Below are positions 1 through 64,000 of a DNA stretch of 64,000 nucleotides, piece by piece. The first letter of the stretch is position 1. Every line of letters starts with the position of its first letter. Origin of the DNA: a virus. The stretch lies in IMG/VR virus record IMGVR_UViG_3300025009_000052; one strand, written 5' to 3'. The position numbers and the translations under genes were made by a program. The notes beneath the pieces are model-generated. The model was not told the origin of the DNA, made no database searches, and was given only the letters and a program-made list of their open reading frames with translations.

Positions 1-2
1 AA

Positions 3-1946
3 GCGGTTAACAAACATTGGCGCTTAGTATTTAATATTCCTAAGCAAAATCAATCATTTATAGTTACCCCGCTAACATTTAATTGGAATCAAAACCAACA
101 AAGACCTAATGAGGTAATATTTAGTTTTCAACTTAAAGCGTGGAAACGGGTTGATATTTCCACTAACGAAACTGGGGTAAAGGCTGAATTACCAGATTTA
201 TCTCCTAACGCATTACAAAGAATAATTACGGGAATAAACGGAGCTAGGGCTACTTTGGCAGCTTCTATGAATTTGCTTAGAGCGGTAAGGAGTGACTTTA
301 GAAAACCGTTAGATATTTTAAGACAAACCGCCTTAGCAGTGAAAGATTTGGGTGGCTTAGCATTTGCGGTAGTAGACCTTCCAAGTTCTATAATTGGTGA
401 TTATAAAAGTTCTATTAAGGAATCCTTATCTATAACAAAAAATGCCTTTAAACGTGGTGTAGATAATGGTGGTAATAGAGTTTCGACCGGTAATAGTATT
501 TCTTCTATTGGTATTAATATAAAAACACAAAGTCTTACTGCTGGGGCAGGAGCGGCGGTTAACGCTATAGTATCGGAATCTAATCGTTTCGAGGGCTTAA
601 GCACTCAAGCCGTTGCAGATGGGGCGTTGGGACTAGAAGCTTCGCAATCATTACAAACTAGCGCTTTAGACTCTGTATTTGAAAACCCAGAAGAAAATTT
701 TGAGTTATTTAATTCAGTTAGTTTAGACGATTTAATTTTAACCCCACAACAACAAGCCTTGGTTGATAATGAGTTAGAGATAATTAGACTAACAACCGTT
801 AATGACCATAGAGAATCGAGAAATGAGTTAGAAAAATTAATGAATGATCTATCTAATTATTTTGGTGCCGGTAATCAAACATATTCAGATGTTTATGGGC
901 TACCCGACCCAAAAGAAAGAATCATTCCCATGACCTTGGAAGAAAATGAAATATTAGAATCCTTAATGGAAGCTATTCAATCCTACGACCTTCTGATTGC
1001 TACTAAAGAATGGGACGACAATAAGATAGAGAGTCCATTAGAATATGTTGGTGGATTGGCCAACGAAGCTGGAATTAATTTTGAACAATATACTTCCAAA
1101 TACTTAGCCCCCGTTCCTTTTGGCTTAACTATTGAGGAAATTGCGGCAAGATATTTAGGGAACCCCGATAGATGGATTGAGATCGTAACGTTAAATAATT
1201 TAAGATCCCCTTATATAGATGAGGAGGGCTTTTACTATAATTTATTAAGTAATGGAGAAGGTAGACAAATAACAGTTGACGATAGTTTAAATCAATTATA
1301 TATTGGGCAAAATATTGTATTGTCGTCCAACACTGTACCCGCATTTATAAGAAAGATAATTAATGTAGAGAAAATTAGCGACACTAACTACCTGATAACA
1401 GTAGATGGTTTAGATAATTTAGATAATTTAACTACTGCCGGAGCCGCTAAATTACAAGGTTATTTACCAGGAACAGCAAATAGCCAAAACCAAATCTATA
1501 TACCTATTAATACACCTGCTGAGGAAGATGATAGAACTTTTGAAATACCATATTTGGACGAAAAACATTTAACCAAATTGTCCAAAGTAGATTGGTTATT
1601 AACTGATCAGGGTGATTTGGCCATTAATTCAGTAGGAGATTTAAGATTATCCAATGGTTTAACTAATTTAATACAGGCTTTAAAGTTGAAAATTAAAATT
1701 AAAAAAGGAACACTACTTAGACATTTAGATTATGGATTGGGATTAGAACATGGAATGTCAGTAGCGGATATAGAAAATGGCGAAATAATTAAGGCTTTAA
1801 ATAAAATGATAGAAGACGATCCACGATTTGATTCTATAGAAAGAATAACTATAAAACTAGTTGGACCAACCTTAGCAATAGATATGGCTGTAAAACTAGC
1901 AAATCAATCGGGAATTCTTCCAATTAATTTTGATGTGAATTTATAA
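3..1946 (+). CDS. Baseplate/tail protein with LysM-like segment and C-terminal gp25/W-like domain (5'-truncated by window)
   Basis: Frame is open from position 3, upstream of the ORF-track start at 255. 'TIEEIAARYLGNPDRWIEIVTLNNL' is LysM/tail-X-like. C-terminal 'GDL...NLIQAL...G.LLRHLDYG...DPRF..I' is typical of gp25/W. Directly precedes the baseplate J gene. Confidence 0.7.
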   Translation, partial: AVNKHWRLVFNIPKQNQSFIVTPLTFNWNQNQQRPNEVIFSFQLKAWKRVDISTNETGVKAELPDLSPNALQRIITGINGARATLAASMNLLRAVRSDFRKPLDILRQTALAVKDLGGLAFAVVDLPSSIIGDYKSSIKESLSITKNAFKRGVDNGGNRVSTGNSISSIGINIKTQSLTAGAGAAVNAIVSESNRFEGLSTQAVADGALGLEASQSLQTSALDSVFENPEENFELFNSVSLDDLILTPQQQALVDNELEIIRLTTVNDHRESRNELEKLMNDLSNYFGAGNQTYSDVYGLPDPKERIIPMTLEENEILESLMEAIQSYDLLIATKEWDDNKIESPLEYVGGLANEAGINFEQYTSKYLAPVPFGLTIEEIAARYLGNPDRWIEIVTLNNLRSPYIDEEGFYYNLLSNGEGRQITVDDSLNQLYIGQNIVLSSNTVPAFIRKIINVEKISDTNYLITVDGLDNLDNLTTAGAAKLQGYLPGTANSQNQIYIPINTPAEEDDRTFEIPYLDEKHLTKLSKVDWLLTDQGDLAINSVGDLRLSNGLTNLIQALKLKIKIKKGTLLRHLDYGLGLEHGMSVADIENGEIIKALNKMIEDDPRFDSIERITIKLVGPTLAIDMAVKLANQSGILPINFDVNL

Positions 1947-1957
1947 GGAGATAGAGT

Positions 1958-4900
1958 ATGGCAAACGTGCCTTTACCAAAAAGTTATAATCAAATACTAG
2001 GCGAAATGTTAGCGTCCTATATGGGAAAAATAGGTGTTAATGATGTTAATGTTGGCGGGGCGATGGTGTCCTTTTTTGAATGTATGGCACAGGCGATATA
2101 TCGCTCTTCTGGAGATACGTTCGCTATATTAAGAGATTTTTCTGTTGATAGGGCTAGAGCCGAAGCATTAAAAAGATTGGCTAAAGAAGAAAGGGTACTT
2201 CCTATCCCAGCTCAAGTGGCTACAGGCAAGGTAACCGTATCAGACACCCGATACACCAAAATAGCGACTAAGATTTATGCTGGTTCAAATCCTCCTACGG
2301 TTGGAAGTATTGTAATTAAAGTTTCAGATGCTTCTTTATTTACACCAACGGGTGCAATTTATATTGGTCGTGGAACTCCAAATATAGAGGGGCCAATTTC
2401 TTACACATCTATTGTTGCTGTAGGTAGTTTTTATGAAATCAATCTTTCATCTGCAACAACTAAATATCACAATATATCAGAAAGCGTTATATTGGCCCAA
2501 GGCGGTACTAGGAATATTCCAATCGGAACTACTGTTAAGACTAGAACTTTAGGGTCATCCCCTGTAGTTTCTTTTACAACGACCCAAGCCGCAATTATAT
2601 TAGATGGAGAAGTTGAAATAGCAAACGTGTCTGTAGCAGCTCAAGAGCCTGGAACAGACAGTAATATACCTAGAGGAGCAATAGTTGAATTTGCATCAGT
2701 TCCTTTTGAGGGTGCTAGCGTTACTAATCCAAATCCTTTTACGACTGGAAAAAATGAAGAAACAGACGAGGAGATCCGAAATAGAATTAAAAAATCTCGT
2801 AGTTCTAAGGGGTTAGGTACGACAATTGCAGTAAAAAACTCTGTGCTTGGAGCACAATCAGACGATGATAATTCTATTGTTACATCTAATGAAATGTTTT
2901 CAGATGGAGAAAATACAACTCTATATATTGATAATGGAGAGGGGTATGAGGAAAAAGACGCTGGTGTTGGTGTTGAATATATTGTAGATTCGGCTTTAGG
3001 TGGGGAAACCCATTTTCAATTGGCTACTGGTGGATCACAAACCTCAGTTAGAAAAGCATTTTTAGAATCTACCGAAATATCACCATTCTCTGTTTCAGAA
3101 ACAGATCGATTGGCTGTTTTAATTGGAGGGGCGCTCTCAGAACACGTTTTTAACATTGGTGATTTTAAAAATAATGGATATGCGACGGCCTATGAAATTG
3201 TAGCTTCTATTAATGCGGATCCAGAATTAACATTTGTAGCTCAGACATCAAATAATGGGACTAAAGTCGTTATTACTTCTAAAAATGAAGATAATGAATA
3301 TTTGCAAATAACAGACCCTACTACTGGAACAGACTCAGCAATAGCCCTAGGTTTCCAGAGGGATGAGGTTCAAACACTTAGACTTTATAAAAATAAAGAA
3401 GCTTTGAGTAGAAGTGGAAGATCGGCTTCTGTAGAGTCTGAAAACCAAACGGATTGGTCAAATACGTTAGTTTCAGGAGAATCTTTAATATTAAAAGTTG
3501 ATGGAACTCAATTTATAACTTATATAATTACCGATGCGGATTTTATCGCAGAAGGAACTCACGCTAGTTTAGCAAAAACCAATAATCTTCAATCTTGGAT
3601 TAATGTTTTTAATTCCAAATTAATTGGAGTAACCGCTACTATAAATGGAACTAGAATAATATTAGCATCTAACTTGGGAAATAAAAGTAGAGCGTCTTTA
3701 GAAATAGATTCCTCATCTACCTTAGTTGTAAAAGGAATGTTTTCTCAGTCAAACGGATTAACCGCTCAAGGCAGAGAGGCTGATTTTATTTTTTCTAGAA
3801 ACACCGCTCAGTTTAAATTAACTCATGCCTTAAGTGTAGGAGATAGTTTAACTGCTGGAACAGAATTTACCCAAGCTTCAGTATCAAGTTCAAAAATACT
3901 TGGAGGAAATGTCACATTAAGTAATGACGCATACCTTTGGTTATTAATAGATAAGCCAAATACTATCATAAATCATGGTGTTGTGGCTGATAGTATTGTT
4001 CACCTTACTAAAGAAGTCAACAACACAATAAGAATCAGATCGCAGGTTACCGATGCTTTTTCTGGAGTGCTAGAAGGTGATTATATAGTTCTATGGTCAG
4101 ACGAATTTAATCCTGAAAACAGAATTGAAGGTCGAGTTTGTAGTGTTGGTACACAGATTGTATCGAACGACTATATTGAACTTAGACTAACCGCTTCTGA
4201 ATATGCAGCCACATCAGACCAAAGTACCATCGTTTTTAGTGAAGGTTTAGTAATTGTTCGATCACAATACGCACCTCAAAAAATTAAAATGAGCGCTGGT
4301 AGTTATGATATTAATACAATAGCTTCTACATTATCGTCAACTTTAGAAGGTGGTTATTTCTCTGTTGAAAATGATGAATATTTAATAATTACCAGTAAAA
4401 ACATGGGGTTAGACGGATCAATAACCATTGTTGCCATTAACGAAGCCGCTAAGGGCTTAAATTTCACATTAAGCGATTCTAGCCAATCAATAACGTCCCA
4501 TTTTGCTTTTAACGATAGTGAGGGTTATAATAATGAATTTCCAATATTTATTCATTCTAGTGTGTCAGCAGATGAATCAGCAGATGTCCCTAATAGTTTT
4601 TTATCTGATTTTACATCTACTACCAATCTTTCTACCTTAGGTGTTGATCCTAATGAGATAGTTTGTATGTTACATCCATATCTTTTTAGCGGATCTGAAA
4701 TTAAAGACAATTCGTCTTATAACGAATGTGTTCAAATTAAAGACCTAACCGGAGCCGTTGTTGATATTAATCAAAATAATATTATGAGAAGATTAAGGGT
4801 AAATGATCGTTATTTTTTAGCAAATCCTTTGGATTTTAGTTATAACGATTCTCTAATTACTATATTGGATAATGATCCATCAACCAAAACATTCCCGATT

Positions 4901-7900
4901 AGTTTATATAGAAAAGCATTAACCAACAATAGTATGTCAGTTAATGCCGATAGCTTTAGGGCTTACGATATAGATTCTGGATTAACAGAAACGTTTGATA
5001 CTTATTTTGGATCGTCCTATAGTTTTAATAACTATAAAGTATTTATGAAAGCTAAGAATGTAATTGATCCAAATTCTTCTACCGACGAAGACGCTATTCT
5101 GTACAGGGCTGCTATTTGGGGACGAGGTGGAGAAAAATACAATATAGGATATACCTATCCAACGGCAAATAATTTAGGAATTAGCCATACGATAGTTATT
5201 TCCGATTTGGTTAGGATTAGATTGTCATTAAAATCTGGTTCGGCGGTTCCGAATACTATTGATGGAACTACACAATGGGATATTACGATAACCGCAAATA
5301 CCCCAGTAGCCGGTGTAGAAGAGGTCACATACACTTATAATAGTGTCGGGACAAATCCTAGTATGAATTCACTAGTGGCTGGTAATTACGTTACAATCAA
5401 TACTAATGGTGATTTTAGTGTTGAAAATACAGGTACATTTAGAATAAGTTCTGCTACTTCAAGTTCTTTTACGGTCAGACGACCTAGTGGTTCTGCTGTG
5501 GCGGAAAATAATATTGCAACTTTAGAAAATAACACCATATCTTTATTTGAAGATTCCGATACGACAGCACAAGAATTGGTAGATTACGTTACGGCTAATT
5601 TGAGTGATTTTATAATCGCTTCTGTAATTGGAGATAATGGAACTACGGGAGCTGGTGTTATAGATTTAAGTACATACGAAGATAATTCGTTTGTAGTTAA
5701 TACAGACGGAATATCGTTACTGGACGGTATAAATTGGATATTAGAAAGTGATGTGGACGCTGTGGCCCCTGCTGCTAATTTTACATTTAAAAACTCTCTT
5801 TCTTTACCAAATTATAATACTAACACAGCTAATGCCTATGTTTTTAACGATGGTGAAGATCTTAGGTTAGTACCTACCACATCTAAACAAGTAGTTGATT
5901 TAATATCAACACTAGTTGTTTCTGGGTTTTCAACTTTAGGTAAAATATCAACTACTGATATGGAAACTAAATTACAACTAGCTTCGTTAATATTAGGCTC
6001 TAACGGTTCTTTACAAATAACTGGTGGAAGCGCTAATAAGGCTGAGGGGTCTTTTCTAAGTTCAAGTACTTCAATTCCTAATACTAATTATATCAGATCA
6101 AGTATAAGTAGGTCGGCAGCATCGGGTCTCCATGCCGGTCAGTGGATAAAATTAATAGCTACCTATTCTCAGAAGAAAGATTTGGGAATTAGTACGACTA
6201 CTAATGTTACTATTACTCCCAATGTTCCAACCGCTGGTCAATCAAAAGTTGAATTTGGAAATAGAGAAAATTATGATTTATATTTTGGCCAACCTAGAAA
6301 CCATATTCGAGATGAGGGAAGGGCATTTCATGTTGAAAAACATGGATCTTTGGTTTGTATCTCTTGGGATGGAATAACGGGTAGCGCACCTGTATTTACA
6401 AAATCTGTAGAAATAAACGCCGATAATGGTGGTATTTCAGTTAATTACGATAATGAAACTGGATATACTAGCTATACAGTAGAAAGCGGTAGTAGAAATT
6501 TCCTAGAAGCCATGTCAGAAGATACAATTGTAATTCAAAATATGGCCGATACTACTAATAATGGCACATTTAAAGTAGTTGGAGTTTCTGACGACGGCAA
6601 CACTATCGTTACCGATAACGCATATGGCGTAGATGCAGCTTCGGCTATTGTTAATTCAGCTAATATTACTATAAGTACCGCTATAAAAGAAGGTGATAAT
6701 GTTGAAATCGGATCTCCTTTTGCTGCGGTAAATCAAGGTATTTTTAGGGTTATTAGAAAATACGAAAATAGTATTTACATTGATAATCCCTCTGCTGGTG
6801 AAGAAAGAGTTGTAGTTTCGTCTAATTTCCACCCAATTACAATAGATTCATCCACCGAGTTTGATATTGTAACTACTAATGATATGAGAATTGAGTGGAA
6901 TGGAAATGGGGTTGAACCTGATTTTTCTGTGGTAAATCTCGGGGATATCGTTGAGGTTGGAACTACTTTCGATGTCGATAATCAGGGTAAATTTATGGTT
7001 ACTAAAATCGGAGACAACTGGATAGAATGCTGCAATGCATTAGCTGTATCTGAAACAGGAATTACCGTATCTGGAGTTGGTGCAGATATCTTAAGGATTC
7101 ACCAACCTGCATTAAAATTCCATCCTTATGAAAACACAGTAGAAGGGGATAAATTAGTCATTTCAGGAACTGTGTTAACCGAAGCTAATCGAGGAACATA
7201 TTCAATTGTAAAAATATTGGATAAAAATTCTATAATAGTTGGAAATATTTTAACTAGTCAATCAAGCGTTCCATTAGCTTCTAAACATACCCAAGTGTAT
7301 GTGGAAGAGTTAGAACCATATGTGGGATATAAAAAGATTTATACTATGGCTGTTGATCCGTCAAATTCTAATCGATATGTGTTAGTTTTTGATTCTAACG
7401 AACAAGTAAGTAAGATTAATAAAGATTCCGGCGCTGTTATTTTTGAAGCAATGGGAAAACTTAATTTTTCTGAAAGTATTGTTAAAGGATTAGATTCATA
7501 CAGATACCACACTGGATTAATATCAGAAGCTAATAAGATTGTATATGGCGAGCCTAGAGATAGCATTACATATCCTGGCGTTGCTGCTGCTGGGGCTGAA
7601 ATCTTTATTAAACCACCTCTTAAGAGAAGGATTGAAGTTTCTATCAACGTTCGAGTTCAAACTGGTATCCCATTTAATAGGATTGTGGAGCAAGTTAGAA
7701 ATAATATTGCCGCATTAATTAATGGATCTCCAATTGGCCAGTCTATAGCTATTTCTGACATTATATCTACAGTAAATAGTATACCTGGAACTAAAGCCGT
7801 ATCTATTACATCCCCATCCTATAGTCCTGCAAACGATGTGATTGTAATTAATGCTGCTGAAAAACCATTTATTTTAGACATTGTTAATGATATTACAGTA

Positions 7901-7918
7901 GCAAAGGTTGGCGCTTAA
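1958..7918 (+). CDS. Giant baseplate J/gp47-like wedge protein (1986 aa) with large internal insertion
   Basis: N-terminal baseplate-J features (ATGKVT, IPIGT.V, V.AQEPG..SN, G.NEETDEE.R.RI) and a J-like C-terminus (INGSPIGQSIAISDIISTVNSIPG). RBS AAGGAG. Confidence 0.8.
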   Translation: MANVPLPKSYNQILGEMLASYMGKIGVNDVNVGGAMVSFFECMAQAIYRSSGDTFAILRDFSVDRARAEALKRLAKEERVLPIPAQVATGKVTVSDTRYTKIATKIYAGSNPPTVGSIVIKVSDASLFTPTGAIYIGRGTPNIEGPISYTSIVAVGSFYEINLSSATTKYHNISESVILAQGGTRNIPIGTTVKTRTLGSSPVVSFTTTQAAIILDGEVEIANVSVAAQEPGTDSNIPRGAIVEFASVPFEGASVTNPNPFTTGKNEETDEEIRNRIKKSRSSKGLGTTIAVKNSVLGAQSDDDNSIVTSNEMFSDGENTTLYIDNGEGYEEKDAGVGVEYIVDSALGGETHFQLATGGSQTSVRKAFLESTEISPFSVSETDRLAVLIGGALSEHVFNIGDFKNNGYATAYEIVASINADPELTFVAQTSNNGTKVVITSKNEDNEYLQITDPTTGTDSAIALGFQRDEVQTLRLYKNKEALSRSGRSASVESENQTDWSNTLVSGESLILKVDGTQFITYIITDADFIAEGTHASLAKTNNLQSWINVFNSKLIGVTATINGTRIILASNLGNKSRASLEIDSSSTLVVKGMFSQSNGLTAQGREADFIFSRNTAQFKLTHALSVGDSLTAGTEFTQASVSSSKILGGNVTLSNDAYLWLLIDKPNTIINHGVVADSIVHLTKEVNNTIRIRSQVTDAFSGVLEGDYIVLWSDEFNPENRIEGRVCSVGTQIVSNDYIELRLTASEYAATSDQSTIVFSEGLVIVRSQYAPQKIKMSAGSYDINTIASTLSSTLEGGYFSVENDEYLIITSKNMGLDGSITIVAINEAAKGLNFTLSDSSQSITSHFAFNDSEGYNNEFPIFIHSSVSADESADVPNSFLSDFTSTTNLSTLGVDPNEIVCMLHPYLFSGSEIKDNSSYNECVQIKDLTGAVVDINQNNIMRRLRVNDRYFLANPLDFSYNDSLITILDNDPSTKTFPISLYRKALTNNSMSVNADSFRAYDIDSGLTETFDTYFGSSYSFNNYKVFMKAKNVIDPNSSTDEDAILYRAAIWGRGGEKYNIGYTYPTANNLGISHTIVISDLVRIRLSLKSGSAVPNTIDGTTQWDITITANTPVAGVEEVTYTYNSVGTNPSMNSLVAGNYVTINTNGDFSVENTGTFRISSATSSSFTVRRPSGSAVAENNIATLENNTISLFEDSDTTAQELVDYVTANLSDFIIASVIGDNGTTGAGVIDLSTYEDNSFVVNTDGISLLDGINWILESDVDAVAPAANFTFKNSLSLPNYNTNTANAYVFNDGEDLRLVPTTSKQVVDLISTLVVSGFSTLGKISTTDMETKLQLASLILGSNGSLQITGGSANKAEGSFLSSSTSIPNTNYIRSSISRSAASGLHAGQWIKLIATYSQKKDLGISTTTNVTITPNVPTAGQSKVEFGNRENYDLYFGQPRNHIRDEGRAFHVEKHGSLVCISWDGITGSAPVFTKSVEINADNGGISVNYDNETGYTSYTVESGSRNFLEAMSEDTIVIQNMADTTNNGTFKVVGVSDDGNTIVTDNAYGVDAASAIVNSANITISTAIKEGDNVEIGSPFAAVNQGIFRVIRKYENSIYIDNPSAGEERVVVSSNFHPITIDSSTEFDIVTTNDMRIEWNGNGVEPDFSVVNLGDIVEVGTTFDVDNQGKFMVTKIGDNWIECCNALAVSETGITVSGVGADILRIHQPALKFHPYENTVEGDKLVISGTVLTEANRGTYSIVKILDKNSIIVGNILTSQSSVPLASKHTQVYVEELEPYVGYKKIYTMAVDPSNSNRYVLVFDSNEQVSKINKDSGAVIFEAMGKLNFSESIVKGLDSYRYHTGLISEANKIVYGEPRDSITYPGVAAAGAEIFIKPPLKRRIEVSINVRVQTGIPFNRIVEQVRNNIAALINGSPIGQSIAISDIISTVNSIPGTKAVSITSPSYSPANDVIVINAAEKPFILDIVNDITVAKVGA

Positions 7919-9537
7919 TGAGCAATCATCAAAGTAATTCAGAACAAAAGAAAAGACTGAGAAGTTATCTTAACCCTGCAATTCGAGGTCCACGAACAGA
8001 TAGTGTGTTAGAGGCGCTATCTATAGGTGCTTCTCATTTAATCTCTAATATAGAAGCTGTTAATGATATGTTATATATTGTTACTGCTGTGGATAAGTAT
8101 TTGGATGCCAGAATGGCAGATAGAGATCTTACTAGGCCAGACAATGTAGGACTATCCGATGAGGTATTTAGAGAGTTAGGTATTGAAGTTTCAAATAGGA
8201 AACAAGTAAGAGACCTGATAGGAAATATTTTAAATATTATGTATGGGGATGAATTTACCAAGGCTACTTTGTTTTCTAATGAATTTGAACCTTACGCTTT
8301 AGAAGACGGAGATACTTTAAAAATTCAATTTGACGACGGCGAAGTAGTAGAGGTGATTTTTGACGCTTCTCAGTTTACCAATATTTCGGCAGCTACAGCC
8401 CAGGAAGTCGCAGACGCTATAACTAAAAGCTTGAGAAAATTAGGACGTACCGGTTCCGCAATATCTAGAAATGATGGTTCTGGAGCATATGTTGTTTTAA
8501 TGTCAGAAACCATAGGCCCGTCTTCAACCATAAGAGTATTCGGAGGTAAGGCCCAGAATTCATTGAAGTTTCCAGCAATAAGACCGACGGCTGGAGTTGC
8601 ATTAACACAATGGACATTATCTTTAGTATCTGGGGGTAAAATAAGGGCTACTTGGTCAGGCGGTCCTAATCCTTTTATTGGTAAAGTTAAAAAAGATGAC
8701 TATGTTAATATATACGGGACTTCTTTTAATCTCTTAAATAGAGGGACATTTACAATATCTGCTGTTAATGGTGGATTAGTTACCGAAGCTTATGTAGAGT
8801 TTGAAAATCCAAATGGAATAGCTGAAACAATATTGCAAGGAAACGATACTGCTATTTTGTTTTATCAACCACAAAGAGCAACGTTAGCGTCAAACTTTAC
8901 TTATGCGGCTGCTTACCAAACAGAATCTAGACTGTTAGAGATATTTATGCCGGCAACTACTAAGGTAATTCGTCGAAATAGAAAAGGAGCCGCACATCTT
9001 CATGAGTCTGGTTCTTCAAATTTAGACGATACCTTTGGGCCATATTTATATGACGAAAGTAAGCCATATTTAATAGGCGGGGAAGAGTGTAATTCAACTA
9101 TATTGGTTGACTCCAATACAGAATTAATCGTTACGGTTGACGACTCGTCTCAGTTTCCTGACGATCAGGGTCATTTGATATTTGGATTTGGTACTAGTAA
9201 AGAAGAGGGCCCAGTTCCTTATATTTCTAGACCTTCAAATAACAGCTTAATGATCAACCCATCCTATAGATTTCAAAATGTACATCCAATTGGAACAAAT
9301 ATATCTTTAGTTTCACAAGATTACTCATATACTGTTACTAAAAATGGTGAGGATTATCCATTTTATTTAACCGATGTGGTGTCTGGCAGGTTATATGCTG
9401 AGGATTTAATAAATACAGTAGCGGCTACCGGTATCAATGTTGTAATTACGATTTTGTACCCGAACGACATCGGGTTAGGTAAGTGGAATACAGAGAATTC
9501 AGAAAAATACTGGGTTTGGGGCGAAGATTTAGAATAA
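7918..9537 (+). CDS. Putative baseplate wedge subunit
   Basis: Translationally coupled to J (TAATG). N-terminal 'YLD......L.RP....DEVFR' resembles the wedge partner normally encoded after J. Confidence 0.55.
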   Translation: MSNHQSNSEQKKRLRSYLNPAIRGPRTDSVLEALSIGASHLISNIEAVNDMLYIVTAVDKYLDARMADRDLTRPDNVGLSDEVFRELGIEVSNRKQVRDLIGNILNIMYGDEFTKATLFSNEFEPYALEDGDTLKIQFDDGEVVEVIFDASQFTNISAATAQEVADAITKSLRKLGRTGSAISRNDGSGAYVVLMSETIGPSSTIRVFGGKAQNSLKFPAIRPTAGVALTQWTLSLVSGGKIRATWSGGPNPFIGKVKKDDYVNIYGTSFNLLNRGTFTISAVNGGLVTEAYVEFENPNGIAETILQGNDTAILFYQPQRATLASNFTYAAAYQTESRLLEIFMPATTKVIRRNRKGAAHLHESGSSNLDDTFGPYLYDESKPYLIGGEECNSTILVDSNTELIVTVDDSSQFPDDQGHLIFGFGTSKEEGPVPYISRPSNNSLMINPSYRFQNVHPIGTNISLVSQDYSYTVTKNGEDYPFYLTDVVSGRLYAEDLINTVAATGINVVITILYPNDIGLGKWNTENSEKYWVWGEDLE

Positions 9538-9547
9538 GGAGAATTTA

Positions 9548-9973
9548 ATGACTCAATCAGTGACCATGAAAGGGGTTGATATTAAGCTTTATATAGGTGG
9601 TAAAGTTTATCCATGCGCCCAAGAGATCAGATATACGATAGATTACGGTGAAAGTGAAATTTATGGTATTGACAGTGCTTTTCCGATGGAAATTGTGACT
9701 ACTAAAGTAAGCATTCAAGGTACTATTTCTGGTGTTAAATTAAAGTCTGTTGGTGGACTACAAGGGTATGATCTTAGAACTAAAATTCAAGATATTTTAC
9801 ATGCGCCCTATGTTTCTTTGAGGATCAAAGATAGACACACTGATTCGGATATTTTATGGATACCTCAAATGAAAGTAACAAGTGAACAACTTCAAGTTGT
9901 TGCCAAGGGCGTTGTAAAATTAAGCTTTAATTTCAAGGGTATAATACCATATAATGAGTTAGATTTACACTAA
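9548..9973 (+). CDS. Tail tube-like protein
   Basis: 141 aa with a beta-rich tube pattern (IKLYIGG..., EIYGIDS..P.EI, ISG). RBS AAGGAG. Confidence 0.55.
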   Translation: MTQSVTMKGVDIKLYIGGKVYPCAQEIRYTIDYGESEIYGIDSAFPMEIVTTKVSIQGTISGVKLKSVGGLQGYDLRTKIQDILHAPYVSLRIKDRHTDSDILWIPQMKVTSEQLQVVAKGVVKLSFNFKGIIPYNELDLH

Positions 9974-10035
9974 TTTATAATTAAAATAATAACAATCTTT
10001 AAAGATATATCTACCTAAATAATTAAGAGGATAAG

Positions 10036-13000
10036 ATGGCTGTTAGACGAAGATTTAATGTAATTAATCAGATGCGTTGGGACGTTCCTCATATGAGATC
10101 TATAGAATCAGCAGTTTCTAATGATTTCGATGAGTTACTTAGTTCGTTAGTTTTAGGTGAAAGCCAATCCTATATTGCCAGAGGTTTTGAAATCAATATG
10201 GTAGGTGCGGTGGGAGCATCTGCTAATGGACTACAGTTAATTGTAGAAAATAGTTCTGTATTACATGGTAAGTCAACAGTATCGGGTACTTTTTTGATGG
10301 TTCCAGACGGAACAGCTAATGAAATTCTTAATTCTACAGTAAATGAAAAGGTAGATGGTAGTTTTACCCCCAGTTCTCTAAACTATATTGGTTTAGAATA
10401 TAGTCGAGCTGTAGACGACACAACCCTGTCTCAAGTATATTTATGGAACCCAACTTCACAAACTGAAACTACTAAAACCCTTCCCTTAGCTCAGATTTTA
10501 AACTACACAATAGTTATCACATCCTCTATATATGCTAGTAACGTACTACCAATAGCTATTGTTGAGACAGATAGTGCAAATAATGTCTTAAGTGTTATTG
10601 ATCAAAGACCTATGTTATTTAGATTAGGCACTGCTGGGGTTAATACTCCAAATCCTGATTATGAATATCCTTGGACCAACCATACAGAAGGTAGAACGGA
10701 AAATCATTGGCAATCATCCTCTTCAACCTCTCCATTTAGGGGCGGCGATAAGCAAATTATGTCATTAAAAGAGTGGATGGACGCTATAATGACAGAGTTT
10801 AAATTAATTAAGGGAACTCCAAGATGGAACACCCTAACAAGTAATATCAGTATAGATGATTTATATGCTGATTTGGCAAATTTAAAAATGACCGGTAGGG
10901 GTTCTTTTTTTCATAGCGAATCTGTTGCTGGCCAGATCAACTGGGATAGAGATTTTTATTTAAGATTAATTGGAAGTAGATTAAGCTTTAGAGTTTTAGC
11001 TAATTTAACCTCTAACCACATAACATTAGCCGACGGCGAAGTTGCTTATTTAGAGTTAGAAAGAGATGTTGAGATAACACCTAATTTAATATTTACTAAT
11101 GGAAGTGCTGTAGTTTCTTCTGTGGGCGCCGTTTCTTGGACCAATAACGTAACTGCTGGTGATTTTATTAAGTTAGGTTCGGCAAATAAATCAAAATACT
11201 ACCAAATATTGACGGTAGATTCTGTTTCTCAAGTTACACTAACTGTTAATTATCAAGAATTATCAACCGGATCTGCTGGTGATAATGCTGTTTATACTTG
11301 GGGTTGGTACGAAACAAGTGCTTCTCCCTCAACAAAAAGACATATTAAAATAGCCGATAGAGAAGATGTTCCTTTTGATGGCAATGTTTATTGGTTATTT
11401 TTTAGAGACGATAATGGGGCCAGTATTGCTAAGATTTATATTAGAATGGGTGGGGGCTCTGGAGAATTAGAGCAAGGTGAAAGCGTTCAAATTAGTGATG
11501 AAGTTCCACAAGCTTTATTGGACTATATTGGTTCTAGAAGTGAAAGCGATAGTGACCCAAATTATTCTGGTTCGGTTAATATTAAAGAAGTTACCGAAGT
11601 AGAATTTGATGCACAATCTAAAATAGCTGCTGGTCAATATTGGTTGATTGAATCTGCTGGTGGAACTCAGTATTATGTTTGGTATACCTTTAATAGTGTT
11701 GGTGTGGATCCAGCAATAGTAGGTAGAACAGGTGTTCAAGTTGATTTATCTGCAAGTGGAGATACTGAAAATCAAGTTGCTACTAAGACTCAATTAGTAA
11801 TAGAAGCCCTAGCTGATTTTACTGCAACTGTAAGTAATAACGTAGTTACAATAGAAGATGCAAATAATGGAACACCTGCCGATGCAAGTAATGGAAATAT
11901 GGGCGGGGCATTTTACATTACAATTCCTACGGAAGGAGATGTAAGTACTAAATTTAATCAACAAAATTATAACACCATCGAAGGTGAGAATCTAACACGA
12001 AGGGCGGCAAGATTGACGGCTATGATGGCCGATAAAGCCCAAGATAAAACTATTGGCTTTACTCCAGATTATAAGTCTTGCGCTAAGGCAACGAATGGAG
12101 CAAATCAAGAAATCGGTTTTGCTAATACAGATGAAGATGGTAACGTAACTACTCCATATCTTTATATTTCCATTCCAAGTTCATCCAACAATATGACAAT
12201 TGAATTAACTAACGGTCCAGTGTCGTTAGCCGTAAATCAAGTTGCTTATTTTACGATAGATAGAAACGCATCGTCATCTATCGATTTATCAAATTTAACA
12301 ATTGTTAGTATTGGATCTTGCCCATTAAATGAAAATGTTTTTATATTTGCCTATAGACTTGCAGATACTACAGTTTGGTTGTGGGATGGTCAGGAATTAA
12401 TAGATGGTGATAATCCAAGTTTAAGCGCATTTTCTGAAGTTTTGGCTTCTAATGCTTACCAAGAACCTATATATATTATAGCGGGAGCTCCCTCTACCGA
12501 TAATGAATTGACCGGGCCTATAAGTGCCGGTACAGCTATTACCTTACCAGATGACTCCAGAGATAGTGGAAGCCCACAAGGTTATGTAGTTGGAAAGGGC
12601 GTTTTAGATGTTTACTTAAATGGAATACCATTATTAAATGGGGTTGACTTTATAGAATTAGGTCCTGTAGGTTCTGCTAATAATCAATTCCAAATAGACA
12701 TTGATTTAGTAATCGGAGACATATTAGATATTAGAATTAAAGTTAATGGTGGCTATACCGGTGTTGGAACTCTATCGAGTGGTGAGAGCAATGCTGGTGT
12801 AAATGTTGGTACTGGGGCAGAGGTTTACCAAACCAAGTCTGGTGTGAATTTATTATTTAGAACGTTAGTGTCGGGTGCAAATATAATCATTACTGAAAAT
12901 ACCAATGAGATAGTTATTGCGGCAAGTGGCAGTACTTCTAAAAATGTACAACATATTAATAGCGCCGATTATGTAATTACAGATATTGATGGTTACGATG

Positions 13001-13248
13001 TATTATTGGTAACGACTGGGGCAAGTGATAGGTTGATGACGCTACCTACCGCTAGTGCAAATAATGGTCGTACCATAGTGGTCAAAAAAATCGATGCTGG
13101 AATTGGCTATGTAAGGATAAGAGCTGAGGGTGCTGAGGCGATAGACGACATGGTAGGCGCCACATACAACTCGGCCGTAAACGAAATTCAGGCACAGTGG
13201 TCATCCTTCACATACGTATGCGATGGATTTAATTGGTTTATTATATAG
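10036..13248 (+). CDS. Baseplate-attached tail fibre/receptor-binding-type structural protein
   Basis: 1070 aa, multidomain and beta-rich. C-terminal 'MTLPTASANNGRTIVVKKID...WSSFTYVCDGFNWFII' is a common fibre-tip module. Located in the tail cluster. Confidence 0.6.
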   Translation: MAVRRRFNVINQMRWDVPHMRSIESAVSNDFDELLSSLVLGESQSYIARGFEINMVGAVGASANGLQLIVENSSVLHGKSTVSGTFLMVPDGTANEILNSTVNEKVDGSFTPSSLNYIGLEYSRAVDDTTLSQVYLWNPTSQTETTKTLPLAQILNYTIVITSSIYASNVLPIAIVETDSANNVLSVIDQRPMLFRLGTAGVNTPNPDYEYPWTNHTEGRTENHWQSSSSTSPFRGGDKQIMSLKEWMDAIMTEFKLIKGTPRWNTLTSNISIDDLYADLANLKMTGRGSFFHSESVAGQINWDRDFYLRLIGSRLSFRVLANLTSNHITLADGEVAYLELERDVEITPNLIFTNGSAVVSSVGAVSWTNNVTAGDFIKLGSANKSKYYQILTVDSVSQVTLTVNYQELSTGSAGDNAVYTWGWYETSASPSTKRHIKIADREDVPFDGNVYWLFFRDDNGASIAKIYIRMGGGSGELEQGESVQISDEVPQALLDYIGSRSESDSDPNYSGSVNIKEVTEVEFDAQSKIAAGQYWLIESAGGTQYYVWYTFNSVGVDPAIVGRTGVQVDLSASGDTENQVATKTQLVIEALADFTATVSNNVVTIEDANNGTPADASNGNMGGAFYITIPTEGDVSTKFNQQNYNTIEGENLTRRAARLTAMMADKAQDKTIGFTPDYKSCAKATNGANQEIGFANTDEDGNVTTPYLYISIPSSSNNMTIELTNGPVSLAVNQVAYFTIDRNASSSIDLSNLTIVSIGSCPLNENVFIFAYRLADTTVWLWDGQELIDGDNPSLSAFSEVLASNAYQEPIYIIAGAPSTDNELTGPISAGTAITLPDDSRDSGSPQGYVVGKGVLDVYLNGIPLLNGVDFIELGPVGSANNQFQIDIDLVIGDILDIRIKVNGGYTGVGTLSSGESNAGVNVGTGAEVYQTKSGVNLLFRTLVSGANIIITENTNEIVIAASGSTSKNVQHINSADYVITDIDGYDVLLVTTGASDRLMTLPTASANNGRTIVVKKIDAGIGYVRIRAEGAEAIDDMVGATYNSAVNEIQAQWSSFTYVCDGFNWFII

Positions 13249-13257
13249 GAATTAATT

Positions 13258-13701
13258 ATGACATATTCAAGAAGTTTAGCGGGATCAATCAGTACAGCAC
13301 CACAAGGTGACGAAGGTTTGAACTCTACAGGTAGTTCCTTAAACAAAGCTACTCCCGTATCTATTAATCATACTTCTGGTGAGGTCGATATAATTGACGT
13401 TTCAAATGAAGCAAGTGCCAGAGCTTCCTTCGCTGTAGTTAGAGAAGATTCGGCAGATGGACAACCAGTAGAATATATTTCCAATGGAAGATTAAAAGAC
13501 GTTTCCCTTTCTTTTGATTATAGCGATGTTATCTATGTTTCTAAATTGGGCTCGTTAACAAATATTGCACCTTCCGTTGGTGTTGGTGGTTTTGTGTCTG
13601 GTGATTTTATTGTTAGGGTAGGAATAATAGCTAAAAATTTAAGTGACCCATTAAAAAAGGATTTAGTAATAGATATGGAAGTTGAAGGTCAATTGGAGTA
13701 A
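13258..13701 (+). CDS. Small virion structural/decoration protein
   Basis: Single domain similar by eye to domains in 13932..15827 and 18107..21016. Confidence 0.45.
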   Translation: MTYSRSLAGSISTAPQGDEGLNSTGSSLNKATPVSINHTSGEVDIIDVSNEASARASFAVVREDSADGQPVEYISNGRLKDVSLSFDYSDVIYVSKLGSLTNIAPSVGVGGFVSGDFIVRVGIIAKNLSDPLKKDLVIDMEVEGQLE

Positions 13702-13703
13702 AT

Positions 13704-13892
13704 ATGGAAAGAGTAAGGAAAGTAAGTGAAGAACAATTATCTAAAATGAGCGAAGAGCAGCTTCAACTGATTGAAGAAAAATTAGGTGGAAGAATTAGAG
13801 AATTGATAGACTCTACCGTTACAGAAGCAAATAAATTATTAGACATTTATGGATTAAAAGTAAGGATGCAGTTTCTCATAGAAGAAAAATAA
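13704..13892 (+). CDS. Hypothetical small helical protein
   Basis: 62-aa ORF tightly packed in the operon, GGAG RBS. Confidence 0.5.
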   Translation: MERVRKVSEEQLSKMSEEQLQLIEEKLGGRIRELIDSTVTEANKLLDIYGLKVRMQFLIEEK

Positions 13893-13931
13893 AAATAACA
13901 TAATTACAATGACGTAATTACAGGAGGTTAT

Positions 13932-15827
13932 ATGGCCGATTTTAAAATTTTATCACGTCTTATCAACGGGTTAAACCGTAATGTTGATTTATCAACAAAC
14001 ACTTTAATTTTAGGTAACGTAAAGATTGGTGGAGAAACCAATTATGCTACATTTGATGTTTCAGCTTTAGATGCAGCTAGAACTATTACAATGCCAAATG
14101 CCAACGTAGATTTGGGTGGAATTGCTACTAATGCTAGTGCTATTTCAACTCACTTAAATGGTGAAGCTTCAAAACACGATGCTACTGAAATTGATTTTGA
14201 ATATGCCGATGGTTCTAAAAAGAATATTCAAGCCGCTTCCGATACTGTTGAAGCTGCAATTCAAGATTTAGACACAGCGATTGGTGCTTTAGCCGCTACC
14301 CCAACTAATTACACCCCAGCTTCTCCTGCTATTGTTGCTTCTCACTTAGCTGCAATTGATAGTGCAATTGGAACGGCTTTAGGTTCTGATTTTAGCGATG
14401 CTGTTTTTAGAATTTCTGACAACACTACCGCTTCTAAGAAAATTGCATTTGAAGCTAGTGGAATTTCCGAATCTACCGTTAGAACAATTACAATGCCAGA
14501 TGCAAACGTAGATTTAGGACATATTGCTAATTTAACTACACTGTCTGGTGTAGCTGCTGCAAGTACACATTTAGGTACGTTTACCGGTGCTATTATTGAA
14601 GATAGTAGAACTATTAAACAAGCATTACAAGATTTAGAAACATCCTTGTCAAATACCCAAGGTGTTATAAATAACTTTGAATGGCAAGAATCTGCTTTAA
14701 GTTATGTGGCCGATAACACAGCGGCTCCAGCTACCGAAGTAACTGGTGATAGATATATTTTATCTCATGATGGCGGCGCTCCCCATGCTGATTATGATGG
14801 TGCTTCTGCTGGTGATATTGTCGAATTTAACGGAACATCTTGGATTGCCGTTACTCCAAGTGTCGGTACTTTTATTGCTGTTGATGACGAAGCGAATAAG
14901 CTTTACGTTTGGGGAGGATCTTCCTGGTCATCTAAATATTTTGAATCAACTACCGCTTCTGGTCTTTTAACTAAAGACGTTTTTGATGTAAAATTTGCTA
15001 CAAGTACTGCTGCTAATATTATAGTTTACAATGCTTCTGGAATTGCATCTGCTGTCGCAATGTCTAGTGAAGCAACTATTAGTGACGCTGGTGCGGTTAC
15101 TTTAAGTAACGCTGCTGTAATTGGCAAAGTATTGACTGGTTTTACTAGTGGAGTGGGAACAGTAACTGCTGATGATAGTTTATTAAGTGCTATTCAGAAA
15201 ATTGACGCTAATGCTAATGCTGCTGCTAGTGCTGCTAGTGACGCTCAAGCCGATGTTGATGATTTAGTAACTCTTTCTGGTGTTGCCGTTAATGCAGAAC
15301 ATTTAGGTACATTTACAGGATCAACAATTGCTGATTCTTCTACAATTAAATCAGCATTACAGAGCCTCGAAACCGCAGTAGAAGGAGCATCTGCATCTTC
15401 TAATAAGATAGAAAAAACATGCGTGGCAGGATTTCAAGTTCCAGCCAATTCCTCCAGACTTGTTAGGTATGCGTTGTCATCGGAAACAGCCGGTAGGGTA
15501 TATTTAGCATCCAAACCAGCCGGAGCCGCTGGATCTGAAACCAATACAATTTACGTTATTGGACTAGCTCAAAACCGAACGGCTTCAGCTATAGAAATAG
15601 GATCAAATGTTCCTGTTATTATTTTAGGGGAAGCAACTCTCCAATCCTCAGACAGTTCTTTTGAATCTAGTGAAGTTGGCTTACCTATATTTTTGGGTGA
15701 TTCAGGTGCATTTGATGTTGCCACTCAGTTAACATTTAGTTCTAACGATGCATCGGTTTGGTGCGCTCAAGTTAAAACAGTTGGAATTATTGAAATAAAA
15801 CAATCTCAAATCCTAGGAATTAACTAG
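13932..15827 (+). CDS. Fibre protein with internal repeats and a DUF2793-like domain
   Basis: Ala/Ser/Thr-rich. 'GDRYIL...GDIVEFNGTSW...P..G....V.DE..LYVW.G..W' is DUF2793-like. Duplicated RTITMP.ANVDLG and TLSGVA....HLGTFTG. RBS AGGAGG. Confidence 0.65.
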   Translation: MADFKILSRLINGLNRNVDLSTNTLILGNVKIGGETNYATFDVSALDAARTITMPNANVDLGGIATNASAISTHLNGEASKHDATEIDFEYADGSKKNIQAASDTVEAAIQDLDTAIGALAATPTNYTPASPAIVASHLAAIDSAIGTALGSDFSDAVFRISDNTTASKKIAFEASGISESTVRTITMPDANVDLGHIANLTTLSGVAAASTHLGTFTGAIIEDSRTIKQALQDLETSLSNTQGVINNFEWQESALSYVADNTAAPATEVTGDRYILSHDGGAPHADYDGASAGDIVEFNGTSWIAVTPSVGTFIAVDDEANKLYVWGGSSWSSKYFESTTASGLLTKDVFDVKFATSTAANIIVYNASGIASAVAMSSEATISDAGAVTLSNAAVIGKVLTGFTSGVGTVTADDSLLSAIQKIDANANAAASAASDAQADVDDLVTLSGVAVNAEHLGTFTGSTIADSSTIKSALQSLETAVEGASASSNKIEKTCVAGFQVPANSSRLVRYALSSETAGRVYLASKPAGAAGSETNTIYVIGLAQNRTASAIEIGSNVPVIILGEATLQSSDSSFESSEVGLPIFLGDSGAFDVATQLTFSSNDASVWCAQVKTVGIIEIKQSQILGIN

Positions 15828-15856
15828 TTTTTATTTAACTATTAATTTATTTTTAA

Positions 15857-15892
15857 AAAAGGAGCGATTTCTGCCGCTCCTTTTGTTTTTTT
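15857..15892 (+). terminator. Rho-independent terminator after the fibre gene
   Basis: AAAAGGAGCG-atttctgc-CGCTCCTTTT followed by a T-run. Confidence 0.8.
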
Positions 15893-15902
15893 ATGGTATA
15901 AT
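15891..15902 (+). promoter_or_regulatory. Class II (putative middle) promoter TTATGGTATAAT
   Basis: Matches the recurring WTRTGGTAT motif, ~20 nt upstream of the endonuclease ATG. Confidence 0.6.
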
Positions 15903-15921
15903 ATAGTAAGGTATTAAAAAT

Positions 15922-17544
15922 ATGTCTAAAAAATTGACTTTAGAAAAAGTAAGACAATATATTGAAAATTTTGGATATAGATTAATATCTACTGAATACA
16001 TTAATAACCATACCAATATATTGGTTCAATGTAATAAACAACATATTTATTCTGTTAGATTTAATAATTTTATTTCTGGTAAAAGATGTCCACACTGTTG
16101 TGGTGGAATTAAATTTACCCTTGAACAAGTGCGGGCTAAGTTAGAATCTTGCAGCTATACCCTACTATCTGTAGGGTATACTAATTCACACACAGATTTA
16201 GAAATAAAGTGTCCAAATAACCACATAATAAATATGAGTTACAATGCTTTCAGTAGAGGATGTAGGTGTATAATATGTGAAGATCGCCAAAAAATTGATT
16301 ATGAATACGTTAAGAACTATATTGAATTAACTGGATATCTATTAAAATCTCATTCGTACACCAATGCTCACAATAAATTACATACATTATGCCCCAAAGG
16401 ACACGATTATTTTGTTGATTTTAATCATTTTAAGTTAGGAACTAGATGTCCAATATGCAGGAGATGTAAAAAACACACAATAGAATACGCCAGAGAAGTG
16501 TTGTTAAAATATAATTATTTATTATTAAGTACTCAATATACCAATAACCGCACACTACTGTCCGTTGTGTGCCCCTCTGGCCATAATATTAAAATAAGCA
16601 TTGGAAGTTTTTTGGCTGGCCACAGATGCGGAACTTGCTTTGGTAAACAAAAACATCCCATAGAGTATGTTAAGAAATATATTGTAGAAAGAAATTACGA
16701 ATTGCTTTCTACAGAATACATAAATGGAATAAAAAAGTTAAAAATTAAATGTAATTATGGCCACGAATATTGGGCAAGTTTTTCAGCTTTTAAACATGGC
16801 AATACTCGTTGCCCATATTGTGCCAATAATGTACCTAGAACAATAGATCAAGTAAAAGAATTGTATAGAGCAGAAGGTTATGAGTTATTATCTAACGAAT
16901 ATAGGAATCACAATACTAAATTAAATATTAAATGCCCAAGTGGTCATCAATATACAAGTTCCTTGGGTAGTTGGATTGGTAGTAATAAAGGAAGGTGTCC
17001 GGTATGTGCCAATGTTGTAAAATATTCTTGGAACTTCGTAAGTGATTATATAAAAAATTATAATAACCAACTGGTTTCTGAATACAATGGATCTAACAAA
17101 AAGATATCTATTTTATGTGAAAAAAAGCACCTTTATCGAACTACTTTTAATAAGTTTAAGCACGGAGGTCGCTGTCCACATTGTAGAAATTTTATTCAAG
17201 AAGAAATTTGTAGATCTGTATTTGAAAAGATAACTAACAAACCATTCCCTACTAAAAAACCTTATTGGCTTATTAATCCAGAGACGGGTAAAAAATTGGA
17301 GTTAGATGGGTATTGCGAAGAGTTGAAATTAGCTTTTGAATATGACGGAGAGTTTCACTTTAAGAAGCATTTTAGGATTAAGAACAAGAACGATTCCCTT
17401 GAAAAACAACAAAACCGTGACCAACTTAAAAATAAACTTTGTTTAGAAAAAGGAGTTCATCTTATCAGAATTCCATACACTATCAAAAATAAAGAACAAT
17501 TTATCAAAGAACAACTATATAAATTCTGCTTAGGTATAAGTTAA
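15922..17544 (+). CDS. Free-standing putative homing endonuclease: 7 zinc-finger repeats plus a Vsr/DUF559-like PD-(D/E)xK nuclease domain
   Basis: Seven ~60-aa repeats with CxxxH...CxxC. C-terminal 'LELDGYCEELKLAFEYDGEFH...RDQLK...LIRIPY'. Confidence 0.75.
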   Translation: MSKKLTLEKVRQYIENFGYRLISTEYINNHTNILVQCNKQHIYSVRFNNFISGKRCPHCCGGIKFTLEQVRAKLESCSYTLLSVGYTNSHTDLEIKCPNNHIINMSYNAFSRGCRCIICEDRQKIDYEYVKNYIELTGYLLKSHSYTNAHNKLHTLCPKGHDYFVDFNHFKLGTRCPICRRCKKHTIEYAREVLLKYNYLLLSTQYTNNRTLLSVVCPSGHNIKISIGSFLAGHRCGTCFGKQKHPIEYVKKYIVERNYELLSTEYINGIKKLKIKCNYGHEYWASFSAFKHGNTRCPYCANNVPRTIDQVKELYRAEGYELLSNEYRNHNTKLNIKCPSGHQYTSSLGSWIGSNKGRCPVCANVVKYSWNFVSDYIKNYNNQLVSEYNGSNKKISILCEKKHLYRTTFNKFKHGGRCPHCRNFIQEEICRSVFEKITNKPFPTKKPYWLINPETGKKLELDGYCEELKLAFEYDGEFHFKKHFRIKNKNDSLEKQQNRDQLKNKLCLEKGVHLIRIPYTIKNKEQFIKEQLYKFCLGIS

Positions 17545-17882
17545 GCGCCTCTATCTACCCTAAAACGGAGTTTATCCCCCACATTTAAAGAAAAGGTCAT
17601 TGTTATTTTAGTTCTAGTTCCGGTTCCGACCCAGTTGTAGTCGAAAACATCTTGAACTCTATCTCCGTTAAAGTATACTTCTAGATTATCACCGTCGTAA
17701 GTACCTGAATTTGGTAATGTAATTTCATCCCCCGACTCACAATCGGCTAAATTAATTTCATTTGCCCCAGAAGCGCCACTTTCAACTACGATTAAATAAT
17801 CATCATAAATAGTAGGTGTTCCACTTTCATCCACCATTCTTGGCAATCCAGAAACTAAACGTAGAAATTTTCCCACAAACAC
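17541..17882 (-). CDS. Small virion structural protein, inverted relative to the tail operon
   Basis: GTG start with GGAG RBS. 'ITLP....LEVYFNG....DY....TKITMTFSLNVGDKLRFR' resembles a domain in 10036..13248. Confidence 0.6.
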   Translation of the reverse strand: MFVGKFLRLVSGLPRMVDESGTPTIYDDYLIVVESGASGANEINLADCESGDEITLPNSGTYDGDNLEVYFNGDRVQDVFDYNWVGTGTRTKITMTFSLNVGDKLRFRVDRGA

Positions 17883-17982
17883 TCCATTAATACAACTTAT
17901 AAGATTAAAGATTACTATACACCAGTCAATAATCTAGAATGGCGATTATCCTAATAGTCCAGAATAATGATAATCTTCAATC

Positions 17983-18042
17983 ATAATATAGGTATATTTA
18001 TAATATAGGTATATTTATAATATAGGTATATTTATAATATAG
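17983..18042. repeat. Tandem 17-bp direct repeat (ATAATATAGGTATATTT x3.5)
   Basis: Exact copies at 17983, 18000 and 18017, plus a partial copy at 18034-18042. Confidence 0.95.
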
Positions 18043-18106
18043 AAATTAAATCAAATGTATTTAAGACAAAATACATAACTAATACAGAATTTTAAAAGGA
18101 AATACA

Positions 18107-21016
18107 ATGGCATCAGCGACAAAAACAGATCTTAGACAGTTAGTCCATAGAGCACAATTAGACCAACTAACAACTAGCGCTCTATATACAACTGCAATTA
18201 CCGGTGGAAAACCAGCTAATAGTACAGAAGCTGATAATCTATTAACTTCGGTTAATTCTGAGCTAACTAATCCTTTAAGATTATACCCAACCGACCCTAC
18301 CGCAGATAGGGTAGTCCATGTCGGTGCCATAACAGTTGTGAATCCAGAAACAGCTAAAAACAGAATAACCACAATGATTAATAAAGCTATGCCAGCTTTT
18401 ACTGGGGCCACAATTACATTGCCTAGTACTGCAAATGGAGCAAGTAATATAGTTGTTTCAGTAGGTGACGATATTGTAAATTATGATCAAACCGCATCAA
18501 CATTTGTAAAATGTGGTGTTTGGTTAAACGATGTTGGTGAAGTAGTATTAAGCTTTGGATCTGAAGGAGCCAGTGCGGCTTTAGCTGGAACCCCTGATTT
18601 TGAGAAGAAAACTCAATTTTTAGGTTATTTTATTATAGAAACAGACGCAAGTCAAAATATCCAAAATATTGAATTTGCAGATATTTTCCAAGTTGAAGGC
18701 GGTGGATCTGGCGGCGGCGGTTTAGATAAATGGGAACCATCCGTTAAATATACAGTTGACGATGTGGTTTGGTATTCAGTAGATCGCAATATTTATGTTT
18801 GTATTACAGAACATACCTCCACAGGTACTTTTGATGAAACTAAGTTTGAATTACTATCTAATGATGGCTATTCAATTACTTTAGGTGAAACAATTGCTGT
18901 AGGTGAGGCCATTTATATTTCTAAAGGTACTGCAAATGGAGATACTGGTAGAACACAAAGCTATGCTTATAAATTAGATATTACCAATGCTAATAGATAT
19001 GATTATGCTGGAATTTGTGTTTATGGTGGTAATGCAAGTGATGTTGGAATTGTTTCTGTAAGTGGAAATATTAAAGGATTTACTGGTTTAACCGGTGGAC
19101 AATTGGTCTATGCTAGTTCAACTGCTGGCGGATGGTCACACACTAAACCAAGTGTTTTGGGTTATAAAATAGTTATTTTAGGAATGGCCGTTGATGCAAC
19201 TCATTTATTAATAAATGGCGGATTAAGTTCATCTAGCGAAACATATACTCTTAGTACAGAAGACGCCGACACCATCCACCTAATTAAAAGTGATAATTTA
19301 AGTTTAATTTCCGAAGTAGATCTCCAAGGTCAACACGCAGATTTCGATGGCGGTGGAACACTCACAGCAGGTGCTTTAACTTTAAGCACTGATGCAGCAG
19401 ATTTACTAAAATCCTCCACCAAAGTCATTGAATACGCCCCTGGTGCTAACGGTCAGAATGATTACTTTGGATTCACTAAAACTATACCACAAGGCTCAAG
19501 AGGACGTTATCTAGGTATTCAGTTTGAAAATAGAATGAGTGCTACTACAATTGATAATGCTTTTAGATTATGTGTTAAACAAAAAGATGGTACAAACGCA
19601 GGACACATTCAATATTTTAATATGCCAGCAGTTTATAATGCCAACGGAGCTGGCAAGACTTTTAAAGAAGCAGCTTATATTTGGGATGATTGCACTGAGA
19701 TCGAATTTGGATGGCAGAATACGGTTACTACCACTACAGTAGAATTATATGTGGATAATATATTGGTAACTAATAGTGCTTTTAAAGATACGAAGTTGAT
19801 TGAAGAGCAAAGTGCTTTTTATTACGGTTATGCTGGTGTTGGATCTACAAATAATAAAATACCTTATTTTAGCAGCGTTGGAAGTAGTGTTGGAAGTGCC
19901 ATATGTACTATAAGTAATAGTTCTACTTTAGGGTTTAGTATAACAGCGTTAAGAGATTGTACAGTATCTATGTCAGCAGACTTTGATGGTGTATATGCGG
20001 GTATAAGTAAAAACTCAACTGAATTAACAACGTCTGTAGTAGGAATTTCTGCGGCAACTAGACTTTCATATGACTACACAAGTGCTTCTTATAGAAGTAC
20101 ACCCTCAGTTAGTGGTGTTAGGTTAGTAGCTGGAGATGTATTAAGACCTCACTTATCTGGAACATCATCAGCTTTAGCACATTTAACTTTTCATGCTCAA
20201 GCCGAAGTAGACGGAGTAGTTCATAGCAATCAACTGCCAGAGAATGATTTTAGTGGAAATATAGCAAACAACGGAACTGCTACAATTACTAGTCAGAATA
20301 GTGATGCTATTGCAAGTGTTAGTAGAACTTCTACGGGAGTAGTGGCTATAACTTTTAAAACAGGAAAGTTCACCGTTGCCCCATCAGTTGTATTAACAAG
20401 CTCAACCACAGATGATAGAATGATGATGTATACCTCATTATCAACTACGGGTGTAACTGTTTATACTAGAAATGGGGGAGCTTCACTTTTTGACTTGCCT
20501 TTTAGTATTCATCTACAACGCCAATTCCCTGACTACAAACCTTTGACCGGAAATATAATAACCCCTTCCATTTTGACGGCAACATTATTTAGTACAGATT
20601 ATGTTACAGCATCTAGTACATTGGGAGCTAGTGTAACTATTCCTATTGACACGTTAGAAGGTAGCCCAATTGCTGTTATTTCTAATGATCAGTTTTCTAT
20701 TCCCAGTGGTGCCTACAGAATAGATTGGTTTACTTCATTTTCCGACGGAAGTTCTTCTAATGGAGAGGGGTCTGGACATTCATATTTATACAACATAACT
20801 GATGCGGTCATTACTAAGAAAGGTTCGGGGATTAAAACAAACGGATCGGGAACTACCGGAGACGTTACAGTCGGGACAGCATATGTAACTATTAGTGCTA
20901 CAAAAACATTTGAATTGAGGGGATATACAGGCACTTCTGGTATGGCAGATTACTTATTTGGCTACAACTATGGGGCTGGATTAGGAACAAACATTACTAT
21001 TACTAAATTAAAATAA
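18107..21016 (+). CDS. Tail fibre/receptor-binding protein with a CBM5/12-like module
   Basis: Gly linker GGGSGGGG followed by 'WEPSVKYTVDDVVWY....YVCITEHTS' (CBM5/12-like). Ser/Thr/Gly-rich beta C-terminus. Confidence 0.65.
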   Translation: MASATKTDLRQLVHRAQLDQLTTSALYTTAITGGKPANSTEADNLLTSVNSELTNPLRLYPTDPTADRVVHVGAITVVNPETAKNRITTMINKAMPAFTGATITLPSTANGASNIVVSVGDDIVNYDQTASTFVKCGVWLNDVGEVVLSFGSEGASAALAGTPDFEKKTQFLGYFIIETDASQNIQNIEFADIFQVEGGGSGGGGLDKWEPSVKYTVDDVVWYSVDRNIYVCITEHTSTGTFDETKFELLSNDGYSITLGETIAVGEAIYISKGTANGDTGRTQSYAYKLDITNANRYDYAGICVYGGNASDVGIVSVSGNIKGFTGLTGGQLVYASSTAGGWSHTKPSVLGYKIVILGMAVDATHLLINGGLSSSSETYTLSTEDADTIHLIKSDNLSLISEVDLQGQHADFDGGGTLTAGALTLSTDAADLLKSSTKVIEYAPGANGQNDYFGFTKTIPQGSRGRYLGIQFENRMSATTIDNAFRLCVKQKDGTNAGHIQYFNMPAVYNANGAGKTFKEAAYIWDDCTEIEFGWQNTVTTTTVELYVDNILVTNSAFKDTKLIEEQSAFYYGYAGVGSTNNKIPYFSSVGSSVGSAICTISNSSTLGFSITALRDCTVSMSADFDGVYAGISKNSTELTTSVVGISAATRLSYDYTSASYRSTPSVSGVRLVAGDVLRPHLSGTSSALAHLTFHAQAEVDGVVHSNQLPENDFSGNIANNGTATITSQNSDAIASVSRTSTGVVAITFKTGKFTVAPSVVLTSSTTDDRMMMYTSLSTTGVTVYTRNGGASLFDLPFSIHLQRQFPDYKPLTGNIITPSILTATLFSTDYVTASSTLGASVTIPIDTLEGSPIAVISNDQFSIPSGAYRIDWFTSFSDGSSSNGEGSGHSYLYNITDAVITKKGSGIKTNGSGTTGDVTVGTAYVTISATKTFELRGYTGTSGMADYLFGYNYGAGLGTNITITKLK

Positions 21017-21025
21017 GGAATCTAT

Positions 21026-21589
21026 ATGACTTTTGAACAAATCAATCTCTTAACTATAGAACCACTAATACCTCTTTTAATAGACAGGTATTGTACTAGA
21101 AACGATCTAGACCCAGAACTAGGCTTAACACAAGAGGAATTAGAAGCTGAATTCCTATTTTATAAGCAAGAACTTATCCTAGAGGAGCAATCCAGACTGG
21201 ATGAAATTCAGAGAAAGGAATTGTTAATTAATCGATGGAAAGACATTAAAGCTAGAGATGGTGGGATGTCTTGTTTTAGAATTTTAAAACCAGACGTTAT
21301 TAATATGAAAAAATATGTAAATAGTCTAATAGAGGATAAATCCCGTGCTGATGAGGCAGAACTTTTCATGCAGCAGTTAGAGGCTAAGGATTTGGAAATA
21401 GTACAGAATCAAAACAATACAGCCTATATAGACTTAAGAAGAAAGGCTTATCCAGAAATCGAATCCTATTTGGATGCAATGGTTAAGATTAATTCAGGGG
21501 ATGAAATATTAATTGCAGAGGGCCAGCAACAATTAGCGGATTATTATACGGCTTGCTTAGCGGTTAAGAGTTTGTATCCGAAGCCTTAG
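21026..21589 (+). CDS. Putative tail fibre assembly/chaperone protein
   Basis: C-terminal 'Y.DLRRKAYP.IE..LDA......C.AVK..YPKP' motif is typical of genes that follow fibre genes. Confidence 0.55.
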   Translation: MTFEQINLLTIEPLIPLLIDRYCTRNDLDPELGLTQEELEAEFLFYKQELILEEQSRLDEIQRKELLINRWKDIKARDGGMSCFRILKPDVINMKKYVNSLIEDKSRADEAELFMQQLEAKDLEIVQNQNNTAYIDLRRKAYPEIESYLDAMVKINSGDEILIAEGQQQLADYYTACLAVKSLYPKP

Positions 21590-21791
21590 ATTCTAAATAG
21601 ATTTTAAATTCATCATATAGATGTTTAAAGCTTAATCTAGAACTATATCGGCTATAATTATATCCACTTATTAGTTCTGGGTGATTATTAATAATTTTAA
21701 TAGCCCAATTAAACCAAATGTCCAATTGACCTTGGTTTTTACAGCTATACAACACCCTTCTTAAGTATCTTTTAATTTCTTTTTCACTCAT
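21564..21791 (-). CDS. Hypothetical protein
   Basis: 75-aa ORF with GAGGAG RBS. Last gene of the convergent - strand block. Confidence 0.5.
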   Translation of the reverse strand: MSEKEIKRYLRRVLYSCKNQGQLDIWFNWAIKIINNHPELISGYNYSRYSSRLSFKHLYDEFKIYLESKASDTNS

Positions 21792-21792
21792 A

Positions 21793-22362
21793 TTAACTCC
21801 TCACTAGTCCCTTAAACTTTCTAAGCACATCTACCGTTAAGTGTGTATCTACTCTGGCATTATGTAGTGACTCTTCACTTATCTCAATTCCCATATGTTT
21901 AGCCAAAGCGTTTAATCCCCCTAAATTATCATCTGGAATTAAACCACTTAGTTTTAAAAATTGTCCTATCGTACCTGTATCTAAAGTTCTATACGATACA
22001 TAATGATTAAAAGACTTTAGTAATTGATATGTAATAAAATCTATATCAAATTTTACATTGTGCCCAATCGGAATCAACAAACTACACCCTTGATTGCTAT
22101 GTTTAGATAAGAATTCTCTCAATAAATAACCGCCCTTACTATAACCAATAGCTACCTTATCATGTTCTAATAAATTAATCTTATTTACACCAAGTGCTTC
22201 CCCACTGCATATATAATTGCCATCATTTGGTTTAACACTTAATTCCAAAGAATCTGTCAATATTAAATCTTTAGTATAAACACCAAAATAAACAGTTAAT
22301 AGGGAATGTACTTTAGGATCTGTTCCACCCGTTTCACAATCAAATGCTAAAAATTTATTCAC
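21793..22362 (-). CDS. DEDDh 3'-5' exonuclease (DnaQ/epsilon-like), copy 1
   Basis: ExoI FDCETGG, ExoII GHNVKFD, ExoII-III LDT, ExoIII HNARVD. GTG start at 22362 with GGAGG RBS. Confidence 0.85.
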   Translation of the reverse strand: MNKFLAFDCETGGTDPKVHSLLTVYFGVYTKDLILTDSLELSVKPNDGNYICSGEALGVNKINLLEHDKVAIGYSKGGYLLREFLSKHSNQGCSLLIPIGHNVKFDIDFITYQLLKSFNHYVSYRTLDTGTIGQFLKLSGLIPDDNLGGLNALAKHMGIEISEESLHNARVDTHLTVDVLRKFKGLVRS

Positions 22363-22428
22363 GAATCCCTCCATACTATTATTAAACATATACTAAAAAC
22401 TACCAACAATAGGGTTATTACAGTAGCA

Positions 22429-22593
22429 TCACTCATAATAACCGCCCATAGTAGAATTATTCCACAAATTATGTTGTAATAGTTCAACATCATTAATACA
22501 GTTGTGATATTCAATTCCAACATACTTATTACAAGATATTGTAGTTGATGTAGCACAAGAACATATTAACAATAAAATCAAATACTTAATCAT
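22429..22593 (-). CDS. Small putative lipoprotein (54 aa, not in ORF track)
   Basis: MIKYLILLLICSCATS...: hydrophobic leader with a lipobox-like Cys. AGAGG RBS. Confidence 0.5.
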   Translation of the reverse strand: MIKYLILLLICSCATSTTISCNKYVGIEYHNCINDVELLQHNLWNNSTMGGYYE

Positions 22594-22606
22594 TTTTATC
22601 CTCTTT

Positions 22607-23101
22607 TTATTTTATATCGCCTAAATCTGCTTTACAATCTGGACAATATAAATATTTGCTAGTTATTAAGTGAACTTCTTTTTTATTAGGGTGAGGGCAA
22701 TGTTGTGAGCATTTAGTATTTTGTGATAATGCGTTACTTATATTTATAATACCCACCATATCTTCCTCATCGACAATCATAATCCATCGATCGACTACAC
22801 TAGTATTTATTATTTCAGTAGGCTCAATCTTATACTCAAAACAATCGCCATTGTGCATTATATCTATAATATCACAAAAACCATGTTTTGTTTTAAATTT
22901 GTCACCGACACAACAAGCTGAAACTTCTATACTAACCCCACTAATCCATAGACTTTGACCATTTTCTAGATCTAAAATATAATAACCATTTAAGTTAGGG
23001 CCTTCAATGTTAGTAATTTTATCAAAAAACGTTATAGCCCTACAATGTCTTCCAATCAATTTTTCAAGTTCTTCTCTGGTTTCGGCTCCTGTTAGTTTCA
23101 T
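22607..23101 (-). CDS. Hypothetical protein with C-terminal zinc-ribbon-like motif
   Basis: CPH...YCPDCK motif. Confidence 0.55.
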   Translation of the reverse strand: MKLTGAETREELEKLIGRHCRAITFFDKITNIEGPNLNGYYILDLENGQSLWISGVSIEVSACCVGDKFKTKHGFCDIIDIMHNGDCFEYKIEPTEIINTSVVDRWIMIVDEEDMVGIINISNALSQNTKCSQHCPHPNKKEVHLITSKYLYCPDCKADLGDIK

Positions 23102-23102
23102 A

Positions 23103-23573
23103 TTATTCCTTTATCAAATCCTCAGCCTTGATCTCTTCATATTGAAATAGTTCCGTCGTGTCAAGATAGACTAACTTATAGAGTATTTTGTTGGTGCATG
23201 TTTTAAAATACCCATAATAACTAGGATCATCAATATCACTAACAATAAAAAACTCATCGTCTGGATATTTATTTATAAACGCTAAGGCTATATTGTTTAA
23301 ACCCCTATAGTAATTTAAATATTCTTGATCAATCGGTGGGTCATCAAATTTAATACATGTTAAATTGGTTGATATTAACCTATATATGTCGCTAAATTTA
23401 GTACACCTATCGCTCCCAGTAGCTAATTTATAATAAATAGCGTCTAAATCATCCCTATCGTTTTCAGGTAACGATATATAAGCGTCGAACTGATAATACT
23501 TAATACTGTGGTATCTACCTAGGTGTACATATTTCTTATTGTTTTTAGCAAACAAGCAGATATTTATACCCAC
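23103..23573 (-). CDS. Hypothetical protein, tandem paralog A
   Basis: Shares ICLFAKNNKKYV, NKYPDDEFF and FQY.EIK.EDLIKE with 23576..24049. Confidence 0.75.
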   Translation of the reverse strand: MGINICLFAKNNKKYVHLGRYHSIKYYQFDAYISLPENDRDDLDAIYYKLATGSDRCTKFSDIYRLISTNLTCIKFDDPPIDQEYLNYYRGLNNIALAFINKYPDDEFFIVSDIDDPSYYGYFKTCTNKILYKLVYLDTTELFQYEEIKAEDLIKE

Positions 23574-23575
23574 AA

Positions 23576-24049
23576 TTACTCCTTTATCAAATCCTCAACC
23601 TTAATCTCATCATATTGGAATTGCTCTGCTGGGTCTAATTCGCCAGACACATAATGAGTTCCGTCGCCATATTGCTTCATATATTCATAACAGTCTGGAC
23701 TTTCATTATCGGCCACTACGAAGAATTCATCGTCTGGATATTTATTTACAAAGGCTAAGATTATACGATTCCAGCCTTCACAGTACTGTAGGTGTCCTAA
23801 ATCACTATCTGATCTAGGATGTCTGGTACTTTTTAGATTGGCCAGTGTTAGTTTTTCAATCTCTCTAAAGTTAACAGATCTGTCTATATCGTCAGCTAGT
23901 TTAGCATATATAGAGTGTAATTCGTCTACATCCTCGTTGGACATTTCGGGAGAATTATATAGATCCCAATAAGACTGAAGTACATATTTCCTATCTAAAC
24001 TAACATATTTCTTATTGTTTTTAGCAAATAAACAAATATCTACTCCCAT
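23576..24049 (-). CDS. Hypothetical protein, tandem paralog B
   Basis: Same conserved blocks as 23103..23573. AAGGAG RBS. Confidence 0.75.
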   Translation of the reverse strand: MGVDICLFAKNNKKYVSLDRKYVLQSYWDLYNSPEMSNEDVDELHSIYAKLADDIDRSVNFREIEKLTLANLKSTRHPRSDSDLGHLQYCEGWNRIILAFVNKYPDDEFFVVADNESPDCYEYMKQYGDGTHYVSGELDPAEQFQYDEIKVEDLIKE

Positions 24050-24051
24050 AA

Positions 24052-24231
24052 CTACTCCTTTATATTAACCAACATCCCTAAACTATCAAATACGAATTTG
24101 GTTCCGTTACTTAATTCTATAACAGTATTTCTACCAGCACTGTAGTTTTCAAACTCAATTTCACAAGATTCCAGCATTTCCGTTAGTTGTAAAAGATGCT
24201 CCTCTACTAATTCCACATTGTCTTTAGACAT
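24052..24231 (-). CDS. Hypothetical 59-aa protein (not in ORF track)
   Basis: MSKDNVELVEEHLLQ...NIKE fills the gap between neighbours. AAGGAG RBS. Confidence 0.55.
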   Translation of the reverse strand: MSKDNVELVEEHLLQLTEMLESCEIEFENYSAGRNTVIELSNGTKFVFDSLGMLVNIKE

Positions 24232-24730
24232 TGCTATCTCCTTTAAATTCTTTTAGTTTTTCTTCATATTTAATACCAATATTTTCCTTAATTTGATCTA
24301 TACCTTCTGCAATCGCAATTACCATGGCAGTATCTACACCATGTTTTGAAGCCAAGTCCACCACTCCCTCATTAAACAGTTTAGCTAATTCGGCTTTTCT
24401 AGCTCTCATATAGAGCACTGTCTTAATATAATCGATATTTATAAAGCATTCTAAGCTTGGACAGTAGCCAGTTTTCTTACAAACATGTGTGTCTTTACCA
24501 TATATAGGAAGGGTAACCCACTCTGGTAGATCCCCATTTGCCTTCATTTCCTCCACTTCTTTACTGCGTTTCTTAAATTCTTTATTGTTCTTCCACATTG
24601 TTTCATAGTTAACATAAAGAACGGCTAAGAAATAGCCTAAGCGGTGTATTAGGTAAGCAACAAATAGGCAAAATGGAAACAACACAAGGGCTTGCCATAT
24701 TTCAATTGTTTGAGTTAAGTTACTTATCAT
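24224..24730 (-). CDS. Hypothetical membrane-anchored protein
   Basis: N-terminal hydrophobic helix. Three Cys in CKKTGYCPSLEC. Confidence 0.55.
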   Translation of the reverse strand: MISNLTQTIEIWQALVLFPFCLFVAYLIHRLGYFLAVLYVNYETMWKNNKEFKKRSKEVEEMKANGDLPEWVTLPIYGKDTHVCKKTGYCPSLECFINIDYIKTVLYMRARKAELAKLFNEGVVDLASKHGVDTAMVIAIAEGIDQIKENIGIKYEEKLKEFKGDSNV

Positions 24731-24902
24731 ATAAAAGCTTCCTTATTAGATCGTTTTTACTTAAAACACCTTCTTCTATGGCCAACATAACCTTAGTTAT
24801 GGCTATGGAAAACCTTAAACTATCGATTTTACTGGCGTTTATAACCGTTTCTTTACCCCTAACCTCAACACAGTCCTTGATGGTTTTAATATAATTTTCC
24901 AT
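24720..24902 (-). CDS. Hypothetical protein
   Basis: GGAGG RBS, downstream of a class II promoter at ~24921-24931. Confidence 0.55.
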   Translation of the reverse strand: MENYIKTIKDCVEVRGKETVINASKIDSLRFSIAITKVMLAIEEGVLSKNDLIRKLLYDK

Positions 24903-24943
24903 TCAACCTCCGTTAAGAGATAATACCACAAAATAACCAAAAG

Positions 24944-25549
24944 TCAAGGTTTTAAAATCTTATGAACTATGCCTAATTCCAATGCCTTAGCTGCTCTAAA
25001 ATATTTATCTTCAAATTTTAACCATCTGTACCATTCTTTATATGGTATTTTAGTATTATCAGCGTAAATTTGGCATAAATCTTTATGGATTAACTTACAC
25101 TCCTCAGTCTCGGCTTGTAAATTAAGATAAACCTTACCTTCAGCCGCACTACTTACACTATGTAGCATAAAAACACTATGTTCGTACATATATCTTTCGT
25201 CGCCAGCTAAAAATATAATTGAAGCACCACTCATAGCACATCCGCAATTATATGTCCTGACTAAAGTACCTTGCTGGCACTTAATAAAGTCGTATAGTCC
25301 AAAAGAACTATAAGGACACCCACCCTCTGAATTTATATAAATATCAATCGGCTTAGTTTTATCCTTAGCTAACATAATTTGAATACCCTTAATGGCGTTA
25401 TTAACTGTTTCAGGAGATATCTCATCAAACATATGAATAACTCGATTATCAATATCAATATTGTCATCAATAAACGTCGTAAAATTAGTTGGTTTTACAA
25501 ATTTACGATCCAATCTTCTTCTAGGCTTTTTATCGTATCTCTGTCTCAT
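24944..25549 (-). CDS. ClpP-like serine protease (S14)
   Basis: YINSEGG, AMSGAS (Ser), FMLH (His), EDKYF.A.KALELG (Asp). Likely start at ATG 25549, overlapping the primase stop. Confidence 0.85.
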   Translation of the reverse strand: MRQRYDKKPRRRLDRKFVKPTNFTTFIDDNIDIDNRVIHMFDEISPETVNNAIKGIQIMLAKDKTKPIDIYINSEGGCPYSSFGLYDFIKCQQGTLVRTYNCGCAMSGASIIFLAGDERYMYEHSVFMLHSVSSAAEGKVYLNLQAETEECKLIHKDLCQIYADNTKIPYKEWYRWLKFEDKYFRAAKALELGIVHKILKP

Positions 25550-26409
25550 AAATTCTCTTTTTGCGATCTTTTTATCGCACTTTGAATTGAAGTCAACCAT
25601 TCTTGATATTTAAAATCACGCTGCTCTGTAAAATATGGCTCTAAAATAGATATAATTTCGCTTTCTAAAAAATTCTTACTAGCTAGGGTCATCGCTATTC
25701 TAAACCAAGTATTGTTTCTTTCGTTAGTTATTCCGCTTTGTAACTCTTCTAGTATCCATGGCGGAATGTCCAATACCGAAGGTACAGACGACGGGATTTT
25801 AGGTATTATAGGCATTGGTTTACATTGGGGGTACTTAGATAGCCAAATATTTAACCTATTAAGGGGAATTCGACCGCTTAACTTAATTAATTGCTGTGGT
25901 AATTTAGCACCATCGTGTCGAATATTTCCAGGAAATCTAATACTTCTGGACGGATTTTTAGTCATTTGATCGGCCCTATTCATAATATTTAATATCCATT
26001 CAGCATATATTCTCCACGTTCCATAATCTGGAAGATCTTCATTTAAAACAATTCCATAGTGGAGACTCTTATTGCCAGAAAAGATACATACAGAGTATGG
26101 CATTTCCATAGAGTCAATATATCGCTGTTGTTCTGGTAGTGGCCCATCGTCAATTTCAACTAAAAAAGATCGAAAAGCAGTTACATTTTCGTCTTTTCTA
26201 AATCCACTAATCGGATTAATAGCCATTAAATTAATATCCGACTCTGTAATTGAAACTGTCTTTTTAGGATCATTGGGCGATATTAATGTTATTTCACCAT
26301 TAAGACTACTTTGGCAGACACTATGATAACCGTATTTATTAGAAGAAACACAGATTGTTTCATTTGTATCAAAAAACAGCTTTAATATCTGCTCAGTAGT
26401 GTCTTTCAT
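25546..26409 (-). CDS. Primase (RepB/AEP-like) with C-terminal PriCT-like domain
   Basis: FLVEIDD, FSGNKSLH, D..TKNPSRSIRFPG, C-terminal ERNNTWF. Adjacent to the helicase. Confidence 0.75.
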   Translation of the reverse strand: MKDTTEQILKLFFDTNETICVSSNKYGYHSVCQSSLNGEITLISPNDPKKTVSITESDINLMAINPISGFRKDENVTAFRSFLVEIDDGPLPEQQRYIDSMEMPYSVCIFSGNKSLHYGIVLNEDLPDYGTWRIYAEWILNIMNRADQMTKNPSRSIRFPGNIRHDGAKLPQQLIKLSGRIPLNRLNIWLSKYPQCKPMPIIPKIPSSVPSVLDIPPWILEELQSGITNERNNTWFRIAMTLASKNFLESEIISILEPYFTEQRDFKYQEWLTSIQSAIKRSQKENL

Positions 26410-26736
26410 CTACAGTTCAACCTCTAATTGAATATTGGAAATAAAGGAGTCTATTGCTTGTTGGCGTAGTCTTGATTTAGAAGGCGTATTTGCAAATCCA
26501 AAACACTCTTTTACCACCATATTGGCGTGTCGGTTTAAGGCACTATACACTTCAGAAGAATTAGTACCACTTAAGAGACTGTCTCGGAGGTTTAATCCAA
26601 AATAGACCCTAAAATGCTCTTCTGCTAATGAAATACTAGCGTCTATTTGGCCGTTTTTGATAGCCCCAACTTGCATCCAGGTTAAGAAAATTAAATACAG
26701 CTTTTTAAAAAATCCAATGTCCTTATTTGTTACCAT
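26410..26736 (-). CDS. Hypothetical protein
   Basis: Lies between helicase and primase. ATG at 26736 with GGAGG RBS. Confidence 0.55.
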   Translation of the reverse strand: MVTNKDIGFFKKLYLIFLTWMQVGAIKNGQIDASISLAEEHFRVYFGLNLRDSLLSGTNSSEVYSALNRHANMVVKECFGFANTPSKSRLRQQAIDSFISNIQLEVEL

Positions 26737-27796
26737 CGTTTCCTCCAAATACCCTACTTAAGGTGTTGTTTGATATTTTCCTTACCGCTTCTAATTCGGC
26801 GTTGTTTTTAAATATGTCTGTGTATTCTACATATCGACCACGATCAAAGCCGACATAAATGGTATCCCCTACAGCACTGGTAAATCGACTTTTCTCAATA
26901 TGAAAAGACGTTCTCATATAATCTCTTTCAGCTACCACCTTCATAGCACATGTACTTATATTTAAGATCATTTTTCGACCTTCAATAGCCTCTTTAAACT
27001 CCAAATCCTTGCCTTCTTTTAGTTGGGACAATACAATTATGGGGGCTAAATAATTATTTTTAAAGGTATCTAAGAATTTTGCGAATTCTTCTTGAACTTG
27101 CCACGGGGACATAGATGGCCTATCACTAGATCTCCCAATATTTTGATAATAATCAATTATTATAACGTCGTACTGAGCCTGACTTTTTTGTAAATTCATT
27201 AGAATTGACTTAACCCCTTCCAATGTGGTAGTTTGGCCATAATTACCATTATAATTATCGTCCACAACCACCATACGGTTTGATAAGACCCCAATCATAC
27301 GATCAAATTCGTCTAGCTGAGCGGGAGAAAAAGACTCGTGGTTGATATATGACCATTTTTTACAAATACAAGTTACGCCGTTATATACATCACTAGGGTT
27401 TTCCTCATTTGAGATATAGAGAACCTTACCACCCTGACTTAAAGTATGGAAAGCGATGTTTTTACCGATCGTAGTTTTTCCTTGACCAGTCTTCGCAGCC
27501 GCTAAAATTATATTCTTACCGAAAAAAGGCACTTTACCATTAAAACTATCGTTAATAAAGCATTTAGAGTTTTTAGCGTGTTCTAAATACTCACGATTTT
27601 CTTTCTTTATTCTCTCTATCCTATCAGAAGACATCTTATCTAGAACTATGTTCTTATTAACCTCAGCCTCTTGCTGCCTTTGGACCATATCCTCATAGTC
27701 ATTTTTGATTCGGTTTTTATCCAATTCGTATTTTTTTTGTCGGATTTCTTGAGACTCTTCCAAAATACGATTAGCTTGGCTACTTATATCGGTCAT
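26723..27796 (-). CDS. DnaB-like (SF4) replicative helicase
   Basis: Walker A AKTGQGKT, YISNEE, IIIDYYQ, VLSQL, EKSRF arginine finger. Confidence 0.85.
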   Translation of the reverse strand: MTDISSQANRILEESQEIRQKKYELDKNRIKNDYEDMVQRQQEAEVNKNIVLDKMSSDRIERIKKENREYLEHAKNSKCFINDSFNGKVPFFGKNIILAAAKTGQGKTTIGKNIAFHTLSQGGKVLYISNEENPSDVYNGVTCICKKWSYINHESFSPAQLDEFDRMIGVLSNRMVVVDDNYNGNYGQTTTLEGVKSILMNLQKSQAQYDVIIIDYYQNIGRSSDRPSMSPWQVQEEFAKFLDTFKNNYLAPIIVLSQLKEGKDLEFKEAIEGRKMILNISTCAMKVVAERDYMRTSFHIEKSRFTSAVGDTIYVGFDRGRYVEYTDIFKNNAELEAVRKISNNTLSRVFGGNDGNK

Positions 27797-28188
27797 TTAT
27801 CAACCTCTTCCAGTCCTATTATACTTAATAAGCTAGAGTCATATTCTTTAGGCTTAAAATCTTCTGGTTTCAACTCTTCTACCGAAGCCGGTTCTTTATT
27901 TAAAACAGCGTTATCTGAAAAATCTAAGTCAATTAAGGTGTTTAGATAGTGAATTACATAATATCCAAATTTTATTTTAAATAGGTCGCTGGCTTTGTCG
28001 GTTAAAAACCCAATAGTAATTTCATCAACAATTTCTTGATTTATATTCGATCTATCAAGACCTTCATTTTTTAACACCTTAACTAGTTTACTCAAATTAA
28101 GGTAAAAATTATCAATCTTACAATTGTCTTTTTCTATAAAAAAGGATTTCACTATTAACTTGTAATCCACAATTACCCTCTGATACAA
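27793..28188 (-). CDS. Hypothetical protein
   Basis: 131-aa ORF coupled to the helicase, downstream of a class II promoter. Confidence 0.5.
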   Translation of the reverse strand: MYQRVIVDYKLIVKSFFIEKDNCKIDNFYLNLSKLVKVLKNEGLDRSNINQEIVDEITIGFLTDKASDLFKIKFGYYVIHYLNTLIDLDFSDNAVLNKEPASVEELKPEDFKPKEYDSSLLSIIGLEEVDK

Positions 28189-28202
28189 TCTATCTTAACC
28201 TA

Positions 28203-29090
28203 TTATACCACAATTTCAGACTTTTTCATCTCTTTAAGTAGTCCCAATGTTTTTCTTGCTGTTTTTAATTCGTTTTTTAACTGGGAGTCATTAGAATTAT
28301 CTTTTATAAACGACCTTAACATGGATATTTTTTCTTTTACAGTTAAACTATCAAATTTATTTCTGTGATATTCCAACTGTTTATCACTTTCGTAGTTTAA
28401 CATCATTTCTTCTGGATCGTCCGAATAAGTATCACAGAATATGTTTTTTCTAATGAACTCATAGTCATCTATTTCCATATTACCACAAGGTATTTGGATT
28501 AATCTAACTCCATAGCCGTATTGGTCAATTAAACTATCGGACTTGCTTTTGATTTCTCGATATTCTTTCTGGGTTACTGACCTATATCCATACTTCTTAT
28601 GGTCTTCTAAAAGCAATTCATCGCAAACTGGTTTAGAGTGCTTGGTTTCAGCATAAATACCCATTTTAGCCCGACCTGCTTTAATATTACGACTCTTTCG
28701 TTCACATATTGTAGAGCAGTGTTGAATTCTTTGTCGTAAAAAATTTATCAAATTGTTTCGATCGGCTTGGGCCAATTCTTGTTTGGTAGGTTCGGTTTTA
28801 TTTTTTTCTAAAAATTTTACCACAAACCTATTCCTAAGCTTTTCATTGGTCTCTAAACTATAGAGTCCCATATAGGCTAACATATAGATGTTTCCAATTG
28901 ACTTCAAATCCTCACCATCAAAGCCAACCAGATTAAAGTTGGTCCTTAGTTTTTCATACATTTTCATAGATGTTATTTCTACAGTATTTTTATGTTGAGA
29001 TACCCAGTTAGGGTCGTATTGTTTTATTCTAGTCAAATAGTCGTACCTTAGATAGGATTTTTCAAAATCCTTGTCGTATGAATTTCTCAT
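28203..29090 (-). CDS. Divergent sigma-factor-like protein (candidate middle sigma)
   Basis: 'GFDGEDLKSIGNIYMLAY' resembles region 2.2, 'LINFLRQRI' resembles 2.4, 'FDSLTVKEK' resembles 4.1. GGAGG RBS. Similarity is weak and judged by eye. Confidence 0.4.
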   Translation of the reverse strand: MRNSYDKDFEKSYLRYDYLTRIKQYDPNWVSQHKNTVEITSMKMYEKLRTNFNLVGFDGEDLKSIGNIYMLAYMGLYSLETNEKLRNRFVVKFLEKNKTEPTKQELAQADRNNLINFLRQRIQHCSTICERKSRNIKAGRAKMGIYAETKHSKPVCDELLLEDHKKYGYRSVTQKEYREIKSKSDSLIDQYGYGVRLIQIPCGNMEIDDYEFIRKNIFCDTYSDDPEEMMLNYESDKQLEYHRNKFDSLTVKEKISMLRSFIKDNSNDSQLKNELKTARKTLGLLKEMKKSEIVV

Positions 29091-29202
29091 TTAACCTCCC
29101 AGTAATTAACAAATTAATTAATAATACGAAGTAATATAATAACACCAATCGTTACTACGTTTATTACCCATAATGCTACAATTTCTTCAGCGGTCACAAT
29201 CC

Positions 29203-29571
29203 CTATTGTTCTTTTTTACAATCGCATTCGTCGTCATATTCACAACATTCGTCACACTCTCCGCACTCACATAATCCATGGTATTCGTCGTCATATTCGT
29301 ACCAATCACAGTCATTGTCATAGTCATCGCCACATTCATCACAAGCCGAACTATAATTATCTCTAATCTTCTTTTCTTTAAAGTATTTTGACGCCAATAT
29401 AGCCGATTCTACTGCAACATAAATCCCAAAAGCGATAGACACTACAAGTACACAGATAGTGTCAAGATCTGGTTCGTGATATATACTAATACCGCCGATA
29501 ATAAGACCAATATCAAGCAATAGCAGTATTACTAAATTAAAGCTCAGTGTGATTTTTTCTGTTAATGTCAT
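29203..29571 (-). CDS. Two-TM membrane protein with Cys/Asp/Glu-rich tail
   Basis: Two hydrophobic helices, then CDECGDDYDNDCDWYEYDDEYHGLCECGECDECCEYDDECDC. AGGAGG RBS. Confidence 0.65.
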   Translation of the reverse strand: MTLTEKITLSFNLVILLLLDIGLIIGGISIYHEPDLDTICVLVVSIAFGIYVAVESAILASKYFKEKKIRDNYSSACDECGDDYDNDCDWYEYDDEYHGLCECGECDECCEYDDECDCKKEQ

Positions 29572-29729
29572 AATTCCTCCTTAGTTCTACTATCTAACAT
29601 ATCATTTAATCTCTCTTCTGTCATAGATAGAAGATAGTGTCGATACAGTTGAATATCGTCTTCTTTATCGTCTAGCCACCTTTCTAGTGCTATATTAATC
29701 AGTTTTTGAATTTTTTCGTCTTTATTCAA
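29568..29729 (-). CDS. Hypothetical 53-aa early protein (not in ORF track)
   Basis: TTG start with GGAGG RBS right after a sigma70 promoter. Stop overlaps the next ATG. Confidence 0.55.
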   Translation of the reverse strand: MNKDEKIQKLINIALERWLDDKEDDIQLYRHYLLSMTEERLNDMLDSRTKEEL

Positions 29730-29756
29730 AAGTCCTCCGGTGGTCTTCGGTATCTT

Positions 29757-29786
29757 ATACTAACACGTTTTTACCACAATAGTCAA
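29757..29786 (-). promoter_or_regulatory. Class I host sigma70-type (early) promoter
   Basis: TTGACT-18 nt-TAGTAT with TG extension. Confidence 0.7.
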
Positions 29787-29787
29787 C

Positions 29788-29823
29788 AAAAAAACAAAGC
29801 CCCTCCGAAAAACAGAGGGGCTT
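29788..29823 (-). terminator. Rho-independent terminator after recA
   Basis: AAGCCCCTC / GAGGGGCTT stem followed by a T-rich tract on the - strand. Confidence 0.8.
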
Positions 29824-29846
29824 CTCAAGGAGGTCACAAACGGAGA

Positions 29847-30875
29847 TTAATTATGCCTATCTCTGGCATAAACCAATTCTACTATTTTTTTAGCTAAGTC
29901 ATTGTTTTCACGAATAGCTGTGATAAACTGGTCTTTACTAGTATATGTCTTACCGTCGAAAATATAAGTCCTATTATTAGGCCTTTCAACTAGGTTGAGG
30001 TTTTTACAGAGCTCAAAAATCTCTTCTTCAACCTTAACTAAGCCCTTATCATATTCTAATGTAAACTGACCCGTTCTACCGTGGGTTCCAAAGCTATTTT
30101 CAGCCATTTTTACAAATATCTTATGTCCTATCAACTCTTTTTTGCCCTTAAAATCTTTTACCTCATCACTCTCAATTTTAGATTCAGAAGACCCATCCCG
30201 AGTAACTTGTACATAATAATCGAAGAAGTGTTTTACGGCGTATCCTCCAGCTAGTTTTTCTTTTGGTCCATATTGTCCAGCATCAAAATTAGCCCTAATA
30301 TGTGCGGTACAGACTAATGCTATATTATATTTTCTAATAATTGGTAGTATATTTTTAAGCCCAACTTGATGAGTCATAGCGTCGTCGCCCATAAGATGGT
30401 CAGCAACACTGTCTTTCCCCATTCTTTTCACACCGGCCATATTTGATATACTATCAATAATGATCATTTTGATTGGCATACCCTGTTCTAACATAGCCTT
30501 AAACTCAATACTTATCCTATCATAAATCTGGACAGGATCGTTAACATTAAATGCTTGGAACCTATCCCTATCTATACCCCACTTATCACTCATTTGCACC
30601 GCAGCCCTCATCTCAGTATCAAATCTAATTACAATCGCTTCTTTATCGTCCTTATGTAGCTGACCAGCCATAAGATAGGAGGCTAGACTTTTTCCACCCT
30701 TAGCTGGGCCATAAAACACACAAGAGTATCCAAATGGTAATCCAGATCCCTTACAGAAAATCCAGTTTAGTGATGGGGAAGGAGATCTCAAAACATTTTC
30801 GGGAGCAAAAGGGTCGTACTCACGATCTACAGCTCCCTCCATTTTATTTAATTGTTGCATCCATTTACTCGCCAT
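29847..30875 (-). CDS. recA: RecA/UvsX-like recombinase
   Basis: YGPAKGGKS Walker A, FDTE, IIIDSI Walker B, GG.AVKHF. Likely start at ATG 30875. Confidence 0.85.
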   Translation of the reverse strand: MASKWMQQLNKMEGAVDREYDPFAPENVLRSPSPSLNWIFCKGSGLPFGYSCVFYGPAKGGKSLASYLMAGQLHKDDKEAIVIRFDTEMRAAVQMSDKWGIDRDRFQAFNVNDPVQIYDRISIEFKAMLEQGMPIKMIIIDSISNMAGVKRMGKDSVADHLMGDDAMTHQVGLKNILPIIRKYNIALVCTAHIRANFDAGQYGPKEKLAGGYAVKHFFDYYVQVTRDGSSESKIESDEVKDFKGKKELIGHKIFVKMAENSFGTHGRTGQFTLEYDKGLVKVEEEIFELCKNLNLVERPNNRTYIFDGKTYTSKDQFITAIRENNDLAKKIVELVYARDRHN

Positions 30876-31038
30876 ATATTCCCTCAAAAAATATTCTTAC
30901 TATTGCTGCTATAATTGCCATAAAAATTGCTACAAAAAAGAGCGGTATAGATATTATTTTAATAAAAATAGCTCTAAATATACCCACCAACATTAAAAAC
31001 AAACACCAAAATACCTTGAGATTATTTTTTATGTCCAT
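30865..31038 (-). CDS. Small hydrophobic membrane protein (57 aa, not in ORF track)
   Basis: MDIKNNLKVFWCLFLMLVGIF...IPLFFVAIFMAIIAAIVRIFF fills the gap. Confidence 0.5.
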   Translation of the reverse strand: MDIKNNLKVFWCLFLMLVGIFRAIFIKIISIPLFFVAIFMAIIAAIVRIFFEGIYGE

Positions 31039-31315
31039 TTGGTTTTCCTTTAGTATTAGGTTTAGGAATTGACTTATAACTAGTAGTTAATTTAGTTCTC
31101 TTTTCTTCGTTTTCTTTCGTTTTAATAATATCCCTCGCCTTAGAAATGCTCATACTAAACTTACCTAATCCATTTGATCTATTGTAATTTTCAATACCCT
31201 CTTTGGCCTTAGTGTGAGCTGCATTATACTCAGGAGAGTTCTTTTTAAGTTTATCTAAAGCTTTAACTAATAATAAAATATCTAAAAGACTAATAGTTCC
31301 GTTTTCTTTAGACAT
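31022..31315 (-). CDS. Hypothetical basic protein
   Basis: 97-aa Lys-rich ORF in the operon. Confidence 0.5.
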   Translation of the reverse strand: MSKENGTISLLDILLLVKALDKLKKNSPEYNAAHTKAKEGIENYNRSNGLGKFSMSISKARDIIKTKENEEKRTKLTTSYKSIPKPNTKGKPNGHKK

Positions 31316-31317
31316 AA

Positions 31318-31629
31318 TTACCTCGCTTGTTTTAGCATTCTACTTAACTCCTCTTTAGCTTTTTGGTACTTATATTTGGCCACATTTACAATGGTAATTC
31401 TTTTAACTTCTGGAAATTCACTAACTGTATCTCCGGTAGATACAATAGCCTCAGCTTCTTTTTCAGATATTTCTTTTTTGTCTTTAAAGTAAACGGTTTT
31501 TTTAACTTCTTTTCCTACTCGATAATCTGGCTTATAGCCATCTGGCTTATAGCCATCTTGCTTACTTAAAGAAAATTTCATAATAGACTTCATTTCTTTT
31601 CTTAATCTCTTAACTTGTTTAGAATTCAT
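31318..31629 (-). CDS. Hypothetical basic protein
   Basis: 103 aa, GAGG RBS, contains a 15-bp in-frame duplication (DGYKP x2). Confidence 0.55.
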   Translation of the reverse strand: MNSKQVKRLRKEMKSIMKFSLSKQDGYKPDGYKPDYRVGKEVKKTVYFKDKKEISEKEAEAIVSTGDTVSEFPEVKRITIVNVAKYKYQKAKEELSRMLKQAR

Positions 31630-31632
31630 TTG

Positions 31633-32142
31633 TCACCTCACATATTTATTGTCGTTCATTACTCCGCTTCTTAACTGTATGTCGATCTCCTTTCTCATAT
31701 ATCGACATACATTTTCAAATACCTTTATTTTACCCTCGAAAAGTGCCTCCATAGCTTTTAACATTGCTAATCTATCCATAGCTGTGGTATATCCCTCTTT
31801 TCTTTCTAAAAACGCCTCTTTTGTTGCAGTAGAGTCCTTAGTTTTAGTTGTCTTAAGAAAATCAGGATACTCGTCAAGTAAACATTCTGATTTAATCCTG
31901 CGAATCTCTTTGTCAGTCATGGCCACTTGGTACATTATAGTACTTAAATGCTGCCTAGCTTGACGATATCCTTCATTAAAAACATACTCTAAAGAGGAAT
32001 ACGTTCCACCATTTACCACTCTAGCTTCTAAGAATCTATCCTCACCCTCCTTCACTTTAGAGATATCCAAAGTTATCTCTGGAATATCTCTAAAAGGAGG
32101 TATTGTAAGTTTAAATTCTTTTTTAGTAACTAAGTCGCTCAT
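31633..32142 (-). CDS. Putative recombination mediator (UvsY-like coiled coil)
   Basis: Helical coiled-coil protein between SSB and RecA. Call rests mainly on context. Confidence 0.4.
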   Translation of the reverse strand: MSDLVTKKEFKLTIPPFRDIPEITLDISKVKEGEDRFLEARVVNGGTYSSLEYVFNEGYRQARQHLSTIMYQVAMTDKEIRRIKSECLLDEYPDFLKTTKTKDSTATKEAFLERKEGYTTAMDRLAMLKAMEALFEGKIKVFENVCRYMRKEIDIQLRSGVMNDNKYVR

Positions 32143-33255
32143 TTACAGTGTTATCCCTATACTTCTTAAAAAATCATCATTCGACATTGTTTCTTGAGCA
32201 ACTGCCGAGTTTTCCTCGGTAGTTTCCTCTGGATTTGTCTCAAGATCTTCTTCTACCACTATCGGAGCCGAAACAACCGCCGGTTTAGTAGTGGTGACGG
32301 GCTTAGTAACAGTCGGCTTAGTAACTACTGGTTTAGTAGTTGTTACCGTCGGCGTTACTGTCGGTTTAGCTAATGTAGTTGGCTTCTGATATACTGGTTT
32401 TGTAATTATCGGCTTAGTAACCGCTGGGGTTTCTTCTTCTTCAGGAGCGTCATCTATTACAGGAGCATCGGACTTACCCAGAATTCTATCTACAGCTAGA
32501 CAAACATCGGCTTCAGTAGGTTGGTTAACAATTTCTTCTACTTGTTCGGCTGTAATAACAGGATATAGTTTATTGAGCTCATAAGCCTCTTGATCTAATC
32601 TGGACAAAATAATCTCATCCAATACATAAGCTTTTCTTTGTTGAACAATCTGTTGCTTCCCATTCAATAGTACAGATACATTTTCCTGATATGGGGTAAC
32701 TGTATATGTAGTGTCCAGCGCCTTTCCAGGTGGAACAAAACGATTGATATTAAAATACATACCTTCTAGACCGATTGGATCAATGCCCTGATCTCTAAGA
32801 GATTTAATTGCGCCGTCTAAAGCAAGTTTAGCTCTATGTCCAAGCTTCAATAGGCCAATTTCTCCCTGGGGGGTAATAACGTTCATATAGTGCTTACATT
32901 CTAAATTATATCTTTTACATAATTCAGCGGCTTCTTTAACATCGTCTCTGGTAGCTTGGCCAGCTTTAAACAATTCAGCTACATTTTTCTTATGAGCTTC
33001 GTAACTTTCTCTCAATAAATGAGCAGCAGATTCAATTTCAACCATTTTGGTCTTTCGATTAGTGACCCTAACGTCTTGAAATGGCTTGTTTTTACCTGTA
33101 GAGTCTTTATACCCCCACTCAATTCGGTAATATTGTGACCACTTACCTTTATCGGCTAATTCACCCATAGGGGGTAAAATACCGTAGATATTATCGCCAT
33201 CTTTAATCTTAAAATTCTTTTTTCCGCCGCCATATCTGGCTGATCCGATTTTCAT
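32143..33255 (-). CDS. Single-stranded DNA-binding protein (gp32-like)
   Basis: KIKDGDNIYGILPP, YMNVI, DP..LEG..FNI.R, T.YTV, and an acidic C-terminal tail preceded by a TKP-repeat linker. Confidence 0.7.
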   Translation of the reverse strand: MKIGSARYGGGKKNFKIKDGDNIYGILPPMGELADKGKWSQYYRIEWGYKDSTGKNKPFQDVRVTNRKTKMVEIESAAHLLRESYEAHKKNVAELFKAGQATRDDVKEAAELCKRYNLECKHYMNVITPQGEIGLLKLGHRAKLALDGAIKSLRDQGIDPIGLEGMYFNINRFVPPGKALDTTYTVTPYQENVSVLLNGKQQIVQQRKAYVLDEIILSRLDQEAYELNKLYPVITAEQVEEIVNQPTEADVCLAVDRILGKSDAPVIDDAPEEEETPAVTKPIITKPVYQKPTTLAKPTVTPTVTTTKPVVTKPTVTKPVTTTKPAVVSAPIVVEEDLETNPEETTEENSAVAQETMSNDDFLRSIGITL

Positions 33256-33271
33256 TTTGACACTCCTTTTG

Positions 33272-34042
33272 TTATATTTGCTCTCTTACCGACGTAAGTG
33301 CTTTTTCAACACCCTCTTCGGTTATTTTTGAACTACTATATATTGAAACTTCTTTTAATTCTTTATCTAATTTAGAACCAACCGTAACTATAAATACGTT
33401 TTTAGTTATTTGCCTAAATCTTTGAGCAAAATCTTTGATCAGATCGGTATTTTCTGTTTGGATCATAATTGGAATAATCGTTCCTTCAAAATCACTATCT
33501 ATAGCCGAAACAGTTGCCTTGTCTAGATAATAAAGACCGGCTACCTCAGCCCCAACACCTTCGTTAAACGATTTAACAACAACATTTAAAGCTTCTTTTT
33601 CTGATTTGATAATTTTGTTAAACTTAGCGCTAGGTATTAGAGACTTATAACCCGTTATTCCTATTGTATAAGCAATACTTTCAAAGGTTGAGCTCAAAAT
33701 ATCAAACATTGACGATCCAGCCAATTTGTTCATATAGATTCTTGGACTAACTTCTTTAAGAAGGGTTTTATAAAAATCTTCCCCATCTAAGGTAAAACAA
33801 TCAAACTTTTCTTTAGATATTTTAGCAAATTCGTCACTTAAAGATCCTGTAATTAAAATAAAAGCACAATTACACTGTACGGCGGCTCGGTACTTTATAA
33901 ACAAATCATTTAGATCTTCTTTTGCTCGTCTAGCCTTAGACTCTAACCCTCTTAAAGTATGGGGATTTTCAGTATCTATCTTTGTATTCACAATGTCTTT
34001 GTTTTGCTTTATTTTAGCCATAATCTCAACTAATTTGCTCAT
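33272..34042 (-). CDS. Hypothetical protein (possibly a degenerate P-loop/kinase fold)
   Basis: 256-aa ORF. 'FILITGS' beta-loop without GKS/T. Confidence 0.5.
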   Translation of the reverse strand: MSKLVEIMAKIKQNKDIVNTKIDTENPHTLRGLESKARRAKEDLNDLFIKYRAAVQCNCAFILITGSLSDEFAKISKEKFDCFTLDGEDFYKTLLKEVSPRIYMNKLAGSSMFDILSSTFESIAYTIGITGYKSLIPSAKFNKIIKSEKEALNVVVKSFNEGVGAEVAGLYYLDKATVSAIDSDFEGTIIPIMIQTENTDLIKDFAQRFRQITKNVFIVTVGSKLDKELKEVSIYSSSKITEEGVEKALTSVREQI

Positions 34043-34050
34043 TTTTTCTC

Positions 34051-34284
34051 CTATATTCCAAAATATTTTTTAACTTTATCTTCCGTATTAAAAGAATCCC
34101 TAGCCTTTTGCAAGTCAATTCGACCATCGTAATTATTTAAGAATGTTTTATTTATAACAAATTTATCTTCAAGTTTAATTTGCAAATATAGATAATCCCC
34201 TTTTATTGATTGGCTAACCCTATGCTCTAATTTATCAGTTATATTGTCGATCGTTTGAAGCTCAGAAACAATTGGGTCGTACAT
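34051..34284 (-). CDS. Hypothetical protein
   Basis: 77 aa, downstream of a class II promoter at ~34303-34314. Confidence 0.55.
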   Translation of the reverse strand: MYDPIVSELQTIDNITDKLEHRVSQSIKGDYLYLQIKLEDKFVINKTFLNNYDGRIDLQKARDSFNTEDKVKKYFGI

Positions 34285-34969
34285 TCTTACCTTCCTTTCT
34301 CTTATATACCATATTTTTATTATTTTTTATTAAAAAATTAGTAAAATATGCTGTCGCTTGAGATGTACCTGATAATACAGGTGTTCCCATCTGTAAGCCT
34401 TTTGTGTAACAGGTAACTATTGATCCATAATTAGAAGATTCAGTGTCTATCGCTCCAACCGAGTAAAAATTTTTACTTAATATTGTTCCATAACAAGCCG
34501 GATAAATATCACAAATATTGTCTAAATCCCTATTTTCATTACCAGATGCTACTATTACCATTGTCTTATGAGTTATCTTCTCTAATTCCAGAAATTCTTT
34601 ATGCTCGTATCCACCACCACTCATAGATATATTTAAATAACTTAACCCGTCTATATTAGCTTGTTTTAATGCTTTTATGGTATATTGCAAAGATTGTCGG
34701 GCAGTAATATCGTAATTCCAAACTTTATAGGACACAATACAATATTTTTTACTATCTAAGCCTGAAGATACTAGGCCAAAGATATTGGTTCCATGACCAT
34801 GTGAGTCGTATCCAGAACTGTCTGGTACGAATGATTTTAACCCATTACGACATAGGATAGGGTTTTCTGCTTGGACAATACTAATGCCAGAATCTATAAT
34901 ACCTATTTTAATACGATCTTCTGACCAACCAATGTTGATTAGTAGTAGGACAATAAGAATATATTTCAT
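34262..34969 (-). CDS. Secreted subtilisin-like serine protease (S8)
   Basis: Signal peptide MKYILIVLLLINIGWS. Catalytic IIDSG (Asp), HGHGT (His), SGN oxyanion residue, SGTSQAT (Ser). ATG at 34969 with AGGAG RBS. Confidence 0.85.
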   Translation of the reverse strand: MKYILIVLLLINIGWSEDRIKIGIIDSGISIVQAENPILCRNGLKSFVPDSSGYDSHGHGTNIFGLVSSGLDSKKYCIVSYKVWNYDITARQSLQYTIKALKQANIDGLSYLNISMSGGGYEHKEFLELEKITHKTMVIVASGNENRDLDNICDIYPACYGTILSKNFYSVGAIDTESSNYGSIVTCYTKGLQMGTPVLSGTSQATAYFTNFLIKNNKNMVYKRKEGKNVRPNCF

Positions 34970-35010
34970 AACTACTCCTACCATTAAACTACCACAATCT
35001 CCCAATTATG

Positions 35011-38000
35011 TCAAATAGATTCTGCTTTTATTTGTATCCGTATAATATTAGTATAAGGCTTGTCGGGCTTTTTGTAGTAGAAAAAACAACAAACAGCACC
35101 GGCTTTTAGTTCTGGTGGATATGACAATATTCCAGTATCGTAATCTGGCCATAAAACCTTTTCAGATGTATATCCAGAGGAATCCACCACTATCTTTAAG
35201 GCTTTTTTAGACCCATTAGAGTAGGCAAACTCTTCAGCATTTATAATATATCCGAGAACACAAAACCTAAAGTATTGGGTAATATTGGTTTCATCTATTT
35301 TTTGAAGCTGCTCGCCAGTTAAAAGGGGAAATTCTTCACCAAAATTATTACAAATCACAGGATATTGGGGAGTAATGTGAATCTCACCTTCGTAATTTTC
35401 TAAAAAAATCTTAGTTAAATCCAAATTCATAGTCGGAAATATTGATTTTTTAATCTGAAAATCTTTTAACGGAGTCATTCCGATATACAAATCGTTTATT
35501 TTAGATGCTGCTGGGCCCTTTTTTTCGTATTTTTCTTTTAGCTTAACCTGTTTGGGATCTAAAATATCGTAAGAATTAAGCTTTTCTAGATAATCTCTAT
35601 AGATAACGGCGTCTTCAAATTTTTTCATCTTCACTAGTAGACTATCTTTAGGGTCAAATAAAGAATCCAGCACACCCACATGGATTAGTTTTCTAGCAAT
35701 TGCACTACCACATACCTTTTTATTAGCAAAGTCTTGTATAGATTTATAGGGTCTTCCTTCTATTATTTTATTCGCTAGTTTAGCCCCGACCCCAACAATC
35801 ATTGATAACTTGTTTCTAATCTTATTTAAATTATAGTCAATACTCATTTTTTCAGTAGATAGGTTAATATCAGGAGGTAAAACCATATCTCTAGTGTACT
35901 GATAAAATACTTCTTTAATCTCTTTATCTTTAGCATTACTAAGTACTGCTGCCCACCATTCTAGGGGGTAATGGTACTTTAAAAAGGCGCAAGCGTATGA
36001 AATTACGGAGTAACCAACAGCATGACTTTTGTTAAAACCATACCGAGCAAACGTTTCCATCATAGACCAAATTTCGGTCGCAACGTCCCTACCAACTTTT
36101 ATAGTAGCGCCCTCTATAAACACAGGTTTTAAGGAGTCGATTAGTTTCTTTTTCTTTTTTCCCATAGCTATACGAACGTTTTCTGAATCTATAACTGACA
36201 TTCCAGCTAACTCTCGGCATATTCGACTAACCTGTTCTTGGAAAACAATAATACCATGAGTTTCAGGTAGCATTTGATTAAGAATTTCTAAGTGACCCCT
36301 ACTTGTTCCGTTATTTCTCGCCACATACTCCTCGGCCATATTTCTACCAGTTTTTTCGTCAATAAAATCAAGTGGTCCTGGTCGCACTAAAGAGGTTATA
36401 GTGGCGCAATCTAGTATTGATTTTGGCTGTAATCTTTTTACAAAAGGAGTGACCGACTGTGTATTTAGTTGGAAAACACTTTCTGTTTTTCCACTACCTA
36501 ACATTTTAAAAACATTTTGGTCTTCTGGTAAATCCCAGATGTAAGTTTTAGTTCCGTTATGTAAAAAATAACCAGTTTCTATTGTGCCACAATCTTTTAT
36601 AGTTTTATTACATTTAGGACATATTAGGTTGGCAGCCTGGTCATGTAGGCAAATTGGTTCCAAACACCCGTCCCCTGACTCTTCAGTCCAGCCATCCTCT
36701 TTAAACATTTCAGGATCGCATTGTTTACAACCATAACTACCACTTTCTGGATGTTGCCAACCAATACACTGTGGTTCATTCGTTTTTTTAGCATTAATAT
36801 AGTCTAAGGCAAACCGTATATCTTTTAACGACTGGACTACTAAAAAATCATATTTAATTAACTTAGCCTCTTCACATTGTTTAGCTTCAGGTTGGGTTAC
36901 TCGATTTACCCCACCTATTTCAAAAACCGGCAAAATATCTTCAATATCACAATCGGCAATTAAATATGAACAAGCATGGCGAGAGTTTTGTCTAGATAGT
37001 GATAGGGCTCTTTTAACTATATCCCACTCTTTTGGCCTTTCAGTGGCATATTTTTGTAAATCATCGTTAGTTTCTAATAGGCCTGGGTGCCAAGTACCCT
37101 CATTATCTTCATATCCAAATACATATTCATTATCATTCACTCCTTGAGGGGTATTAGGGAGTGACTTACTAAAAGCAGCTACCAAATCATCTACCTTACC
37201 ACCATTTATAAATCGATTTGCGTCTAAAATAGCGGATTTAATCCTTAAAAGGGTTCGGGTTGACGCTTGGGCAACTCTTTTTCCGTATGTTTTATATAAG
37301 TACCCACTATTCCCATCTTGCCCAACCAAAGGAGTACGACTTTCAAAGTCCGCATCTATGTCGGGATAATTTCCCTGCTGTATTCTATCTAAGGTTAGGA
37401 ACCTAGCACTAGATAGTCCATATTTAATAGGGTCTAAGTGGGTTATTCCGGCTAGATAAGATATGAGGAATCCACCAGCACTTCCCCTGGCAGGACCGGT
37501 TAAAAACCCACTCTTGGCGTAGAAATCAAATATTTTCTCTATCGGTAAGAAATATGGTATTAAATTAATTACACCATTTTTAGTCAATAAATCAAATTCC
37601 TCTCTAAACTGCTGTACATATTGGGGATTATCCCATTTCATTCTACCTTTTTTCTTAATTATATCAATTAAAAGCTGTTCTGGGTTACCGTCAACCTCTG
37701 GGAGTCGGTAACTATACTTTAACTCAAAGTCTTTGAATCTTTCGGCCCATTGATAGCTGTTTTGAACGGTTTTTTCAATAGCCTTATCGGTAAATCCCAA
37801 TTCAGTTATTAGATATTCTTTAATATCTTCGGTTGAACAAATATATTGACTTGCTTGGAATTGTTTTTCACCACCCAAACGCATATTTTGGACGATTTTA
37901 TCTTCTTTTTCTGAATAATAAGCGTAATTATTAATCAATAGCTTGCCGGCTTGTCCAAATTTCTGGGCTAGAGCCATAATAAACTTATTAGCTTTAGTTT

Positions 38001-38802
38001 GGATATCTCCGGTAGGCATATCTCTAAAGGTATTGATTAGTTTAGCCCCATGAATATCTTGAAATGGCTCAGCTACCTTATATCTAACTTTATTAATATA
38101 GATATAAAGTAGTTTTTTGTGCTTATTTCCCCTTCTAGTTAGTTCAATAGCTGTAGCTTGTTCAAAATAATCAGTTTCTATTCTATCGTTAGCCGGAATA
38201 TAATATTTTTTACCGTTTAATTGGACTTCTACCGTTTCTGACCAATATTGATTGTGTTTATAGGGAACAATAGACGGATAAAAATTATCTTTAAATAATT
38301 CCAATAGCCTTTGATAATATTGCATACCTACACTAGCACTGTTAACTAATAAATGTTTAGTTACAATATCTTCTACGTTGGAATTAGAAACAGTTACGTT
38401 GAATTTGCTTAGGTCCTCGAGGTCCGCCCATGTCCACAAATAGAATTTATGATCGCCAATATACATCTTAGTTCTTTGGGTATTACTACACATTTTGACT
38501 AATTTCTGATAAGCCGGTTGGTCTAAAGCGTGTATTACCAATTTAAAATATTTAACATTTTGAGATGGGGTATTTAAGGCCATAGGACAGTTTGGATCTT
38601 TAAAGAAGATTTCAATACCCAGTATCGGTTTAATATCGCTTTTTTTAGCGTATGAATATGCTTTCAAAGAACAGGACATATATCCATTATCGGTAACGGC
38701 AAAGTATGGTAACCCAAGTTCTTTAGACCGTTTAATCATAGAACTAACTGTAGAGCCGGTCAAATAGCTTTCTGGATGATTACATGTACCGATATGATTC
38801 AC
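35011..38802 (-). CDS. dnaE: DNA polymerase III alpha subunit (family C)
   Basis: PHP domain (AVTDNG, KPILGIE), GPARGSAGG, YPDIDADF, KYDFL, VFQL, IVFQEQ, YGFNKSHA, PPDIN.S, C-terminal OB fold. Confidence 0.95.
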   Translation of the reverse strand: MNHIGTCNHPESYLTGSTVSSMIKRSKELGLPYFAVTDNGYMSCSLKAYSYAKKSDIKPILGIEIFFKDPNCPMALNTPSQNVKYFKLVIHALDQPAYQKLVKMCSNTQRTKMYIGDHKFYLWTWADLEDLSKFNVTVSNSNVEDIVTKHLLVNSASVGMQYYQRLLELFKDNFYPSIVPYKHNQYWSETVEVQLNGKKYYIPANDRIETDYFEQATAIELTRRGNKHKKLLYIYINKVRYKVAEPFQDIHGAKLINTFRDMPTGDIQTKANKFIMALAQKFGQAGKLLINNYAYYSEKEDKIVQNMRLGGEKQFQASQYICSTEDIKEYLITELGFTDKAIEKTVQNSYQWAERFKDFELKYSYRLPEVDGNPEQLLIDIIKKKGRMKWDNPQYVQQFREEFDLLTKNGVINLIPYFLPIEKIFDFYAKSGFLTGPARGSAGGFLISYLAGITHLDPIKYGLSSARFLTLDRIQQGNYPDIDADFESRTPLVGQDGNSGYLYKTYGKRVAQASTRTLLRIKSAILDANRFINGGKVDDLVAAFSKSLPNTPQGVNDNEYVFGYEDNEGTWHPGLLETNDDLQKYATERPKEWDIVKRALSLSRQNSRHACSYLIADCDIEDILPVFEIGGVNRVTQPEAKQCEEAKLIKYDFLVVQSLKDIRFALDYINAKKTNEPQCIGWQHPESGSYGCKQCDPEMFKEDGWTEESGDGCLEPICLHDQAANLICPKCNKTIKDCGTIETGYFLHNGTKTYIWDLPEDQNVFKMLGSGKTESVFQLNTQSVTPFVKRLQPKSILDCATITSLVRPGPLDFIDEKTGRNMAEEYVARNNGTSRGHLEILNQMLPETHGIIVFQEQVSRICRELAGMSVIDSENVRIAMGKKKKKLIDSLKPVFIEGATIKVGRDVATEIWSMMETFARYGFNKSHAVGYSVISYACAFLKYHYPLEWWAAVLSNAKDKEIKEVFYQYTRDMVLPPDINLSTEKMSIDYNLNKIRNKLSMIVGVGAKLANKIIEGRPYKSIQDFANKKVCGSAIARKLIHVGVLDSLFDPKDSLLVKMKKFEDAVIYRDYLEKLNSYDILDPKQVKLKEKYEKKGPAASKINDLYIGMTPLKDFQIKKSIFPTMNLDLTKIFLENYEGEIHITPQYPVICNNFGEEFPLLTGEQLQKIDETNITQYFRFCVLGYIINAEEFAYSNGSKKALKIVVDSSGYTSEKVLWPDYDTGILSYPPELKAGAVCCFFYYKKPDKPYTNIIRIQIKAESI

Positions 38803-39059
38803 TAAACATCTCCGTTTTGTTCAATTTTCTTATCTTCGTAAGGGGAGATTATTCGTCTGTACATTTCTAATTTAGCACCTTCTAGAGCACCTATAGCGTC
38901 ATTAAAGTCCTGATATTTAGCCACATCTCGCTCTATAAACATATAGCAAATGGAGGTGATTAAATAGTTTAGTTCTCCAGCATTTTTAGGAGTATTTTTA
39001 AATATCTCCAACAAAGCTTTATCGAATTTTAATCTATCGTCCTGTTTTATATATGGCAT
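38802..39059 (-). CDS. Conserved small phage protein (DUF6899-like)
   Basis: MPYIKQ.DR...GELNY.IT...GALEGAKLEMYRR...PYED.KI..NGDV signature, recalled from memory. Confidence 0.6.
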   Translation of the reverse strand: MPYIKQDDRLKFDKALLEIFKNTPKNAGELNYLITSICYMFIERDVAKYQDFNDAIGALEGAKLEMYRRIISPYEDKKIEQNGDV

Positions 39060-39691
39060 TATTCCTCCACTATTTCTAATAAAGAACTACCTGACGTAAT
39101 CCCCATTTCATGTTTTTTACTTTTCATCAAAGCCAAAAAAGCTTTATAGACATCGACCGTCATTCTAATATCTTCCTTGGCGTTGTGGGCTTGGCCCATT
39201 GGAATATTAAAATACTCTACCATACTTTCCAACTTACCAAGTTCTTTAGGTAGTATACCAGCCTCTTGAAAAAAAGTCAATATCCTTAATGTATCTAAGG
39301 AATTGTGATGGACATATTTTGACCAGATTTCCCCATCCAACAATTGGTTTTTAACAAAGGGTATATCAAAATCAATATTCTGACCACACGGCCTATAGTG
39401 CCTTCTCTTTTTTGGAATCTTATGTTTTTCCAGTAAGGCTACTAATTTAACGGCTCCTTCTTTGTAAGTAATTGTTTGGGGGTCATTAAGGTGGTCTTCT
39501 AAATTAATACCAGTTACTTGCATTGCTTCTGGCGTAACACAAATCGTGCTAACATCTTCCGGCTTCAATTGGAGATACAACTCATCTATCAGTTCTAAAT
39601 CGTCGTTATATACACCGAAATAAGCTGTTAATAAAGAATGAATAGTAGGGTCAAGCCCTCCCGTTTCACAGTCAAAAAACAATTTTCTCAC
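39059..39691 (-). CDS. DEDDh 3'-5' exonuclease (DnaQ/epsilon-like), copy 2, probable proofreader
   Basis: FDCETGG, GQNIDFD, LDT, HNAKED. Located two genes upstream of dnaE. Confidence 0.85.
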   Translation of the reverse strand: MRKLFFDCETGGLDPTIHSLLTAYFGVYNDDLELIDELYLQLKPEDVSTICVTPEAMQVTGINLEDHLNDPQTITYKEGAVKLVALLEKHKIPKKRRHYRPCGQNIDFDIPFVKNQLLDGEIWSKYVHHNSLDTLRILTFFQEAGILPKELGKLESMVEYFNIPMGQAHNAKEDIRMTVDVYKAFLALMKSKKHEMGITSGSSLLEIVEE

Positions 39692-39924
39692 TAGTCCCTC
39701 ACATTTATTTTAAGTTTTTTTCTAATTTTTCTAATAGCTGCCATAAATATATTATCAACCTCATTGTTTTCTAGTAATAAGACTTTGGCTATTCTATCGT
39801 CCTCAACACCATCAGGATAAGAATCCATAAAAATCTTTAGAGAATTGTTTAGCCGTGGGCAGTAGATAAAATCTCTCTCTTGTTCGATCTTATCTTGTAT
39901 TTTTTTCTTGTCTTTTGGGTTCAT
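39691..39924 (-). CDS. Small protein resembling a stand-alone sigma region-4 HTH
   Basis: 'GVEDDRIAKVLLLENNEVDNIFMAAIRKIRKKL' fits the pattern (T/S)xxEIAxxLxxSxxxVxxIxxxAxxKLR. Confidence 0.5.
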   Translation of the reverse strand: MNPKDKKKIQDKIEQERDFIYCPRLNNSLKIFMDSYPDGVEDDRIAKVLLLENNEVDNIFMAAIRKIRKKLKINVRD

Positions 39925-40289
39925 GGTTTCCTTTTAAATGGAAGTACGGTTTCTCCACCGTACTCGGTTTTAAATTGAGTTAAATATAAATCGTATTTTT
40001 TTAAATTACTATCAATAGAGTTTTGTAGTTTTTTTCTTAAATTGCTGAATTTAATAATATTAGTTCTAACCTCTTCCAGAGCCTCCATTGATTTTTTATA
40101 TTCTGGCAATACAGCTACAATGTCGTCCCGCCTTAATAGGTTAATATTATAGGTTAAATCTCTTTGTAATCTATCCAGATAAAACAGGTCAATTTCAATT
40201 CTATTCAAGTCGTGCTCTAGTAAATTAGTTTCCATCTCCAGCCCTACAATTATTCCTCTAAGTTCTTTTATTTTCTTCTTCAGACGCAT
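39921..40289 (-). CDS. Hypothetical coiled-coil protein
   Basis: Heptad-rich 122 aa. Confidence 0.55.
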   Translation of the reverse strand: MRLKKKIKELRGIIVGLEMETNLLEHDLNRIEIDLFYLDRLQRDLTYNINLLRRDDIVAVLPEYKKSMEALEEVRTNIIKFSNLRKKLQNSIDSNLKKYDLYLTQFKTEYGGETVLPFKRKP

Positions 40290-40326
40290 ACCTACTTATA
40301 ACATTCGCCATTAATCCTCTCTTAAT

Positions 40327-40381
40327 ACTATATACCACAAAAAATAAAAAACCCTCCAATTAGGAGGGTTAGTTTAGAAAA
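40327..40381 (-). repeat. 55-bp exact direct repeat, copy 1 (terminator + class II promoter)
   Basis: Identical to 46812..46866. Contains the AACCCTCC/GGAGGGTT hairpin, a T-run and TTGTGGTATATAG on the - strand. Confidence 0.95.
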
Positions 40382-40395
40382 GTATCTTTGTTATT

Positions 40396-41616
40396 TTAGT
40401 TAGATTTCTCTTCGAGATATATCGGAAAGCTTCTAAAAAAACTAGTTCTTCTTTTGTTGGTTTTAATATAATAATTAAGCATTTGGAGAGCTTCGGAGTC
40501 GAAACCCTTACCTTCCGAATAGTCGTCTTGACCAGGAACACTGCCATTTACCTGCACCTTTCCTTGACCATACTCTACTCTTTCGTGCCAGTGGCCAACC
40601 CGATAAAAATCTACAATTTTACCGATTTGAGCTTGTCTCTTATTCATTAGTTTCATCATAGTATCACGATTTAAATTTGAGAGCTCGTTACCGTGTTCGT
40701 AAACTATAGTTGAGCCGTATATTTCGGTATTAGTAAACATTTTACTGGTTATAGAAAATTTAATATTTTTCAATCCGCCAACTTGACATAGCAATTCTAA
40801 TTGCTTATAGATAACGTAGGTTAAATTGTTTTCTCCTGGCTTAACATATGTGCTTTGTTTCCCCAATCTATCATGATTTCCAGTTACACAAACAATATCG
40901 ATACAAGGAAGGCCGGTTAAAGATATTGGAATTAAAAGGTCATGGTAGATACTAACAATCGCTTCATTCATTTGTCTTGAGGTTCCAAATTCACACCCCA
41001 TTAAAGATTCTTCTCCATGCATATGGGAAGACTCAATAATATCTCCTAGAATTCCGATTACCATTCGTTCCACATCATAAAAGACAGAGTTTCGCTTTAT
41101 TTCTTTCACAACTTGGTCACACACTTTTTTAATTCTTTTTCTAATAACATCACAAGACACTACAGTATTTCCACAATCATCTTTGATTAATTTACCATAA
41201 TGGATATCACTTAACAGCAATTCCATGGTCATTTTATCTTTAGTTTTATTATCTTTTGATTTAAAAACCAATGATTTAGGTACTTTATACGGTGATAGTT
41301 TAATTTGTTCTAGAAGTAATTTAAACTGGTCTAGTAAATCTTCTCGATCAATCCAAGATTGGAGGATGGTACGATTTTCTTTGGCTCTGTATGAATTGTT
41401 TTTCTTGCTTCTGTGAACATCTTTTAATAGTTTTAGGTCGTGGTCTTTTTGTAAAAATAAATCTTTATTTCTTTGGTAACATTTTCTAATTGCTTCAGAG
41501 TGAACATTTTCTTTAAATTTTTTTTCAAAAGCGTCGCCTATTTCTGCCCACGTCCAATCAGTTTCTTCTTTTTTTTGAATAATAAAAATAATTTCTTGAT
41601 CAGTCCATTTTCTCAT
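40396..41616 (-). CDS. Calcineurin-like metallophosphoesterase with N-terminal Myb/HTH-like domain
   Basis: SDIHYG, LGDIIE, GNHD, EHG, GHWH. N-terminal WTDQE...WAEI. Confidence 0.8.
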   Translation of the reverse strand: MRKWTDQEIIFIIQKKEETDWTWAEIGDAFEKKFKENVHSEAIRKCYQRNKDLFLQKDHDLKLLKDVHRSKKNNSYRAKENRTILQSWIDREDLLDQFKLLLEQIKLSPYKVPKSLVFKSKDNKTKDKMTMELLLSDIHYGKLIKDDCGNTVVSCDVIRKRIKKVCDQVVKEIKRNSVFYDVERMVIGILGDIIESSHMHGEESLMGCEFGTSRQMNEAIVSIYHDLLIPISLTGLPCIDIVCVTGNHDRLGKQSTYVKPGENNLTYVIYKQLELLCQVGGLKNIKFSITSKMFTNTEIYGSTIVYEHGNELSNLNRDTMMKLMNKRQAQIGKIVDFYRVGHWHERVEYGQGKVQVNGSVPGQDDYSEGKGFDSEALQMLNYYIKTNKRRTSFFRSFPIYLEEKSN

Positions 41617-41683
41617 CGTACCATCCTGTTTTTTTATAAAGATTACGATATTTTAAAAAAACACCGTAATCTAACTGCTAATA

Positions 41684-42229
41684 TTATGCAGGATCTTTGT
41701 CAAATTTAATTTCTTTTTTAGGAGGAATAATATCATATACCTCCATAATTTCTATTGAACTTTCACTATCGTCGTTTTTAAACAAAGACCCTTCTTTTTG
41801 TCCAATAAATTTCGGCTTAAGGTCTGCCACTAACGAGGCAACTGCAAACTGTATTCTAGGTGCAATTACGTTACCGTCCTTATCAATTTCTCGACCAACA
41901 ACAAAACACTGTTCGTCTTTTATAAGACCATCGGACGACCTTTTCGCTATACCCTTATCTATCAACATCTGCACTTTAGACTCCAACGATTTAGCATTCT
42001 CGTCCACAATTACTTGCGTTACAGAATCACTAGAAATGTTAGCGATTTGATTGCTGGCATTTAATCGCCTAGCTAAAAGCTGTACAACTTGACCAATCTT
42101 ATCAATTTCTTCAGCCAAAATTTGAATTTGTTGTTGGAGACCAGTAGTCAGCCCTTCTAATGCAATTAGTTTTTGACTTGCATTAAGTGATTTTGTTTTA
42201 GTTTCTGATTTTTTAGTAATTTTACCCAT
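41684..42229 (-). CDS. Hypothetical protein, coiled coil plus possible FKBP/GreA-C-like domain
   Basis: N-terminal heptads. C-terminal 'F.VASL...LKPKFIGQKEG...IEIMEVY'. Confidence 0.5.
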   Translation of the reverse strand: MGKITKKSETKTKSLNASQKLIALEGLTTGLQQQIQILAEEIDKIGQVVQLLARRLNASNQIANISSDSVTQVIVDENAKSLESKVQMLIDKGIAKRSSDGLIKDEQCFVVGREIDKDGNVIAPRIQFAVASLVADLKPKFIGQKEGSLFKNDDSESSIEIMEVYDIIPPKKEIKFDKDPA

Positions 42230-43188
42230 TATCCCTCCCGTTGCTTGATTGCAGCTAATTTATTTGCTAATTGTAAGTTAAATTGATTTAAGTCCGATCC
42301 GCCAGACGATTGAGTCTGTTGTTGTTTCATATAATGAAATTCTATTTGTTCTGGAGTCATTAAGGGAACCTTATTGGTAGGTTCGATTTTAGCATGTCTC
42401 TCATTGACCCTCAATATTTCTTGAGCTTTTTCTTTAGGAGTCATCTCGCTTAATTTTTTTCTATTTTGACTTATTTTTAAGTCTTCCCGAGCAATTGCCT
42501 CGGCTTCCTGTGGGGTTAATCGTCTTTCTCCTAACCCATCTGCTTTTATTTTTTGCCTAACAGAGTTGGTTGGTTTTTTATTAACCGTTTTGGTTAATTT
42601 AGTTGTAGTTTTCGCCGCTGGTTTAATCGTTGGCTTAACTTCAATCGGTTGAATCGTAGGCTTAGTTGGTATATTAGACAGTGATTTTAATTTATTAACT
42701 ACGGGTGTAGTTTGTACTGGTTTAATATCACTAGGCTGCTGAGTAGCCTGAATAGATACACCCCTAGTACCCTTATATGCCAGTTGTTTTAAAAAATCCA
42801 CCTCAATCTCATTGAACTGGCTTTGTATTTCAGTCGCTTGGGGCTTTAATGCTCGAAGCCCTAACAACACCTCTAGTCTATAAACTATATATTCCTTAAG
42901 TTCGTTTTGAACGTTCTGAATAGCTTGTTGATCAGCAGAAACACCTTCAAATAGATTATGGTTAATTAGCATCTCATAGAGTCGGGCTTGTTCTAAGCGA
43001 AGTCTAGCGTTGTAAACAATACTTGTTTCTTGTTCATCCAATTCAAAAGCAGACTCTTCCTGTATTTCTTCAACAACCTGATGAGATATATTATGAAATG
43101 GGGTTATAGATATAACTTCGGGTTGTGAGTTGTCCCCCAACATTTCATAGTTTGATATCGTATCTTGATTTTCCCAAAAATTTCCCAT
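42229..43188 (-). CDS. Hypothetical protein with low-complexity KPT linker
   Basis: Likely start at ATG 43188 (AGAGG RBS), after a class II promoter at 43208-43218. Confidence 0.6.
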   Translation of the reverse strand: MGNFWENQDTISNYEMLGDNSQPEVISITPFHNISHQVVEEIQEESAFELDEQETSIVYNARLRLEQARLYEMLINHNLFEGVSADQQAIQNVQNELKEYIVYRLEVLLGLRALKPQATEIQSQFNEIEVDFLKQLAYKGTRGVSIQATQQPSDIKPVQTTPVVNKLKSLSNIPTKPTIQPIEVKPTIKPAAKTTTKLTKTVNKKPTNSVRQKIKADGLGERRLTPQEAEAIAREDLKISQNRKKLSEMTPKEKAQEILRVNERHAKIEPTNKVPLMTPEQIEFHYMKQQQTQSSGGSDLNQFNLQLANKLAAIKQREG

Positions 43189-43232
43189 AAAATTACCTCT
43201 CTTAGAGATATACCACAAAATCTAAATAAATA

Positions 43233-43826
43233 CTACTTTTGTTCTAAAAAGAACGCATATCCTAATAAGATAGCGTCTGCCCTGTCTTCATCTTTAAGTT
43301 TAAGATCTAAATTGAACAGTTCATTAACCCTACGGACGTTAACGTGTTTTTTTCCGACTTTGCCTAATCGCTTACCGTCACTGTCCTTGACGACCTTCTC
43401 ACCTAAACCGTGTTTGGTTCTGACAGTTTTATTTTGTTTTTTTTCTTCAGTGGTCATTAGGCAGCCACATACCCTACGCCACTCTTCAGTTCGGTAATAT
43501 TTAGCCGGAGTCATTGTATAACTTATCATTTCAGCCACCCTAAGGTGTATGAATTCCAATATTTTTTGTGAAAAGTTGTTTTTAGAACCCTTAGATGTTT
43601 CCTCAATGACTAATTTGTCTGGACTAAACTGTTTCATTAATTTTTCAATTTCCCTAAAACACTCCCAGGACCACTGTAAATAGTCCATAGGATATTCGAT
43701 TTTAGGTTTTTCAATTTTTGGTAAAGTTCCAGACGCTAATAGTTCATATTTATTATCTTTTATGTGCGCTACCGAATATCCTGTCTTGGTTGAAAGATCC
43801 AAAGACAGGACAGTTATAGAATCCAC
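43233..43826 (-). CDS. RuvC-like Holliday junction resolvase
   Basis: LSLDLSTKTG, VIEE, EWR, DEDRADAILLG. Confidence 0.8.
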   Translation of the reverse strand: MDSITVLSLDLSTKTGYSVAHIKDNKYELLASGTLPKIEKPKIEYPMDYLQWSWECFREIEKLMKQFSPDKLVIEETSKGSKNNFSQKILEFIHLRVAEMISYTMTPAKYYRTEEWRRVCGCLMTTEEKKQNKTVRTKHGLGEKVVKDSDGKRLGKVGKKHVNVRRVNELFNLDLKLKDEDRADAILLGYAFFLEQK

Positions 43827-44137
43827 TATTCCTCTTCTACTTTATCATTTTCTTCGTTAGATTGGCCATTAGCTTCTCTTATAAGCATATTAATATAAGC
43901 CATTTTCATTTTTAATGCCCCAATAGCATCACGGTATGGGCCCGCTAAAAAAGTAACATTCTCTTTAGCCGATTGAAGTTCCGTGTCTAGTTTTTGGGCC
44001 AACTCTGAATCTTCTCTATGTTTAGAGTAAATCAATAGGTTCTTTTCTAAATCCTGAGATCCCAAATTCTGAATTGATTCAACAAATGATGGGAATTTCT
44101 TAAGTACTTTTTTCTTAAATTCTTGTGTCTTGCTCAT
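43826..44137 (-). CDS. Hypothetical protein
   Basis: 103 aa, AAGGAG RBS. Confidence 0.55.
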   Translation of the reverse strand: MSKTQEFKKKVLKKFPSFVESIQNLGSQDLEKNLLIYSKHREDSELAQKLDTELQSAKENVTFLAGPYRDAIGALKMKMAYINMLIREANGQSNEENDKVEEE

Positions 44138-44147
44138 TTTTGCTCCT

Positions 44148-44504
44148 TTAAAACTTATTATCCTTGAAGTCGAACTTTGGTAATCTCTTAAAGCATTCTA
44201 ATCTATTAAGATGTCCAATTGTTGCTTCCACAATACATAATTGTATTTGCTTTTCTTGATCTAGTTGGGTTTTTAATCTACCAGATGTTTGAAGAAACTT
44301 AGGAAAAGTTTCATGAGCCATTAGTGTTTTGGCGTCATCTACAATGGTAGTTAGGTCTTTATTGTTCATTAAATGCGTAGCTTTATTTTTATGTACATAT
44401 TTTTCTAACAATAGAGTTAGTGTCTGTACCTTATCAGAATGACCTTGATTTTCCATAACCTTAAGTGTTTCTAAAACGTCTTGATAAATATTGTCATTTA
44501 GCAT
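44148..44504 (-). CDS. Hypothetical protein
   Basis: 118 aa, GGAGG RBS, class II promoter at 44527-44537. Confidence 0.6.
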   Translation of the reverse strand: MLNDNIYQDVLETLKVMENQGHSDKVQTLTLLLEKYVHKNKATHLMNNKDLTTIVDDAKTLMAHETFPKFLQTSGRLKTQLDQEKQIQLCIVEATIGHLNRLECFKRLPKFDFKDNKF

Positions 44505-44544
44505 GTTGCCTCCCTCTGTTAATTAAATATACCATAAACAGAGG

Positions 44545-46545
44545 CTATTGTCCAATAGAAATAACGTCCGAAATCATTTCTTTTAATTCTGGACTATGGT
44601 CTACCAATATTATTTGTTTACCGCTATCTAATGATTTTAAAACATCTAAATACTGTTCTTTTCCCTCAGAATCCAAACCATCAAACGGTTCATCTATGAT
44701 GAAGAAATTCGCACCCTTACCTACCTTATTTTCAATAACATCAATGACGGCTAAATCTACCGCTAAATCAATTACTGTACGCTCACCACCAGACAATGTT
44801 TTAATGGGAATGTCACTTTCACCGGCTTTAGTTATAATAGCATTTACCTCATCTTTTATGGTGCCAGACTTGTTTTCCTTACATCCCTCAAAAAAGATGC
44901 TGGAATTAGCCATATTATGAACGTTTCCTAAAATAGAAGTGGCCGTCTCACCAATCGTATCCAAAGTCTCTTGAAATATTTGAAGAGTGTATGACTTAAT
45001 CAGTCTTTTAGCTTCTTCCGCAATTATCAGGTTATTTTTTAATTGACACAATGAGTCTTGGATACTAGAAAGCTTTTGCTGCTTTTGGATAATATTTACT
45101 TCAATATCTTCCATTCGTTGTTTGTAAGATCTACAATTCAAATTATAGTTTTGAAGTTCTTTTCCCATAATTTCAATGTCAGTACTTACAGTGTTGAGAG
45201 TGGTCTTGACACTATTGATCTCCCCGTCATATATTTCACTAATTTCTTTTTGTTTTTGAAGAAACAGGTTTTGATCTTTTAGATATATGGAATCAATTTC
45301 TTTTTGAAGATTGCTTAACTTATTTTTTTCTTGAGACAGTTGTTCTTGTAATCCGGCAATTTGAATATCAAAAGAAGATGTGTCTGGCGATTGTAATTGT
45401 TTAATTAAACACTCAATAGATCCTATGTCTTCTAAAAGAAGTGGCTCTTGGTCTATTTTAGACTTTTTTTGTAAAATATCGCTCACCAGATTTTTGATCT
45501 GGGTATCTAATTTGTTAATATATTCTTTTTGATCGTTGCTTGACCATAATTGATTACAGGTAGGACAGCTATTGTTTTCAGCATGTTGTTTTTGTTGTTT
45601 AAAAGTGTTTACGTTAGATACTATACTTTGTATTTCGGTTTTTAGATACTGAATCTTATTCAATTGTTGCTTTTTATCGGATAATTTATTAGACAATTCC
45701 TGTCTTTTCTCAATTACGCTTTTCACTAGGGCGTTTTTTTGATAATTAACCTCTTTAATCAAAGACTCTATTTCCCTAGAAGCACTGAGGTCATATTCAC
45801 ATACTCCTTTTATTGGTTTAGATATTTGACTCAACTGATTTTGCTTATTTTCAATTAGAGACTGGAGCTTAGTAGATAATTGATCTCGTACAAGTCTTTT
45901 TTGTTCTAATAAGTCTCTATCCACAAGACATACCGGTGCTATTTCCCTGTTTTTTATTAAAATCAATTCGTCTATATTTGCTGTTAAATTGATACATTCA
46001 GAGGCTTTTGTATCAATTAATTGGAGGTTATTTTTATTTTTCTCATTAATAAGTTCGATTTTATCTTGATAAGGCTGTAATCCTAATAATTCAATTAAAA
46101 ATTCATAAGTTTGTTTAGCTGTCATTTGTAAGAAAAAACCCCTCTCCTGCTGTGACTTATGTATAATTTTCTTGAAAAGCTTTCTGGGCACCCCTATTAG
46201 TTCGTCCAATTTTAACTCAGCCAAATCAACATTGCCAGATATAGTTTCGCTAGGTAATTTAATAGTAAGTCCATCTTTTTTACTTCGTTCTACAGTAATA
46301 ATTTGATCATTATATTTAAAAATCCCCCTAACGTATATGGGTTTTTTAGTAAATCGACTTTGTAATTGTGTTGCTGGTATGGAATTTACATCTAATAAAT
46401 AGTCCAAAGCGTGGAATATTGTTGATTTACCTACTCCAGACGGGCCATCAATTAGCAATAGGTTACTATGATTACTTAGTTCAAAAACTTGCTCTTCAGT
46501 GAATCTTCCTATGTTGTTAAATATAAGTGTTTGTAAGTATAACAT
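44545..46545 (-). CDS. SbcC/Rad50/gp46-like SMC ATPase
   Basis: GPSGVGKS, Q-loop, coiled coil with CPTC zinc hook, LSGGE signature, IIDEPFDGLD, VDH. Confidence 0.9.
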   Translation of the reverse strand: MLYLQTLIFNNIGRFTEEQVFELSNHSNLLLIDGPSGVGKSTIFHALDYLLDVNSIPATQLQSRFTKKPIYVRGIFKYNDQIITVERSKKDGLTIKLPSETISGNVDLAELKLDELIGVPRKLFKKIIHKSQQERGFFLQMTAKQTYEFLIELLGLQPYQDKIELINEKNKNNLQLIDTKASECINLTANIDELILIKNREIAPVCLVDRDLLEQKRLVRDQLSTKLQSLIENKQNQLSQISKPIKGVCEYDLSASREIESLIKEVNYQKNALVKSVIEKRQELSNKLSDKKQQLNKIQYLKTEIQSIVSNVNTFKQQKQHAENNSCPTCNQLWSSNDQKEYINKLDTQIKNLVSDILQKKSKIDQEPLLLEDIGSIECLIKQLQSPDTSSFDIQIAGLQEQLSQEKNKLSNLQKEIDSIYLKDQNLFLQKQKEISEIYDGEINSVKTTLNTVSTDIEIMGKELQNYNLNCRSYKQRMEDIEVNIIQKQQKLSSIQDSLCQLKNNLIIAEEAKRLIKSYTLQIFQETLDTIGETATSILGNVHNMANSSIFFEGCKENKSGTIKDEVNAIITKAGESDIPIKTLSGGERTVIDLAVDLAVIDVIENKVGKGANFFIIDEPFDGLDSEGKEQYLDVLKSLDSGKQIILVDHSPELKEMISDVISIGQ

Positions 46546-46547
46546 GT

Positions 46548-46796
46548 TTATCCTTTTTCTATTACTTTTTGTCTTTCACTCTCAACAATATCCTTATTGA
46601 TTTCTAACTGTCTCTGTCTTAAGCCATTATCAATAACCTCTGTAGATTTAGAGAATGGGGATGATAATTGTCTTTCCATTTTTCCCATCATACATATACC
46701 ACAATCTAAATTACGGGGAATATCAGTAGTGTTTTTAAAGTATTTCTTTATTTCAACCTGACATTTGGGGTTATTGCACTTAAAAATTATAATCAT
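46548..46796 (-). CDS. FmdB-like zinc-ribbon protein
   Basis: FKCNNPKC...CGIC..KMERQLSSP. Start at ATG 46796 after a class II promoter. Confidence 0.6.
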   Translation of the reverse strand: MIIIFKCNNPKCQVEIKKYFKNTTDIPRNLDCGICMMGKMERQLSSPFSKSTEVIDNGLRQRQLEINKDIVESERQKVIEKG

Positions 46797-46811
46797 TTTA
46801 ATACCTCTACA

Positions 46812-46866
46812 ACTATATACCACAAAAAATAAAAAACCCTCCAATTAGGAGGGTTAGTTTAGAAAA
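46812..46866 (-). repeat. 55-bp exact direct repeat, copy 2 (terminator + class II promoter)
   Basis: Identical to 40327..40381. Confidence 0.95.
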
Positions 46867-46878
46867 TTTATAATTTAA

Positions 46879-47865
46879 CTAATAAGATTTTTTAATATTG
46901 TTTTTCTTATTCAAAACTTCGTTACGGTGCGTCTTCTCTTGTTCTTTGATAAAAGTATCTAGAGTTTCTGCATCTTTACCTGTTGGAAAAACACTCTTAC
47001 TACTCCAATAATTGGTCGTATCTTTTTTTACAGGCTCTTCTTTGTGCCCGTAATATTCATAGGTATCTCCATCAGGTGTTGTTACGAACGTTTTCATACT
47101 TAAGGGGTATCCAATAGTAGGACAATCTGAAAAAGTGTCAACAAATACGATTTTATAGCCCATAAATCTAAAAGATTCTGTTCTACTCCAACTTCCCTTA
47201 AGTGTAGGATTACAAACAACTTTAACAACTGCATCCGCATAACCCTGGGCTACAGCTTTTTCCCCATTAAGCCAAAGTTCATTTTCGTAAGCTGCTCTGT
47301 ACGACTTTAATGTTTGCTTACCATTAGTTCTCTTTACGGTTTGCTTATCCATCATTGTAATTCTTTCTAACCAATGAACATATCTTTGGTCCAATTGAGA
47401 TAGTCCGTCTCCAAACTCACCGTAGAAACCACCCGTTGCTTTGTGACTCATTAGTTCACCAAAAGGTAGGATGTATCTCTTTCCTAAGAATTGAACTGTT
47501 TGGAAGCCCATACTAGCCGCAAAACTAGTGATGGTGTGTATTGGACGATTTAAGCTATTTAGGTAGTTTTGCAATTCCAATCCTGCATAGATAGATCCTC
47601 CACCCGAGTCAATAAATAGAAACATAGGGTCGCCACTGGGTAAAGAAGCGTCCATCTGTCTAGCTTTATCCATAACTTCTGCTACGGAAGAGCCGTCAAA
47701 ATAGGTATTCATAATCAGTGTGTTTTCCTTAGAAAGATTAATAGTAACAATACCGTCTTTGGACGACACAATGGTCTTATGGGGCTCGCTCTTTTTAACC
47801 TCTTTTGTTGCCCCAAATGTCAACGACACACACAAAAGAAGAATAAACATTAGTACTTTTTTCAT
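46879..47865 (-). CDS. ClpP/crotonase-fold protease with signal peptide
   Basis: MKKVLMFILLLCVSLTFG leader, FIDSGGGS, AASMG (Ser), LMSH (His), ELWLNGEKAVAQGYAD. Confidence 0.75.
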   Translation of the reverse strand: MKKVLMFILLLCVSLTFGATKEVKKSEPHKTIVSSKDGIVTINLSKENTLIMNTYFDGSSVAEVMDKARQMDASLPSGDPMFLFIDSGGGSIYAGLELQNYLNSLNRPIHTITSFAASMGFQTVQFLGKRYILPFGELMSHKATGGFYGEFGDGLSQLDQRYVHWLERITMMDKQTVKRTNGKQTLKSYRAAYENELWLNGEKAVAQGYADAVVKVVCNPTLKGSWSRTESFRFMGYKIVFVDTFSDCPTIGYPLSMKTFVTTPDGDTYEYYGHKEEPVKKDTTNYWSSKSVFPTGKDAETLDTFIKEQEKTHRNEVLNKKNNIKKSY

Positions 47866-47915
47866 TTTTTTCTCCTATACGGATTTACTACCGTTACTTT
47901 AATATACCATATTTT

Positions 47916-48182
47916 TTATATTTTATCGCACTTTAGTGGAAATATAATATTATGATCTCCATTGTGTATTTCCACATAATCATCTACTTCATTTAAGTTA
48001 TTGATATTATTAATGTAAAATCGACTATTGTATTTAAGGACAGTAACTTTGTTTTTATTAGACTGAATCACTATCTGTTTATGATTATAAGTACAGATTA
48101 AATCATAAGGAAATATTTCATGACAGTATCCTAAGATAGATAGTAAAAATAGAACAATACTAACGTTTCTGATTGTATTCAT
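47916..48182 (-). CDS. Small putative exported protein
   Basis: N-terminal hydrophobic leader, Cys pair in the mature part. Confidence 0.5.
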   Translation of the reverse strand: MNTIRNVSIVLFLLSILGYCHEIFPYDLICTYNHKQIVIQSNKNKVTVLKYNSRFYINNINNLNEVDDYVEIHNGDHNIIFPLKCDKI

Positions 48183-48557
48183 TTAAAACTCCCATTTTAT
48201 AGACACCGATACCATAGTTTCCTGTTTTTTAAAGTTATGCACAAAGTCTGGTCTAACATGACCACCTACAAATTTAAAGGTAAGTTTTCTAATTGGTTTG
48301 GTTCCAATTTCTCCTTTATAGAGGCTAGCCACTGTGGTCGTGATTATAAATACCGTACTCTTTTTTAATCCGGTTTTTTTCATCACATAGTATTCGGCTT
48401 TTTTTCTAACTTTATAGATATGATTAGATTTAAGAATTGCTTTTTGAACATACCCCTTAGCCCGCATAAAATTAGCCCTATTGTTTTCATCTGTCTGTTC
48501 ATCGGCACCAGTATTATAAGTTGCGACTATAAATATGATTAACAAAACATACTTCAT
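48183..48557 (-). CDS. Putative exported/outer-membrane protein
   Basis: Signal peptide. C-terminal amphipathic strand ending in Phe (VSVSIKWEF). Confidence 0.5.
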   Translation of the reverse strand: MKYVLLIIFIVATYNTGADEQTDENNRANFMRAKGYVQKAILKSNHIYKVRKKAEYYVMKKTGLKKSTVFIITTTVASLYKGEIGTKPIRKLTFKFVGGHVRPDFVHNFKKQETMVSVSIKWEF

Positions 48558-48562
48558 GTCTT

Positions 48563-48592
48563 ATATTAACATTAAAATTAGGTAAAAGTCAA
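48563..48592 (-). promoter_or_regulatory. Class I host sigma70-type promoter
   Basis: TTGACT-18 nt-TAATAT with TG extension. ATG lies 5 nt downstream. Confidence 0.6.
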
Positions 48593-49231
48593 CTATTTAC
48601 TGTTTTTAAGGGCTAAAAGTGCCTTGAGGATTTCACCGCTAGACGGTTTTTTGTCTAACTGATTGATATCTATGGAGTTTGATCCATCTACTATTTCGGT
48701 GGGCCCATTTATATTAATATTAACTGACGGAGATTCGTTTGGAGGTAATGGAATTGAGGCTGGGTTACCAGATGCTATTAATTTCTCCAACATTTCGATA
48801 GTTTTGTGATACTTTCCCAATAAATTAGTATCTAAGTTTTCAATAATCGCATCGTCATTAGTAGCTAAATACTTATTTAACTTATTAATATAATAACGAT
48901 TCATTGCCGACATAAAAGTAGCTACGGTATTGGCTCCTTCTATTTTAGAATTGCAGGTTTTATTCCACAAAGAAGAGGCAATGTCGTTGATTTTGGACAT
49001 CTTTTTATCATTCCATTTGCCTCGGTGAGCTACATAAAGTATGATATTTTTATTAAAATGGGATATTTCGGCAATTTCGGCATAGGTTTTACCAGAAACA
49101 TAGAGCTCAAACCATTGTGTGACTTTTTCTGAGTCTATTTTGACCAAACCTGGACATCCATTTTGTCGATACTCAACAATGGCATCTTTTTCATCTTGGG
49201 TCATATCGTCAGGAAGTCCTATTAAATCCAT
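48593..49231 (-). CDS. HTH DNA-binding protein (possibly terminase small subunit-like)
   Basis: 'YVSGKTYAEIAEISHFNKNIILY....KW' HTH followed by a helical region. Confidence 0.45.
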   Translation of the reverse strand: MDLIGLPDDMTQDEKDAIVEYRQNGCPGLVKIDSEKVTQWFELYVSGKTYAEIAEISHFNKNIILYVAHRGKWNDKKMSKINDIASSLWNKTCNSKIEGANTVATFMSAMNRYYINKLNKYLATNDDAIIENLDTNLLGKYHKTIEMLEKLIASGNPASIPLPPNESPSVNININGPTEIVDGSNSIDINQLDKKPSSGEILKALLALKNSK

Positions 49232-49572
49232 CTTTTTCCTTTTCTTTTAAAGATTACTTCTGTATCGCTCCAGAATAAAAATCTTACCCAATTGGCTATA
49301 TCGTGAAGTGCCCTTTCCTTAGTTTTTTTACTAACCTTACTTCCTTTTTTAAAAATAAAATCATACTCTACCGTTCCAGAGTATATCCCTAATGAGTTTT
49401 CTTTTTCAGAGTTCTCATCTAAGCAAAAATCATATTTTAAATTAAAAGTATCTAAATTGTCAAACACTAGCTTGGGCCATATTTTTAAATTCTGAAGCTG
49501 GAAATCCGAAACAACCCCTGTGAGTAATAGGTTGGTACGATCTTGTTCGACTACGTTATTAGGTTCCATCAA
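49222..49572 (-). CDS. Hypothetical protein
   Basis: 116-aa ORF coupled to both neighbours. Confidence 0.55.
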   Translation of the reverse strand: MMEPNNVVEQDRTNLLLTGVVSDFQLQNLKIWPKLVFDNLDTFNLKYDFCLDENSEKENSLGIYSGTVEYDFIFKKGSKVSKKTKERALHDIANWVRFLFWSDTEVIFKRKGKRWI

Positions 49573-50564
49573 ACACCTTCGGTTAGATTTTTTAAATAAT
49601 CATTTATTTGAAGTTTAGTTACGCCCGCAATTGGTTCAAAATAGCTTTCTAAATATTCTGGAAGTTGGTACAAGCCCTCTCTACTTACCTGAATTGTTTT
49701 ACGATCGGTTGGAACACCCTTAATACTAGCAATTTCTTTATATTTCTTTTTCATGGTTGTTATCCAGGACGTTTTTCCATGAAATTCCAGATAATTACGA
49801 GCAGTATTGGTTAATTCGGGAACTTCTTGGCCCTCATAAATAACATATTTATAGATAGGACTAACGACATTAGCTGTGGATATAAATTTACTAGAAATCA
49901 TAGACCCGTCGTCGTTGTGGTCAAATATCCAAATGCCCTTTTCCGAATTTGCATCCGCCATAGTGTCCCACTTGGGGGTTCCTATATATTGACACTTACC
50001 TATTTGCTGACCTTTATGTATATGTCCTGATATGATCTTATCTTGAGGGATTAGGTTAGGTTCTATGGCGTCTTCAGCATAAAATCCGGTCTCGTAAGAA
50101 GCGCCAGTAAAGGTTTGGTGGGCGACCAACAAAGTAGTAGCTCCTTTATTGTACAAAGTAACACAGTCGTCTAATAATTTTTCGTGATTTTTAGTATAAG
50201 GCGCATATGCAATGTTATTTATGATAGTGGGCGTATTAATAATATGAACATTAGGCCACTTACCATGAAATACATTTAAAGCATTAAATAGTTCTTTTTC
50301 CTTAGACCCAATTTGATCATGATTCCCTACTAAAACTATGATATTTTCTAGCCTACTATTGCTTAATTTAGAAAAAACTGTTAGCCAAAAAGTTTCAACC
50401 TCTACTCTTTTTACGGCATGGTTGTGAAATAAGTCTCCTAGAAACTCTATGGTATCGATATTTTCATTAAAAATTACATTAAATATATAATTCATTAACC
50501 TATTGGCTTCTTCTAGGTTAGTTAATTTAATATGTGGATCGCCGACTCTCAATATCCTATTCAT
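49569..50564 (-). CDS. SbcD/Mre11/gp47-like nuclease
   Basis: GDPH, LGDLFH, GNHD, AHQ, SGHIH, YIGTP. Likely start at ATG 50564. Confidence 0.9.
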   Translation of the reverse strand: MNRILRVGDPHIKLTNLEEANRLMNYIFNVIFNENIDTIEFLGDLFHNHAVKRVEVETFWLTVFSKLSNSRLENIIVLVGNHDQIGSKEKELFNALNVFHGKWPNVHIINTPTIINNIAYAPYTKNHEKLLDDCVTLYNKGATTLLVAHQTFTGASYETGFYAEDAIEPNLIPQDKIISGHIHKGQQIGKCQYIGTPKWDTMADANSEKGIWIFDHNDDGSMISSKFISTANVVSPIYKYVIYEGQEVPELTNTARNYLEFHGKTSWITTMKKKYKEIASIKGVPTDRKTIQVSREGLYQLPEYLESYFEPIAGVTKLQINDYLKNLTEGV

Positions 50565-50862
50565 CGTAAGCCACCACATAGTTAAAATCTAATAGAATAA
50601 ATTGCCTTGAGTCTCCACTTATTTCAAATTTCTGGGTCAAATGTTTTTGAGTATATAGATTTTCTTCTTTTACATAAACATATCCATCTTTGGGTATGGT
50701 AATAACTGAATTACCATAGGTAATCTGTGCGTCTTGCAATACTTTAAGCTTAACTATATTAGCTTTTTGCTGCACAGATGCAAATCCAGAGGTTACTTTA
50801 GTTTGGATTTTTCTTTCTCCAGAGTATATCTCTGTCATTACAAATCCATTTAGTGTTTTCAC
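50557..50862 (-). CDS. GroES-like co-chaperonin
   Basis: 101 aa: MKTLNGFV, mobile-loop-like TKVTSGF, C-terminal F.LL....VVA. Confidence 0.55.
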   Translation of the reverse strand: MKTLNGFVMTEIYSGERKIQTKVTSGFASVQQKANIVKLKVLQDAQITYGNSVITIPKDGYVYVKEENLYTQKHLTQKFEISGDSRQFILLDFNYVVAYDE

Positions 50863-51908
50863 AAGACCACTCCTTTTAGCATAATTATCTTTTTCTCTAC
50901 CATATTTAAATCATGGGACGCATTTATGATTTTATCTATAGAGTCTTTTTTAGTTACAATATCTTCAACATCTTGTTCTGGATCTGGAGTGTTATCGTAT
51001 ATTCCCACGCCTTCTTCTGATCCTCCGTCATAATTATCTTCGGAAATTTTACTATCGGTAGACACATAGCCCACACCATTAAGTAGGGTTCTAATATGGG
51101 ATTCAGAAATCGGTAGTGTTGGTATTTTTTTACCTTCTGTTGCGTCTTTTTCAAAAGACGAATTGACAGCCTTAGTCAGATCCTCAATAGAATCTATTTG
51201 AAGTCGATATTTAAGAGCATTTGCTCTATATAGAACTTTTTTATCTGTAGGGTATAGTCGCAAAAACGTTTTAGAATACTCCTCAATCATATTGCTGACC
51301 ATATTGCCAATACAGGTTGATCGCCACACCCTAGTATAGTCTCCACAATATTTATCGATGCCAGTAATCAAACCACACACACAAATATCTATTAAATCCA
51401 ATAAGTTAAGGTGAGATCTGGGGGTTTTTCTATAAAATAATTTAGCCCTATTAATAGCTAGAGGTAGGTTGTTTTCGATTAAAATTCTTCTAGCTTCTAA
51501 GTATTCGTTATAATAGTGCTGCACCTTTTCTGGTAGTGGCCCGCCCCAATTATCTACTATAAATTTAATTAGCAAATAATTTATTTTGTATCTACCGAGA
51601 TTATTCCCTTTCTTTTCTTTAAAATCAGATATTATCCTATCACTAAATGACGTAAACCTTTCTCTAAAGTAGGGCTTAGCACTTAATATATTGCCACTTT
51701 CGTGTAATATATAGTCTATAAATTTAGCATATATTTGGTTAGTTTTTGCGTATTTTTGGGCATAGTACTGGAACTTACGCTCCAGCGATATCATCAATTC
51801 AACCTGTTCTTTTTGGTCACCAATTAGACCATCATTGTCTATAATTGCTTGGTTGACTTGAATAGCCAGCTCTTGGAATTTTTTATCATATTGATTCTTT
51901 TTACTCAT
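50859..51908 (-). CDS. Sigma70-family factor truncated after region 4.1 (candidate late sigma)
   Basis: 'ARRILIENNLPLAINRAK.F' (2.1), 'LLDLI..CVCGLITGIDKY' (2.2), 'WRSTCIGNM' (2.3/2.4), 'VSTDSKI' (3.2). Ends at 'LNMVEKKIIMLKGVVL'. Confidence 0.75.
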   Translation of the reverse strand: MSKKNQYDKKFQELAIQVNQAIIDNDGLIGDQKEQVELMISLERKFQYYAQKYAKTNQIYAKFIDYILHESGNILSAKPYFRERFTSFSDRIISDFKEKKGNNLGRYKINYLLIKFIVDNWGGPLPEKVQHYYNEYLEARRILIENNLPLAINRAKLFYRKTPRSHLNLLDLIDICVCGLITGIDKYCGDYTRVWRSTCIGNMVSNMIEEYSKTFLRLYPTDKKVLYRANALKYRLQIDSIEDLTKAVNSSFEKDATEGKKIPTLPISESHIRTLLNGVGYVSTDSKISEDNYDGGSEEGVGIYDNTPDPEQDVEDIVTKKDSIDKIINASHDLNMVEKKIIMLKGVVL

Positions 51909-51931
51909 ATATATCTATATACCATATTATT

Positions 51932-53416
51932 CTAATAAAATTGTACAGTTTCACCCGTTTCTTCGTAATATTCTATGCGTTTTTTTAACTGTTGTTCTAA
52001 AATAGGCTGTCCAGTTACCCTAAAGTCGTAAATCATCGTAAAGGGTTTAGGTTTATGAAAAGAAGCATATTTGGAAATTTCTAGTTTTCTGGTAGACCTT
52101 CCCATTGGGCCCTGTTTTGTGACAACTTCAGAACTTCCACCCATTAAATTAATAGTATTGTGTGTGGGGTAAATATTAGTACCCGTAGCAATAGCTTTGG
52201 TTCCAATTAATATCTTACTGTCCCCTCTATTAAACCTATCAACCTGTTCCTGTAAGCTAACCTTATCTAGACCATATAGGGCGGCTTCTGCTTTACTACT
52301 ACTGTGAACATACCCGTAAGGAACTCTTAAAAGCTCAGATACCATCTGGATCTGAGACAGCTCTTCAACCAATATAAGGGTTGATTCTTTTTTAAGTTCC
52401 CAACTAGCATTGGCTATTTTAGCGGCAATTTCTATTATATTGGTGTTATGAAGAAAGTGCTCTCTTTTACACTCAATAGGATCTGTCTTTTTCTTAGTAG
52501 AGGGAGAGAAGGTAGTAATAACCTTAAACTTTAATGGACATAGATATCCTTGGGCAATAGCGTCTTGAATCGATAATGTCCAAACAGTTTTTCCTATGAT
52601 AGAGTACAGCAATATCTCACCCCCGTCTCCACGGCTCTGAGTGGCAGATACAAGAGCTCTATAGGGTATGTTAGCTAAGGCTCCATGACACGTTTTTTCA
52701 AGGGTTTCTGATCCGAATTGATGGCTTTCATCAATTAGCATAGCTTGTTTATCAGCAAAGAACTTATACTCAGGAGACCCCTCTTTAAGCATAGTTAGTG
52801 ACTTACCAATCGCTATCGTAATTGGTTTTTTAATATCTTTTTTTCCATCCCCAAAACCGCCCACCATAAAAGATCCGAAATGATACTCAAATTTTTCTAA
52901 TAATTCCATAAATATTGATCTTGAGGGGGTAGCCACTACTGTTCTTAGCCCCATTAATTGGGCTAACATCAATAAAATCAAAGACTTACCACTACCTGTA
53001 GAAAGTTCGATATTTCCATGTTTTTCGTTAAGTAAACTATTAACTGATCCCACCTGATACAGATATGGTGTTAAATCTAGGCTATTTTGCCATTTATAAG
53101 GTTTAAATTCAGGATATTCGACCAGATTTTCAACAGGAATATCTAATTTTAGATAAGGAACGCTTCCGGGTCTAATGTAGTAACCACCTGAATCTTCAAA
53201 TAAAAGGGTGGTTTTCTTTTGTGATTCTAATTCATTAATTCTATCCTGCCAAGCATCTGGATCTTTATTCCTTAACCACCGCATTTTTTTAACCTTACTA
53301 ATCTGAAAGACGATATCTTTATTCGTAAAGGTTAATTGTTGGCGAACCCAATTGATGTTTTCCTCTGTAAAATTAACTAGATATGCTTTAATAGGCGTTG
53401 TTATAACAATCTTCAT
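51932..53416 (-). CDS. UvsW-like SF2 DNA helicase
   Basis: STGSGKS, DESH, SAT, TGTNI, QGPMGRSTR, IYDF. Likely start at ATG 53416. Confidence 0.85.
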   Translation of the reverse strand: MKIVITTPIKAYLVNFTEENINWVRQQLTFTNKDIVFQISKVKKMRWLRNKDPDAWQDRINELESQKKTTLLFEDSGGYYIRPGSVPYLKLDIPVENLVEYPEFKPYKWQNSLDLTPYLYQVGSVNSLLNEKHGNIELSTGSGKSLILLMLAQLMGLRTVVATPSRSIFMELLEKFEYHFGSFMVGGFGDGKKDIKKPITIAIGKSLTMLKEGSPEYKFFADKQAMLIDESHQFGSETLEKTCHGALANIPYRALVSATQSRGDGGEILLYSIIGKTVWTLSIQDAIAQGYLCPLKFKVITTFSPSTKKKTDPIECKREHFLHNTNIIEIAAKIANASWELKKESTLILVEELSQIQMVSELLRVPYGYVHSSSKAEAALYGLDKVSLQEQVDRFNRGDSKILIGTKAIATGTNIYPTHNTINLMGGSSEVVTKQGPMGRSTRKLEISKYASFHKPKPFTMIYDFRVTGQPILEQQLKKRIEYYEETGETVQFY

Positions 53417-53420
53417 AACT

Positions 53421-53446
53421 ATATATACCACAAAAGCAATCTTTAA
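53421..53446. promoter_or_regulatory. Back-to-back class II (- strand, TTGTGGTATATAT) and class III (+ strand, AATCTTTAA) promoters
   Basis: Both motifs sit within a 33-bp divergent intergenic gap. Confidence 0.6.
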
Positions 53447-53449
53447 TTT

Positions 53450-54262
53450 ATGGAAAACTACATAGATATATCCCATGGCATGGAATTGTGGCCAGATAAA
53501 ATACCGAATCACCGAGAAAATGAAAACGGAATCCATTTTTTAGTGATTTATTATATCCTAAAAGATATAATAGGAACACTAAATCAAGATGATTTAACTA
53601 CCTTCAGAAGAATTGTTTATAATCTACAAACATTTGATACTCAAGGTCAAAAAGTCAAAGGACTTTATGATCGTGGAGCTTACGAATCTTTAAATCCCGA
53701 CAAGACAAATATTAGGACAATTAGCCACGACAATATAAATTCAATCGCTTGTTTTTCTAAGATACTAAACACACCCTATCATAAGGAAATTTACGATCAC
53801 GGTAAAGATAATTGGTGGAGATTTGATAATGTTTATCCAGAAAAACCAAGATGGTCTAGACTTATGCATCCAAGGGACATTATCTTTTGGTCATATTTAG
53901 CTAATAAGTTTTTATCTAAGTTTTTCATATGGGAACCAATGATAGAATGTTTATTAACATGCTATTTTAAATACGATTCTAGACCACAGCTACATGAACG
54001 AATCTGGTATTTTATTACTAGTAAGGAATATACAAAAATAACTGGGATAGCAACTAGCGGGAAATTACTAGCTTTTGTTAGACTATATACTGTAAAAAAC
54101 ACTTGGTTCGGTAAATTAACTTGGAAGCTGTGTACTAAGTTTATCAATAGGGATTTTGAGGAAGGCTGGTTTGGGGTAATATCTTTTTATTTTAAAAATC
54201 CTGATCACCCTATTAATTTACTTGCTAAAGAAATATATAATAACAATAAGGAGATGTTCTAA
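53450..54262 (+). CDS. Hypothetical protein co-transcribed with the endolysin
   Basis: 270 aa, Trp-rich, SHDN motif. TAATG-coupled to the endolysin. Confidence 0.6.
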   Translation: MENYIDISHGMELWPDKIPNHRENENGIHFLVIYYILKDIIGTLNQDDLTTFRRIVYNLQTFDTQGQKVKGLYDRGAYESLNPDKTNIRTISHDNINSIACFSKILNTPYHKEIYDHGKDNWWRFDNVYPEKPRWSRLMHPRDIIFWSYLANKFLSKFFIWEPMIECLLTCYFKYDSRPQLHERIWYFITSKEYTKITGIATSGKLLAFVRLYTVKNTWFGKLTWKLCTKFINRDFEEGWFGVISFYFKNPDHPINLLAKEIYNNNKEMF

Positions 54263-54627
54263 TGTACAAGTTTGGACCAAAAAGTTTAAAAGTAAGAGGG
54301 GAATTACATCCTGATTTGCAAATTATAGTGGACGAGTTAATTAAAAAAAGAGATGTTAGTTTACTATGTGGATATCGGGGAGAAGAAGATCAGAATAAGG
54401 CTTTTGAATCGGGAAATAGTAAGTTAAAATACCCCCAATCTAAACATAATAAGAAACCAAGCGAAGCTGTCGATGCGGCGCCCTACCCGATTGACTGGAG
54501 TGATATAAAAAGATTTGAAGACATGTGCAATCTAGTTGAAGAGATTGCTAAGGCTAAAAACATCAAAATAAGGCTCGGGAGGAACTTTAGTTTTGTTGAT
54601 TGGCCACATATTGAGCTTATTGACTAA
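54262..54627 (+). CDS. M15-family L-Ala-D-Glu peptidase endolysin (T5-like)
   Basis: LHPDL, GYR...Q, SKH....AVD, DWPHIEL. Confidence 0.85.
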   Translation: MYKFGPKSLKVRGELHPDLQIIVDELIKKRDVSLLCGYRGEEDQNKAFESGNSKLKYPQSKHNKKPSEAVDAAPYPIDWSDIKRFEDMCNLVEEIAKAKNIKIRLGRNFSFVDWPHIELID

Positions 54628-55660
54628 TTTTTAAATTTTTTCCGTTAAATAATCTAAAATTTCTTGAGTCCATTAGGGCTACTATCTTGTGGAGCATAAT
54701 AACTTCTTTATTGTACGATTTATCTGTAACTCGAAAATATGATTTTTTAATATTGTCTTTATGGTTTCTTAAAACTCTAGCAAAAAGCTGAAAGCTTGAG
54801 TCTATATTAGAACTTTTTTTCATGTCAATTAATGTTGTGATATTAGGGTCGTTAAATCCTAAGATTCCACGGTCAACAACTATTAATACGTCGTATTTTC
54901 CATTTTTGAATTCATTAATGTTTTTATTTTCTTTGTCGTTTGAGCTAGTACTTACTACGCATTTTCTACCAATTGATTTTAAGTAGTTAACTACTGTATT
55001 GGCCTGTAAAATGCTTCCACAAGCTATCATAACTTTGGATAAATTGGCTTGTCTATCTTGTAACTTACCCCAGACATCTTTGATATTGTTTTGGAAACCT
55101 ACTCCTATAACGTCCATATCTACAGCAGAAAAAACGTCATTTTTTTGTAATTCGTCTGCTGATATATAGTACATCCCATATTTTTTAGAACTAGTTTGGT
55201 TGTGAAGGTTAAATTTACTTGGGGTTCCCGACATAAGGACAATATGTTCTGGGCGGTATTTATTAATTATCTTTTGATCTGTATTTTCTAAAAACCACCG
55301 ATGACACTCGTCAACTATTAATAAATCTACCTTATCCCATTCTAACTTATTAATTCCCTGTGGTAAGCCGACTTGAACCTGAGCGTTTGATCCAAATGTT
55401 CCGTAGGTAAAGCGTATATGGACATTAGCGTCTTTTAATTCTGCAAGGTATTGATCTTGTAAAGTTTTTTGACCTTCGGTTAAAACGAGTATATTTGCAT
55501 TTGGATATATTTGGATATATTTATTAATTATAATATGGGATATTGTGGTTTTTCCTGAGTTTGGACAAGCAGCTAATACTGACGCTATGTATTGTTTATT
55601 TAAAGCGTTTTTTAAGACTTGTTCTGCGGCTTCTGTTTGGTATTTATAATTTGCTTTCAT
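54617..55660 (-). CDS. Compact SF2 (ResIII-like) helicase
   Basis: Q-motif YKYQ, CPNSGKT, VDECH, SGTP, GFN.P, QLFARVLR. Confidence 0.8.
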   Translation of the reverse strand: MKANYKYQTEAAEQVLKNALNKQYIASVLAACPNSGKTTISHIIINKYIQIYPNANILVLTEGQKTLQDQYLAELKDANVHIRFTYGTFGSNAQVQVGLPQGINKLEWDKVDLLIVDECHRWFLENTDQKIINKYRPEHIVLMSGTPSKFNLHNQTSSKKYGMYYISADELQKNDVFSAVDMDVIGVGFQNNIKDVWGKLQDRQANLSKVMIACGSILQANTVVNYLKSIGRKCVVSTSSNDKENKNINEFKNGKYDVLIVVDRGILGFNDPNITTLIDMKKSSNIDSSFQLFARVLRNHKDNIKKSYFRVTDKSYNKEVIMLHKIVALMDSRNFRLFNGKNLKISQ

Positions 55661-55666
55661 ACTTAG

Positions 55667-55695
55667 ATACTAGCATGGTAAGGGTGTTTTGTCAA
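55667..55695 (-). promoter_or_regulatory. Class I host sigma70-type promoter
   Basis: TTGACA-17 nt-TAGTAT with TG extension. ATG lies 6 nt downstream. Confidence 0.75.
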
Positions 55696-55696
55696 T

Positions 55697-55720
55697 AAAA
55701 AAGCCCCTCAGGAGAGGGGC
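55697..55720 (-). terminator. Rho-independent terminator
   Basis: GCCCCTC / GAGGGGC stem followed by TTTTTT on the - strand. Confidence 0.8.
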
Positions 55721-55743
55721 CAATGCAATGAATTAACTTATGG

Positions 55744-55950
55744 CTACTTTATAGAGTTTTTAGATACTCTAAATGATTTTTCTTTTTTTACTAAATCGTG
55801 TAATTCCCATACTTTATCAGATTCTTCCTCAACTCCAGAGTAGATTTCCGACTCCATCAAAACTTCGGTCATATCATTTAATATTTCAATTCTATTATGT
55901 AAAGAAATCGATAATATTCTTAATTGGTCATCACTAAATTTACTAAACAT
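55744..55950 (-). CDS. Hypothetical early protein
   Basis: 68 aa, AAGGAGG RBS. Confidence 0.6.
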   Translation of the reverse strand: MFSKFSDDQLRILSISLHNRIEILNDMTEVLMESEIYSGVEEESDKVWELHDLVKKEKSFRVSKNSIK

Positions 55951-55962
55951 AATTGCCTCCTT

Positions 55963-55999
55963 AAAAAAAGAGGCGGTACGCCGATGAAAACGTACCGCC
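55963..55999 (-). terminator. GC-rich terminator/attenuator hairpin immediately before an RBS
   Basis: GGCGGTACG / CGTACCGCC 9-bp stem followed by TC and T7 on the - strand. Confidence 0.7.
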
Positions 56000-56065
56000 C
56001 AATATCATCGGTCAGAGAATACCACTCCTTCCCTTCCAGTTCTGTGGCTGAAGTCTCTGTAGCTT

Positions 56066-56245
56066 CTAAAATTCGTCTTCTTCTGTCTTTTCTAAGCCGC
56101 CTTCTCTTAATTCATCTAAGAATTTTCCAAAAGCTTCGGCTTCTTCGTCAGTGCAGGTTTCTATTTCTTCAGCATTTTTATCCTCTATTTCCTGCTCTGT
56201 AAGTTCCCTTTCTGTATATTCTTGTTCGATGGACTTATCTTTCAT
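56066..56245 (-). CDS. Highly acidic 59-aa early protein (not in ORF track)
   Basis: MKDKSIEQEYTERELTEQEIEDKNAEEIETCTDEEAEAFGKFLDELREGGLEKTEEDEF. GGAG RBS, directly after a sigma70 promoter. Confidence 0.7.
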   Translation of the reverse strand: MKDKSIEQEYTERELTEQEIEDKNAEEIETCTDEEAEAFGKFLDELREGGLEKTEEDEF

Positions 56246-56263
56246 TGTGTCTCCGATATATTC

Positions 56264-56292
56264 ATACTAACACGGTATAATAAATAAGTCAA
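56264..56292 (-). promoter_or_regulatory. Class I host sigma70-type promoter
   Basis: TTGACT-17 nt-TAGTAT with TG extension. Confidence 0.75.
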
Positions 56293-56304
56293 CAACTATT
56301 TTGA

Positions 56305-57657
56305 TTATTTTTTGAATTTGTCGTATTCTGTTATTAACGACTTACCATCAAATAACCAACTTGTTTCGGCTTTTTTTCCATGTGGGTGTCTTTCGGCCTT
56401 AATTCTAACGCCTAAATGCTGATTGGTTTGTGGGTGTCTAACGTCTTCTATTGAATACCCAGGCTCTCCACCTAATGCTTGTATTAAGTGTCTCTGTCTC
56501 ATCTCAGTATGTTTAGGATTTGAACCAATGCTTGTGCCAGATAAATGTAGATGCCGATCATTGTCGTTGATAATTTGCTTATTTAGATTAAGCAATGTAT
56601 TTCTAAATTCTGGATTTTTTTGAAGATTGTTTTTACGATCATAGATGTTCCATAATTTCCTATGGGTCGAATCCATATCCTGTGCGGTAACCGGTTTTTT
56701 CTTAAAGATCATGTGTTTTTGTTTCCAAACTAACTTACCATTATTTGCTTGATGCGCAATCTTATGATCAAATTTATTTTCTTTAAGTTGATTGTCTGGA
56801 TGTTCCATTCCAGCCTTGTCGTTATTGTCGAAACGCCAATTGCCATAATTATCTTGATAAGACTTTTTTAAACTAAGTGGTTGAAGTTTTCCGTATTTTT
56901 CTCTTTGATTTTTAAGTTCGTCCCACCCCTTACCTTTGTAAGCCACATAGCCACCTTCGTTAAATCCCCAGTTCGGAGCTAAAAACGCCATGGCGCAACG
57001 TTCATTTGGATGATTCCCCGAAATACTTGGAGTTGGGTCTCCTTTTTTGTGATATCCATGACTTAGCTCTGACAGTCTCCACGTTCGTGGGGTAACTCCG
57101 TCGGGTAATAGATATACACGTTTGCATTCGGAACATGTCCTCTCGTCATTGGAAACTATATAGAATACAACGGGATCATCAATTCCTTGCGATGCTCCTA
57201 CTTTAGCTATTTGCAAGGCTGTTCCCATATTAGCAGCCTTACTAGATTCACAATTGGCAATTAATTTAAAATGATTTTTGGCAGAATCTATTTCCTCATT
57301 AAACATCCCATGAATTGTTTGAGCATCAATTTTTTTATCTTTCGTAGTTTTATCCCTTATATATCCATCAATTCTATTAGTAACCTTGGCTTTGGTTTTT
57401 TGCTTGAGAGATTCGATATAACCATTTGCTATACGCAGCAACGATTTTAAAGTATCCTCTTCACTTTTATTTGGATCTTTAGTCCCAAGAGACTGTAAAA
57501 ATAAAGATGTTAGGCTGTTTTTAGATGTAGAAAAAATAATTTTCTTTTCTCTGCTAATTTTAGGAATTAATCCTAGAAACTCCAACGTAATTGGATCAAA
57601 TCTTTCATCTACTAATTTTTCTAAAGCCTCAATTGATTTTAAAGTTAGACCCTTCAT
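56305..57657 (-). CDS. MuF/SPP1 gp7-like head morphogenesis protein with C-terminal extension
   Basis: IA..E...A.N.G, DERTCSEC, HPNERC. About 185 extra residues follow 'LKKS'. Located downstream of the portal. Confidence 0.7.
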   Translation of the reverse strand: MKGLTLKSIEALEKLVDERFDPITLEFLGLIPKISREKKIIFSTSKNSLTSLFLQSLGTKDPNKSEEDTLKSLLRIANGYIESLKQKTKAKVTNRIDGYIRDKTTKDKKIDAQTIHGMFNEEIDSAKNHFKLIANCESSKAANMGTALQIAKVGASQGIDDPVVFYIVSNDERTCSECKRVYLLPDGVTPRTWRLSELSHGYHKKGDPTPSISGNHPNERCAMAFLAPNWGFNEGGYVAYKGKGWDELKNQREKYGKLQPLSLKKSYQDNYGNWRFDNNDKAGMEHPDNQLKENKFDHKIAHQANNGKLVWKQKHMIFKKKPVTAQDMDSTHRKLWNIYDRKNNLQKNPEFRNTLLNLNKQIINDNDRHLHLSGTSIGSNPKHTEMRQRHLIQALGGEPGYSIEDVRHPQTNQHLGVRIKAERHPHGKKAETSWLFDGKSLITEYDKFKK

Positions 57658-58253
57658 TATTTTACATCTAACCCGCTTGCAGCAATGATTTTAGAAATAT
57701 CGTTTGACTCTATTTCTTTTCTTTTATTGGCTTCGTCTTCCCATTTTTTCAAAACACTATCGACTATTTTCTTTTGCGAGGACTCTATTTGCTTTTTGCT
57801 TCTTTGTATCTTATCTTTCTGCGATTTTCTCAACTCAGCCAATTTCAAAACAGCTTCTCTCATAGAGAGAACGGTAGGTTTCTCACCCTTTTGAACCAGT
57901 GATTCTAATTCTTGAATATGTTGGTCTAACTGACTAGCGTCCTGACCATCTTGGGGCTCTTCCACCATTTGGTCATCTTGCGATGGGTCTTGGCCCATTT
58001 CTTGGCCCATTTCCTGTTCCTGCATTGCTTGCTCCTCTTCTGGAGAAACTGGTTGGCCATTTGGATCAACTTGTCCCTGGGCCATTTGCTGTTGTTGCAT
58101 CAACATTTGTTGGGCTTGCTGAGCCTGTTGCTGTTGGGCTTGTTTTTGGGCCTCGTCAAATCCTTTTTCGTACCCTAACCTAAAGGAAACATCCATATTT
58201 TCCAGCATTTTTGATCTTAATTCGAGGTATTTTGTTTTGTAATCTAGTGCCAT
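57657..58253 (-). CDS. Gln-rich head-associated hypothetical protein
   Basis: Poly-Q/acidic middle and coiled-coil ends. Lies between portal and MuF. Confidence 0.6.
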   Translation of the reverse strand: MALDYKTKYLELRSKMLENMDVSFRLGYEKGFDEAQKQAQQQQAQQAQQMLMQQQQMAQGQVDPNGQPVSPEEEQAMQEQEMGQEMGQDPSQDDQMVEEPQDGQDASQLDQHIQELESLVQKGEKPTVLSMREAVLKLAELRKSQKDKIQRSKKQIESSQKKIVDSVLKKWEDEANKRKEIESNDISKIIAASGLDVK

Positions 58254-58264
58254 TTTATCTCCTA

Positions 58265-60055
58265 TTATTTATCACTTTCATCGTCCAAGTAATCTTTCAC
58301 AAGTACCTTAAGCGTATCGTATGTATTTTTTCTAGTAGCGTAATATGCCATTACTGCTGCTGGGTTAAATTGAGCTAATTGTGATATGTGTTGAAAAAAG
58401 AATTGATCTCTTTTGTATTTTAAAATAGGGTCAACAAAAGAAGCTGGGCTCTCTGTTAATTCCCCAATAACCCTAGAGGTATCCATATAGGTATCAAAAA
58501 TTTGGCGAATCATTATGTTAAATGGTATTTTCCCACCCAAATGAGTTCCTATCTGTTCTTTTTCAACCTCTTCCATTATTGCGTCATAGTTGTAATGGAG
58601 TGGTGCATCTTGCTGTAATCTTACCGACTCTTGCTGTTTAGTTTCAGCATCTAAACCAGATAGTGCAATATAGCAAAGCTGAGATAATTCTGGATCCATA
58701 ATAGGGAATAGCTTTTCATTTAAGAAATCCTGAATCTTTAAAATCAAGGGTCTTAGTCCGCCATCCCTAGAGGCCACCAATTTGTATTCATTGCTTGTTT
58801 CAGCCATCGAACTTTGGTTTGTGCCCCTAGACAAATGTTGGAAGCCAGGTAACTCGTCTGGACTCATATTAAATGCAGATAAAATATTTCTAGTTACCTG
58901 ATCGTATAAGAATTGAAACTCACCATCTCTTTTTTGATTAGAGGTTTGAGTCCAAGTAACCACATCTTCTTTACCTACACCAAAAATAGGGGTTCTAAAG
59001 CTATTACCAACGTCATTAATTGAAGCGTTGTATTGTTGTTTAATATCTTCCAAAACACTTTGGTCAATCTCGTCCGATTGGATAACCAACATTCCCCTAG
59101 CACCACGGCCATTTTGGAAGTAAAGCTTATTGTAAAGTTCAATTGATTGAAAAGTAGTTATAGAACTAACAATAGTGTCTAATGGAGGAACTGGGTAGCC
59201 ATTATGCTCAACGTCTGAGGATGGGAATAAATTATAAACCAACATTTCTTCTGGAGCAAAAGCTTGTCTGGGCATTCCGTCTATTACTTGGACCCATGCA
59301 TACTCATCTTCTTCAAATTTCTTTTTATCAATTTTTTTATACTCAATATCACCAGTAATACTTTCTAATAAAGAAAGGGACGACATTCTAATTGATTCAG
59401 CAGTTTCGCCCTTTTTAACCGTAGGGTAAATAGTTCCAGCATCGGCAGGTCTAAACCTATGGAATTCTTTAGTATTGGTGTCGTAAATAATTTCAGTTGA
59501 GAATCTACCAAACGAAAGTCCGTTTCTAGCGCTTAAATCTAAAAACTCAGATAGGGTCATTTTTTCGTCTTCTTTAACCCCTTCCGTATTACCACAATTA
59601 ATCAATAATTTAGTAAAATTATCAATTCTTTCTTGAATTTTAACCATTTGTTCTGGTTCAATAAAATCTTTAAAATCACCTCTTACGTCTACCTTAATAC
59701 CCACATCAAAGCGGTCTTTTTTAGGGTGACCCATCATTGATAACGCATTGCCTCTAGTTCTTAAGATAGCGGCAATTAAAAGGTTCTTAACCCTAATATC
59801 TTTAATTACAGCGTCGGGAAGTAGATCCCTCTTGATCTTATATATCCCAGCATAATTATTGTAATTATTGGGTTTTTCCATAAAAGCAAGTCTAGGAACA
59901 TGCTTATTATTGTTGGAAGAACCCGTAGCTTTTTTAATAAAATCCATCATAGTAGGATTAGCAGAAGAACTCTTCATAATAATATCGTTTAGGTCGTCCT
60001 GGGCGTTTTGGATTTCTGATTGAGCATAGGTAATAGTATGTTTTTTATCTGCCAT
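58265..60055 (-). CDS. Portal protein
   Basis: GYPVPPLD, YFQNG..ARGML, RDGEFQ, SAFNMSPDELPG, GLRPL...Q..LN. Located downstream of terminase. Confidence 0.85.
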   Translation of the reverse strand: MADKKHTITYAQSEIQNAQDDLNDIIMKSSSANPTMMDFIKKATGSSNNNKHVPRLAFMEKPNNYNNYAGIYKIKRDLLPDAVIKDIRVKNLLIAAILRTRGNALSMMGHPKKDRFDVGIKVDVRGDFKDFIEPEQMVKIQERIDNFTKLLINCGNTEGVKEDEKMTLSEFLDLSARNGLSFGRFSTEIIYDTNTKEFHRFRPADAGTIYPTVKKGETAESIRMSSLSLLESITGDIEYKKIDKKKFEEDEYAWVQVIDGMPRQAFAPEEMLVYNLFPSSDVEHNGYPVPPLDTIVSSITTFQSIELYNKLYFQNGRGARGMLVIQSDEIDQSVLEDIKQQYNASINDVGNSFRTPIFGVGKEDVVTWTQTSNQKRDGEFQFLYDQVTRNILSAFNMSPDELPGFQHLSRGTNQSSMAETSNEYKLVASRDGGLRPLILKIQDFLNEKLFPIMDPELSQLCYIALSGLDAETKQQESVRLQQDAPLHYNYDAIMEEVEKEQIGTHLGGKIPFNIMIRQIFDTYMDTSRVIGELTESPASFVDPILKYKRDQFFFQHISQLAQFNPAAVMAYYATRKNTYDTLKVLVKDYLDDESDK

Positions 60056-60062
60056 ATTTCAC

Positions 60063-61019
60063 CTATTCTGCTGTTATACAGTAAACCCTACAAATATCAG
60101 TAGTTGGGTTTTCAATTGTTAAACTAGTTATATTGGATTTAGTTAAAAACATACCTGGCTTAACCACTCCATTGATAGAAAAGGGCTCTATAATATTTGT
60201 TACTACTGACCCATTTATTTTAATATTTAATTTACCGTCTGATTCGATATAAACAAATTGTTGGCTAGATTGGTATATTGAAATAGCACTAGGAGAATTA
60301 CTTACAGCAGTTTCACTTGGCAAAACACCAATTGAACTAAACTCTATATAGTCATGACTTACGTCTGTAATTTCATAAGTTCCTTGACTAACTAAGCTAA
60401 ACCCATCTACGATGGCTAATTTATCACCAATTTGAACACCGGCGGAAGTATATATATTAACCTGTTGATCAAAATCCGCACCTAAAACAATTGATGACTC
60501 TTCTACTCCCGTTTCGTTTTCAATACTAAAAGAAGTAGCGCTTCTGGCTATAATTTTAAACTCACCTTGATTACTTTGGTTAAATAATGTACCGATTCTA
60601 ACTCTGTCACCAACCTGTACTAATCCGGTGACTAAACTAAAAGCGGTTCCAGAGGTAGAGGTAAATGTCAATACTTTACCATTTTTAGTAACGCTAACTT
60701 CGGTATCGGCAGCAGCTCCAGAAACCCTAGGTGTTCTAAAAAGAGGGGCGGTTCCTGAATTATGAGAGATTACATATATACTGGAAGTACCTGATTTTAA
60801 AGCAATATCATATGTAGTGGTAGCGTCGCTATTTAAAGAAACGGATCCAGAAAACAAATTTAAAGATTCTCCAGAAGCTAAAGAAATCAATTTACTAACC
60901 GGTTGATCTATTTCTAAACCTAAATATTCCCTATGCCACTTGAAGGAATTTAAGGTAGGATCGTTTTGATTATCGTTTTCATATCCATTCATGTGTACGA
61001 TTAGATTCATTTTACTCAT
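60063..61019 (-). CDS. Virion structural protein
   Basis: Beta-rich, with two N/SQG(E/T)(F/Y).I repeats shared with baseplate proteins. Class III motif at 61049-61056. Confidence 0.55.
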   Translation of the reverse strand: MSKMNLIVHMNGYENDNQNDPTLNSFKWHREYLGLEIDQPVSKLISLASGESLNLFSGSVSLNSDATTTYDIALKSGTSSIYVISHNSGTAPLFRTPRVSGAAADTEVSVTKNGKVLTFTSTSGTAFSLVTGLVQVGDRVRIGTLFNQSNQGEFKIIARSATSFSIENETGVEESSIVLGADFDQQVNIYTSAGVQIGDKLAIVDGFSLVSQGTYEITDVSHDYIEFSSIGVLPSETAVSNSPSAISIYQSSQQFVYIESDGKLNIKINGSVVTNIIEPFSINGVVKPGMFLTKSNITSLTIENPTTDICRVYCITAE

Positions 61020-61112
61020 TTTTTCTCCAAAAATTAAAGGTCACTAGTTAAAGATTGGTATTATTAACCCAAATACCAATTAAAATCACTATTTTTTCGA
61101 TAAAAAACATAT

Positions 61113-64000
61113 TTATATCCACAGAATCTTCTTTTTGTTGACATTTTGAGTAGGTTTAGGACTATTTGTCGCCAAACTACTAATTTGTTGTTGCATAATT
61201 TGTTGGTTAGTGTTTTTAGCAACTTCCTGTAAGGGTTTGTGTGTTTCCACCTTAACAGGTTTAGGAGAAGTTTCAGGTTTAACAGTGTGGCACGAAATTT
61301 TAACACCACTTTTACAAAAAAGATTCTGAAAAGGATACCTAATCGCATCCATAATATCAGCTATTCCATCAGTATCGTGATATGGCTTACCTTCAACTGT
61401 ATCTCCACTGCCATCTAAACTCCAACGATATTCACCAAAAGAATTAATAATTATTTGGTTGACCGGTGTTTTTAAAACAAAGAAAGATCTTTTATTGTTA
61501 CTATCAACTATCTTACCTTGTACCGCTGCAATACCGTCCTCAACTACTTTTTTAAATTTAGGACATTTCATTCCTTTTCTTTTAAAAGTTTTAATATAGG
61601 CAGGGTAGGCTTGGTCAACAAACCATTTGGATATCCCATAGTTCTCTTGTAATTCAGAGGCGTATTTAACAATATCATCTAATTCTAGTTTATTTTCTAT
61701 AAAAGAGTCTACCAACCAAACATCTCCATTGGGTAATAAAGCCAATACGATTAGGGCAGTATAGTCCGTATATCCCCAGTCGGCACCACCTATAAATTGA
61801 ATACCCAAATCTTTTAGTTGCTTAATTAAATACTCAAAAGGATTTAAAACGCCATCTGGAATCTCTTCTCCGATAAACCTTAAAACAGCTTGCTCAGCAG
61901 TTAGGGTGTTTAGTTCATCTATAAATCTAGGATAAACCAGTCCAGAGGCCGAGGGTTTGTTACAGAGTAACTGTGCGTCGGCCATGTCGATAGGGGTGGT
62001 TTTAAAGTTGTTGTGGACGGCAACGGCGGATTTAAACAGACCCCCATGAGCATCTTGTGGTCGGTCAACCAGATAGTTTCTCATAACAGATAGCATTTTG
62101 TGTTTGGCTATTCCGGCATATGCTTCAAATTTTTCATATCTATTTTTTTGCTCGTCGTTAAGGGCTTCCCACTCTTCTGGAGATAAATTTTCCATAGGAA
62201 GGTCACGGGAAATATAGCGAGTAACTTTGGGCTCATCTATTTTAGCGGTTTCGTGAGTAATTCTCTCGCAAACATCTAAGATATTCCATCTTAAGATTTC
62301 ACCACCGGCTTTTTCAACTTCCTTAAGCGTCTTCTCCATGAGACCACCGCTATACTTACGGGTACTTAGGTACACCGTGAGAGGGAAAAACCCTTGATAT
62401 GTAGACGGTATCATCTTCGCTTCTTTTAGGGCTGTTGGGTTTTGAACAACGTCAACCTCGTCAATACAGTTATGGACTAAATATTGGTTAGCAAAAAAAT
62501 TATTATTGTCTTGAACCGTAAAGTCATACGAATCCTGTATCCCTATTGATTCTATTTTTAATATCTCACCTATGTGTAGTTGATTTTTATTAATATTTTG
62601 ACAAGTTACTGAGTAACAGCTATGTGCATGATTATGAGTTTCCTTAGTGGTAAATTCGTTTCCACAGTATTTACACACTCTAATTGTCTTTTCAATTACA
62701 TTTTTAAATTTATATATTAAGTCTGGGTGAATATAGTCTTTACATATTTTATATAATTTGTATTTTTCAGACACTCCTCCATGCAGTATCCAATAATCCT
62801 CTCCACCCTTGTAATTCTTTCTTGACTGGACAGAGACGTCTATGTTAAAATTCTTCTTTAGAACTTGTCTTAATAAATCATTCTGTTCATAAGTAAAAGA
62901 CTGTGTGTGGAACTCTAAAGACATAGAGTTACTACCATCGTCCATAAACCAAATTGCCAACCCAAATGGGTTTAGCCTCCAAACCTTTTCGTCTATTTTT
63001 TTACGAAAATTAGCCCATTCATTTAACGAAGGTGAATTTCCCGTATACATCCTATATAATGGGGTTGATCCGTATCCCGGCTTTGTTTGGTAAAAACTTA
63101 CCTTATATTGTTTCTCAAGAATAGATTGTTTCCATTTTAAATACTGTATTTGGGCTTGACCATGTTGTTCTGCAAAATAAGCATTATTCCCCTTTCTTTT
63201 ATAACAGCCTCCATCGCCTAATAGAGAACCTAGTAATAATTGTTCAATCTCACTTGTTTCTATTTTTGGTACACTATACTCCGTGGACACCTTTTCTTTT
63301 ACTAACAAATCTACCTTAGAACTCTGCTTTCCTAGTTTAAGTAATTTATCACCAACCTTACAATCTTTTAGTGGTCTATATGTACCGTCTATACCACAAA
63401 CTTCATGACTGGCTCCTAATTGTAATGACCTACCATTCAATAACGTTACTTCAAATAACTCTTGCTGTTGTTTATAAGCATGGGTTATTTTTTTAAATTC
63501 AAATAAACCTGTTTGGTGGTTTAGAGAATACGCCTCTACATTGTCTCCCCTTATTATTCTTTTATAGAGAGCCATAGCAGATACGTTCCTACGAACTCTA
63601 TTGGTAGTAGAATTAGAGTTTTTACACATTACATCTACATTTCTCCCAATACACAGAATAGGTACATGTTCACTGTTAGCCCCTTGAATCGTACAGGTTA
63701 CTATGTTTAAATAAACAGTTTGGTTAGTTTCTGTAATCCATTCAATATATGTCTTACTATCAGAGCTTTTTTTCCAACCATGGTGTTCTAAATAAGGCCT
63801 AAGTTTTCTAAAAAAAGAGCTTACATATTGAATTGCCTTTGCTGATTGTTGCTTAATAGCTGCCATATGAGCCATTGGTATTCTAAGATGTATCATTAAT
63901 AAAACTTCGAGAGCAGCAGCAGAAAGTGTGTTGTGGCTGATACACCCATTAGACCAATAGGAGTGATCGTCCTCTACTGTTAGGTCAAAGAAATGCGCCG
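61113..64000 (-). CDS. Terminase large subunit with two inteins (5'-truncated by window)
   Basis: Frame stays open past 63896 to the window end. Walker B IDE, LSTR, RNase H-like nuclease GADWGYTD, FVDQA, ADIMDAIRY. Confidence 0.9.
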   Translation of the reverse strand, partial: AHFFDLTVEDDHSYWSNGCISHNTLSAAALEVLLMIHLRIPMAHMAAIKQQSAKAIQYVSSFFRKLRPYLEHHGWKKSSDSKTYIEWITETNQTVYLNIVTCTIQGANSEHVPILCIGRNVDVMCKNSNSTTNRVRRNVSAMALYKRIIRGDNVEAYSLNHQTGLFEFKKITHAYKQQQELFEVTLLNGRSLQLGASHEVCGIDGTYRPLKDCKVGDKLLKLGKQSSKVDLLVKEKVSTEYSVPKIETSEIEQLLLGSLLGDGGCYKRKGNNAYFAEQHGQAQIQYLKWKQSILEKQYKVSFYQTKPGYGSTPLYRMYTGNSPSLNEWANFRKKIDEKVWRLNPFGLAIWFMDDGSNSMSLEFHTQSFTYEQNDLLRQVLKKNFNIDVSVQSRKNYKGGEDYWILHGGVSEKYKLYKICKDYIHPDLIYKFKNVIEKTIRVCKYCGNEFTTKETHNHAHSCYSVTCQNINKNQLHIGEILKIESIGIQDSYDFTVQDNNNFFANQYLVHNCIDEVDVVQNPTALKEAKMIPSTYQGFFPLTVYLSTRKYSGGLMEKTLKEVEKAGGEILRWNILDVCERITHETAKIDEPKVTRYISRDLPMENLSPEEWEALNDEQKNRYEKFEAYAGIAKHKMLSVMRNYLVDRPQDAHGGLFKSAVAVHNNFKTTPIDMADAQLLCNKPSASGLVYPRFIDELNTLTAEQAVLRFIGEEIPDGVLNPFEYLIKQLKDLGIQFIGGADWGYTDYTALIVLALLPNGDVWLVDSFIENKLELDDIVKYASELQENYGISKWFVDQAYPAYIKTFKRKGMKCPKFKKVVEDGIAAVQGKIVDSNNKRSFFVLKTPVNQIIINSFGEYRWSLDGSGDTVEGKPYHDTDGIADIMDAIRYPFQNLFCKSGVKISCHTVKPETSPKPVKVETHKPLQEVAKNTNQQIMQQQISSLATNSPKPTQNVNKKKILWI
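62469..63653 (-). mobile_element. Intein (395 aa) with LAGLIDADG homing endonuclease, at terminase Walker B
   Basis: Starts C-IGRN, ends YDFTVQDNNNFFANQYLVHN, +1 residue Cys. Internal LLGSLLGDG and LAIWFMDDG. Confidence 0.9.
63930..64000 (-). mobile_element. C-terminal end of a second intein, at terminase Walker A
   Basis: Manual translation gives AHFFDLTVEDDHSYWSNGCISHN|TLSAAALE: intein blocks F/G and a +1 Thr. Confidence 0.85.

Follow-up and report, generated by a model that had tools for sequence, protein, structure and literature searches.

The window analysed here is the whole 64,000-nucleotide stretch of IMG/VR virus record IMGVR_UViG_3300025009_000052, a portion of a large phage genome with a G+C content of 34.6%. 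No tRNA genes were found in it, and Myxococcus phage Mx1 is its only named phage relative; in tblastn searches with DnaE, Mx1 was likewise the sole full-length relative among cultured phages. The sigma factor described below was found in none of the bacterial genome contigs that were scanned, and this search consequently gave no clue to the host.

A leftward gene array extends from about 21.5 to 53.5 kb and serves DNA replication, recombination and allied functions. Among its members are DnaE (35011-38802), a DEDDh exonuclease (39059-39691), a 77-aa stand-alone protein which is the candidate second sigma subunit (39691..39924, - strand), a 122-aa coiled-coil protein (39921..40289, - strand), a 406-aa phosphoesterase/exonuclease (exo406), a Rad50-like protein (44545-46545), a 349-aa truncated sigma-70-family factor (50859..51908, - strand) and a helicase (51932-53536), together with an SbcD-like phosphoesterase, a DUF6899 protein and a 101-aa protein. 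The order helicase, sigma, small ORF, phosphoesterase is the same in Mx1 as in the window, and around the 77-aa gene the order exo406, coiled-coil gene, small gene, (DEDDh exonuclease), DnaE is found in all relatives.

The stop codon of the 122-aa gene overlaps the start codon of the 77-aa gene (ATGA), and the two genes adjoin in most relatives whose flank was recovered; in Mx1 a 142-aa ORF occupies the position of the coiled-coil gene. An Atlas look-up of the 122-aa protein returned nothing informative.

The 349-aa sigma factor

Judged by profile and fold matches, the 349-aa protein is a genuine sigma-70-family factor. A profile built from 26 homologues matches region 2 of solved sigma factors (E-values from 7e-4 to 0.03), PHROG 351 ("RNA polymerase sigma factor") matches the protein with an E-value of 4.6e-7, and the top Foldseek matches of its AF2 model are all sigma factors (probability about 1.0, E-values from 3e-3); Pfam gave no match at E ≤1 for the whole protein. 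Its homologues form more than 330 clusters, mostly of 340-360 aa among the matches listed, and the Mx1 sigma shares 28% identity with that of the window.

The domain layout comprises an N-terminal helical part, region 2, region 3, a linker and two region-4.1 helices. In the AF2 model (pLDDT 76), helices run through region 3 and are followed by a disordered acidic linker (aa 279-309), by the final helices (aa 314-331 and 336-344) and then by the end of the chain. The C-terminal third of the sigma profile aligns to residues 99-198 of the 239 residues of Aquifex FliA, and this alignment ends in the FliA region 4.1 helix (FliA "...LPEREKLVIQL"); when the last two sigma helices are compared with FliA region 4.1, "...VEEEVIKRELTEKVKEAVSKLPEREKLVIQL" stands against "...vedevikkdllekvleaakdlevierkiirl". 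The helix-turn-helix (HTH) of region 4.2 is absent from the polypeptide, whose last helix is the one aligned to FliA residue 198.

The stop after "...ErKIIrLKGVxL" is kept in all 26 aligned homologues. The same stop position occurs in 20 of the 21 relatives in the fetched loci and also in Mx1 ("...EQKLLAMKGVVL*"), while the sigma of the remaining relative carries 11 extra residues and likewise lacks the HTH. Conservation of the stop across homologues points to design and not to a truncation error, and both it and the FliA alignment agree with the preliminary description, which had the sigma ending right after a region-4.1-like helix with no HTH. The stop codon is genuine. Programmed read-through or frameshifting at this codon, by which the HTH could be gained, was considered and rejected, since the downstream ORF matches neither the sigma profile nor the small-protein profile and since the stop position is conserved.

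The last helix of the sigma (residues 334-349, LNMVEKKIIMLKGVVL; 50862..50909, - strand), which is also the predicted docking helix, is conserved nearly as strongly as region 2, with a column entropy of 0.77 bits over the last 16 residues as compared with 0.63 bits for region 2. The 70 residues preceding these 16 are the most variable part of the sigma, with 1.76 bits in the linker (aa 279-313) and 1.90 bits in the helix at aa 314-333. The codons of K345-G346-V347 double as the Shine-Dalgarno sequence of the next gene, an overlap that accounts for only part of the conservation of the last helix.

The 77-aa protein

The 77-aa ORF is a real gene, with 11 close homologues and conserved synteny. 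An exhaustive profile search of representative sequences yielded 370 homologue clusters (at 50% identity), nearly all of them stand-alone proteins of 60-115 aa. The best 150 of these 370 are 38-115 aa long apart from one 295-aa fusion (P0159), in which the small protein is joined in frame to the DEDDh exonuclease whose gene usually comes after it, and not to a sigma. Fused forms were also sought with a 149-member alignment in a word-index search, which gave none at E ≤0.001 and counts as weak evidence.

The AF2 model of the protein (pLDDT 87.7) contains helices at residues 3-15, 29-35, 42-48 and 53-71, the last two of which form an HTH of sigma4.2/LuxR type (residues 40-72; 39709..39807, - strand). 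Ahead of it lies an N-terminal motif (residues 13-37; 39814..39888, - strand) that does not resemble sigma factors and is part of the interface predicted below. This motif, D-x-D-F-I...P-R/K-Y/F-x-N-S-L, is the most conserved stretch of the small protein, and its conserved positions are I13, D16, D18 (96%), F19, I20, P23, N27, S28 (97%) and L29. By eye, the protein's own helix 29-35 resembles region 4.1; an assembled domain would then contain an extra helix, and the cut would not be a clean break between regions 4.1 and 4.2.

Searches with the window's 77-aa protein as single query returned little, with no Pfam match at E ≤1, nothing usable in PHROGs and, by tblastn against 50,697 phage records, only a spurious match (E = 1); the Mx1 copy was detected by profile only (E-value 4.9e-11). 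When the 149-member family profile was compared with solved structures, the best match was the HTH of NarL (E-value 0.007), followed by residues 200-238 (region 4.2) of E. coli FliA (0.019), WhiG and other sigmas (about 0.06) and residues 202-236 of Aquifex FliA (0.21). Pfam scans of single members gave matches to Sigma70_r4 (PF04545) in 18 of 149 members (best E-value 6.8e-5), to HTH_69 in 21 and to GerE in 7. All Sigma70_r4 matches lie below the curated cut-off of 24.1 bits and span model positions 24-50 of 50, which correspond to the HTH half only. The nearest named Atlas clusters are viral proteins of 74-79 aa, with PF04545 on 55-83% of their members.

Fold searches with the small-protein model gave nothing significant, either with Foldseek against the PDB (E >1) or with VIA-align against 48,161 chains (Z ≤3.7), and HTH domains of many kinds tied at low scores. 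Residues 33-74 superpose on the sigma4 domains of SigL, SigW, SigK, SigF and sigmaA with rmsd values of 2.3-3.9 A and Z-scores of just 2.4-2.6, and HTH domains of the LuxR type were matched by the same residues, again at scores short of significance. Taken from these profile matches, the C-terminal HTH is of the sigma4/LuxR class, at the level of remote homology only. The preliminary description of the ORF as consisting largely of a region-4.2-like HTH is thus borne out as regards the presence of a remote match, but the HTH is confined to about residues 40-72 and a separate motif occupies residues 13-37; similarly, comparison with Sigma70_r4, which it proposed as a check, gave sub-threshold matches to the HTH half in some members and none for the window's own protein.

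The N-terminal half of the second HTH helix is acidic. Across the 149 members, positions 53, 54, 55 and 57 are D or E in 56-79% of cases, and residues 52-62 carry on average a net charge of -2.7. When the family consensus T-E-E-E-V-E is set by eye (no tool produced this alignment) against T-R-E-R-I-R of sigma70, the acidic positions fall on R584, E585 and R588 of sigma70, the residues responsible for recognising the -35 box (PMC2613000). The positions with which sigma70 reads the -35 box would thus be conserved glutamates in the small protein, and a canonical reading of this element, as well as the designation "-35-binding HTH", appears unlikely.

Relation between the two proteins

On the structure of Aquifex FliA (1rp3), the sigma profile and the small-protein profile cover residues 99-198 and 202-236, respectively, and the two proteins therefore abut in this comparison. 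Co-occurrence of the two genes was assessed in IMG/VR relatives carrying the sigma, graded by completeness. Exactly one small gene was present in all five relatives that were at least 90% complete (E-values from 1e-23 to 1e-30), and the records estimated at 86% and 45% also carried the sigma with one small gene each; the two sigma-bearing records in which the small gene was missing are both fragments (26% and 36% complete). Both genes are also present in Mx1, where the small gene is unannotated and lies directly upstream of dnaE, and on a 165-kb metagenome contig. Conversely, two further contigs were found through the small gene, and both of them carry the sigma.

Every informative relative therefore carries both genes, in agreement with the co-occurrence that the preliminary description had proposed as a check, and no other Sigma70_r4 domain above the Pfam cut-off was found anywhere in the five near-complete relatives. 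All these genomes come from one phage lineage whose core is conserved, and in this set partnership is therefore not separable from shared ancestry. In no relative do the sigma gene and the small gene adjoin; the two lie 10-16 kb apart, in different modules.

Complex prediction was performed with sigma residues 300-349 and the small protein, each supplied as an alignment. The interface score (ipSAE) was 0.82 (0.81-0.84 in three runs), as compared with 0.02 for the best of three controls; in calibration, the mark used for this score was attained by 58 of 80 solved complexes and by 2 of 110 mismatched pairs. At least 97% of the contacts recur from run to run, and the pLDDT of the partners is at least 86. 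Predicted contacts involve sigma residues 326-348 (chiefly 337-345) and residues 13-20, 29-40, 44-51 and 56-71 of the small protein, whose predicted interface consists of the hydrophobic inner face of the HTH and the N-terminal module. The last sigma helix is thereby predicted to dock where region 4.1 sits in an intact sigma4. This outcome accords with the complex proposed in the preliminary description and is to be read as compatibility and not as binding, because the tool itself warns that the halves of split genes may pass through their likeness to solved structures; part of the score may accordingly reflect intact sigma4 domains that the model has memorised.

Covariation between the two proteins was examined on 11 sigma/small pairs. 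Their collection was anchored on the Rad50-like gene lying between the two. Searching with the single protein led to one distant locus, and an alignment scan of metagenome contigs added at least one new pair. At the predicted contact between sigma residue 338 and small-protein residue 62, E338 occurs with A, S, G or C62 in six genomes, H, H, Y or N338 with E62 in four, and P338 with S62 in one, and two acidic residues face each other in none of the 11 genomes. The four genomes with E62 may form one clade, and the covariation may reflect a single evolutionary event or a few of them.

Candidate promoter motifs were found ahead of both genes. The motif TGGTATATAG has the form of an extended -10 (TGn) box and may be a promoter. 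One copy (40328..40337, - strand) stands before the operon that contains the coiled-coil and 77-aa genes, with no -35 hexamer found, and falls just past a terminator-like hairpin with a T run (40350..40370, - strand) that follows the upstream exonuclease gene. Another (51915..51924, - strand) ends 6 nt before the ATG of the sigma gene, which has no Shine-Dalgarno sequence, and a third lies at position 46813 (- strand). These three copies on the - strand compare with 0.27 expected, and three were reached in none of 100 shuffles; two of the three precede the genes of the two candidate subunits. Among the 7-mers found ahead of genes in the window and in 21 related loci, TGGTATA and TRTGGTA show the strongest enrichment (about 8-fold); two relatives have them before the coiled-coil gene, and four before the helicase or sigma gene. 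Loss of region 4.2 leaves sigma70 able to transcribe from extended -10 promoters (Kumar 1993, reviewed in PMC2613000), and TGGTATATAG would thus fit a sigma with a domain 4 that takes no part in reading DNA. Extended -10 boxes of the TRTG type also characterise host promoters in Gram-positive bacteria (PMC2613000), and since host primary sigmas use them as well, the motif is not assignable to the phage sigma alone.

Interpretation and comparison with known sigma factors

The best explanation of these results, at a probability of roughly 60% and on computational evidence throughout, is that the phage encodes a sigma factor built from two polypeptides and cut within domain 4. It draws on the observed gene structure, conservation, remote homology and co-occurrence and on the predicted docking. 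According to this model, the 349-aa subunit would contribute regions 2 and 3, the linker and the two region-4.1 helices, and the 77-aa subunit the 4.2-type HTH and an N-terminal clasp. Sigma residues 336-345 would pack onto the hydrophobic face of the HTH (I45, L49, V56, I59, F60 and A63), and the domain 4 so assembled would sit on the beta-flap of RNA polymerase. With an acidic surface in the place of the one that reads the -35 box, the assembled sigma would most likely read no -35 hexamer and would act on -10 or extended -10 promoters, of which the -35-less TGGTATATAG before both subunit genes may be examples; it is in this sense that we infer its beta-flap binding, -35 blindness and promoter class. 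The bipartite sigma of the preliminary description is thus favoured by the abutting alignments, the co-occurrence, the lack of another sigma4 domain, the docking and the covariation, but these lines of evidence are all computational and shared ancestry confounds the co-occurrence.

A different reading is that the two proteins are functionally unrelated, the sigma acting alone and blind to the -35 box while the 77-aa protein serves the replication module, either as a small regulator or DNA-binding protein of the HTH class or as an accessory subunit that would bind the epsilon-like exonuclease or DnaE, in a theta/HOT-like role. It is favoured by the conserved order of the small gene within the replication module across relatives, by its position directly against dnaE in Mx1 and one other relative, by the homologue fused in frame to a DEDDh exonuclease, by the generic class of the HTH (with NarL as top solved match) and by the ability of a sigma70 devoid of region 4.2 to work on extended -10 promoters. 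The exonuclease fusion is a single cluster among 370, however, and T4 genes 33 and 55, which encode late-transcription factors, also lie among replication and recombination genes, so that the position of the small gene does not decide between the readings. Against a classical DNA-binding HTH speak the acidic reading helix and the missing LuxR/GerE helix after the recognition helix, and against a theta/HOT role the absence of DNA_pol3_theta from the 25 Pfam families listed for the small-protein family and of theta/HOT structures from the fold-search matches listed. A sigma acting alone would also leave its strongly conserved last helix, which needs a partner, unaccounted for, and the predicted docking of the two proteins passes its controls. 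We therefore regard functionally unrelated proteins as unlikely.

Still less probable is a role as an anti-host mimic of sigma4, in which the 77-aa protein would bind the beta-flap tip or region 4 of the host sigma (as AsiA does) and shut off -35-dependent promoters, leaving transcription to a -35-independent phage sigma. The small acidic protein with its putative sigma4-like fold and without DNA-reading residues would suit this role, and sites of the form TTGACW-N16-18-TAnnnT are more frequent in the window than expected (20 as compared with 7.6); their consensus is of host type, and a switch away from so many such sites would make sense. Mimicry could also coexist with docking on the phage sigma. 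In the predicted interface, however, the conserved hydrophobic core of the small protein faces a helix of the phage sigma itself, as would be expected of a permanent partner more than of a competitor.

If the two-polypeptide sigma is retained as the preferred reading, a more far-reaching version of it can be put forward tentatively. Domain 4 would be assembled non-covalently, its detached half having turned into an acidic module with no DNA-reading function. With the small subunit supplied by the replication module, the activity of the sigma would depend on that supply, and -35-less transcription would be coupled to the replication phase. Such a replication-coupled sigma would be a sigma4-based counterpart of the logic of T4 gp33/gp55. 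The design would be shared by hundreds of environmental phages and by Mx1. A sigma in two polypeptides would explain how phages of this large lineage, most of them uncultured (the sigma forms more than 300 clusters), redirect the RNA polymerase of the host, and Mx1, which grows on Myxococcus xanthus, offers a culturable system carrying both genes. Naturally split sigmas would moreover be useful parts for synthetic transcription logic.

In its region 2 sequence and overall fold the window sigma resembles primary sigmas, and from region 3 to region 4.1 it aligns with FliA/sigma28, from which it differs in having no region 4.2 in the polypeptide. The small protein resembles the stand-alone HTH proteins of the LuxR/GerE type in that the C-terminal domain of NarL is its best profile match and its size is near that of GerE, but it has no helix after the recognition helix, its DNA-contact face is acidic and its N-terminal motif is distinct. 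The engineered E. coli sigma70 without region 4.2 (Kumar et al. 1993, in PMC2613000) initiates at TGn promoters, and the promoter candidates of the window are also of TGn type; that protein is a laboratory truncation with no second subunit, whereas the window sigma is truncated naturally, in a manner conserved across hundreds of phages, and is accompanied by a conserved sigma4.2-like protein.

T4 gp55/gp33, which serves late transcription with gp55 as the sigma2-like part and gp33 as a co-activator bound to the beta-flap, has been described as a split sigma (PMC12867686; bioRxiv 10.64898/2026.10.01.756105). The likeness lies in a phage sigma without a -35 reader, in a separate small acidic protein proposed for the place of sigma4 on the flap, in promoters without a -35 box and in genes placed among replication genes. 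In contrast, gp55 is limited to a region-2-like part, whereas region 3, the linker and region 4.1 are retained in the window sigma, and the profile and fold matches listed for the small protein do not include gp33. The HTH of the small protein is of the sigma4.2 type, and this protein is predicted to bind the sigma and so to complete sigma4. The sliding-clamp link belongs to T4, while the window pair is known from its genes and from a docking prediction.

In the two-subunit sigmas SigO-RsoA of B. subtilis, Sig7-Sig8 of Tn916 and gp33/gp34 of SPO1, both polypeptides associate with RNA polymerase (bioRxiv 10.64898/2026.10.01.756105), and the window pair would share with them the division of the sigma function between two polypeptides. 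These systems consist of a region-2 protein and a region-4 protein, whereas the cut in the window lies between regions 4.1 and 4.2; in the lineage of the window, moreover, the two genes are 10-16 kb apart in separate modules and the HTH has lost its DNA-reading residues. A literature search found no paper describing this split sigma. In the textbook view sigma4 is one compact domain with two tasks, clamping the beta-flap and reading the -35 box, and a natural cut between regions 4.1 and 4.2 would separate these tasks. As compared with the known two-subunit sigmas, the window pair would thus represent a new split point inside domain 4, with regions 3 and 4.1 retained in the sigma and an acidic, 4.2-derived subunit encoded at a distance.

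Promoter-like motifs in the window

Host-type sites of the form TTGACW-N16-18-TAnnnT were enriched across the whole window (20 sites, versus 7.6 expected), a count that was reached in none of 100 shuffles. Because of this enrichment, and because several of the sites precede genes on the minus strand (24920, 29757, 48563, 55667 and 56264), two or more classes of promoter appear to be in use in this phage.

A second upstream motif, (G/C)CAATCTTTA, was found 12-47 nt ahead of start codons in the window and at many related loci. Copies are located on the plus strand at 9993-10001 and 53437-53445 and on the minus strand at 17906-17914, 41637-41645 and 61049-61057, and the genes that they precede include those at 10036, which encodes a 1070-aa protein, and at 60063. 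AATCTTT was present in 21 of 138 upstream regions from the window and its relatives (4.8 expected). The copy at 9993 is part of the near-palindrome AATCTTTAAAGAT, and in divergent intergenic regions the motif and the TGGTAT box are placed back to back. This motif could be a phage-specific promoter or operator.

The intergenic region between the divergent genes 17541-17882 (minus strand) and 18107-21016 (plus strand) contains a perfect tandem array (17983-18042) in which a 17-bp unit, ATAATATAGGTATATTT, is repeated 3.5 times; this unit includes AGGTATAT, a sequence differing by one base from the promoter-like box TGGTATAT.

Homologues of the small protein and of its neighbour

In Mx1, the 77-aa protein has its homologue in an 80-aa ORF (OR576727.2, about 157455-157697, minus strand, corresponding to L002:1486-1728) that lacks an annotation in GenBank. 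This ORF is flanked on one side by the gene for DNA polymerase III alpha and on the other by a hypothetical gene, whose 3' end it would overlap if a TTG start were used.

In the 295-aa protein P0159, from the representative search, a homologue of the small protein (residues 9-75) is fused in frame to the DEDDh exonuclease usually encoded next downstream. This type of fusion was found in 1 of 370 clusters, and is either real or the result of a lost stop codon. A second DEDDh exonuclease paralogue of 198 aa is encoded at 21793-22389 (minus strand), with 42% identity to the copy at 39059-39691.

The sigma gene, its variants and its downstream neighbour

The sigma gene is not preceded by a Shine-Dalgarno sequence (51909-51931), and only 7 nt separate the end of the -10-like TATATA from its ATG, suggesting that the mRNA is leaderless. 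The same spacing was observed in several relatives, where the first base of TGGTAT is 14-15 nt ahead of the helicase or sigma start codon. One sigma homologue, P0108 (377 aa), carries a 31-residue Cys-rich insertion (about columns 156-186 of the homologue alignment A2) in its N-terminal part, ahead of region 2, with a zinc-ribbon-like CxxC...CxxC pattern.

The sigma stop codon is overlapped (GTGA) by a gene at 50557-50862 (minus strand), whose 101-aa product had no family match and, judged by eye, looks beta-rich and GroES-like; beside this likeness, we note that Mx1 encodes a GroEL homologue. The Mx1 sigma gene is likewise followed by a counterpart of the 101-aa gene, with a product of 154 aa.
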